A DNA stretch of 45,122 bases, the filler included, from Jimgerdemannia flammicorona (taxonomy: Eukaryota): NCBI GenBank assembly GCA_003990765.1. It is 2 parts of 2 records of this genome, joined end to end, with 100 filler letters (N's around TTAATTAATTAA, not from the genome) between each part and the next. Parts side by side here need not be neighbours in the genome. Positions count along the whole stretch, not along the records: positions 22,613 to 45,122 come from RBNJ01001259.1; 1 more part is not named here. One strand, given 5' to 3'. This document shows, piece after piece, positions 1-45,122 of this stretch. Position 1 is the first letter of the stretch. Each line of letters begins with the position of its first letter. The notes beneath the pieces are model-generated. The model saw only the letters and a list, made by a program, of their open reading frames with translations, was not told the origin of the DNA and did not search any database. The translations under genes and the position numbers were made by a program.

Positions 1-206
1 GATAGGCTTTATTAAGGGCTTTCAAATGACACCAAGATCATCAAATTTGGATGATTATTCATCAAATTATTGATGTAAACATTTAATTGTCTAATTTGGA
101 AATCAAAACAATGGTTGATTCGAATCCATCCGAGTTGATCCGGATGGGATTCAATCCGAATCAATCCGAATCCAATCCGGATTAAATTGACTCGTTAGGA
201 GCACTA
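1..206. mobile_element. Right arm of hAT-type foldback MITE (family M1), cut by window start
   Basis: Near-identical to the right arm (14270-14458) and the reverse complement of the left arm of the complete copy at 13924-14458; ends ...TTAGGAGCACTA; AATCC(G) subterminal repeats. Confidence 0.85.
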
Positions 207-651
207 GCTGTTCCTCTATCAGCATTCTGACCTTGTGACTCAGAATTATTCTAGCACCATTTTCCTATATTACTGAAATTATACCAGTATCCTGAATCTG
301 TACAACCATCTGTACTGATCCTGGAACTTAGTAGTTTTCTGTGTTTCAGTATTTATTTAGTTATTGGAATTTATATTTAGCTTTATATCTTAGCAACTAT
401 TGAATTATATTTTATATAAATACTCTTCTTATTTTCTCTGAAATAAAGTCAGTCAAGTTCACTTATATATACTTTCTTGCAAGCAATCTAAAAGATAACA
501 AGACAGTTTAAAGATAAGAAGTTTGAGAACTATAAGATCTTAGGAAGGCACTCTAATAAGAACTTGCTTATAACAAACTTGAGTTAGTCCAAGAGATACA
601 CCTTGAAGAGAATCTGATATATTTGAAGGACTCAGTGACTACTACATGACA
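207..651 (+). repeat. 5' LTR of A1 (3' part only; interrupted by MITE M1)
   Basis: About 270-651 aligns with 7507-7888; TATAAATA near 415 and AATAAA near 441. Confidence 0.85.
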
Positions 652-654
652 ACT

Positions 655-670
655 TGGTGCTCATTGGCTG
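655..670 (+). promoter_or_regulatory. Primer-binding site of family A
   Basis: TGGTGCTCATTGGCTG 3 nt after LTR end; resembles the complement of tRNA-Gly(GCC) 3' end (TGGTGCATTGGCCGG) with a 2-nt bulge; tRNA identity is inference. Confidence 0.6.
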
Positions 671-680
671 GTGATTTAAG

Positions 681-1920
681 ATGAATCCCTTACTTTCAAG
701 CTGAAAAATGAACAATCTCCACAATAACTACTCTGACTACAAGAGTCACCCCTGCAAGAATTCAAGATAAGATAGAAATATATCTCTCTACATTCTATGG
801 ATATACTACTAAAGAGTTAATCCTGACCTTTATTGAAGACTTTGAACAATTCACTGCTATACAAGCTCTTGGTATAGATGCACAATTGGTCCTTCTATCA
901 GTCAGCCTCAGAGGATCTGTCAGAGACAAGTTCAATGCAGCCACCATTACTAATACTGGTGCAGCCAAACTTGCCAACATGAAGGTCTTCCTCAGAACAA
1001 CATACTATACTGAAGAGATCAAGCAAGCTCTCAAGGATCAACTCAATACTATCTACTAAAGACTCAGTAAAGATTTCAACTCATTCTATATTCAAATCTG
1101 TCACCAGATTGTCTTGACTGGCTATGATGACTGCCTTAAGGAACAAATAGCAGATTAAATCTTTCTCAAAAGAGTTCACCCTGAAATTGCCCTAACAATC
1201 TGATCTACCCCAGCTGCACTGACTCTTGATCAGAAAGTAGTCTTTGTACAGAGATATTGGACTGCCAGATACCCTATCAAACACTTAATAGAGAAAATAA
1301 CTAGCATCAAGATAGAGCCATCAAAGCCAACTAGTATTATACCCACTATAGTTGTAAACAGACAACCATCCCCACCTACCCCCAAGGCAACTAAAGTTGA
1401 CCCAGTGGAGGAACTCACAAAGCAGTTTACCAAGATGACTACATATCTTGATGATATTGTTAGAGAAGTCTGAAGTACTAATAGGAGACCAGTGCAGAGA
1501 TTTATAGCTACTACAGAAGAATGCAATATTATATACTTCAGATGTGAAAAAGAAGGCCACTATACAAAGAGTTGTATGACTGAAATAAGATACAAAGTCC
1601 AACCAAGCAATACTAGCAAAACTAGAGAACAAACCAATGTAGTAGTCATTGAGGAGATTGGTGATACTGATGATGAAGAATACTACAAGGAGTTCAAATT
1701 CTACCCTATTACTGAAGGTACTAGAACCCAGTCCAAGCTCTATGATAAGAAGAGCAACAGCAAGCCAGTTGGAAGACCAAAGAAGACCCCAACTGTCACT
1801 ATTCAAAGCAAGACCCAACCTGAGGAGATTGATCAAGATATAGAGTTAGATAAAGCTGTCTATCAAATCATTAAAGGTACTACTCCAGTCTCAGGAGAAA
1901 GCAAAAGCAAGAAGGAATAG
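681..1920 (+). pseudogene. gag: A1 gag (start approximate)
   Basis: Capsid-like LSTFYGY..TFIEDFEQF from ~780; degenerate zinc knuckle YFRCEKEGHYTKSC at 1534-1575. Confidence 0.8.
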
Positions 1921-2139
1921 AAGCTGCACAAGACCAAGGTCCACCAGTATGATATCTACAAGGACCTCAAGGAACAGAAGATCAATGCTACTTTTGGACA
2001 GCTAGCTGAAGTCTCTACCTTCAGACAGTAGTTAAGAGTAGGACTTGCAACTACTGCTAAGAATCAAGAGTACAAGATTATAAAAGCTCACAATGCACAA
2101 GATGATCAAGAAGACTTAAACAAAGAATCTAAAGACCAG

Positions 2140-2520
2140 CACAAGACATCAATCTATACTCTATGTTAGATCAAAGATTGTATCTTTGATGCCATCATTG
2201 ATATCAGTGCTGGAGGATATCTCATAAGTAAGAAGACAATTAACTGCTTAGGCTGAGATATTGAAGAGTCTACCAAGATGGTCTATATTACAGCAGATGG
2301 TATACAAGCTATCTCCCTTGGCAAAATCTGAGAAGTCCCCATCAAGATAAGAGGAGCTACCATTCTAGTAGATATGATTATTATAAGTGCCACCAATTAT
2401 GACATCCTTATTGGCAACTAATGGCTTCACAAGGCCAAGGCCATCATCGACCTCAATGCCCAGAAGATGTAGATCAACTATAGAGAAAGAAAGGTATGAG
2501 TCTCTATTAATGTCCACAAA
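2140..2520 (+). pseudogene. A1 aspartic protease
   Basis: DAIIDISAGG (degenerate DTGA) near 2190-2215; YDILIGN motif near 2400. Confidence 0.75.
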
Positions 2521-2860
2521 GGAGTTCTACCAGACATAGAGGAAGGAGATGAAGAGGATACAGAAGTCTTCATGTACTTGGTGAATAAGAACAAGAATAA
2601 GACACCCAAGCTCACAGATGAGCAATAGTATAATAAGATTATCAATAGCTATACTCTTCAAGGAAGATGCCCCTATGGTACTAGGATGTACTGCTCTGAA
2701 CACCTGAATGATTGCTAGTCCTGTATCAGTGAAGTCAGGAAAATCTGCTAACAGAAGTATGAGCAAGAAGCTGCTGAAGTAAAAAAGAAAGCTGAAGAAG
2801 ATGACCAGCTCCCAGAGTTTCAAGCTGACAGTGATGATGAGGAGGAACAAGAACCAGACA

Positions 2861-3275
2861 TTATCCTCAAGATCAAGAAGTTTCACTCTGAAGCCAAGAT
2901 CCCAGAATATAAGACTGAAGGAGCCATAAGAATGGACCTTGCCAGCATTCAAGATGCTACCCTCGAACCACAGACTACCACCCTACTTGGTACTGGAATT
3001 GGAGTCAAGTTGCTAGAGAACTATACCAGAATTATCAAACTAGGAGCAGTTTGATCAAAAGTGAAATCTCAGTTGAAGGAAGAGTAATCAACCCTGATTA
3101 CACTGGCAAGATCTTCCTCATAGTCAGGAATCATAACCCCACCACCCCATTTGAAGTTAAGAAGTATGACAGAATTAGTCAGATGCTGATCTACGAAATC
3201 AAGAAGCCTAAGATCACTGAAGCCATTGAACTCATCAAGGCTAAGAGAGAAGAACAAGGCTTTGGATCTACTAGA
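2861..3275 (+). pseudogene. dut: A1 dUTPase domain (between PR and RT)
   Basis: GAIRMDL, LLGTGI, VEGRVINPDYTGKIFLIVRN, DRISQMLI, REEQGFGST: the trimeric dUTPase motifs in order. Confidence 0.9.
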
Positions 3276-3469
3276 AGAGGAGTCTATACCACTATCAATA
3301 TTACTGAACTTGAGCACAAGAAAGATAAGGACCAGAACAAGTACACATATACCATTGGAGAAAACTTTCCTCTGGAAGAACAACTTCTCAAGATCCTGCA
3401 CCAGAATAAAGAAGTACTTGCTACAGACTTCAGAGATATCTACAATAAAAAACCCAAGTACTATTATGA

Positions 3470-4755
3470 AGTTGACACTGGTGATATCAAGCCCATCTAC
3501 CAGAAAGCCAGACCTATATCACCTGCTTACAGAGAATGGCTGTGAGCAGTCAAGAAAATGGAAGAAGCTGGAATCATCAAACAAGCTATCAGTTCCTGGG
3601 CTTTACCTATTGTCCTCATCTCAAAGAAAGAAAGTAAGTCTGGAGAGTTTGCACTAAGACTCTACATTGACTACAGGAAGCTCAATGCCATCACCAAGAA
3701 GGATAGGCAGCCCTTGCCAAATATTCAAGAAATCCTTACCACCCTTGGAAGCAAAGCCAAATACTACACTATCTTGGATCTGTTCTCAGACTTCCATCAG
3801 ATTGGTCTCACTCAAGATGCCAGTGAGAAATCAGCCTTCATTACATCTAATGCCACCTATATCTACCTGTGAATGCCATTTGGAATGTGCAATGCCCCAG
3901 CAAGTTTCCAGTGAATAATGAATAGAGTCTTCAGCAACAAAATTGGAAAATAGCTCTTTATCTATGTTGATGATGTGATCATCTTCAGTAATACTATATG
4001 AGAACATGTCAATCACATATAGCTAGCCCTCAAGAAGCTCAAGGAGTATGACCTTTATATCAAGCCTAAGAAATACAAGTTTGCAGCTCAAGAAATCACC
4101 TACCTAGGACACCTCATCAACCAGACTAGAATCCACACAGACCTCATGAAGATTGAGGCTGTTGCAGCCTACCTGAGACCCAGAATGACCATAGAAGTCC
4201 ATGCCTTCCTTGGACTGGCCAGCTACTATAGAAGATTTATCAAAGAATACTCCAACATTGCAGTACCTATCTACGAGCTACTGAAGAAGGAAACTAAATT
4301 TGAATAGACCAAGGAATACCAAGAAACCTTTAATGAACTCAAGACCAGGTTGACCTAAGCACCTATCCTCAGAAGACTAGATTGGAACCTAGAATTCATC
4401 CTGCAGATAGATGCAAGTACTATAGGACTTGGAGCAGTTCTAGCTTAGAAGAAAGATAGATATGAATATGTCATCTCCTATGCAAACTGAGGTACCCATG
4501 GAGCAGAACAAAACTATGAGTCGTACAAGCTTGAATGCTTGGCAGTAGTCTGGGCAGTAGACAAGTTCCACTACTACCTAGCTGGAAAATACTTCACCAT
4601 TCAAACAGACTATTCTGCTCTTGCCTGGCTATTCCACACTCTAAACTCCAAAGGAATATATGCCAGATGGATCTATAGGCTGCAAGAGTATGACTGTACT
4701 GTCAAGCACTGCTCAGGAAGAACTAATACCAATACTGATGCACTCTCAAGGACAC
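3470..4755 (+). pseudogene. pol: A1 reverse transcriptase and RNase H
   Basis: RLYIDYRKLN, LDLFSDFHQI, MPFGMCNAP, YVDD (3963-3974), IDAS, LECLAVVWAVDKFHYYL, NTNTDALSR. Confidence 0.93.
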
Positions 4756-4959
4756 CTCGAAACACCCCCATCAAGACTATTCAATATAAATAAGGAGCTA
4801 TACTATGGATTAATCAGCTATCTTGGGCAGTAGAAGATGCCCAACCATCTCAAACTCTGGACAATTACCATCATTAACTAGACTTGGAAACAGTTTGAAC
4901 TGGACAACACTACACTCAGAAAAGGAGAAAAGCTAGTAATACCCAAACATAAGAAGTAT

Positions 4960-6033
4960 CAAGTAATGAAGGAAGTACACAAGCAAGAATACCTAGGAGG
5001 AACTAACACATATGACAAGGTAAGAAGAACTATATAGTGGCCTAAGATGGAAGAAGACCTGTGCCAATTTGTCAAAGGATGTGATAAGTACCAAAAACAG
5101 AAACAAGATCAGCAAGACCAGGCACCCAGGTCATCAAGAATTGAGCCTATCCTCTTCCATCACATCATAATGGATATCATTGGGCCACTACCAGTAATAT
5201 TATCAGGAAACCGCTATATTATAGTTATTGTAGACCTCTTTACCAAATGGATAGAAGCAGGAGCATTACAAGAAGCCAATGCTCTCTCTATAGCTGACTT
5301 CCTATACTGAGAAATTATCTGTCACTATAAGACACCAAAGCAAATCACAACAGACCATGGCACAGAATTTGTCAATAGATTTCATGAGATAATGTATCAG
5401 AAATATAAGATCCAGCACATCAAGACCACTGTATACTACTCTCAAGGAAATGGACAGACAGAGAGAACCAACAAGACCCTCAAGAATATCCTGGTAAAGA
5501 TCTCAGAGACATATGAGAATTGGGATAACTATCTCCCAACTGCCCTCTCTGTCCTATGAGATATATGGTCACAGAGCACACACTTTACCTCAAGAGAACT
5601 GCTCTTCAGAGAAGAAGATTCTGATGGAACCTCAGCTACAAATCTAGATCTAACTTGGAGATAGATCGATGCAGAAATCAGGAGACTACACTAAATCAGA
5701 AAGAAGGCTGAAGATTACATCATCAAGTTACAAGCACTGATAAGGAAGAATGCAGAAAAGAATCACAAGACCCTAAAACCCATCCAAATCAGAGAAAAGA
5801 TTCTACTGTATCGAAATATAGTAGAAGCTTCATGGTCACGAAAACTGGAGCCCAAATGGGAAGAACCCTTCTACATGCAAGATATCAAGGGAACTACCTT
5901 TTGGCTTAGAAAAATCTCAGAGACCATACTGCCTACTATAGTACATAGGAACAGACTCAAGAAGTACCATGAACCTATACAAGAGAAGCAAAACGTGATG
6001 ACTGCCCATGAGGTTCTAGTCTATGAATTGTAA
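4960..6033 (+). pseudogene. A1 integrase (no chromodomain)
   Basis: FVKGCDKYQK zinc-finger remnant, MDIIGPLP, VDLFTKW, TDHGTEF, NGQTERTNKTLK, KLEPKWEEPF. Confidence 0.9.
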
Positions 6034-6335
6034 CAGCATGTCCATAACTAGCAGGCTATCTGTCTAGACCATTCTCTAAGGGATACAGCACTAGCAACTA
6101 CTCATCCATGAGACTTTTAAAGCCAGAGGAGTTTGAACCATCAACTGATTGGTCAAGATCAGAATCAAGCCCTTACTCTATATAAAGAGAGCAACTCTCC
6201 ACCATCATACCAAAATACAAAGGGAAGATATCAGCCCATAAATACCACTTTTTGACCCCTTGCCAGAGATTATGGGATTAGCAAATTTTTCAGGACTGGA
6301 CCAATGAATAAGAATACTCAAGAAGATCCTTATTC

Positions 6336-6345
6336 AGGAGAAAGA
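6336..6345 (+). promoter_or_regulatory. Polypurine tract of family A
   Basis: AGGAGAAAGA immediately before TGTAA; copy A2 reads AGGAGGAAGA-TGTAAC at the same position. Confidence 0.65.
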
Positions 6346-6587
6346 TGTAATGGTGACTCCAGAATAATGACATCAGCACAGGAGACAGTCTTTCCTTGCA
6401 AACCATCAGATCAGAGCACAAGAAGATTATATGGCATATGAGATAAGCAATAATGACCAACTGTGAGTCACTGTGACCACAGTACAAGTATCTTGAGGAA
6501 TATAAAAGAAGGATCAAGGAACCACAGTAGCAGCAACTAACAAGACCCACCAATCCCAAAATAGCTCAAAGACTTACCACAAACAAA

Positions 6588-7424
6588 ATGTCTACTGCTC
6601 ACCAAACCTCAAGGTCAAGGAACCACCAAGGCATCTCAGTCAAAGAAAGGATATTCTAAGACATCAGAAGAGCTATGAGGATCTACTCAAGAAGGACTCC
6701 TAGTATCAACCTGGGTACTGGTGACCCTTATCACTATATCTTCTACCACTATGAAATGGAAATAAGAATCATTATTACTACCAAATGCCTCCAAATGTGG
6801 CAGGAGTATGAAATAGGAAACCTCCTCTGTCAGGAGTTCCCACAGGCCAGCTCTCAAGAGCTACAAGATGCCACTCCCATGAATATATATAAGGCAAGGA
6901 TAGCTAAGAAGATTCATCAGATCTTTAGGCATGTACTATGGTTGATCTCCAACTTAGAGTATGTTAGAGTTTCAGATTTCAGAGATCTGTTATTCTGCTG
7001 TATCAATGTACTAGAAGCCAGTGTGGCTATAGAAGCCCAGTCCACTATCACCCCCAATAGTGATGAAGTAGAAGACTTCTGGCATCCCATCCTCCAGGAC
7101 AACTTAGACCAATTCCTACAAGGATTGATCTCAGTATTCCAAGGTCCAAGTATTCAGGTTAGACCTCCCCAAGACCTCACATTTGTTCTCTATTTTGTAG
7201 AAGAGAACCTTATAGACTAGAGAGCTCCAGACCTCCTTCCTGCTGCTGAACATGATGATATCATCAGTAATGATGTCATCCTGCATGACATATGTGAGAC
7301 ATGCAATGAAGCATGTGAAACGCATGACCTATATAATGATGACAAATTTGCAGACCTCATCTCCTTTGAAGACATTCTGACCTCTAATGATGAAGCTCCT
7401 ATAGTCTTAAATATTCTGCTCTAA
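6588..7424 (+). pseudogene. LTR-embedded ORF of family A, unknown protein
   Basis: ATG 6588, same frame as ORF 6675-7220; stops at 6657 (TAA) and 7218 (TAG) are CAA and TGG in copy A2. Confidence 0.65.
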
Positions 7425-7437
7425 GTCTCTTGGTTAC

Positions 7438-7525
7438 ACTGAATAATGCCAGTACCAGCATTCTGATGTAATACTGAATAATGCCAGCACTGGCATTTTG
7501 ATGTGATACTGAATTATACCAGCAT
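7438..7525 (+). repeat. About 2.5 tandem 35-bp units in family A LTR
   Basis: ACTGAATAATGCCAG(T/C)AC(C/T)(A/G)GCATT(C/T)TGATGT(A/G)AT at 7438, 7473, partial 7508; also in A2 at ~23160-23250. Confidence 0.85.
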
Positions 7526-7888
7526 CCTGAACCTGTACAACCATCAGTGCCAACCCTGGAACTTAGTAGTTTTTCCTGTCCTGACATTTTATTTTAGTTA
7601 TTTGAATTTATATTTAGCTTTATATCTTAGCAACCATTGAATTATATTTTGTATAAATACTCCTCTTATTTCCTCTGAAATAAAGTCAGTTCCAGTTCAC
7701 TTATACACAATCCCTTGCAAGCAATCTAAAAGATAATAAGACAGTTAAAGATAAGAAGTTTGAGGACTATAAGACCTTGAGAAGGTACTCCAATAAGAAC
7801 TTACTTATAACAAACTTGAGTTAGTCTAAGAGATATACCTTGAAGAGAATCTGGTGTATTTGAAGGGCTCAGCGACCACTATATGATA

Positions 7889-10315
7889 CTAAGTATAAGA
7901 CTATAGAGGAGGCTAACAATAATCAAGACATTAGTAATTTTTATTAGAAAAGCTTCAGGCCATTTAGTCAGATATTCTATAAATACTAGAATATATTTAT
8001 TTCTTCTTAGTATAACTAGTAGGAGTCTAATAATATCTACTCTCCATCTTTGAAAGATATAGACTAGTGGTATGTTTGGTTATTGATACTTGATAGTTCT
8101 TTCCTTAGTACTTCTGATAGATATCATATTTCTTGAGTATATCTCAGACTTAGATTCTAAGATAAGACCAGTGTTAGTATATTGTTTATAGCTTTTTTTC
8201 TATATTTGCTTATTATTGATAAGCTTTTTGATATTCTTATTGAATAAGATCTTTTTATACTTTGACAATTATAAGAGCTTTCTTTAGGGTAAAGTTCTAT
8301 AATATACTCTTTTTCTAATTTATCAGAGCTGGTGGAAAAGTATATTAATATTGTTATAAGCTTTCTCTACTTTGTAGATAATGGTGATTTTGTAATTCTG
8401 TAAGATAAGAATCTAGTGGGCAAGAATTCTGATAGATTTCTTATAGTTGAATAGCCATTTGAGAGTAGTATAATTAGTTATTAAAGTGAACCTTTTTCTG
8501 ATAAGGTAGTGTTTGAAAAGTGTAACTATCTATATAACTATAAGATATTCTAGTTTGGTACTATCATAATTAGCTTACTACTAGTTAGTAGCTCAGCTTA
8601 TATAAGCTATATATTATATAGTACTGCTGATCAGATTCTTCTTAGACTGAAACTGCTTTAAAACTATCTTTAGAGACATCTGTATATAAGATGAATAGCT
8701 TCTATAGATTAGATTATATAAGAATTAGTACTGTAGTCATACAGTATTTAAGTTCTCTGAAGACTAGTTCTTATAGTTCTATTTATTTGTATAATACTTC
8801 TTTCTTGAGAAGAGTTCAAATTAGAGTAGCAATTTGGACAAAGTTCTTGATAAATCTTCTGTAATAGGATACTAATATCAGGAATAATAGTATTTTCTTC
8901 TAGGTTTTGAGTACTGGCTAGTTATTTATTTTCTTAAATTTCTTTGGATCTACATATATTTTTTCTTTAGAAATAATAAATCTAAGAAATTTAAGTTTCT
9001 GTTTTTCAAAGTAATATTTCTTAGTATTAAGTCTCAGATAGTTCTTGCAGGGAAGCTGGAAGAATTCTTCTAGATAGTATAGATATTCTTCAAAATTTGC
9101 TGAATAAATATTAGAATTATCTATATATATAATTAGATAGTAATATATTAGTAGGCTATAGACTAAGTTCTTTATTCTCTAGAAGATAGAGAGTATTGTA
9201 GAGTTCAAAGAATATTTAGAGATATTCAAATAGAATTTCTAAAGTAAGAAAAGCTGTTTCCTGAATATCTTTAGAGTCTATAGAGATCTTATGGAATTCT
9301 GCAAAAAGATCTATACTACTAAAGTATCTGATATCTTATAATTAGTCTAAAAGATCATTGATTTTAAGCAAAGAGTAGGCATCTTTTTCTATCACCAAGT
9401 TGAGCTTTCTGTAGTCTATACAGAGTCTCTATCTTCTTTTCTTAAGTATAATAAGTATAGAGCTGGCTCAAAGGTTGATAGAGGGTCAGATAACTCTATT
9501 ATTTAAGAGTTTCTAAATATATTTCTTCTCAAATATCTTTAGGTAAGGGGATATTCTATAAGGCTTCTACTAGATGAGTGTTATATTTTTTATATTTATA
9601 CTATAGTGATATAATGAGTTATATAGTAGATTGTCATAGTCTGTAATAAGATATTCTGATATTTATAAAGGAGTTCTACTAGTTGTATTATTGCTGAGGT
9701 ATCAATTCTTCTTGAATATTAGTAGAAGACTTTACTTTCTCTTAGATTATAAAAAGGTATTTCCTTTCTTTTGAGACCTTCTGTCATTTCTCAATAGGTT
9801 TAGTTTATATGTAAACTTCTCTATATATTTAATTAAAATAGAGTACCAGATGGCCTATGATGGTTTCTTTTAGTAAAATGAGATTTTCCCAGCTCTGATT
9901 ATTTACTTGAGAGTATATAGAGTTTATCTTATATATTAAGAAATATATCCTTCTATATCCAGGTTTTTGATATGATCATTAGATTTAAAAAAGAGATTTT
10001 TAGGATCAAATAGTATAAAGATTTCAAAGACAGTCTACTCTTCTAGTTCTAGAATAAAATTCTTGTATAACTTGACTGATTAATAGTATATTTACTGAAA
10101 AGTATTCTTCTTAAAGTGGTTAACCTAAAGGAGATATACTTCTTTCTTATCTGAGCTTCCAAATTCTTCAATTTGTCTTATACCTTAAGTTAGTTTGGAA
10201 ATCTCTTATAGTTGGAGAGTCTTAACCTTCATGAAGATTGCTTGTGCAATCTTTTGTTCTTTATAGATTTAGTTTTATTCTATACTGTTATTATTCAGAA
10301 TAACCTTAATTTTGA
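7889..10315 (-). mobile_element. Old Ty3/Gypsy family C pol fragment (dUTPase-RT-RH-IN), heavily mutated
   Basis: Minus-strand translation: KIKVILNN / EQKIAQAIF / RQIEEFGSS (dUTPase, ~10150-10315), KPYRISP (~9550), YIDN (YIDD, ~9120), YTDVS (~8680), VDII..KYILVFIEYLTKWPEAF (~7950-8045). Confidence 0.8.
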
Positions 10316-10841
10316 CTAGCAGACTCTCTGAGCTTTGGTGAGCTTTCTAGTAAGCATAATTCTGATATAAGTAACTACTTTTTAGATAGTATTAGAATAA
10401 GAGAGATAGCTGTTACAGATAGATAGAAGGATAATTATGATAGACTAGTTGGGTGTCAGCCTAGTGACAGTTATCAGAGCTAGTACATATACTATATCAG
10501 TGGGATCTTCTGATTGGTATAGAGTAGTTAGATAGTAGATATTACTCTCAGCAGCTCTTAGTAATATATGAGGTTAAGCTCTAAGTATTTGGGATTGTTG
10601 GAGGACCTGAGGCTATCTAGGTTGAGTATTTAGGCTATACTTAACTAGAACTAGGAGCTGATATAATGATATGATTAAGGCTTGCAGGCTTGAGTAATGA
10701 GGTATTGAAGGTCTTTTTCTATCTTATATATAAGTTCTTCACTCACTCTATTAGAGAGAACCAGGTCCTACCCACTATTCTATATCTTTAGAGAGGTTTT
10801 TCTTTGCCTGTCACTCTATTTGAAGTAGTGAAGGCTTTGCT
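10316..10841 (+). mobile_element. Retroposon X copy 1, middle part
   Basis: Colinear with the reverse complement of ~15270-15785 (e.g. GAGAGAACCAGG(T/C)CCTA, CCTGAGGCTATCTA); start approximate. Confidence 0.8.
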
Positions 10842-10938
10842 TTTGTTTTTTTATTTTTATTTTTTATAGACATTAGGCCTCTTTATTAACTAATCTATAA
10901 TAAATATATAGTTCTCATACTATACTGATAGCTCTAAC

Positions 10939-11234
10939 TAGTACTTCTAATAAATTGAATCAAAGGTCTAATTTGATTTTGAATTCTATTTTTTGAAATA
11001 TAATAACTTAATAAAAATATGTCTAAATTTAATGATCTTTAGCTTATTAAATTTGAATATATTTTCATCAAGTTATTATATTTCAAAAAATAGAGTTCAA
11101 ATTAGACCCTTAATTCAATTTAAATTTAATTCAATTTGAACTTTATTCAAATTAAAAAATTCTTAATTTGATTTAATTTGAATGACTCTCAATTCAATTC
11201 AATTTAAATTGATTTAATTTGTTTAGGAGTACTA
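10939..11234. mobile_element. hAT-type foldback MITE (family M2)
   Basis: Termini TAGTACTTCTAA...TTAGGAGTACTA; 8-bp TSD GCTCTAAC/GCTCCAAT (two transitions); internal hairpin and AATT(C/T) subterminal repeats. Confidence 0.75.
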
Positions 11235-13923
11235 GCTCCAATTCAACCCACTCTACTCTATCTTATCTCAATATATTCTCTCCCCCCCCACTCTTACTTT
11301 CTCAAAAACAATTATATTATTAATTACTACAACTCACCTACTACTCTTCTTACATATCTCTTCTACTAGACACTAATAGTAATCTCTCTGAGAGCCCCAC
11401 CCCCTCTACCAGCTGAACAGAATATCTACCATCAGTTTCTCTCATCTTACTATCTTTTTCTCTAAGGCTATCTATCTTCTATTCTTAAACATATATAGCC
11501 AGTATACCAATATCACTCATACTATCAATATCTACTCAATAGTGAGCCACTTGTTACTAATATACCCTATCTCATTAGTATACTATCTTATCTCCAGATA
11601 GTTCTCAATCTCTCTCAGAAGTCACTAAGTACCTTATACTCATTCAGCCAATGTTCAGATATCTATATAATTCCCCCCTCTCACTCTATATTAAAACAAT
11701 TCTCATACTCATAACTTCTACCTACTATCAAGTATTCTGACTAAAAGTTCAACATAACATTTCTCCTCAAGATATACCATATATTACTCAGAACTTCAAA
11801 AGAAGTTACTACTATATTTCAGTACTCCAAAATCATACTTTAGCTTAGTCTCAAGTCTCATCAATATCTGCTATCTACCAGCCTACAGATTCTGACCCAC
11901 CTCCTGCTAATACTCTATACTTATACTAATATCAAAGTTTACTAGTAGCAAACTACTCAATAGAAGCCTATCCTACCTCTATATTGCAGAAATTTATTGG
12001 GCTTCTCTCTCATTATTACACTAACAAAAACCAATATAGTGAGCTCTCTCTATAACTCCTTATTAGAATTTCTGATACTGTAAGTATTTACTATCTTTTA
12101 GTCTAATTATAGATAGCAAATTACCAGAAGATCCTCTAAGAGAGAACCTCATCTCTCAGACTCTCTGTATTAAAGATACCTATTCTCCTCTCTATAGCTC
12201 AATAACTCTCTTTAACCACTAAGCTCTAAGACAGTACAATCTCTTCAGAAAGTCTATCAGACCTATACCTCCTCTATTCACTAGAGTTACCAAGATCTTC
12301 CAACTTATCTGGCTCCTCCTTTCAGCCTAAATCTAGTTCTTAGCCATCTTCAGTAATCTCTTCACCATTCATACTAGAAAGTCCAAGTAGTATACTAGAT
12401 ACTAGAGCTTTAGCAATTAGTAGATATTCATAATTAATATCTATCTAGTAAGAGAAATGTGACACCTCTCTCAACTCTAAAGAATATTCTTCCATTTTAC
12501 TATCTTTCTCTTCTACTAAGCTCTAGATAAGATAGATCTATATACTGACAGAAATATACTCAGATACTATATAACTTCTCCTATAGAGACAATAGTTCCA
12601 ACAATATTCCTACTTACCAAATCATTCTCCAGCACTATTATCTCATACTTATGCCAGTTCAGCTTTACCTTAGAGTACTTCTTACACCAGTCTACAGCAG
12701 TCCTCAATTTACCCATATCATCAATAAAGCTAAGTCTAATTACTATATCATCTACAAAGATCCTAACCTTCTACACCACCCTTAGTATTAGTAGTCCTGA
12801 TACCTTGCAATGAATTCTGTCTATTAATAGCTCTCATAATAAAGTATAAAGAATAAAAAACAGCAGGTTCTCTTAAGAAAGGAGTTTCTCTAATAAGAAA
12901 GTGGTACTATGATAACTATTATACAAAATCACTACTTGGCTGCTCTCTAATAGACTAATTATTAATAATCTGAACTGGTGAGGAATATCTATTCTAGTCA
13001 ATACTCTCTCTAGCCAGACTTACTAAACCTAATTATAAGTCTTCTTCTGGTTCAGGAAGATCAGCTATCCATTCAGCCCACTAGTTCTCACTCTCTCAAT
13101 TATATCATGAACTCAGCTCTAATCAGTCTACCCTCAACAAAACCTCACTGCTCAACTTCTAATATCTGCTGAGCCACTTTCTACAATCTTACAAAAACCA
13201 CCTTTATGACCAATTTCCTGTCTATATCCAGAAGTATAATTAGTCTCCAATTCTTCTAATTCTCTCTTCTGTCCTTATTCTTAAACAGTAGTACTACCAG
13301 ACAAGATCCTAACCCTCAATCTACTTCTCAGATATAAGGACAAAGTCACATAGTGCTGTCATCTCTCTCAATATCTCAGAGACTCTAACTATCTTCTTTC
13401 AGAAGTCCTAAGATAAGCCATCCTCTCTAGGAGTTATGCTCTACTTCATAGCCAATAAGATACTCAGAATTTCATCCTCCTGGACTAGATGAACTAAGTC
13501 TCTAAGACCATCTATCTGTGGAGAGTGCCAGTCTTCTAGAGAGCACTCAATCTCTTCTTTATCAGCACTCTCTTCTTTCTCACTCTACAGACCATCCTAT
13601 CTACCTCTCAGAAAACTTATGATTCTCTACATCTTATTTACCAGAGTATTCTTCTCATTAAGTACTACTACCTCATCCTTCTTGTCTAAAGAAGCCTAGA
13701 CAGATACTTAGAAGGCCTCTCACTCTTCTCAAGTCTCTGCTATCTGAGCTGAGCTACTATACTCTATATACAAGCCTCCTCCTCCTCCCTCAACACTTTT
13801 ATCAACTCCACTATCTCCTGTTGAGCTTGCTTCAGTCTTCAATCTTCCACATCCTTCTGCTCTAATATCTCCACTCACTCCAACTATAACCTTTTCATCC
13901 TGCAGAAGGTCCACCTCACTCAC

Positions 13924-14458
13924 TAGTGCTCCTAATGAGTCAATTTAATCTGGATTGGATTTGGATTGATTCAGATTGAATCCCATCTGGATAGATTTGA
14001 ATCAACCATTGTTTTGATTTCCAAATTAGACAATTAAATGTTTACATCAATAACTCGATGAATACTCATCCAAATTTGATGATCTTGGTGTTATTTGAAA
14101 GCCCTTAATAAGGCCTATCTAATGATACCAAGAACATTGAAATCGGATCATGCGTTGCTGAGTTATGAAGGAAAACGTCTGAATCGCCGATTTTGGAAAT
14201 TTCATCAAATAGAACATTTTCCTTAATATATCGACAACGCGTAATCCGATTTTAATGTTCTTGGTATCATTAGAAAGGTCTTATTAAGGGCTTTCAAATG
14301 ACACCAATATCATCAAATTTAGATGATTATTCATCGAGTTATTGATGTAAACATTTAATTGTCTAATTTGGAAATCAAAACAATGGTTGATTCGAATCCA
14401 TCTGGATGGGATTCAAATCCATCTGAATCTCATCCAGATTAACTCGTTCAGAGCACTA
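13924..14458. mobile_element. Complete hAT-type foldback MITE (family M1), 535 bp
   Basis: TAGTGCTC...GAGCACTA termini, exact 8-bp TSD TCACTCAC (13916-13923, 14459-14466), ~230-bp inverted arms around a ~70-bp spacer, no ORF. Confidence 0.92.
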
Positions 14459-14931
14459 TCACTCACTATCTCTGCTGAGCCCCAATAGATCTATGTATTA
14501 GTCTCACTCTAGTATATCTTGGCAGTCTCCTTTAACTTCACCCAATAGATCTCTACCAGAGATCTCTTATATTTTTAGTGACAATTTTCAATCCAATATT
14601 CTCCACTCAAGCACCCTATAATCTCTTTTTCTTCAATATAGAAAAATTGAGATACTAATATCTAGACCCATCTCTACTCTCCCCCAACTAACCATAACCT
14701 AATAGTTTCCAATGATCAGACCATAGATACTACTCTACCTCTAAAGTCTCTTAGATATTCAACTCTTAGTAATTAGCAGTCAATATCTAGTCAATTCTTG
14801 TCTCAAGTCTATCTACTCAGTGAGTATAGACCCTCTGGTCCCCCCACACTCTCCTGCTAGTATCTACTAAAGAACTTAGATACTCTACCTTCTCTCAGAT
14901 ATCCAGACTACTACTCTGATCCTCAGCATAT

Positions 14932-14934
<3 letters not shown>

Positions 14935-14986
<52 letters not shown>

Positions 14987-16155
14987 GGACTCAATGTCTT
15001 ACAATTTTTTATTAGAAGAGAACCTAGACTATATAGGCCAAAACCCTCCCTCACCACCCATCAAGCACTACCTCCCCATTAACCTAGGCTAGCTATTGTC
15101 TAGCAGCTCAACTATGCCAGATGCAGCAGAGCCTATGTTGACCCACACCTTATTCTATATACCATACTCTCCCTACTACCAGGGGGAACTCAGCCATATG
15201 CCAACAACTGAAAGTACATACCCGAGACCCCAACATATATATAAGACTATGCTTAAGCTGAATATAATAGCTCCTGCTACTCTAAAGAGAATAACAGATA
15301 AAGAAAAACTCTCATCAAAGTATATCATGGTGGATAGGGCCTGGTTCTCTCAGTTGAGGTGAGTAAAGAACTTACATGTGAGGTGGGAGGAGACCCCCAA
15401 TACCTTACTACTCAAGTCTATGGGCCTTGATCACATTATCATGTCAGCTCTCAGTTTCAGTTGAGTGCAGCCAAGATACTTGAAATAGATAGCCTCAGGC
15501 CCTCTAACCCCCCCCAATGACTAGGACTCAACCTGCCAAATCACCAAAGGAGCCAAGAGTGATATCTACCACCTAACTACTCTACACCAATCAAAAGACC
15601 CCACCAAAGCAGCACCTGCCCCAGCCCTGACAACTGCCCCCAGCCTGGCACCCTACTGGTTCACTGTTATTACCCTTTCTCCTATCTGTGATGGCCATCT
15701 CTCCTCTCATCCCAACAATACCTGAAAAGCAGTCACCTATACCAGAACTATACTCACCAGGAAGCTCACTAAAGCTAGAGGGCCCCACCACAGGCACTAA
15801 GGATCTGTAGGTAATCTACACTGAGCACTTGATGCCCAAGGTCAGCCAACTCTCTATGTAGCCTGAGATACACCAAGACAGTACCTTGTTGGTGATGACA
15901 AAAGGAAGAAGGCACTATACTAAAACAGATATACTCCAGATGTAGCTGAAGGCACCAGAAACTGCGAAAAAGTAGAGAAGACACCAATCTGACACTAATA
16001 AAGGGGTAACTCATCACTATTGCCTCCCTCCCACTGCCCTGCAACAGGTACAGCAAATTAACCTGAGGTAGAGGGGGTAATAATTGTGGAAAGTGGACTC
16101 AGAAGATTACCTATCAAACCATTGTAATTGGTAAGATAGCAGAGAAAGATAGATA
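14935..16155 (-). mobile_element. Retroposon X copy 2 (poly(A), TSD, no RT motifs)
   Basis: About 49-nt T run, AATAAA ~25 nt upstream on minus strand, 13-bp TSD CTCAGCATATCTC (14922) / CTTAGCATATCTC (16156); splits the LINE E endonuclease. Confidence 0.88.
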
Positions 16156-16632
16156 CTTAGCATATCTCTCTCCATTAGTTCTATCTAACAGCACATTCTA
16201 TATCATGTTAAAGTTTCCACCTAGTACATCTATACTAGTCTTAGCAAGTATATCACACTTATAAAGCCTCTCTATCTACTCCACTTAGTCTCTCCTAACT
16301 ACCAGGCAATAGTAGGAGCCAACAACTACTAGCTCTCACTCTGGTCTCCTTCACTTCTCCCAAACCAAGTGATCATCTCATCCTCTGATCTCATAAAGTT
16401 TCTCTTTGCTATTCTATATCAAAATTTCTATCTTATCTCTTCAAACTACTATACTGTCTCATTTCCTTGTCCACTCCTATCTATTTAAATCTTTCTTATA
16501 GTATATATTCTATAATAGAAAGAGATCTACCTCCAACCCCTTTAGCTAAATAAAAATATTTTAACATCTTATAGTACCCCTCAGATCATTCATATTTAGT
16601 GAGAAAATATTAGTTATACTATTTATAGAAAA

Positions 16633-18604
16633 TTATTATTATGTTGCAGTCTTATCTCCTTTATAATTCTACACTCATTTTCTTTTGAGCTAAGTTCAGA
16701 CCATATTCAGCAATCATCTCCTCTTTCTCAACCTTCTTAGCATCTATCTAGTCAGAATCTCAGCAATAATCTTATTATTCTTAGTCTCTATCTTCTCCTT
16801 ATACTTCTCACATATTATCTGTCAGAGCTACAATCTATAGCTCTATCTCTACCAAAAAGCAGTATATTCTCCAGCAGATATTACTAGTTCAGTCTCTCTC
16901 ATAGTATCTATCTTATATCTTTTATTCTCTAAAAATATCACCAAAACCTCTACCATTAGTTTCTCAACTACTCTATCACCCCTTAATATTTTCACCCAAT
17001 ATTTCTCACTAATAATATATAGGTCTACCTCTCCTAGCTCCTCTGCAGCCAACTTATTTATTATTGTACTTATTTACTACAGATTACTAATATTTTTCCA
17101 CTCAGTATTACAGGCCTCTTCTTCTTCAGTATAGTGATATGTATCTATCTCAGCACTAGCAGACTCATCTCACTCCTTCTCTGAAACATCTTGCTGCTTA
17201 TTCTCTACCACTCTGACTATTTATCCCTTCTTTACTACATTAGGCACCTTCTGTATATACCTCTCATCTCTACATCCTCCATAACTTTTCTATTCTGAGC
17301 ATTAGTTCTCATCTTATACTCTCTCTTCTCTTTCTAGACCTTGAGTACACTATTATTATAAAGCTGCTGACTCCTCACTTCTCAGCTCTCTACCACACTC
17401 TCTCTCTGCTCTCTATACTATCTTCAACTTAAATACTTATCTTCACTCTACTCAAGTCCTCTCTAGTTTCAGTTATAGGTCTCTCCTTTATATTTACCAA
17501 TAGGTCCCTCTGTCTCTTCCTCCCCTGGGTCTTCTCCTACATTATCTTATCTATATGAATCTACTTCTATTTACTACCTTCAAGTATATTGATATCTTAT
17601 AAGTCTGCCATACCACTACTCTATACTCTACTACCCTATTGAGCTCCTTTAGAGTCTTTAATAGATCCTCTTTCTCTTTCTCACTCCCTTTCACCCTTGT
17701 TACTATATATGTAAGTGAAGATACCCTACAATAGAACTAAAGATCAGTCTCTAGCATTTCTAATAGCCTCTCTCTCAGTAAGCCAGAGTTAGATATCTAC
17801 ATTTTCAGTTCTGAATGAGATCTCCTTCCAGATCTAAAATCCAATATCTACTATATTATTATACTTTAATATAGCCTCCTCTATTCTCTTCTTTATCTCA
17901 ATAGCTGTTACTATAGATATCTCTTTCACTAGAAGCTGAATTACTCTCAGGTCCTATCTTAGATATTGAATCATCAGTACCACTACTTTACCAATAGCCA
18001 ACCTAGTTCTCAGAGTCTTTTCTAATAGTTCCACTTTCTTAAACCCCATCTCAACCTCCTCTAATCTATATAGAAACTTCACTAAGACTGCTTTAGCTAT
18101 CTAGCTTACAATTAGTCTCAAAATTATCTTGGCTATCACTGCTAGCCCCCAGAAGCACAAAGTGATAGTAAATTTAGAGATCAATTTCTTAAGTAATAGA
18201 GCTACTACTAGCTCTATTAAGTATATCATCTACTAGGTCTCTCTTCCTGATATACCCTGTCTACTCAGCTCTGCTCTCAGTAGTCACATCTGGATTTTTT
18301 TTTCAGATTTCCCATTATACTACTATTAGCTGTTATACCTTCACCCCCAGTAACAGCTCCACCAGTCTCTATATCTGCTCTATCAGACAATAACTCTTTG
18401 GCTCTTATAGCACTTATCTTTTCTCTCTCTCCAGACTTGCTACCTTAAGTATCCTCAAACCAATTCTCTGTCTTTACCTTATTAGTAAAGCTCATCAGCC
18501 TCTGTCTACTGTCTCTCCTATTAGGCAGCTGACTTCCACCCAACTCTCCTTGTCTACTTACATTACTGAAAAGCCCATCTCTATACTGTAATCTCTTCTG
18601 ACAT
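16633..18604 (-). pseudogene. Probable ORF1 region of LINE E
   Basis: About 2 kb upstream of ORF2, ending in TAATAATAA (16641-16633) just before the ORF2 start (ATA at 16626); too degenerate for domain calls. Confidence 0.45.
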
Positions 18605-18761
18605 ATTGCTAGCTAAAGGTCCCAAAACTATCTAATCTAACATACTTATCAGAACTCTTATATAATATTATATTACTAGTATCTTTTCTTTAAAAACTAT
18701 ACAAAAAATAATAAAAGAGATTTGTATAATATAAATTATACTAGAGAAAGATTAATGGGAC

Positions 18762-19060
18762 AGAAGTTTTGCTATCTAGCTCTGATATAGTCTTATATAT
18801 ATATTGGAGTTTTGAGTATATACTTTCAGTTATTAGTATATAGTTATTTTCCCTTTAGTAGTAGAAAGAGCATAGTGTATAGAATGAGATACAGGCTATT
18901 AGCTCTGCTATATCTAGCATAGTAGAGCTGCTAGATAATAGTAAGTCTATATTAATAAGAGTATAATATTCAGAAGGGGTGGGAGAGAGTTTTGGTCTAT
19001 ATAGTCTAGATTTTCTTCTAATAAAAATCTATAGGATATAGAGTTTATTTAAAAAAAATA
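18762..19060 (+). mobile_element. Retroposon X copy 1, 3' end with poly(A)
   Basis: Colinear with the reverse complement of 14984-15270; CTTCTAATAAAAA then an A run at 19051-19058. Confidence 0.82.
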
Positions 19061-20139
19061 CAGTAAGATAGCTAAGAAATATCTGAACTATATTTACTAA
19101 ATTAAGCCAAAGAAGTGTAAGTTTAGTAAAATCAAGATCTCTTATCTTGAATATATTATAAATCAGAATGAAATCTACATAGACTCTATCAAAATTCAAG
19201 CAGTTGAAGCCTACCTAAGATCTATCACAGTTACTGAAGCTCAGGTCTTCATGAGACTCACCACCTATTATAGAAGATACATTAAAGGATTCTCTAATAT
19301 TTTAGGCCCTATTTATAAATTATTTAAGAAAAATACTAAGTTTCAATTGACTGGCAGGCAATAATAAGTACATATTTGAACATCTCAAGATCTGTTTAAC
19401 TTAGATATTTATCTTGAAGAGATCTAACTGATTTTAAGAGTTCATTCTATAGATAGATATAAGCTCAATTGGACTAGAAGCTATCCTTATATAAAAGAAG
19501 AATAAGATTGAATATATAATTATATATCTCAGTCAAAGAACTTATAAAGAAGAAAAAGAATATGAATCCTATAAGTTAAAGTGTCTTATAGTTATCTGAG
19601 TAATAGAAAAGTTCTACTACTACCTTATAGGAAGATACTTTACTATTCTGACTGACTATTCAGCTCTTATCTAACTATTGACTATAAGCTAACTTAAAGG
19701 AATATTTGTCAGATAGATTATAAAACTGCAAGCTATGATATATATAACTATTATACACTATCTAGAAAAAACCAATATCAATATAGATATACTCTTACAG
19801 ATATCCTAAAAGATCTATAACTAGCAAAATTAAAATGAATAAGAAACTCTACTATAGAATTATTATCTATTTAAGATAACAAAAGATGTTCCAACATTTG
19901 GAAGAATAGATATAAATAATTATCAAGAGAATCTGAAATCAATAGAGAAATACTAAAGAAAGAAAAACTACTAATTATACCAGAGTATAAGAAGGAATAA
20001 GTAATGAAATCAATATATAAACTCAGTTATCTAGGAGGAATAAATACTTATAACAAAGTAAGAAGAACAATATGGTAGCCTGAAATAGAGGAAGATATTA
20101 GATAATTTGTTAAGATCTGTGACAAATATTAGAAACAGA
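19061..20139 (+). mobile_element. Family A-related Gypsy pol fragment (RT end, RNase H, IN start)
   Basis: IKPKKCKF..YYRRYIKGFS, YESYKLKCL, EKFYYYL, EEDIR*FVKICDKY; colinear with A1 ~4055-5100 but more diverged. Confidence 0.82.
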
Positions 20140-22512
20140 GATGACCTGGTGATGCCTGTTCAGGAGGATGAGATCCACCAGATTCTTGCCACAACAACGC
20201 CAGATACGGCACCTGGGGAGGATGGTCTGCCCTGGGACTTTTGGAAGCGAATGGTCGGAGTCTCAGGGGTAATGGGGGAGATGATGGCATTGTGCGACCT
20301 GATTCTACAGACAGGGAGGTGGGTGGGGGAGCAGGATCTTGGGCTGGTGATGCTGCTGTATAAAAACAAAGGAAGGCAGGAGGATTGGAAGAACTGGTGG
20401 CCAATAATGTTGCTAGATATGGACAGAAAGTTGGTGACTAAGGTGGTGGTGGCAAGACTACAGAAGGTGGCCCAGCAAGTCATGGGTGTTGAGCAGAGGG
20501 GATTTGTGGGTGGTTAGCTCATCAGGGATGGCACTGCCTGGGTATATGACATTATCGAAGGGGCAAGGGCCTGTGGACTGGATGGGCATCTAGTCTTCTT
20601 GGACCAGGAGAAGGCGTACGACCAGGTGCGAAGAGTCTGGCTGGTGAAAGTTTTGGATAGAATGGGGGTTCTGTACCAATTCCAGTCGGCAATGGTCAGC
20701 CTACTGGAAGGGAGTAGGGCTGCACTCACATGTAATAGACATAGAGAGGTAGCATTCCCCTTGGGTAGGGGGGTGCCCCAGGGGGATCCACTGTCCCCCA
20801 TTTTGTATGCTCTCTCCCTGGAACTCCTTATGGATAGAATTCGGAGGAGAATAGTGGGGCTCTCTGTCTTTGGCATTGGATGGAAAGTTGGGGCCTTTGC
20901 AGATGACATGGTGGTGGGTTTGGGGTCGATTGCTGATGTGGAAAAGCTCAAGAAGACTGTTGAGTGGTATGAGGAGAACTCTGGAGCTAAGCTGAATTGG
21001 CATAAGTGTGAAACAATAGTACTAGGCAATGGCCTGGTGGGAGGGGAAGTAATAGGAACAATCATCCCCACCAGTGAAGCGGTGCGGTATTTAGATATAT
21101 ATTTGTCAGTCTATGGGTCAGTTCTGCCCAGACTTTGGTGGGAGCAGAGGATTGGAATCTGGGAGGAGGCCCTGCGGAGTTGGGGGGGAAGACAATTTTC
21201 TCTGGCAGGGCAGGTCTCGATTTTGAATGTCTACTGGCTGCCGAAGCTGTGGTATCTGGTATATCATCTGGACTTCCCAGCCTGGGTGGTGAAGAGATTG
21301 ATGAAGTCAGCGAAGAGATGGATTTGGGCTGGCAGGCGGAGTCAGATTGGTTGGGAGACCTTGTCCCTACCAGTGACATGAGGTGGTCTTGGGCTGGTTG
21401 ATTTTCCAAAACGGTTGCACTGCTTGAGAGCATAGTGGCTAAAGAGGGCAGTGGAATTGCAAGGAGGTGGTTGGGTTCCTCTGCTACAGAAGATCTGGGA
21501 GAGGCAGTCATTGCCAAGAGGCTCAACTGGTGATCTCCTCTTATTGGTTGGACTTCAGAATACTAAACAGCTGCAATATAAAGGATTTTGGTGGGGGATT
21601 GCAGAAGGGATGCACCACATTGGTATTTGTTGGCAGGGGAATGAAAGAGAAGAGGACTGGGACCTGGCTATGTGGAGATGAGATCATATACTGCTGGGTG
21701 GCACTCCTTTAATTGAGTTCGACATTGGGGATGGAATGGAATGCCAAAGGGGACTAGGCCAGGATCTGTGGCCTAGCGGGTGGCAAGGAGTTGGAATTGG
21801 CAAAGAGTAGAATTGGAATGGTGTTTGGACCTAGAGTGCTGCAGTGAGAAAGTGGATGCCACCAAAGTACTAGGTGGTCTGGTGGCACATGCTGTAGAGG
21901 AATGTTATGCTCAACTTTTGCTCAGGGCACCTTGTTGTAGGGGGTTGCTTCAACTATGAGGAGTGCCATAATGTAGGGCAGGAGGGGGGTTATGTACAGA
22001 TACCTGAACATTGGCTAGGAGAGTGTGAGGTGTTGGGGGATTTTTGGTGGACAATTGGGGAATGTTTGGGGGTACAGTGTAGGGGAGATGAAGTACGGGG
22101 GAGGTGGGAGGACTTGAGGGATAGATTGGTAGGAGGGATAGGGAAGGAGTGGCTTACTTTGGGTTGAGCTTTGGCTATTTGGGTGGGGCTGGCCAGTCAT
22201 TGGCTATTTGTTTTTGAGGATGAGAGGAGACAGGGCTTGGGAGACCAGTTGTTGTGGTGGCATAGGCTTATGGAAGACACCTTAATGGACTGGTGGCTGG
22301 GTTGGGGGCTGCAGGGTGGTCGGAGGCGCCACTTAGTGGAGAAAATTTGTGGGCAGAGTGGGGGGAGAGTTAGAGTAGTTGGTGAAAGGGTGATTTTTAT
22401 TTGTGAGGAGGTGGGGAGGGGCCCCCCTATGGGGATTAGGTAGTGGGGGGTGATGTTGTATACTTATTCATAGACTGGTAATAAAGGCAGAGTCCAAGTG
22501 ACTATAAAAAAA
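20140..22512 (+). mobile_element. 5'-truncated L1/Tx1-like LINE (LINE D), relatively young
   Basis: APGEDG, NWWPIMLLDMDRK, QRGFVGG, LDQEKAYD, GVPQGDPLSP, AFADD, YLDI, Cys/His-rich C-terminus; AATAAA at 22480 and poly(A) running into the gap; retains many CpG. Confidence 0.92.
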
Positions 22513-22612
22513 NNNNNNNNNNNNNNNNNNNNNNNNNNNNNNNNNNNNNNNNNNNNTTAATTAATTAANNNNNNNNNNNNNNNNNNNNNNNNNNNNNNNN
22601 NNNNNNNNNNNN
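22513..22612. other. Artificial contig-joining spacer
   Basis: 44 N + TTAATTAATTAA (stops in all six frames) + 44 N = exactly 100 nt. Confidence 0.95.
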
Positions 22613-22817
22613 AAATCAATCTTCCTAGTTGAGCCCTCAAATATAATATACTAGCTCAATAGAGGCAAATTACAAAATTGGAACTACTATAAAAATTAAT
22701 ATTTAGTAGTATAATAGACAAATCTAGATATTAAATAATTGTTAGTTTTTTTATTAAGATGAGTTCTTAGGTATAGATGGTGATTTTATATATAATAGTA
22801 TATTAATTTATATATAG

Positions 22818-25800
22818 TATCATGTAGTGATTACTGAGTCCTTCAAATATGTCAGATTCTCTTCAAGGTATATCTCTTAGACTAACTCAAGTTTGTTATA
22901 AGTAAGTTCTTATTAGAGTACCTTCTCAAGGTCTTATAGTCCTCAAACTTCTTATCTTTAACTATCTTGTTATCTCTTAGATTGCTTGTAAGGGATTGTG
23001 TGTAAATAAACCAGAACTGACTTTATTTCAAAGGAAATAAGAGGGGTATTTATATAAAATATAATTCAATGGTTATTAAGATATAAAGCTAAATATAAAT
23101 TCCAATAACTAAAACTACTAAGTTCCAGAGTCGGTACTGATGGTTGTACAGGTTCAGAATGCTGGTATAATTTGGTGTCACATCAAAATACTAGTACTGA
23201 CATTATTCAGTATTATATCAAAATATCAGTGCTGGTATTATTCAGTGTAATAAAAAACTTAAAGCAGAAAGTTCAGAATCATGGGGGCTTCATTCTCATC
23301 ATCAGAGGTCAGAATATCTTTGAAGGAGATGAGGTCCATGAATTAGTTATATAGGTCATACATTTCATATACTTCACATGCTTCATTGCGCATTTTATGT
23401 ATGTCAAAGTTATATGGGATGACGTCATTGTTGATGATATCAATTCAGCAGTAGTAGGAATAAGAAGATCTGGAGCTCTCCAGTCTATGAGGTTCTCTTC
23501 CACAAAATAGGAGACAAATGTGGGGTCTTGGAGAGGTCTAACCTGGATGCTTGGGTCTTGGAATACTGAGATCAATCCTTGCAGAAATTAGTCTGGATTG
23601 TCTTGAAGGATGGAGTGCCAGAAGTCTTCTACTTTATCATTATTGAGGGTAATAGTGGACTGGGCTTCTGTAGCCACTCTGGGTTCTAGTGTATTGATAT
23701 AGTGAGATGATAGATCTCTGAAATCTGAGACTCTAACATACTCCAAGTTGGGAATCGACTATGGTGCATGCCTGAAAATCTGATGGATCTTCTTAGCTAT
23801 TCTCATTTCATATATATCTATAGGAGTGGCATCTTGTAGCTCTTGAGTGCTGGCCTGTGGGAACTTCCAGCAGAGGAGGTTTCCTATTTTATACTCCTGC
23901 CATATTTGGAGGAATTTGGTGGCAATGGTGATCCTTGTTTCCATTTTAGAGCAGTAGAGGATATAATGATAAGGGTCACCAGTACCCAAGTTGATGCTAG
24001 GAGTCCTTCTTGAGCAGGTCCTCATAGCTCTTCTGATGTCTTGGAACATCCTTTCTTCAACTGAGGTACCTTAGTGGTTCCTTGACCTTGAGGTTTGGCA
24101 GGCAGCAGACATTTCATTTGTAGTAAGTCTTTGAGCTATTTTGAGATTAGTGAGTCTTGTTGGTTGCTGCTACTGCAGTTTCTTGATCCTTCTTTTATAT
24201 TCCTCAAGATACTCATACTGTAGTCACAATGACTCACAGTTGGTCATTATTGCTCATCTCATATGCTATATGATCTCCTTATACTCCGATCTGGTAGCTT
24301 GTGAGGAAAGGCTATCTCCTATACTGATGTCATTATTCTGAGGTCACTGTTACATCTTCCTCCTGAATAAGGATCTTCTTGAGCATCCTTATTCATTGAT
24401 CCAGTTCTGAAAAATTTACTGATCCCATAATCTCTGGCAAAGGGTCAAAAAGTGGTATTTATGGGCTAGTATCTTCTCTTTGTATTTTGGCATAATGGTG
24501 AAGGGTCGCTCCCTTCATATAGAGCAAGGGCCTAATTCAAATCTTGACCAATCAGTTGACAGTTTGAACTCCTCTGACTTTGAAAGTCTTATAGATGAGT
24601 AGTTGCCAGTACTGTATCTCTTAAAGAATAGTCTAGACAGATAGCCTGCTGGTCATGGGATATGCTGTTATGATTTGCGGACTAGAACCTCATAGGTGGT
24701 CATCACATTTTACTTCTCTTGTATAGGTTTGTGGTACTTCTTGAGTCTGTTCCTATGTACTGTGGTAGGCAGTATGGTCCCTGAGATTTATCTAAGCCAG
24801 AAGATAGTTCCCTTGATATCTTGCACATAGAAGGGTCCTTCCCATTTAGGCTCCAGTTTTCACAACCATGAGGCTTCTACTATATTTCAATATAGTAGAA
24901 CCTTTTCTCCAATTCGGATGAATTCTAGAGCCTTGTAATTCTTTTCCACATTCTTCCTTGTCAGTACTTGTGACTTAGTGATATAATCTTCAGCCTTCTT
25001 CCTGATTTGGTATAGTCTCCAGATTTCTGCATCAACCCATCTCCAAGTTAGGTCTAGATTTGTGGCTGAGGTTCTATTGGAATCTTCTTTTCTGAAAAGT
25101 AGCTCTCTTGGGGTAAAGTGTGTGCTCTGTGACTGTATGTCTTGTAGGACAGAGTGGGTGATTGGGAGATAGTTATCCCAATTCTCATATGTCTCTGAGA
25201 TTTTCACTAGGATGTTCTTAAGAGTCTTGTTGGTTCTCTCTGTCTGTTCATTTTCTTGAGGGTGGTATACAGTGGTCTTGATGTACTGGATCTTGTATTT
25301 CTGATACATTATCTCATAGAATCCATTGACAAATTCTGTGCTACAGTCTGTTGTGATTTGCTTTGGTGTCTTGTAGTAGCAGATGATTTCTTGGTGCAGG
25401 AAGTCAGCTATAGAGAGGGCATTGGCCTCTTGTAATACTCCTGCCTCTATCCATTTGGTAAAGAGGTCTACAATAACTATAATATAGTGATTTCCTGATA
25501 GTATTACTGGTAGTGGCCCAATAATATCCATTACAATGTGGTAGAAGGAGATAGACTCAATTCTTGATGACCTGGGTGCCTGGTCTTGCTGATCTTGTTT
25601 TTATTTTTGACACTTATCACACCCTTTGACAAATTGGTACAGGTCTTCTTCCATCTTGGGCACTACATGGTTCTTCTTGCTTTGTTGTATATGTTGGTTC
25701 TTCCTAAGTATCCTTGCTTATATACTTTCTTCATTACTTGATACTTCTTGTGTTTGGGTATTACTAGCTTTCCACCTTTTCTGAGTGTAGTATTGTCTAG

Positions 25801-26012
25801 TTTAAACTGTTTCTAAGTCCAGTTGATAATGGTGATTGTTTAGGGTTCAAGGTGGTTAGGCATCTTCTGCTGCCTAAGATAGCTGATTAATCCATAGTAT
25901 AGCTTCTTATTCATGTTGAATAGTCTTGATGGGGGTGTTTCAGAGTGTTCTTGAGAGTGTATCAGCATTGGTATTGGTTTTTCCTGAGTGGTGCTTGACA
26001 GTATAGTTATAC
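22818..26012 (-). mobile_element. Family A copy A2, 3' half (RNase H end, IN, PPT, 3' LTR)
   Basis: Reverse complement of A1 ~4688-7888; integrase ORF 24887-25531; LTR 24354-22818; cut at 26012 by family B LTR. Confidence 0.92.
23259..24112 (-). pseudogene. LTR-embedded ORF of family A in copy A2
   Basis: ATG 24112; ORF pieces 24049-23759 and 23575-23309 are in the same frame and match the A1 protein up to ENLIDWRAPDLL; frame differs after that. Confidence 0.6.
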
Positions 26013-28059
26013 TGTAAGAGATTTGCTTTTTAGGGTAACTGTTATGTAGTTCTGGAAAGGTTTTCTGGATATTCTGGAATACCATTTTCTTATGGTCAAG
26101 ATCAATTTCATATGGAGTACGTCCTCTATGCTTATTGATTTCAAGATCAGGTTGACGTCTCAACCAAAGTCCTTTTTTGGACTAGTTCTGGATATTCAGA
26201 ATTTCCATATTTCAGGAAGTTCAAGAAACTAAGACCAGTTTAGTTGAATTGGCATATCACTGCAGACAATACCCAATTAGGAAATTTCGTGATGGGGTTA
26301 GGAGTAGGACCTAATGGGGAGTGGATTTACTTAAGAGTGGTTTGTGGGTTATTTGAATGGGTTTATTTGCTATTCATGATATTGCTATGAGTAGTTCTGT
26401 GAAGGGATATTGTGGGGAAGTATTCAGGAATATTCTTGTGTGTTCAAGTCTGAGATTCTAAGGTCTGGGGGAGGGGGTATTTATACTAGTGAGGGGCTAT
26501 CTGGACTATACTGAATATGAATGTAGCACTAAGTACCTTGCTGAGTCAGAACATAGTCACATAGTATAAGTGTGATCTAATATATCAAGAGATTGTCTGA
26601 CTGCTGAGTCAGTTCACAGTCATGTCATACAAGGCTACTCTAACTATACTATGACTGCTAGGCTATTTATGGTTTAGGCACTGTCTGGGTAGTCCTTGAT
26701 GACATCACCATCGATTGTATCATCTCTGATGAAGTAGTCATCTAGAAAGAGTAGTTCGTGGATTACTTCTCCTTGTTCTCTGAGGTAATAATATATTGGA
26801 ACTTCATCTCTATCCCACAGGATAGTATCATCTGTCTCATATGCTGGATAAGATGTTGGTGGGTGAAGGAGGGGTGCATCATCTTCACTTTCATCAGATT
26901 CACTATCTACATACCTTCTGTAGGTTACAGTACTATGAGTCACAGGGTTATAGTAATCTGGTGGCTGTGGTTCATTTTGCTCATACTCGGGTAGTGGAGT
27001 AGTTAGTTCAATGTCGAGGGTTGTCTGGAGGTACAGATCATGTTCTCCAGTCTCTTCATTGTAGTTGAAGTAATCGGGGGTGAACGCAGATTGGTATTCA
27101 TACCAGTGATCATTGTCCCAATAAGTCTCGTATGCTATTATGAATTGTTATAAGTTCATCGGCAAGGTTGGCAGTGTGATCAGGGTTGGCAGAGATCCTT
27201 GGCTAGAGGTCATGTCAGTGTCAGAGGGATCATTGTCTTCTGCTTCATCTTCATCAAAGTGAATTATATCATAGATGTCTTTCATAGCATATCCAACTTG
27301 GGGCATTTGCAGGATACAATCATTAGAGTGTGAGAAGGTTCTGTCTGTGGTTTCGACATACTCGAGGTACTTGTGGTTGAGTTCTTGTATCATATCGTTG
27401 ATTTGGCCATAGGACAGAGTAGCGACCATTTCACTGGTGGTAACTCGGAGGCACAGAATAATAGTACTGTACTCATAGAAGAGTTCTCAATGTTTGCGGG
27501 CGATGAGCTTCTGGTGTTGAGACATCTGGGTAATGTCTGTATCATGATGGTGTTTGACCATATCTTCTAGGAGGCAGCTGATCTGGTAGTAGCTTGAGAT
27601 TTGTCCAATTCGGTGGGCCTCGCTAAGCATGTTCAGAGCATTCCAATAGGCTTCCACAAAGTAGAGGGGTACTAGGCTATGGATATTCATGAGGGGCAGA
27701 GAGGGTGTGACTCAGTTGACAATGGCATTCCAAATGTCAGTTCAGATATGGGTATAGATCATAGTGGTCATGTTTGTGTATTTGGAAGTTGTAGTTGTTG
27801 GTTGTTTTGGTTATCTAATTTGATGTGTCTCAGTATTTGGTATATATGTATTTGGTCCTGATTGGTAAGATTCCATTTGTATAAATCTTGTGTTCTGTGA
27901 CTTCATATTGACTCAGCTTTGTGTGCTGTGACTTCGGTTTGACTCAGCTTTGTAATCAAGCAGGTGATTTCCAGATTTGTTCAGAGGTCGCATGTGATTC
28001 TAGTGGCTTGTTCAGAGGGTGACATGTAATTTCGGTGGCTTGGAGGTTGTGCACTTACA
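26013..28059 (-). repeat. 3' LTR of B (2047 bp)
   Basis: Direct repeat of 34357-36406; TATAAATA on minus strand at 26478-26485, AATAAA at 26362-26367. Confidence 0.95.
26674..27906 (-). pseudogene. LTR-embedded ORF of family B (~410 codons), 3' LTR copy
   Basis: ATG 27906; ORF pieces starting 27690, 27429, 26943 share one frame ending at TAA 26674. Confidence 0.75.
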
Positions 28060-28075
28060 ACTCTCCCCTTCTTAG
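28060..28075 (-). promoter_or_regulatory. Polypurine tract of family B
   Basis: CTAAGAAGGGGAGAGT abutting the 3' LTR; same motif at 38988 and 41020. Confidence 0.9.
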
Positions 28076-28279
28076 CTTTCAATGTCCTTATTGGGGCCTT
28101 CTAATTTTGTTCGGTAGTATAGAGAAAATAGGCTTGCTTTCCATTTTGCCATTTTTCCAGAGGGTCAGTATTCTTGTCTTGTTTTGCTGAGTTCTTGGTT
28201 TGGTCTCCAATAATTATAATATTCGGAAGGATAATATATGGATAGGTGCAGAGTATTTGGTTCTAATTGTTCAAGGAAT

Positions 28280-29560
28280 CATATTCCTGAACTAGGTCAG
28301 TAGCATTCTGGAGATTGGTCTTGAGTTCTCAGGTTATATTGTGGATCAGATAACCTTTTCATTTGACAAGGTACTCAGGGTGGCTCTTGTTGCCACATTT
28401 GTTGAGGATTTGTTCAACTTCGTACTCTTCTTGATTATTAATAATAACAGGTGTAGGTGGTTTAGTGGTCTGGTTTGGAAATAGCTTGTCATCATTCTCA
28501 TTGTATCGCTTGAGATGTTGAACATTAAAGACTGGGTGAATCTTAATGGTGTCTGGTAGTGCCAATTTGTAGGAGGTTAGAGAAACTTGTGCAATAACTT
28601 CAAATAGTCCAATGAACTTGCTGTTCAGCTTTGTAGATAGTCTGTACTTGAGGTTGTCAACTCGGTATCCTCTGATGTCCAGTAGAACTTTTTCTCCAAT
28701 ATCAAAGGTTTCTTCTCAGCAGTGTTGGTTAACATACTGTGACTATTGTTCTTGAGCTTATGATAAATTCTCAATGGCAATCTGGCTTAGATTGCACATT
28801 CAAAGTAAGAATTCTTCAATAGCTTCAACTGTAGAGAGTTCCTCAGTGGTTTGGATAAGTGTCAAAGGGGTGTTTGGGTTTTGTCTAGTATTGGCGAAGA
28901 ATGGGGTCATTCTGAGAGAGGCTTGCTTGCTATTGTTATAGGTAAACTCAACTGCGGTGAGGTATTCATGCCAGTCATCTTGTCTGTAGAAAACATAGTT
29001 CCTTAGCATTTGTTCTAGAGTTCAGATCATTCTTTCAGTTTGGCCATCAGTTTCTGGGTAAAAGGCTGTAGATAGTGCAAGTTTTGTTCCAAGGTGTGCA
29101 TAGAGGGCTTTTCAAAAATGGCTGGTAAATTTCGGGTCTCGATCACTAACTATGATCTTGGGAAGACCATGATAGCAGAAGATGTTGTCAAACAAGAGTG
29201 TGGCTATGTCTGGTGCTGTTGCAGTAGTGGTAGTAGGCACAAAGTGGGCTTGTTTACTGAGATAGTCCACAAAGATAACAATTGCATCTTTCCTGTTCTT
29301 GGTTCAGGGTAGTTGTACAATAAAGTCTATAAAGATTTGTTTCCAATTAGCAGATGATACTGGGATAGGGTGAAGTAAGCCAGGTTTTGCTAGTGTTGAG
29401 AACTTGTTTCATTGGTAGGTATCACAGGAAGTGATGTAGCTTTTGAGCTGATCTGCCATGTGGGGCCAATAGAAGTTTTGAGAGATAACTTTGTAACATT
29501 TATCAAATCCTAAATGTCCAGCTATAGGGGCATCATGATATTTGAATAGGATAGTTCTTT
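28280..29560 (-). pseudogene. B integrase plus chromodomain
   Basis: AGHLGFDK, SCDTYQ, TDGQTER, EFTYNNS, KFIGLF, IHPVFNV, QEEYEVEQIL..EYLVK*KGY. Confidence 0.9.
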
Positions 29561-29769
29561 GGAGGTCTCAGTTATTTGGGACATACAGTCTGTCTTTGTA
29601 GTAGATAGCATTGTCCTTCAGTTGGTATTGATGATACTGTATATGCTTGTTGGCATTGTTACTATTCAGGATTTCTCACAGTGCTTGAGCTTCCTTATCA
29701 TTGGCACATACTGTGATAATTTATTCCATGATAGAGTTTGTAACTAAGGTGAGAGTTTGGATAACCTCT

Positions 29770-31100
29770 TTGATTGGTGGTCTGGAGATTATATCGGCAA
29801 CAATATTTTCCTTGCCAGAGCAGTACTGGATTTTGTAGTCAAAGTTGGTGAGGACTTTCATCCATCTGGCTTGCTTTTGAGAAAGGGTAGCCTGTGTCTT
29901 GATATTGACTAATGATTTGTGGTCAGTCAATATGGTAAAGTGTGCTCCTTCTAGGTAGAGTCGCCATTTGATCAGAGTATCTACAATGGCTAGCATTTCC
30001 TTCTTATGGGTTGCATAATTAATTTCAGCATTATTGAACTTACAAGAGTAATAGGCTACAGGGTGTCCTTCTTATATGAGTACTGCTCCAAGGACTAGGT
30101 CAGAGGCATTAGTGGTAACTTCATATAGCAGTGCAGGGTTTGCCGCTTGAAGTACTGGAGTAGTTATCAGGGCATCCTTTAGTGCTTGAAAGGCAGTATC
30201 TTTCTCAGGTCCCCAAGTTACAAGATTGTTGAAGTCTTTCTCTTATTTTATGGTCCAGGGTTGTTCTTGTTTCTTATTATGCTTGGTCATTTGGGTGAGA
30301 GTGGTAGCAATTTTAGCAAAGTTGGCAACAAATTGCCTGTAATAGTTTGTTAATCCCAGGAATAACTGGAGGTCTTTCAGCTTCTTGGGTCTGGGCCAAT
30401 CCTTGATTGCAGAGATTTTGCTGGGGTCCACTTTGATTCTATTTGGAGTGACAATGTGTCCAAGGAATTGAATTTCTTTCAGGAGAAATTCGCACTTACT
30501 GAGTTTTGCAAAGAGTCAGTTTTCTTGGAGTTTCAGTAGTACTAGTTCAAGGTGTTCAAGATATTCCTCCAGGGTTTTGCTAAAGACTAGGATGTCATCA
30601 ATGTAGACAACAATGAATTTGTCCAGGTATGGATGCAGAATGGTATTCATCAGTATCTGGAAGGTTGCTGGAGCATTAGTTAAGCCAAAGGGCATAACCA
30701 GGAACTTAAAGTATCCATAGCGAGTTTGGAAGGCTGTCTTGTAGATGTCTTCTTCTTTCATGACAATTTGCCAGTAACTATTTTGCAGGTCAAAGGAGCT
30801 CATGAATTGTGGATTGGTAAGTCTATTAAATATTTCATCAATCCTTAGTAGTGGGCAATAGTTCTTGATGGTCTGTTCATTGAGATCACGGTAGTCAATG
30901 CACATTCACAGGTCTCCTCCTTTCTTGACAACAAATAGGACTGGTACACCATAAGGTGATATGCTGGGTCTGATGAATCCTTGTTCTAGGAGTTCATCAA
31001 TTTCTTTCTTGAGTGCATTGATTTCTCTTGGAGACATGTGGTAGATTGACTTGAAGGCTAGTTTGGCATCTGAGATAGTCTTGATGGCATAGTCTACTGC
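29770..31100 (-). pseudogene. pol: B reverse transcriptase and RNase H
   Basis: MCIDYRDLN, FDLQNSYWQI, MPFGLTNAPATFQ, YIDD (30594-30605), FTILTDHKSL, NIVADIISR. Confidence 0.93.
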
Positions 31101-31389
31101 TTGTTTAGGAGGTAGGCCTTTTGGGAGCTTTTTTAGGAATATGTCTCAAAATTTCTGGAGTAGTGGTCTGACATGGCTGTCAGCTTTGAAAAAATCTTCT
31201 TCAGAGTTCTCAGGTTCTCCTTTGGATGGATGGATGGAGATGGTGAAGAGCAGGCATTTCTTGGCCAATTTCTTAAGTTGTAGCTTGTTGATGTGGGTGA
31301 TCTTTGGTCCAGGGTCACCAGAATTAAGTGGGTCTTTTTCGCCTTGCAGTTTGAAGTTGTGGTGTCTCTTCTTGATGGTCAGAGAATGG

Positions 31390-31700
31390 TTTACCCAATC
31401 GATCATGGGGTTCTCTTGTTTTAACCATGGAGTCTCAAGGATGATTTCATTGTCAGGAAGTGGTACAATTTGAAGGGTAACATATACTAAGTAGTCGCCA
31501 ATTCGGATTGGTAGATTGTAGACTTCTTTGCTAATAACATATGAGGTCCCATCAGCTGTAGCAACTGCTTGAGTTTGCTATACTGGAGAGGTAAAGACCT
31601 TCAGTCTGTTGGCTGTCTCTTCATTGATGAAGTTGCCTGAGGCACCACTGTCTATCATAATCTTGACAGGTGCTCGGTTGACAAAAGCCTTAAGTGTGAG
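31390..31700 (-). pseudogene. B aspartic protease
   Basis: KIMIDSGASGNFI near 31630-31665; IILETPWL. Confidence 0.88.
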
Positions 31701-31924
31701 TAGTTTGTCTGATCCAATGGTGGTGATTTCAGTTGTAGGAGCTTTCTTTCTGTTGGTTCTTCTTTGAGCCAGTTCATTGACACAGAAGAAGCAATCATCA
31801 ATCATTCAGGAGGAGTATATTCTAATGCCATAGAGACATCAGCCACTTGGTACATATCCATCTTCGATTTTCTTATAGAATTGTTTTTCTTTGCTCATAG
31901 TAGGTTGGGCTGGGGCCTTGTTTG

Positions 31925-32340
31925 ATGAGCCGAATCCTTTAGATCCTCAGATGGTGGGCAGTAGTTCAGGGACTTCCTTGACTGTCAGGGTTGACTCGAT
32001 TTTTTCAAATAGGATCTGGGTAATGCAGAAACCAATAGGGATCTTGAAGGGTATCCAACTGTAGTTTCAGATGAGGACAATAATTTCGCCTATATAATCC
32101 TTATCAATGACTCCTCCTTCTACTGAGAGTCCTTTCAATGCTAGGCTGCTGCAACAGCATATTCTTCCAACATGTCCTTCAGGGATATGGATGCTGATTC
32201 CTGTGTAGACTTGTTTGACTTCTTGGTTGGAAACTGTAGCTTCTTCCACTGTATACAGGTCATATCCAGCTGCTTTCTGACTTCCTTTGGTTGGGGCTTT
32301 AGCAGTTTGTCTTAACTTGACAAAGTCCAGTGTTCTGGTG
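31925..32340 (-). pseudogene. dut: B dUTPase domain (between gag and PR)
   Basis: AAGYDLY, VYTGISI, SSLALKG, GGVIDKDYIGEIIVLI, ITQILF, GSKGFGSS. Confidence 0.92.
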
Positions 32341-32344
32341 GTCA

Positions 32345-34340
32345 GGTTATTGAGGTGGTGCAGAGTGGTAACAGTTGCTCTTGTTGCTGTTCAGGGTTTT
32401 TAGTTAGGGCAGGTACTGGCCATATGTCCTGTCTTTCGGCAGTAGAAGCATGCTCTGCTTCTTCGAAGTTCATTCCTTTCACCTTCAGTAAGTTTTTTGA
32501 AGATACTTGGTTGGGTAGGTTCATGATTTCTGAGTATCCAAGAGGTGGATGTAGAGGGAGCTCGGGATGCTTCATGCTTGGATTCTTCTTTCTTGGTCCA
32601 AGTCTTTTCCTTGTTGTTAAATTGTCTTCAGGGCAGAATTGGTCCAGCTGTTAGGATTTGCTTGACCATAGTCTTGATTCTTGCCAGGTACCACTGTTGG
32701 TGGTTGCAACCAACTGGGCAGTCTTGTTCTCAGATTTTCTAGTAAGCCATTCAGGCAGGGCATCAAATAAGTGGTCTGCTCTTGTACCATTTCATGCTTC
32801 ATCATTGGCAATGTATCCTAGGCCCACAGTGTTCAGGAGTGACTTGAGTTTTATACAGAAGGTTTTGAATTCTTCTTTACCATATACATCAAATTTGAGG
32901 TTGCAGAGTTTTACTTGAGATTTGGCAATCATGGTTTTGCTGTAGTATTGAGCAATCATGAGTTGTTTGAGTCCAGGGGCTGCAGGATGGGCTCTATATC
33001 CTGGGGCATTGTTTGCTGCATTCTGAGCAACTACTGCAGGTCAGGTATCCCATGTGAGGGGTTTTTCAGGAAGGATTCACCACCATTCTTCGGCAGGTCC
33101 TTGGAAGAATGTAACAACTTGGCAGACATAGGCTATAGTGGTAGCAAAGAGTTGTTCCAGAGTGTGGTCTTGATTGTTTGTCAGAATGCAGTCAGCAACT
33201 TGCTCATTAGTCCATTGATTGGCTTTGAAGTTGGTGTCAACTACACTAATGAAGCTTTGGACTTCTTGTGCAGTACCATTGAAGGTAGGTAGACTCAGAT
33301 TTTTTATAGATCGGGTCTGTTCAGCTAAGGCAGTAATGGTTGCTGCCATTATAGCTACTTGGGCTGTGAGATCAAGAATCTGTTGGTTTGCCATATTGTT
33401 TGCTGGAGGTAGTTGGACTGCTAGTAGTGGTATTACTAGTACTACTTGAGGTACTGGTGCAGAGTGTGATAGGGTTCTTTGGGTCTGTGTAAGTTGCTGG
33501 AGTAGTAGTTGTGGATCTGGAGTAAGGGCTTGATAGATAGCTATTTGTTGTTGTGTAGGTGTATTCTGTCCTGATGGGAGTGCGTCTCCTTTAGTAGTGT
33601 ATCCAGTATCAAATTCAGTGAGATACTCCTCCTCCTCTTCAGTTTGATCCCTGTATAATTGGGTTTGCTTGGCATTGAAGTAGACAGAATCAGTTGTATA
33701 TCTAATTTCAGATGGACTTAATTCAAAGTCAAGTTCAGGTTCAGTATTGGTTTCAGATTCAGGTAGGGCTGTAGTAGGACCTGCTTCAGGTTCAGGGTCA
33801 GGTAGTTGATGAAGGGTTTCTCTTGCTTCTTCTTTAAGAATATGGCAGGCCTTGCTGTTCTGAAATCAGTAGTATAGTGTGGTCTTGGTCCTGGTATGGT
33901 GAAAGTTGGTAGAGTTGAGCCACTTGGCTACAGAGGCTTGGGCTTCATGGGGAACTAAGGCTAGGAAGACTGCTGCTGGTTGTCCTAGATCGCTCGGATT
34001 TGTGGAGCTGACAAAACTCTTGTTGAGAAGAGTAAAGAAGGCTTCAATAAGACCTTCTTCATCTTGACTTGCTGGGTGTAGTGCAAGAAGTTCGGTGAAT
34101 AGGGTTTCTCCTATTTGCTGATTTAATCGGAGTACTTCTTTCTTTGAATGAAGTTTGTCCCACTTGTTGTAAGTGTGGAGGTCAAATTGTCCTTATACAT
34201 CAGGTTCAATTCTCTCCAGATTGTCGGATGGTTCAGGATAAATTCCAGTTCAGAGGTTGGGCTTTATACTAACTTGTAGGAATTCTCAGAAGGGTTTGTA
34301 GTGGGGTAAGGAAGCATCTTGAAGTGGAATTGGATTGTAA
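32345..34340 (-). pseudogene. gag: B gag with long in-frame N-terminal extension
   Basis: LPTFNGTAQEVQSFI capsid start (ORF 33394-33077); CFYCRKTGHMASTC knuckle at ~32410-32452; frame stays largely open upstream to the PBS. Confidence 0.8.
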
Positions 34341-34353
34341 ACTGCTGCTACCA
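34340..34353 (-). promoter_or_regulatory. Primer-binding site of family B (initiator tRNA-Met type)
   Basis: TGGTAGCAGCAG 3 nt after the 5' LTR; same in B'2 ending at 44409; TGGTAGC matches the complement of tRNAi-Met 3' ends. Confidence 0.8.
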
Positions 34354-34356
34354 AGT

Positions 34357-36406
34357 TGTAAGAGGTTTGCTTTTTAGGGTAACCATTATGTAGTTCTGGA
34401 AAGATTTTCTGGATATTCTGGAATACCATTTTTTTATGGTCAAGATCAATTTCATATAGAGTATGTTCTCTATACTTATTGATTTCAAGATCAGGTTGAC
34501 ATCTCAACCAAAGTCCTTTTTTGGACTAGTTCTAGATGTTCAGGATTTCCATATTTCAGGAAGTTCAAGAAACTAAGACCAGCTTAGTTGAATTGGCATA
34601 TTGCTGCAGACAATACCTAATTAGCAAATTTCATGAAGGGGTTAGAAGTGAGACCTAACAGGAAGTGGATTTACTTAAGAGTGGTTGGTGGGTTATTTGA
34701 ATAGATTTATTTGCTATTCATGATATTGCTATACTAGAAGTAGTTGTATGAAGGAATATTGTAGAGAAGTATTCAGGAATGTTCTTGTGTATTCGAGTCT
34801 GAGATTCTGAGGTCTGGGGGAGGGGATATTTATACTAGTGAGGGGCTATCTGGACTATGCTGAATATGGATGTAGCACTAAGTGCTTTGCTGAGTCAGAA
34901 TGTAGTCACATAGTACAAGTGTGATCTGATATGTCAAGAGATCGTCTGACTGCTGAGTCAGTTCACAGTCACATTGTACAAGGCTAATCTAACTATACTA
35001 TGACTGCTAGGCTATTTATGGGTTTAGGCACTATCTGAGTAGTCCTTGATGACATCACCATCGATTGCATCATCTCTGATGAAGTAGTCATCTAGAAAAA
35101 GTGGTTTGCAGATTACTTCTCCTTGTTTGCTGAGGTAATAATATATTGGAACTTCGTCTCCATCCCACAAGATGGCGTCATCTGTCTCATATGCTAGATA
35201 AGGTATTGGTGGGTGAAGGAGGGGTGCATCATCTTCACTTTCATCGGATTCACTGTCTGCATATCTTCTATAGGTTACAGCACTATGAGTTGCAGGGTTG
35301 TAGTAAGCTGGTAGCTGTGGTTCATATCACTTATACTCAGGTGGTGAAGTGGTTAGTTCAATCTCGAGAGTTGTCTGGAGGTACAGGTTGTGTTCTCTGA
35401 TCTCTTCATTGTAGTTGAAGTAATCAGTAAATGCAGGTTGGTATTCATACCAGTAATCATTATCCCAATAAGTCTTGTATGCTGTTATAAATTGTTGTAA
35501 GTTCATTGGCAAGGTTGGCAGTGTGATCAGGGTTGGTAGAGATCCTTGGCTAGAGATCATGTTGGCATCAGAGGAATCATTGTCTTCTGCTTCATCTTCA
35601 TTGAAGTGAATTATATCATAGATATCCTTCATGATATATCCAACTTGGGGCATTTGCAGGATATGATCGTTGGGGTGTAGGAAGGTTCTGTCTGTGGTTT
35701 CAACATACTCGAGATACTTGTGGTTGAGTTCTTGTATCATGTCATCAATTTGGCTATAGGACAGGGTAGCAACCATTTCACTGGTAATAACTCAGAGGTG
35801 GGAAATAATGGTACTATACTCGTAGAAGAGTTCTCAATATTTGCGGGTGATGAGCTTCTGGTGTTGAGACATCTGGGTGATGTCTGTATCATGGTAGTGT
35901 TTGACCATGTCTTCCAGGAGGCGGCCGATCTGGTAGTAGCTTGAGATTTGTCCAATTCGGTAGGCCTTGCTAAGCATGTTCAGAGCATTCCATTGGACTT
36001 CCATGAAGTAGAGGGGTGCTAGGCTGTGGATATTCATGAGGGGTAGAGGGAGTGTGGCTCTATTGACAATGGTATTCCAAATGTCAGCGCAGATATGGAT
36101 ATAGATCTCAGTGGTCATGTTTGTGTGTTTGGAAGTTATAGTTGTTGTTTGTTTTGGTTCTCTTATTCGATGCGTTTTGGTGCTTGGTATATATATATTT
36201 GATCCTGATTGGTAAAATTCCATTTGTGTAAATCTTGTGTTCTGTGACTTCATATTGACTCAGCTTTGTGTGCTGTGACTTTGGTTTGACTCAGCTTCGT
36301 GATCAAGCAGGTGATTTCCAGATTTGTTCAGAGGTCGTGTGTGATTTCAGTGGCTTGTTCAGAGGGTGACATGTAATTTCGGTGGCTTGGAGGTTGTGCA
36401 CTTACA
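34357..36406 (-). repeat. 5' LTR of B (2050 bp)
   Basis: TGTAAG...CTTACA; direct repeat of 26013-28059. Confidence 0.95.
35024..36253 (-). pseudogene. LTR-embedded ORF of family B (410 codons), 5' LTR copy
   Basis: ORFs 36253-35834 and 35776-35327 are in frame and continue to TAA 35024 (1230 nt). Confidence 0.75.
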
Positions 36407-37480
36407 CCTTAAATAAGCTTAAGATATAGTTCTTGAACAAAACTCAGAGCTAATAAACTCAACCAGAATATATTCTAAATTGTATAAATATATCACTAAT
36501 ACTATCTCTAAGAATACTATTATAGAAAATCATCTATTTAGTAAAAAATTACAATATAATAAACAAATTCAACATAATAAGAGTGAGAAAGAATAAGAAA
36601 TAATAATTACCCATCTGGTCAAAAAAAACACTACCTTATCTTACTAAAAGAGAAGAAGACCAAAAGTGAAATAATACAGTTAAAGAAGTATGTCAGATTT
36701 ATAATATAACTTCTCATCTAATACTGAACCAGATCTACCATCTATAAGGAGTAAGTAAATGAGATTTAACTCAAATATAAAAGGATGAGATATATTTACT
36801 ATATAAAATATATCTGTAATAAATCTGTAAACTATACTATAAATACTACTATATTATGAATACTATGAATAATAAATGCTACAAATATTATATATAAAAA
36901 CTATATAAATCTCAACTTATGTCAATAAAGATTTAGTTTCAATAATAATTTATAAACTTTTATATTATATATAATTTGCTATTGAATATATACTCCTAAT
37001 ACTACCATATACTTCTTGAATGAAAATCAGTTACAATTATATATAATGCCAAGTTTGTATAACTGTATTTTTGGTCTATATATTTGGCTATTTAGTTTAA
37101 CTATATATTTACAAATAAAATATATATTTAAAAAAGTTCTTCTTATAATATATGATCTGCATACTTATTTACTAAATATAAATAAAAAGAATATATATTC
37201 AATCTATCTACTAAGTTCTTTCTTACTGAATCATATTCCTCAAACAAGAGTTACATATATACTATATAAATAATTATATTTATAAATATAATATTGAACT
37301 ATCTAGTCTATATAGTAATAGCTATTTCTGTTTTACAATTATGAGAGACTATGTTTTTAGTACTATATCTATTATATTATATTACTTCAAGTATATAAGT
37401 TAATAGACTTAGTAATTTAAAGAAAAGACAAACTTAGATAAAAAGATATTTATTTATATTTTATCTTATCTCAAACTACT

Positions 37481-39512
37481 TATAAGAGAGTTACTTGTTA
37501 GAGTAACCATTACATAGTTCTGGAAGGATTTTCTGGAAGTTCTTGATGTTCTGAAAGACTGTTTTCTTAAGGTCAAGATCAATTTCATATAGAGTATATC
37601 CTCTACACTTATTGATTTTAAGATTGAGTTGATATCTCAACCAAAGTCCTCTTTCAGACTAGTTCTGGATGTTCAGGATTTTCTATATTTTAGGAAGTTC
37701 AAGAAACTAAGACTAGCTTAGTTGAATTGTCATATTACTGCAGATAATACCCAATTAGGAAATTTTGTGATGAGTTAGAAGTGGGATCTAACAGGGAGCA
37801 GATTTACTTAAGAGTAGTTTATGGGTTATTAAATAGGTTTATTCACTATTTATAATATTGCTATACTAGGAGTAGTTATATAAAGAGATATTGTAGAGAA
37901 GTGTTCAGAAATATTCTTATATATTTGAGTCTATTCAAGTCTGAGATTCTGAGGTCTGGGAGAGTGGATATTTATACAGTGAGGGACTATCTGGACTATA
38001 CTGAATATGGATATAGTACTTAGTACCTTACTGAGTCAGAATATAGTTATATATGTAGTATAAGTGTGATCTGACATATCAAGAGATCATCTGACTGCTA
38101 AGTCAGTTTATAGTCATATTATATAAGGCTAATCTAACTATACTATGACTGCTAAGCTATTTATAGATTTAGATGCTATCTGGTTAGTCTTTGATAACAT
38201 TACTATTAATGACATCATCTCTAGTAAAGTCTGAGCAGTTTTCTGACTTCTGATATTATTAGTTTCAAAGGTGTTATCACCTCTGTCTCTTATAAAATTA
38301 AGACTATCCTTAGTGATAGTGGTTATACAAGAATAACAGGTCTTGGTTCTCTTTTTTTTTTTTAGACTACTAATGTATTTATAAGAACTGACTATTCTTG
38401 TCTAGAGTAAGGGCTCCCAATATCATGGCTGGGGGTTCAAATCTCTCAGAAATGATATTTTCTATAATCTGAGGCAATTTCTAGTAGTAATATCTGTCAT
38501 GTAGATGGGCTTGAGATTAGTTTTGACAATGTTAGCTTTCTTGAGTTCAGATGAAGCATCTGTTATTCTTTAATAGAGATGATATAGATAAAGTGAACAG
38601 AGTTGTTCAAATGTATTTTGCTTCTGCTAAGTAATGAGATCTTTGTATAATTGCAGTGTATCTTGGTCTTGGGTTAATAAGTGCAGTTTATGAACCTTTG
38701 GTAGATAAGAGAGATTCTTCTCATCTTAGTTTGAGTTTGGTACTTTAGTTTTCTTTTGTAATAGTATGGTTTATCAAAACTAGTTATAGAGGTATAGAGT
38801 CAGTCTTATAGTTATAGTACTTCTTCTGATATTCTTATATCTTGGCAGTAGGTTTTTGTGCTTGCTGACATATTTTATGTAACTAGGTGATCTCTTCAGT
38901 AACTTGTTTTGTAGTCTCACATGTGGTTTCCAAATTAGTTCTGAGGATGATATGTGATTTTGGTAGCTTGGAGGTTGTATACTTATAACTCTCCCCTTCT
39001 TAGCTTTCAACACTCTCATCAAGGCCTTCTAATTTAATCTAGTGTTGTTGTACCATTTGGATGATTCTTATAGCTGTATTTGTTAAGGATTTGTTTAACT
39101 TTGTATTCTTCTTGGTCATTAATAATAACAGATATAGGTGGTTTTGCAGTTTGGTTCAGAAATATATCTCAGGCTTTCTGAGGTAAGAGTCTGATATGGT
39201 TGTCAACTTTGGAAAAGTCTTCTTCAAGGTTTTCAGATTCTCCTTTAGATGGACAGATAGAGATAGCAAAGAGAGGACATTTCTTGGTCAATTTCTTAAG
39301 CTATAGCTTATTGATATAAGTGATCTTTGGTCCAGGGTTACTAGAACTAAGTGGGTCCTTTTTGCCTTACAGTTTGAAGTTGTGGCATCCTTTCTTGATA
39401 GTTAGAGAATGGTTTATCCAATTGATCATAAGGTTCTCTTGTTTTAACCATAGGGTTCTAAGGATGATTTTATTGTTAGGAAGTAGTATAATCTAGAGTA
39501 TAACATATACTC
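37481..39512 (-). mobile_element. Non-autonomous B' copy 1 (3' LTR 37481-38987, PPT, deleted internal part), cut by B' copy 2
   Basis: LTR TATAAG...CTTATA of 1507 bp; chromodomain start joined to post-protease linker near 39160. Confidence 0.88.
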
Positions 39513-42500
39513 TATAAGAGGATTACTTGTTAGAGTAATCATTACATAGTTCTGGAAGAGTTTTCTGAAAGTTCTGGATATTCTAGAAGACTATTTTCTT
39601 AAGATCAAGATCAATTTCATATGGAGTACATCTTCTATACTTATTGATTTCAAGATCAGGTTGATGTCTCAATCAAAGTCCTTTTTTGGACTAGTTCTGG
39701 ATGTTCAGGATTTTCCATATTTCAGGAAGTTCAAGAAACTAAGACCAGCTTAGTTGAATCAGCATATCACTATAGACAATACCCAATTAGGAAATTTTGT
39801 GATGGGATTAGGAGTGGGACCTAATGGAGAGTAGATTTACTTAAGAGTAGTTTGTGGGTTATTAATAGGTTTATTCACTATTTATGATATTGCTATACTA
39901 GGAGTAGTTATGTAAAAGGATATTGTAGAGAAGTGCTCAGGAGTTGTGTTCAGAATATTTAAGTATTTAAGTCTTTAAGTCTTTAAGTCTTCAAGTCTAA
40001 GGTCTGGAGAAGAGAGTATTTATACTAGTGAGGGACTATCTAGGCTATACTGAATATGGATGTAGCACTTAGTGCCTTGCTGAGTCAGAATACAGTTACA
40101 TAGTACAAGTGTGATCTGACATATCAAGAGATCATCTGACTGCTGAGTCAGTTCACAGTCATATTATATAAGGCTAATCTAACTATATTATGACTGCTAA
40201 GCTATCTATAGATTTAGATACTATCTGGTTAGTCTTTGATGACATCACTATTGATGACATCATCTTTGACAAAGTCTAAGCAGTTTTCTGACTTCTGATA
40301 TCATCAGTTTCAAAGATATCATTACTTCTATTTCTTGCAAGATTAAGACTGTCCTTGGTGGTAGTGGTTGTACAAAGATAACAGGTCTTGATTCTCTTTT
40401 TTTTTTGGACTTCTGGTACATTTGTGAGGACTGGCCATCCTTGTCTAGAGTGAGAGTTCTCAATGTCATGGCTGGGGGTTCAAACCTCTCAGAAATGATA
40501 TTTTCTATAATTTAAGGTAATTTCTAGTAGTAATATCTATCATATAGATGGGCTTGAGATTGGTTTTGACAATGTCAGCTTTTTTGAGTTCAGATGAAGT
40601 ATCTGTTATTCTCTAATAAAGGTGATACAGATAGAGCAAACAGAGTTATTCAAATACATTTTACTTCTGCTAAGTAATGAGGTCTTGTATAGTTGTAGTG
40701 TATCTTGATCTTTAGTTGATAAGTACCTTTGATAGATGAGATAGGGTTCTTCTTGTCTTGGTTTGGTTTTGGTACTTTCAGTTTCTTTTTGTAATAGTAT
40801 AATATACCAAACTAGTTATAGAGATTCAGAGTCAGTCTTATGGTTGTAGTACTTCTTCTAGTATTCTTATATCTTGGCAATAAGTTCTTATACTTGCTGG
40901 TATATTTTGTATAACCAGATGATCTCTTCAGTAACTTGTTTTATAGTCTCACATATGGTTTCCAAATTGGTTTTGAGGATGACATGTGATTTTGGTAGCT
41001 TGGAGGTTATATGCTTATAACTCTCCCCTTCTTAGCTTTTGACATCCTCATCAAGACCTTCTAATTTGATCTAGTATTGTTGTATCATTTGGATGGTTCT
41101 TGTGGCTGTATTTGTTGAGAATTTGTTCAACTTTATATTCTTCTTGATCATTAATAATGACAGGTGCAGGTAATTCTGTGGTTTAGTTCAGAAATGTGTC
41201 TCAGACTTTCTGGAGTAAGAGTCTGACATAGCTGTTAACTTTGGAAAAGTCTTCTTCAAAGTTCTCAGATTCTCCTTTGGATGGACAGATGGAGATGACA
41301 AAGAGAGGACATTTCTTGGCCAATTTCATGAGCTGTAGCTTGTTGATATAAGTGATCTTTGGTCCAGGGTCACTAAAGCTAAGTGGGTTCTTTTTATCTT
41401 ACAGTTTGAAGTTATGGCATTCTTTCTTGATGATCAGAGAATGGTTTATCCAATTGATCATGGGGTTCTCTTATTTCAACCATGGAGTTCCAAGAATGAT
41501 TTCATTGTCAGGAAGTGGTACAATCTGGAGGATAATATGTACTCAGTAGTCACCAATTTGGAAGGGCAGGTTGCAGACTTCCTTGCTAATAACATAAGAG
41601 GTTCCATCAGCTTTGGCAACTGCTTGGGTTTGTTGTACTAGAGATGTCAGGACCTTAAGTCTGTTGGCTGTTTCTTCATTGATGAAGTTGCCTGAGGCAC
41701 CACTGTCTATCATAATCTTGATAGGTGCTCAGTTGACAAAAGCTTGAAGTATAAGTAGTTTGTCTGATCTAATGATGGTGATTTCAGTTGTAGGAGTTTT
41801 CCTTCTATTGGTTCTTCTTTGAGCCAGTTCATTGACACAAGAGAAGTAATCATCAATCATTCAGAAAGAGTACATTCCAATGTCATGAGAGCATCAGCTA
41901 CTTAGTATATATCCATCTTTGATTTTCTTGTAGAATTATTCTTCTTTACTTGTAGTAGGTTGGGCTGGGGCCTTATTTGATGAGCCAAATCCTTTGGATC
42001 CTCAGATGGTAGGTAGTAGTTCAGGGACTTTCTTGACTGTCAGGGTTGACTCAATTTTCTCAAATAGGATCTGGGCAATATAGAAACCAATGGGGATCTT
42101 GAAGGGTGTCCAATTGTGATTTCAGATGAGGACAATAATTTCGCCTATATAATCTTCATCAATGACTCTTATTTCTACTGAGAGTCCTTTCAATGCTAGG
42201 CTGCTGTGATAGCATATTCTTCCAACATGTCCTTCAGGAATTTGGATACTAATTCCTATGTAGACTTACTTGACTTCTCAGTTGGAAACTATAGCTTCTT
42301 CAGCTACATACAGGTTATATCTAGCTGCCTTTTGACTTCCTTTAGTTGGGGTCTTGGTAGTTTGTCTTAACTTAATAAAGTCCAGTATTCTGGTGATCAG
42401 GTTATTAAGGTAGTGCAGAGTAGTAATAGTTGCTCATGTTACTGTTTGGGGTTTTTAGTTAGAGCAGGCACTGGCCATGTATCCTGTCTTTTGGCAACAG

Positions 42501-45056
42501 AAACATACTCTGCTTCTTCAAAGTTCATTTCTTTCTTCTTTGGTGAGTTTCTTGAAGGTACTTGACTGAGTGGGTTCATGATTTCTGAGTGTCCATGAGG
42601 TGGATGTTGAGAGAGCTCAGGATGCTTCATGCTTGGGTTCTTCTTTCTTAGTCCAAGTCTTTTCCTTGTTGTTGAATTATCTTTGGGGCAGAATTGGTCC
42701 AGCTATTAGGATTTGCTTGAGTATAGTCTTGATTCTTGCCAGGTACCATTGTTGGTGATCACAACCAATTAGGTGTCCTTGTTCTCAGATTTTTCTTATA
42801 AGTCATTCAGGTAGTACATCAAATAGATAGTCTGCTCTTGTACCATTTTGTACTTCATCATTGGTAATATATCCTAGGCCAATAGTGTTCAGGAGTAACT
42901 CAAGTTTTGTACAGAAAGTTTCAAATTCTTTCTTACTATATATATCAAATTTGAGGTTATAGAGTTTTACTCGAGATTTGGCAATCATGGTTTCACTGCA
43001 GTATTGAGCAATTATAAGTTATTTCAGTTCAGGGGCTGCAGGATGGACTCTATATTCTGAGGTATTGTTTGTTGCATTTTGAGCAACTACTGTAGGTCAG
43101 GTATCCTATGTATGTGAGGGGTTTTTCTGGAAGGGTTTGTCACCATTCTTCAGCGAGTTCTCTAAAGAATATAACAACTTGACAGATATAGGCTGTAGTG
43201 GTAGCAAAGAGTTGTTCCAGAGTATGGTCTTGATTGTTTATCAGAAGATAGTTCACAACTTACTCATTAGTCTATTTATTGGCTTCAAAGTTGGTATCAA
43301 CTATACTAATAAAGCTTTGGACTTCTTGTATAGTACTATTGAAGATAGATAGGCTCAGATTTTTGATAGGTTGGGTCTGTTCAGCTAAGGCAGTAATGGT
43401 TGCTATCATTATTGCTACCTGGGCTATAAGGTCAAGAATCTGTTGGTTTGTCATGTTATTTACTGGAAGTGGTTGGACTACTGGTAGTGGTGTTACTGGT
43501 ACTACTTGAGGTACTGGTGCAGAGTGTGATGGGGTTCTTTGGATCTGTGTAAGTTGCTGGAGTAGTAGTTGTGGGTCTAGAGTAGAGCTTGATAGATAGC
43601 TGTCTATTGCTGTATAGGTGTATTATGTTCTAATGGAGATACATCTCCTTCAGTAGTATATCTGAGATTGAATTCACTGAGATACTCCTCCTCCTCTTTG
43701 ACTTAGTCCCTAGTTGGGTTTGCTTGGCATCAAAGTAGACAGAATCAGTAGTATATCTGATTTCAGATGGACTTAATTCAAAGTCAAGTTCTGGTTTAGT
43801 ATTGGTTTCAGGTTCAGATAGAGCTATAGTAGAGCCTACTTCTAGTTTAGGATCAGATTGTTGGCAAAGAGTTTTCCTTACTTCTTTCTTAAGAATTTGG
43901 TAGGCCTTATAATTCTGGAATTGATAGTATAATATAGTCTTGGTCCTGGTATGGTGAAAGTCAGTGGAGTTGAGCCACCTGGCTACAGAGGCTTGGGCTT
44001 CATGAAGAACTAAGGCTAGAAAGACTGCTGCTGGTTATCCTAGATTACTCAGATTTGTAGAGCTGACAAAACTCTTGTTGAGAAGAGTAAAGAAGACTTC
44101 TATAAGACCTTTTTCATTTTGACTTGCTGGGTGTAGTGCAAGAAGTTCAGTGTATAGAGTTTCACCTATTTGCTGATTTAACTGAAGTACTTCTTTCTTT
44201 GAATGAAGTTTGTCCCACTTGTTACAGGTGTGGAGGTCAAATTGTCTTTGTATATCAGGTTCAATTTTCTCCAGATTATCAGATAGTTTGGGATAAATTC
44301 CAGTTCAGAGGTTGGGCTTTATATCAACTTATAAAAATTTCTCAGAGAGATTTGTAGTGGGGTGAGGAAGTGTCTTAAAGCAGAATTGAATTGTATACTG
44401 CTGCTACCAAGTTATAAGAGAGTTATTTGTTAGGATAACTATTACATAGTTCTGGAAGAGTTTTCTGGAAGTTCTGGATATTCTGAAAGACTGTTTTCTT
44501 AAGGTCAAGATCAATTTCATATAGAGTACATTCTCTATACTTATTGATTTTAAGATTGAGTTGACATCTCAACTAAAGTCCTTTTTCGGACTAGTTCTGA
44601 ATGTTTAGGATTTTCTGTATTTCAGGAAGTTCAAGAAACTAAGACCAGCTTAGTTGGATCAGCATATCACTGCAGACAATATCCAATTAGAAAATTTTGT
44701 GATGTGATTAGGAGTGGGACCTAATGGAGAGTGGATTTACTTAAGAGTGATTTGTGGATTATTAAATAGGTTTATTTGCTATTCATGATATTGCTATACT
44801 AGAAGTAGTTGTGTAAAAGGATATTGTAGGGAAGTGCTCAGGAGTTGTGTTTGGAATGTTCAAGTCTTCAAGTCTTCAAGTTTTCAAGTCTGAGGTCTAG
44901 GAGAGAGGGTATTTATACTAGTGAGGGGCTATCTGGGCTATACTGAATATGGATATAGTACTTAGTACCTTGCTGAGTCAGAATACAGTCATATAGTACA
45001 AGTGTGATCTAATATATCAAGAGATCATCTGACTGCTGAGTCAGTTTATAGTCATG

Positions 45057-45058
<2 letters not shown>
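39513..45058 (-). mobile_element. Non-autonomous B' copy 2 (3' LTR 39513-41019; gag-dUTPase-PR; 5' LTR from 44413, truncated)
   Basis: Internal region colinear with B 31140-34356; RT/RH/IN absent; PBS and PPT present. Confidence 0.9.
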
Positions 45059-45113
<55 letters not shown>

Positions 45114-45122
45114 CTTTTTTTT
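45059..45122 (-). repeat. Poly(T) run, probable poly(A) tail of a further retroposon inserted in the B' LTR
   Basis: LTR consensus breaks at GTCATGTC|TTTT; same pattern as 14935 and 10842; element body is outside the window. Confidence 0.55.

Follow-up and report, generated by a model that had tools for sequence, protein, structure and literature searches.

The question raised by this locus is whether the long frame found in both long terminal repeats (LTRs) of a chromovirus, called ORFx here, is or was a gene, and if so, whose. The window, meaning the whole stretch of DNA that was analysed, comprises 45,122 nt (filler included) of Jimgerdemannia flammicorona (GCA_003990765.1), with two parts of two records joined end to end. 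Self-comparison of the window by BLAST identified a pair of repeats of 89.5% identity over 2056 columns, both read on the minus strand and regarded as the LTRs of one retrotransposon, element B. The 5' LTR occupied 34357..36409, with the proper ends at 36406 (TGTAAG) and 34357 (CTCTTACA), and the 3' LTR occupied 26013..28062, with the proper start at 28059. The repeats had TG...CA ends, a PBS-like TGGTAGCAGCAG was located 3 nt beyond the 5' LTR (34342..34353, minus strand) and a polypurine tract (PPT), AAGAAGGGGAGAG, abutted the 3' LTR (28061..28073, minus strand).

The internal region of element B (28063..34356, minus strand, 6294 nt) extended from gag to a chromodomain, and a Pfam search placed in one frame the zf-CCHC, dUTPase, protease, RVT_1, RNase H, integrase and chromodomain matches. 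The dUTPase (PF00692, E 4.7e-29) was encoded at 31923-32303 on the minus strand, in the interval from the gag zinc knuckle to the protease. The order PR-RT-RNase H-integrase was preserved in the single pol frame, with RVP_2 at residues 882-998, RVT_1 at 1144-1302 (E 1.1e-29), RT_RNaseH at 1411-1505, Integrase_H2C2 at 1596-1651, rve at 1674-1764 and SH3_Tf2-1 at 1887-1951. The chromodomain (28278-28424, minus strand) was found C-terminally to the integrase at residues 1978-2026 (PF00385, E 1.5e-5), and this match, in a decayed copy, was marginal (25.3 bits at a cut-off of 25.1). On the basis of the LTR ends, PBS, PPT and this set of domains, element B is a chromovirus (Ty3/gypsy with a chromodomain) bearing a dUTPase, and its repeats are true LTRs.

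No target-site duplication was detected around element B, the flanks of which read TAAGG and GTATA; recombination or mutation of the flanks may account for this, and the assignment of the LTRs is unaffected. An inverted partial copy of another element, A (22808-26013), stops exactly at the 3' LTR of element B, and the other flank (36410-37476) is AT-rich (26-30% G+C) and gave no match to element A. Element A is unrelated to B, with LTRs at about 217-649 and 7453-7886 and a piece of dUTPase at 2919-3545 on the plus strand (E 2.7e-12). Elsewhere in the window, the GC skew is strongly negative (-0.23 to -0.54) over the region 11000-19000 (30-45% G+C), and a G+C-rich island at 20000-22000 (49-50%) contains an RVT_1 frame (20518-21381, plus strand, E 3.3e-20) that has no relation to elements A to C.

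The first-pass annotation had described one frame in the gag-pol sense in both LTRs of a chromovirus, with copies differing by a 3-nt indel and with most stops being sense in the partner, and each of these points was reproduced. The copy in the 5' LTR (35024..36253, minus strand) is 1230 nt long and consists of 409 codons and TAA, whereas the copy in the 3' LTR (26674..27906, minus strand) has 1233 nt, i.e. 410 codons and TAA, the only difference in length being one Pro codon absent from the 5' copy. Three internal stops interrupt the 5' copy (codons 140, 154 and 310) and five the 3' copy (codons 32, 55, 65, 140 and 253). The TGA at codon 140 is the sole stop common to both LTRs, and opposite all the others the partner has a sense codon. 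Numbered along the LTR, codons 50 to 461 of frame 0 are open but for these three or five stops. ORFx differs in frame from pol, and LTR codons 16, 20 and 49, situated between pol and ORFx, are stops in both LTRs.

The openness of ORFx was confronted with first-order Markov simulations, in which 26.6 +/- 5.1 and 28.3 +/- 5.2 stops were expected in the two stretches and none of the 5000 sequences had as few as observed. The remaining five frames of the same stretch contained 11-40 stops. Stop density per 100 codons was 0.73 and 1.22 in the ORFx copies and 1.79 in pol (25/1397, counted over the 1397 codons from the zinc knuckle to the chromodomain), with 5.0-7.6 in the off-frames of pol. The base composition at codon positions correlated with that of pol when ORFx was read in frame (r 0.92 and 0.86), whereas the ORFx off-frames gave r values of -0.36 to -0.50 and the 667 non-coding nt of the LTR gave values of -0.13 to 0.15. 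The simulations together with the controls for stop density and composition indicate that at the time of insertion ORFx was as good a coding region as pol. It could be argued that ORFx is not a gene and stands open by chance, since its sense strand is poor in T and G, which lowers the frequency of stops, and that the related database proteins described below owe their open frames to chance and were singled out by gene callers. Such an origin does not agree with the failure of composition-matched simulations to produce a frame as open, with a pol-like periodicity confined to this frame, or with the 19-40 stops present in the other two sense frames.

In element B itself ORFx is now a pseudogene, as is the rest of the element. 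The LTR pair differed by 189 transitions and 18 transversions. The CpG observed/expected ratio was 0.26-0.29, seven CpG being kept in both copies and 29 in one copy only, and CpG were the sites most often mutated, whereas the TpA ratio was not raised (0.86-0.90). Classical CpA-type RIP was considered as the mutation process and was disfavoured by both ratios and by the CpG-centred changes. The decay of element B thus looks centred on CpG deamination. Transitions of the C-to-T type, strongest at CpG, have put the three and five stops into the ORFx copies of a dead element. The TGA common to both copies fits parallel loss of a CpG; as only seven CpG were kept in both copies relative to 29 in one, a CGA mutated in both is unsurprising.

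The differences within the LTR pair carry no information on selection. Among the ORFx codons differing between the LTRs, 45 changes were synonymous and 77 non-synonymous, which looks like neutral decay with no constraint on ORFx in this copy. Because the LTRs of one insertion diverge only after that insertion, dN/dS between them is silent on constraint, and selection on ORFx is to be judged only from a comparison between lineages. The dN/dS test advanced in the first-pass annotation therefore yields nothing on selection when applied to this LTR pair. The density of differences was 0.117 per nt inside ORFx (144) and 0.077 per nt outside (63), which counts against the reading of ORFx as a coding gene.

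Relatives of ORFx were sought by a HMMER scan of 1,835,955,588 representative proteins (E<=1e-3), which returned three matches, none of them named, two of which, P0001 and P0002, were accepted as relatives. The third, P0003 (E 5e-4), is a repeat protein and was rejected (hhalign probability 16%, Pfam rows inflated by repeats). Word-indexed searches of 5.8 billion clusters added no relative (1/854 candidates near the length of ORFx, 1/67 shorter and 0/1658 longer), locus scans of metagenome, viral and genome contig collections gave 0 loci and within the window tblastn matches to ORFx lay in the two LTRs of element B only. The accepted relatives number only two, each a protein from a contig of about 1 kb, and their residence in LTRs is putative, which counts against the reading of ORFx as an LTR-borne gene.

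P0002 (128 aa, from a 1180-nt contig; E 4.8e-59) is 80% identical to ORFx residues 46-173 and begins at Met46. Its frame continues through the two 5'-copy stops in its span and has Arg at the position of the common TGA, so that this stop is not fixed in the ORFx family. At 115 of its 128 positions P0002 agrees with one or other LTR copy, and therefore it represents the same family in a better preserved state.

P0001 (247 aa, from a 998-nt contig; E 6e-87) is more distant. It aligns to ORFx residues 160-408 at the 60% level (147/250 identities and 195/250 positives), with three gaps, all of them of whole codons, and ends at the same stop. It is open for 247 codons, and at 164 of these (about 66%) its residue is that of one LTR copy or the other. 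When a 248-codon piece of ORFx was subjected to neutral substitution up to the divergence of P0001, it remained free of stops in 3, 3, 16 and 10 per 1000 runs under four settings. Since neutral runs were stop-free in only 0.3-1.6%, the comparison points to selection having held the ORFx frame open in at least one diverged lineage. The force of this figure is weakened by the fact that gene callers record only open frames and that metagenomes contain thousands of copies. P0001 starts at the equivalent of Met160 and the N-terminal half of ORFx lies outside its span, so this half is unconfirmed in the lineage of P0001.

The bearing of these relatives on the chance-open explanation is direct. Ascertainment by gene callers of copies that happen to be open speaks in its favour, but at 60% identity a relative with 78% similarity and with gaps of whole codons only is not what it predicts, nor is the rarity of open outcomes in the neutral runs, and this explanation is considered very improbable. 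Conversely, ORFx was very probably a real protein-coding gene once.

The arrangement seen in element B was also looked for in four public runs (soil metagenomes and 'organism A'), which yielded 3027, 407, 446 and 54 LTR-like short contigs, 80-99% like the LTR of element B along its full length. Loose ends in these runs reproduced the LTR-PBS junction in X2 and the PPT-LTR junction in X2 and X3. The sequencing runs listed shared only a small part of the words (at most 0.20), and none was an RNA run. So many LTR-like contigs with the same junctions indicate that the arrangement belongs to a high-copy family and not to this insertion alone. The window differed from the run contigs almost exclusively by transitions. 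Among the 12 of 18 indel rows listed, two were inside ORFx and represented the same 3-nt insertion, i.e. the missing Pro codon, and the other 10, all of 1 nt, fell between 34545 and 34791, where the 3' part of the LTR is non-coding.

Concerning its position, ORFx corresponds to nt 157-1386 of the 2053-nt LTR. Like the ORF of mouse mammary tumour virus (MMTV) Sag, it is contained entirely within the LTR and reads in the sense direction; both copies are in frame. The box TATAAATA (34827..34834, minus strand), presumed to be the core promoter of the genomic RNA, was found 190 nt downstream of the ORFx stop (35026-35024), in agreement with the earlier description of the frame as upstream of the TATA box. 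Two TGACTCA motifs (34891-34897 and 34954-34960) precede TATAAATA by about 60 and 120 nt, and AATAAA, a presumed poly(A) signal near the R/U5 border, is located at 34706..34711 (minus strand). Because TATAAATA and, farther on, AATAAA both lie downstream of the ORFx stop, the placement of ORFx in U3, judged from the position of the TATA box, is plausible.

A second group of candidate signals precedes the coding part. The likelier start of ORFx is the ATG of Met46 (36116..36118, minus strand; 364 codons), at which P0002 begins and close to which the predicted helices start (residue 43). A possible LTR-internal promoter, TATATATATA (36188..36197, minus strand), the TATATA of which is retained in the 3' LTR copy, is situated 70 nt upstream of this ATG. 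Two TGAGTCA motifs (36262-36256 and 36293-36287, minus strand) occur in a repeated GCTGAGTCAA, identical between the LTRs; we take these motifs to resemble AP-1/Gcn4-type sites. All promoter motifs around ORFx are consensus matches only and are treated as candidates. In the whole window TGAGTCA/TGACTCA occurred 20 times, compared with 11.3 +/- 2.95 expected, and 0/100 shuffles reached 20. Most of these occurrences form pairs in LTRs, upstream of two TATA-like boxes (34891-34960, 36256-36293 and the matching LTR sites). At the very start of the LTR, TGTAAGT contains GTAAGT as its bases 2-7 (36400-36405 and 28053-28058, minus strand), which resembles the consensus of a 5' splice site and could be due to chance.

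If transcription of the genomic RNA began near the 5' end of the LTR, ORFx would lie in a very long R and form the first cistron, like ORF0/ORF1 of some plant gypsy elements. The two TGAGTCA motifs, the same in both LTRs, and TATATATA upstream of Met46 would suit such a start. However, the better box, TATAAATA, with two TGACTCA upstream of it and AATAAA about 120 nt downstream, lies past ORFx, in the part that is conserved between the two types of LTR present in the window (see below). An R of about 1.5 kb is, moreover, unusual among LTR elements, and transcription of ORFx as a leader cistron is regarded as decidedly improbable.

The second type of LTR, referred to as C-type, was found at 39513..41022 (minus strand), with a second copy at 37477-38990. 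It shares with the LTR of element B only nt 1-53 and 1325-2051 of the latter, and between these common parts 1271 nt of the B LTR (the 1.27-kb block) are replaced by about 700 nt of unrelated sequence. The 1.27-kb block includes ORFx minus its last 20 codons as well as the TGAGTCA pair and TATATATATA, and in the C-type LTR only the last 18 codons of ORFx were recognisable (E 0.021 and 0.057). ORFx thus sits in a swappable block of the presumed U3, and since the C-type LTR is without ORFx, the gene is not needed in cis. Element C (37477-45122) is a deletion derivative of a B-like element in which the deletion has brought the chromodomain up to the end of the protease; its unit, consisting of the internal remnant and the 1.5-kb LTR, is present in tandem (37477-39512 and 39508-41544, 85% alike).

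The exchange of a discrete block for unrelated sequence in a sister LTR variant is what would be expected if a host or foreign gene had recently been captured into U3 together with its promoter, of no use to the element and still open in some copies owing to the recency of its arrival. The promoter-like module held by the same block and the propagation of the C-type element without it agree with such a passenger. Against this stand the lack of any non-LTR homologue among 1.84 billion representatives or the 5.8-billion clusters searched in three length ranges, and a codon-position composition like that of pol, from which a long stay in the element can be argued. The frame of P0001 has remained open at about 66% identity, and the boundary of the block falls 20 codons inside the ORF and not around it. 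A recent capture is thus judged unlikely. The reading preferred here, probable though well short of certain, is that ORFx is a genuine, lineage-restricted gene located wholly inside the LTR of a dUTPase-bearing chromovirus, in sense orientation and, by the TATA box, in U3.

The nature of the product was approached through its sequence and predicted structure. The description given earlier, of a helical-looking N-terminal half and an acidic, Tyr-rich C-terminal half with no recognised domain, was borne out by the data. Secondary structure prediction, of low confidence, gave helices from about residue 43 to 186 and little beyond. The C-terminal part (247 residues) has a pI of 4.05, with 46 Asp+Glu as opposed to 10 Lys+Arg, 23 Tyr, 24 Pro and no Cys. 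By composition only, such an acidic-aromatic tail could belong to an activation or interaction domain. No membrane segment was detected in four sequences (maximum Kyte-Doolittle 19-residue mean 0.57-1.23), and without a hydrophobic segment ORFx is neither env-like nor Sag-like.

In four sequences 0 Pfam families were found, and a sequence-profile search of PDB gave two matches at E 0.08, which were rejected. AF2 models reached a pLDDT of 30.5 for the whole ORFx and 53.6 (pTM 0.40) for the N-domain, and a fold search with the N-domain model left 0/215 PDB and 0/388 BFVD matches at E<=0.001. The best Z of VIA-align, 9.4, concerned generic three-helix bundles and was below the stated noise level for helical models. 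In the ESM Atlas, the model of P0001 had a pLDDT of 0.39 and no usable match, and the best score for P0002 was 0.93, its 155 shared features falling short of the guide value of 170. The fold and domain check proposed with the first description of the frame thus returned no known family or significant fold match.

Under the preferred reading of ORFx as a gene resident in U3, the copying of U3 to both ends at reverse transcription would give two ORFx copies per new insertion and one per solo LTR. The product would be an accessory protein of about 364 aa from Met46, with about 140 aa of helical N-domain followed by a tail that is acidic, rich in Tyr and Pro and probably disordered. It could be expressed from a short mRNA running from the LTR-internal module (two TGAGTCA and TATATATA upstream of Met46) to the LTR poly(A) signal or, by an alternative route, from a subgenomic or spliced 3' RNA. 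That ORFx serves the element is a claim on which the arguments are evenly poised. A role as a regulatory adaptor, e.g. in stimulating the LTR as an acidic activator or in opposing silencing by the host, is speculative, and the transactivator or silencing suppressor proposed in the first-pass annotation is doubtful at best. In its most extended form, the proposal would make the LTR a complete gene, with a promoter module, a 364-codon ORF and a poly(A) signal, the acidic, Tyr-rich product of which would act in trans on the family, as a transcriptional activator of LTRs or an anti-methylation/silencing factor. This version is a long shot; if true, there would be two expression units in a full element and one in each solo LTR, an LTR-retrotransposon counterpart of the U3 accessory genes of retroviruses.

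Among known systems, the nearest in position is sag of MMTV, a superantigen ORF in the U3 of a betaretrovirus LTR, encoding a membrane-anchored glycoprotein of a vertebrate retrovirus. Carriage of a gene within the LTR is familiar above all from MMTV and is unusual for a chromodomain retrotransposon. Like sag, ORFx is a complete sense ORF lying wholly in the LTR, upstream of the presumed promoter and in both copies of an unusually long LTR, and as an accessory gene it has no relation to gag or pol. Unlike sag, it has no hydrophobic segment and no Pfam family, and it resides in an env-less chromovirus; no sequence relation to Sag was found in the Pfam search of four sequences or among the three unnamed matches in the 1.84 billion proteins. 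HIV/SIV nef and foamy-virus bel/bet are 3' accessory ORFs that start ahead of the PPT and only overlap U3; foamy viruses have an internal promoter. They are comparable to ORFx as 3'-terminal accessory genes on the genomic RNA, the foamy internal promoter being of the kind proposed here, whereas the start of ORFx lies within the LTR, at a depth of 154 nt for Met1 or 289 nt for Met46, and searches with ORFx found no sequence relation to nef or bel/bet.

Additional ORFs are also found in other LTR retrotransposons, and Retand is reportedly one of them. Retrosat2/RIRE elements carry ORF0, an extra ORF upstream of gag in the internal region, according to the part of PMC3485330 cited here, and the ORF3s of bdelloid elements lie between pol and the 3' LTR, typically as separate transcription units or spliced messages (PMC5408684, section cited). 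With these and with Retand, ORFx shares the character of a lineage-specific ORF added to gag-pol, often without relatives or a known function; in the portions of the sources cited, however, their ORFs are in the internal region, whereas ORFx is in the LTR and is duplicated at each insertion. ORFx has neither the signal/transmembrane segment of an env-like ORF3 nor its location, as it starts past the PPT, inside the LTR. The position upstream of gag that characterizes ORF0/ORF1 of plant gypsy elements (Retrosat2, Ogre) is not that of ORFx either, and in element B the region from the PBS to gag is part of the gag frame.

Variation mainly in U3 is described for crapaud of Podospora, in which, according to the passages cited from PMC10787394, subfamilies diverge chiefly in the 5' half of the LTR, i.e. 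the U3 half ahead of the TATA box, while the 3' half is conserved. The B-type and C-type LTRs follow this pattern. According to the same passages, in which no ORF is mentioned, crapaud LTRs are 339-443 bp long with a variable part under 200 bp, in contrast to the variable block of the B LTR, which is 1.27 kb long and coding. Fungal chromoviruses bearing a dUTPase, i.e. chromodomain gypsy elements with a dUTPase domain as in element B, are known from Postia, Phanerochaete and Tuber (PMC2864245, section on these elements). The legend of figure 3 there refers to an 'additional ORF with unknown function', and the section differs from the present case in describing no LTR-borne ORF. Phrase searches of the open-access literature turned up no description of a non-retroviral LTR element with an ORF within its LTR, although searches of this kind can show absence only weakly.

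LTR retrotransposons rarely carry extra genes, and where the sections cited describe such genes they are internal, whereas a conserved gene in U3 is duplicated at each insertion, survives as a solo LTR and could be expressed without gag-pol. If ORFx is functional, env-less retrotransposons can evolve U3 accessory genes like those of retroviruses, and it would offer a handle on how such elements meet host control, here heavy C-to-T mutation at CpG. For annotation, the case means that real genes lacking known relatives can go unseen in 2-kb 'LTRs' when these are masked as repeats. ORFx is not a member of the retroviral gene families considered above and is, by analogy, similar to the U3 ORF of MMTV in its position and to nef or bet as a 3' accessory gene.

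Follow-up and report, generated by a model that had tools for sequence, protein, structure and literature searches.

B' is probably a non-autonomous subfamily of a Ty3/gypsy retrotransposon, formed by one replacement in an unconstrained U3. It emerges from a comparison of the two LTR types, B and B', found in a 45,122-nt stretch of Jimgerdemannia flammicorona DNA (GCA_003990765.1), which is the whole window analysed here and of which positions 22,613-45,122 come from RBNJ01001259.1. All copies compared lie within this window and number five, two of type B and three of type B' (Bp1, Bp2 and the cut copy Bp3), and both elements lie on the minus strand. The coordinates of the features are collected in Table 1.

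Table 1. Features of the B and B' elements, in positions of the window.
Feature	Position	Strand	Remarks
B element 3' LTR	26013-28059	minus	2047 nt; polypurine tract before the LTR on the minus strand
B U3 frame, 3' LTR	26677-27909	minus	5 stops
B internal region	28060-34356	minus	gag and Pfam domains, all stop-broken
B integrase C-terminal SH3	28362-28715	minus	Pfam
B RNase H	29724-30071	minus	Pfam
B RT	30519-30905	minus	Pfam
B protease	31581-31805	minus	Pfam
B dUTPase	32070-32390	minus	Pfam
B element 5' LTR	34357-36406	minus	2050 nt; TG...CA; primer binding site next on the minus strand
B U3 frame, 5' LTR	35027-36259	minus	411 codons, 3 stops
B U3 coding core, 5' LTR	35027-35776	minus	last 250 codons
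B-specific U3 interior, 5' LTR	35086-36356	minus	about 1272 nt; body of the U3 ORF
Bp1, B' LTR (3' LTR of outer insertion X)	37481-38987	minus	1507 nt
Bp1 ORF-tail remnant	38169-38231	minus	alignment
Bp1 U3 interior	38232-38939	minus	708 nt
X internal region, 3' end	38988-39512	minus	525 nt; stops exactly at the Bp2 LTR end
Bp2, B' LTR (3' LTR of inner insertion Y)	39513-41019	minus	1507 nt; blastn
Bp2 AATAAA	39870-39875	minus	in the shared block
Bp2 TATA box	40017-40024	minus	TATAAATA; in the shared block
Bp2 ORF-tail remnant	40214-40276	minus	DFVKDDVINSDVIKD*PDSI*; directly 3' of the breakpoint
Bp2 U3 interior (filler)	40277-40971	minus	695 nt
Bp2 shared 5' tip of U3	40972-41019	minus	about 48 nt
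Y internal region	41020-44412	minus	without an equivalent of B 28483-31131
Bp3, B' LTR (5' LTR of Y)	44413-45055	minus	primer binding site at the inner edge; only the shared block visible
Poly(A) run (poly(T) on the plus strand)	45056-45122	minus	takes the place of the rest of Bp3 to the window end

When Bp2 is used as the query, blastn against the window returns Bp1 at 84.7% identity over 1527 columns and Bp3 at 88.5%. Positions 3-763 of Bp2 align with both B LTRs at 81.8-81.9% (26015-26735 and 34359-35085), and positions 1463-1496 align with both at 88%; a word size of 7 lengthens this short shared block to about 48 LTR bases and takes in the polypurine tract as well. The two LTR types (1507 nt in B', 2047-2050 nt in B) have one terminal block of 763 nt and an opposite one of about 48 nt in common, and the sequence between the shared blocks measures 1272-1275 nt in B and 695-708 nt in B'. 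The common ends and unrelated middles claimed by the original prediction are thereby recovered both by blastn and in the alignments, but they have to be read in the reverse direction. Because the elements lie on the minus strand, the “first 0.7 kb” is the 3' part of the LTR, which comprises promoter-R-U5 with the last 21 ORF codons, the TATA box and the AATAAA signal, and the “last 45 bp” form the 5' tip of U3, presumably the end recognised by integrase. The TATA box is a predicted promoter element, as judged from its position and its conservation in all five copies. The variable part of the LTR is the distal U3, and the difference between the two types is confined to it, more than about 250 nt upstream of the TATA box. 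Over 650 nt of the shared sequence, identity is 84.5-87.4% between B and B' and 87.3% between the two B' insertions. The blocks common to both types outline the minimal LTR required by the machinery, composed of a 48-nt tip and a 760-nt promoter-R-U5 block.

The Pfam domains of B follow the Ty3/gypsy order protease - RT - RNase H - integrase between two LTRs, with a dUTPase upstream of the protease and a Tf2-1 SH3 domain at the integrase end as additional domains. The two LTRs of B are 89.5% identical over 2056 columns, and no target-site duplication is found at B, whose two flanks differ. The polypurine tract AAGAAGGGGAGAG precedes three of the window LTRs, and the primer binding site TTGGTAGCAGCAG follows two of them; the LTR termini read TGTAAG...CTTACA in B and TATAAG...CTTATA in B', the changes being transitions. 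B is an autonomous-type Ty3/gypsy (Metaviridae) retrotransposon that is dead in this copy. A protein search with its RT returns two JGI proteins at 90-91% identity, and the remaining matches are generic plant and algal gypsy sequences at 40-61%. The gag protein finds no match at near or longer lengths, and a protein-guided locus search with it reveals no relative in the metagenome contig collection.

The 2-kb LTR of B carries an accessory protein gene within its U3. This layout is assigned to B because the frame exhibits codon periodicity (p = 3.6e-10) and a positive codon log-odds (+0.17) and because an independent homologue, P0001, exists. P0001 is the only real match to the B U3 ORF in an exhaustive search of 1.84 billion proteins (E = 5.5e-57, 63% identity), and it retains the ORF tail down to the final residue. 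The 410-codon ORF of the original prediction is a frame that spans 411 codons and contains three stops in the 5' LTR and five in the 3' LTR, one of which is common to both. The well-supported coding core is formed by the last 250 codons, of which the last 21 fall in the block shared with B', and the unbroken stretch of the 3' LTR frame (26677-27147, 157 aa) is 63% identical to P0001. The interior of the 5' LTR U3 additionally contains two pairs of 31-32 nt tandem repeats. A U3 coding frame of this sag-like layout is present only in B and not in B'.

The two B' LTRs on which the original prediction was based do not form one pair; they appear to be the 3' LTRs of two separate nested insertions, an outer X and an inner Y. 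This assignment rests on the exact LTR end at which the X sequence is interrupted and on the LTR identities, which rank as nesting predicts (89.4% vs 87.3-87.4%). The internal region of Y is 85% identical to B 31132-34356 (the gag, dUTPase and protease side), and the counterpart of B 28483-31131, which encodes RT, RNase H and the integrase core, is missing from the B' interior. The X fragment is 86% identical to Y without indels and exhibits the same RT-RNase H-integrase deletion junction. B' is accordingly non-autonomous in type: it contains neither RT nor integrase and has LTR termini, primer binding site, polypurine tract and promoter in common with B. The occurrence of the same deletion junction together with the same LTR type in both X and Y identifies B' as a propagated form.

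Beyond the window, related sequence is found in X1, the only public run listed for it, a soil metagenome that has a 0.10 share of the words and may not be independent of the sample from which the window derives. In X1, 3459 contigs exhibit at least 80% likeness and all 30 bins are covered, the summed contig depth not being a copy number. At the six listed variant sites in the B' interior, 11-17 contigs each carry a variant, all unlike the window copy, so that several variants are present in this run. Among the loose ends listed for X1, a minority that leaves 131 others beyond the list, none is reported as a joint at the two B' breakpoints, and no RNA runs with this sequence are listed. A degenerate 30-nt LTR pattern that matches 5/5 window copies has no match in the metagenome and viral contig collections. 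One match of this pattern in a bacterial symbiont genome was dismissed as chance, being an AT-only stretch with no blastn similarity to the window.

The difference in the middle of the LTRs is a true replacement rather than decay. Scored by Smith-Waterman on both strands, the B and B' interiors reach 12-17, and 100 shuffles per comparison average 11.9-14.6 (z between -0.14 and 1.66), whereas the same scoring yields 445 on the shared block, and searches of the window with the B' interior (blastn at word size 7 and tblastx) return no match outside the B' LTRs. That the B' interior goes back to the B interior through extreme decay or rearrangement, a case that the original prediction had named as refuting it, is hardly credible. 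The copies do bear a transition load that could be read in this way (182 transitions and 14 transversions between Bp1 and Bp2), but the flanks of these copies still match B at 82-87% identity, and gradual decay is ruled out because flanks at 85-87% identity enclose interiors at the random level. Moreover, tblastx, like tblastn with P0001, finds nothing in B' beyond a short ORF tail. The 3' breakpoint of the filler is 21 codons short of the B ORF stop, and B' aligns codon for codon, without indels, to this tail, in which it has an in-frame stop; P0001 matches B' only at residues 229-247. Because B' keeps the ORF tail, which is conserved in P0001, it derives from a gene-bearing LTR that lost the gene body, and the retained tail points to a single loss by replacement in a gene-bearing ancestor rather than to a repeatedly refilled slot. 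The reverse direction, in which the B' U3 is ancestral and the gene was gained by B, is very unlikely. Nothing specific speaks for it beyond the fact that a shorter form could in principle be older, whereas the B ORF enters the shared block by 21 codons whose stop-bearing remnant is present in B', the tail is also kept in the 63%-identical P0001, and the absence of pol domains marks B' as a derived form.

The origin of the filler itself bears on two further readings. The filler is non-coding. On the sense strand, that of Bp2 is 41% A and 14% G; the three frames of Bp1 contain 25, 9 and 24 stops, of which 16, 6 and 14 are common to Bp1 and Bp2, and with at least 9 stops in every frame, neither copy is open. 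The open frame for which the original prediction had wanted B' to be tested is absent, 6 stops of the best frame being common to both copies. The peptide quoted there is present in Bp2 only, the same stretch of Bp1 containing two stops, and the “basic patch plus CxxC”, whose KKK is a translated A10 run, is not conserved in the other copy. No Pfam family is found in the filler, and a protein atlas search with the 83-aa Bp2 frame gives no usable match. However, the stop-poor sense frame of Bp1 contains 9 stops, against 23.4 +/- 4.6 under a first-order Markov null (P about 0.0005), and the filler could be what remains of another coding sequence and would then speak for a second cargo. On this reading, U3 is a cargo bay, the functional modules of which (a gene in B, one that is regulatory or a decayed coding sequence in B') are swapped between families by template switching of co-packaged RNAs; in its favour, the variable part lies exactly between two constrained blocks and the B' form was amplified. 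We consider it unlikely. Six of the nine stops in the stop-poor frame are common to both insertions, the filler lacks 3-base periodicity (p = 0.24), and its best codon log-odds is negative (-0.22). The pN/pS of this frame between Bp1 and Bp2 takes the values 0.36 and 0.86 in its two blocks, not consistently low; the measure carries little information, as counts are small and, with the bias towards transitions, every frame gives less than 1. The filler is unlike any other element of the window, it contains no tandem or repeated motifs of the enhancer kind, and only two states are seen in the window, one clearly derived from the other. It is more doubtful that the distal U3 of this fungal-type gypsy clade would be a true cargo bay and the stop-poor filler the wreck of a second, unrelated U3 gene; if so, LTRs would act as vehicles for orphan-gene turnover.

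The filler might instead be a nested insertion of an unrecognised mobile element, or of a fragment of one, into an ORF-less LTR and carried along by retrotransposition, which seems improbable. A short direct repeat (7 of 8 nt) bounds the Bp1 filler, reading CTCAGAAC at the 5' and CTCAGAC at the 3' junction, and could be either a target-site duplication or microhomology; there is also an A12-13 run in the filler, the base composition of which differs from that of the B interior. The A-run, however, is situated 118 nt from the 3' junction and is not terminal, the filler ends exhibit neither terminal inverted repeats nor TG..CA, and no second copy occurs in the window outside the B' LTRs. A SINE or tRNA-derived origin was rejected, as no tRNA or SINE-like gene is found in the filler and a single B-box-like match (one mismatch) is at the chance level: the whole window contains 4 where 1.49 are expected, a number reached by 5 of 100 shuffles. 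The two Rfam matches in the window are below threshold (E 0.14-0.23) and lie outside the filler, which has no match in the window, Rfam, Pfam or the public collections reached. A degenerate tandem array of about 204 nt, as suggested by a repeat search, was also discarded, the autocorrelation not exceeding that of shuffles.

Under the preferred reading, a single replacement, B' kept the cis-acting parts (the 48-nt U3 tip, polypurine tract, primer binding site, TATA promoter, R, U5 and the gag side) and lost the RT-RNase H-integrase block, and it would be copied by B-type proteins that mobilise it in trans. The accessory gene body in U3 would have been replaced once, most likely in one founder copy, by about 700 nt of unrelated, non-coding, A-rich filler, either because reverse transcription of U3 switched to a non-homologous template or through a DNA-level deletion with filler. 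One round of retrotransposition would then place the filler in both LTRs, and further insertions would spread it. The ends would be shared and the middle free because the distal U3 is the part of the LTR without a replication function. As for the proposal of the original prediction that U3 acts as an exchangeable slot, the difference does lie wholly in the distal U3, it is a true replacement, and the B' form spread by retrotransposition; but only two states are seen in the window, just one of which is a gene, and the B' interior is not open. The pattern does not show a dedicated exchange slot.

LTR subfamilies that differ in U3, and non-autonomous derivatives, are already well described, and in this respect little here is new. 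B' may nevertheless be regarded as a natural deletion of the U3 gene that still spread, which suggests that the protein is not needed in cis: B-type elements would provide it in trans, or transposition would do without it. Many unrelated LTR interiors in the genome, if found, would make the idea of a cargo bay interesting.

Three known systems invite comparison. In the betaretrovirus MMTV, sag is an ORF in the U3 of the LTR, and in natural variants, T-cell-tropic ones such as type B leukemogenic virus among them, an altered U3 truncates this gene and the virus still replicates. B and MMTV may be alike in having a gene that lies wholly in U3 and natural variants with a rearranged U3; MMTV, however, belongs to the retroviruses of vertebrates and has an unrelated sag protein, and enhancer function is affected by the changes in its U3.

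In the account of LTR partners given in PMC9744471, autonomous and non-autonomous elements are recognised by primer binding sites that resemble each other and by the conservation of both LTR termini and promoter, all of which are seen in the alignments of B and B', and LTR parts are described as moving between subpopulations by template switching or gene conversion. In the wheat examples described there (the RLC_Angela subpopulations, and RLG_Wilma with Sabrina/WHAM), the partner without pol keeps the primer binding site, termini and promoter motifs, as B' does. B and B' are much closer to each other than these wheat partners (85% internally and 82-87% in the shared LTR blocks), and, unlike them as they are described there, B and B' differ in the LTR by one sharp replacement that removes a gene.

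A parallel in U3 is offered by the Tnt1 superfamily of Solanaceae, in which, according to PMC1838419, Tnt1A/B/C, Retrolyc1A/B and Retrosol have the coding region and the remainder of the LTR in common and differ in U3, the hypervariable module of the LTR (“modular evolution”). B and B' exhibit the same modularity, in that R, U5 and the coding parts are alike while U3, alone among the LTR parts, differs. The Tnt1 elements, as presented in that source, are Ty1/copia elements of plants with short regulatory U3s that were shown to differ in expression, whereas B and B', known here from their sequence, are of the fungal Ty3/gypsy type and set a 1.3-kb gene-bearing U3 against 0.7 kb of filler.

In the right half of the window lie LTR retrotransposons of the gypsy type, which run along the minus strand. 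The LTRs of element B, a Ty3/gypsy element, begin with TGTAAG and end with CTTACA; the primer binding site TTGGTAGCAGCAG comes after the 5' LTR, and the polypurine tract AAGAAGGGGAGAG lies upstream of the 3' LTR. The Pfam domains appear on the minus strand in the order dUTPase, aspartic protease, reverse transcriptase (RT), RNase H and a Tf2-1-type SH3 (integrase C-terminus), and each is interrupted by stops. Read along the element, the B LTR has three parts: a tip of 48-50 nt, an interior of 1272-1275 nt and a block of ~730 nt that contains the TATA box (LTR position ~1575), AATAAA (~1696) and U5. The flanks of B (26008-26012 versus 36407-36411) show no recognisable target-site duplication. 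The dUTPase domain lies between gag and protease, and a JGI protein with 91% RT identity carries protease, RT and dUTPase domains. The integrase core of another element lies just to the left of B, and two 44-N runs, 12 bases apart in a GC-rich stretch, read as gaps or masked letters, fall within the letters that join the two records.

Coordinates of the features in the window
Feature	Position	Strand	Detail
44-N runs	22513-22556; 22569-22612		
Integrase core of another element	24890-25600	minus	
Element B	26013-36406	minus	LTRs 2047 and 2050 nt, 89.5% identical
31-32 nt units, two different, each x2	27888-28042; 36235-36301		
dUTPase domain of B	32070-32390	minus	E 1.7e-20
Sense frame in B interior	36259 to 35027	minus	411 codons
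First 161 codons of B frame	35777-36259; 27430-27909	minus	
B' LTR Bp1	37481-38987	minus	full; 84.7% identical to Bp2
Stop-poor Bp1 frame	38141-38986	minus	9 stops
B' LTR Bp2	39513-41019	minus	full
8-nt unit arrays	39958-39998; 44859-44891	plus	x5.1; x4.1
Internal region of Y	41020-44412	minus	85% identical to B 31132-34356
B' LTR Bp3	44413-45055	minus	cut; 88.5% identical to Bp2
T run	45056-45122	plus	at least 64 T

In blastn, the B' LTR Bp2 matches both B LTRs over its plus-strand positions 3-763 (~82% identity) and again over its last 34-48 nt, which bears out the original prediction that the first ~0.7 kb and the last ~45 bp are shared. Because the elements lie on the minus strand, the former is the promoter-R-U5 side and the latter the U3 tip at the 5' end. 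What varies is the distal U3, up to ~250 nt upstream of the TATA box. Between the shared blocks, B' has 695-708 nt that were described as unrelated to B and present in both full B' copies, and this description holds. Aligned locally, on both strands and with both copies of each, the B' and B interiors score 12-17, where the shuffle means are 11.9-14.6 (z -0.14 to 1.66), whereas the shared LTR block scores 445 under the same scheme. Elsewhere in the window, blastn (word size 7) and tblastx match the B' interior to the other B' copy only. The shared 650 nt are 84.5-87.4% identical between B and B' and 87.3-87.4% identical between the two B' insertions. An interior at random level between flanks of such identity indicates replacement rather than divergence, and a B' interior that is a decayed B interior, one of the outcomes that would have undone the prediction, is excluded.

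The B' LTRs belong to a non-autonomous, propagated lineage. The region from 37481 to 45122 is laid out as LTR, 525 nt of 3' interior, LTR, 3.4 kb of interior and LTR. This is most simply read as the insertion of a complete B' element, Y (Bp3, interior, Bp2), into the interior of an older B' element, X, both in the same orientation. Bp1 would be the 3' LTR of X, and the other half of X would lie beyond the window end. The 525 nt between Bp1 and Bp2 are the 3' end of a B'-type interior with the same deletion junction; they are 86% identical to the other copy without indels and stop exactly at the terminal base of Bp2. The LTR identities (Bp2-Bp3 89.4%, Bp1-Bp2 87.3%, Bp1-Bp3 87.4%) agree with the insertion of Y into X in that Bp2 and Bp3 are the closest pair. 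On the simplest reading, two separate integrations therefore carry the B' interior in their 3' LTRs. In Bp3 it is unreadable, since 643 nt of shared block are followed by poly(A) of at least 64 nt up to the window end; this run, seen as T on the plus strand, stands in place of upstream Bp3 and could be a poly(A) retroposon tail, a homopolymer expansion or an assembly break. The interior of Y lacks an equivalent of B 28483-31131 (RT, RNase H, integrase core) as well as a shorter piece near the polypurine tract. B' has inserted more than once. It retains the U3 tip, polypurine tract, primer binding site, promoter, R and U5, together with the gag side of its interior, and has neither pol nor the U3 gene body. 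Additionally, an 8-nt unit (TTTAAGTC / TTCAAGTC, plus strand) is repeated just downstream of the TATA box in both Y LTRs and in neither Bp1 nor B; the expansion is specific to Y and lies close to where transcription presumably starts.

The 410-codon ORF that had been predicted in the B interior is present as a frame of 411 codons, although it is not open: the 5' and 3' LTR copies contain 3 and 5 stops, respectively. The frame nevertheless exhibits 3-base periodicity (chi-square p=3.6e-10; 4e-11 to 6e-13 for the last 250 codons alone) and codon log-odds of +0.12 to +0.17, as trained on the gag-pol pieces of B itself. The first 161 codons are weaker coding sequence, with 2 and 4 stops, a codon score of ~0 and periodicity of p=0.004 and 0.08. 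A search of 1.84 billion representative proteins with the unbroken 157-aa C-terminal piece returns two matches at E<=0.001, of which only P0001, an outside homologue of 247 aa from a 998-bp contig, is convincing (E 5.5e-57, 63% identity). The first residue of P0001 corresponds to the Met with which the last 250 codons of the B frame begin; the true U3 gene may comprise ~250 codons, or else P0001 may be cut by its contig.

The position of the breakpoints bears on the direction of change. The 3' breakpoint lies 21 codons upstream of the stop codon of the B frame, and downstream of it B' aligns to B without indels, with the tail DF(T/V)(R/K)DDVINS(N/D)VIKD*PDSI* in B' and (D/Y)YFIRDD(A/T)IDGDVIKDY(S/P)DSA* in B. 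P0001 ends with the same tail (...NYFIRDDVIDDDLIAEYPDSI), which identifies it as a conserved part of a real protein. In tblastn searches of the window, the match of P0001 to both B LTRs extends over residues 1-246 at 58-59% identity, whereas in Bp1 and Bp2 it is confined to residues 229-247. B' therefore derives from a gene-carrying LTR and has lost all of the U3 gene but the tail. The opposite direction, in which B gained the gene, is unlikely, given this conserved tail in B'. The distal U3 of B also opens with two different 31-32 nt units, each present twice; a single copy of the first is left in B', and the 5' breakpoint directly follows it.

What replaced the gene is not an open frame of the kind that had been looked for in the B' interior, as the three sense frames of Bp1 contain 25, 9 and 24 stops over 277 codons, of which 16, 6 and 14 are stops in Bp2 as well. 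The predicted peptide with a basic patch and a CxxC motif is found in the stop-poor Bp2 frame; however, its KKK is a translated A10, and the Bp1 counterpart has two stops. The interior lacks 3-base periodicity (chi-square p=0.24), codon log-odds are negative in all of its frames (best -0.22, trained on the gag-pol pieces of B), and no Pfam family is found in three open pieces or in the read-through (X at stops, E<=1). In the stop-poor frame, pN/pS between the B' copies is not consistently low, with values of 0.36 and 0.86 in the two blocks. The nine stops of this frame in Bp1 are fewer than the 23.4 +/- 4.6 of a first-order Markov null, and of 2000 simulated sequences a fraction of 0.0005 had nine stops or fewer in their lowest-stop frame. 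The interior may be what is left of an older coding fragment, or the low count may be chance; six stops common to Bp1 and Bp2 indicate that it was not an open gene at the last common ancestor of X and Y. As for a nested element, neither terminal inverted repeats nor LTR-like ends are found, nor are tandem repeats or hidden periodicity inside the interior; it contains no tRNA and no Rfam match, and its single B-box-like motif is at chance level. A near-repeat at the two junctions in Bp1 (CTCAGAAC and CTCAGAC) fits template-switch microhomology as well as a target-site duplication.

The B' interior appears to exist in more than one sequence variant and outside the window locus as well. Contigs of the public run X1, listed as soil metagenome and containing a tenth of sampled words, were compared with 39400-44400 at >=80% likeness; 3459 contigs cover all 30 bins (236 at >=99%, 840 at 95-99%, 1664 at 90-95% and 719 below 90%), counts in which contig depth does not equal copy number and X1 is possibly not independent of the window's source. 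Each of six listed variant sites in the B' interior is covered by 11-17 contigs, all with a letter unlike the window copy, which indicates several variants; a listed site in the shared LTR block has 28 contigs and those in the internal region 3-31. Two of the listed sites, 40266 and 40278, lie on either side of the 3' breakpoint, each with a contig that extends at least 43 or at least 31 letters beyond. Among the joints listed for X1, a listing that does not extend to 131 further loose ends, none falls at the breakpoints of the interior. At 142 sites the window copy has A against G in the X1 contigs, and at 75 sites T against C. Across all pairs of LTR copies in 26013-45055, the differences are nearly all transitions (189 to 17, 182 to 14, 67 to 1), and most C/T differences are followed by A, as are 56 of 101 in the B LTR pair. 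This RIP-like or deamination-type decay accounts for the breakage of every frame in the region.

The replacement would have been a single event in one founder copy, through either a non-homologous template switch during U3 copying or a DNA-level deletion with filler. As the one U3 at the RNA 3' end is the source for both LTRs, the next replication cycle would have put the replaced U3 into both. B-type proteins would mobilise B' in trans. The shared ends and different middle would reflect constraint on the ends rather than a dedicated slot, and the proposal that U3 is an exchangeable gene or enhancer slot exceeds the evidence. B' is a subfamily, lacking both the ORF and pol, of a gypsy element that bears a U3 gene, and it has kept a remnant of the gene's tail. 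It is of value mainly as a natural case in which the U3 gene was deleted and the element still spread.

Mouse mammary tumour virus carries a gene in U3 and has natural variants with rearranged U3. In the Tnt1 superfamily, U3 is described as the hypervariable, modular part of the LTR, in which subfamilies differ while the rest is conserved (PMC1838419). A wheat study describes non-autonomous LTR elements that share LTR termini, promoter motifs and the primer binding site with an autonomous partner, with LTR parts moving between subpopulations by template switching or gene conversion (PMC9744471). The variation between B and B' is of this already known sort.
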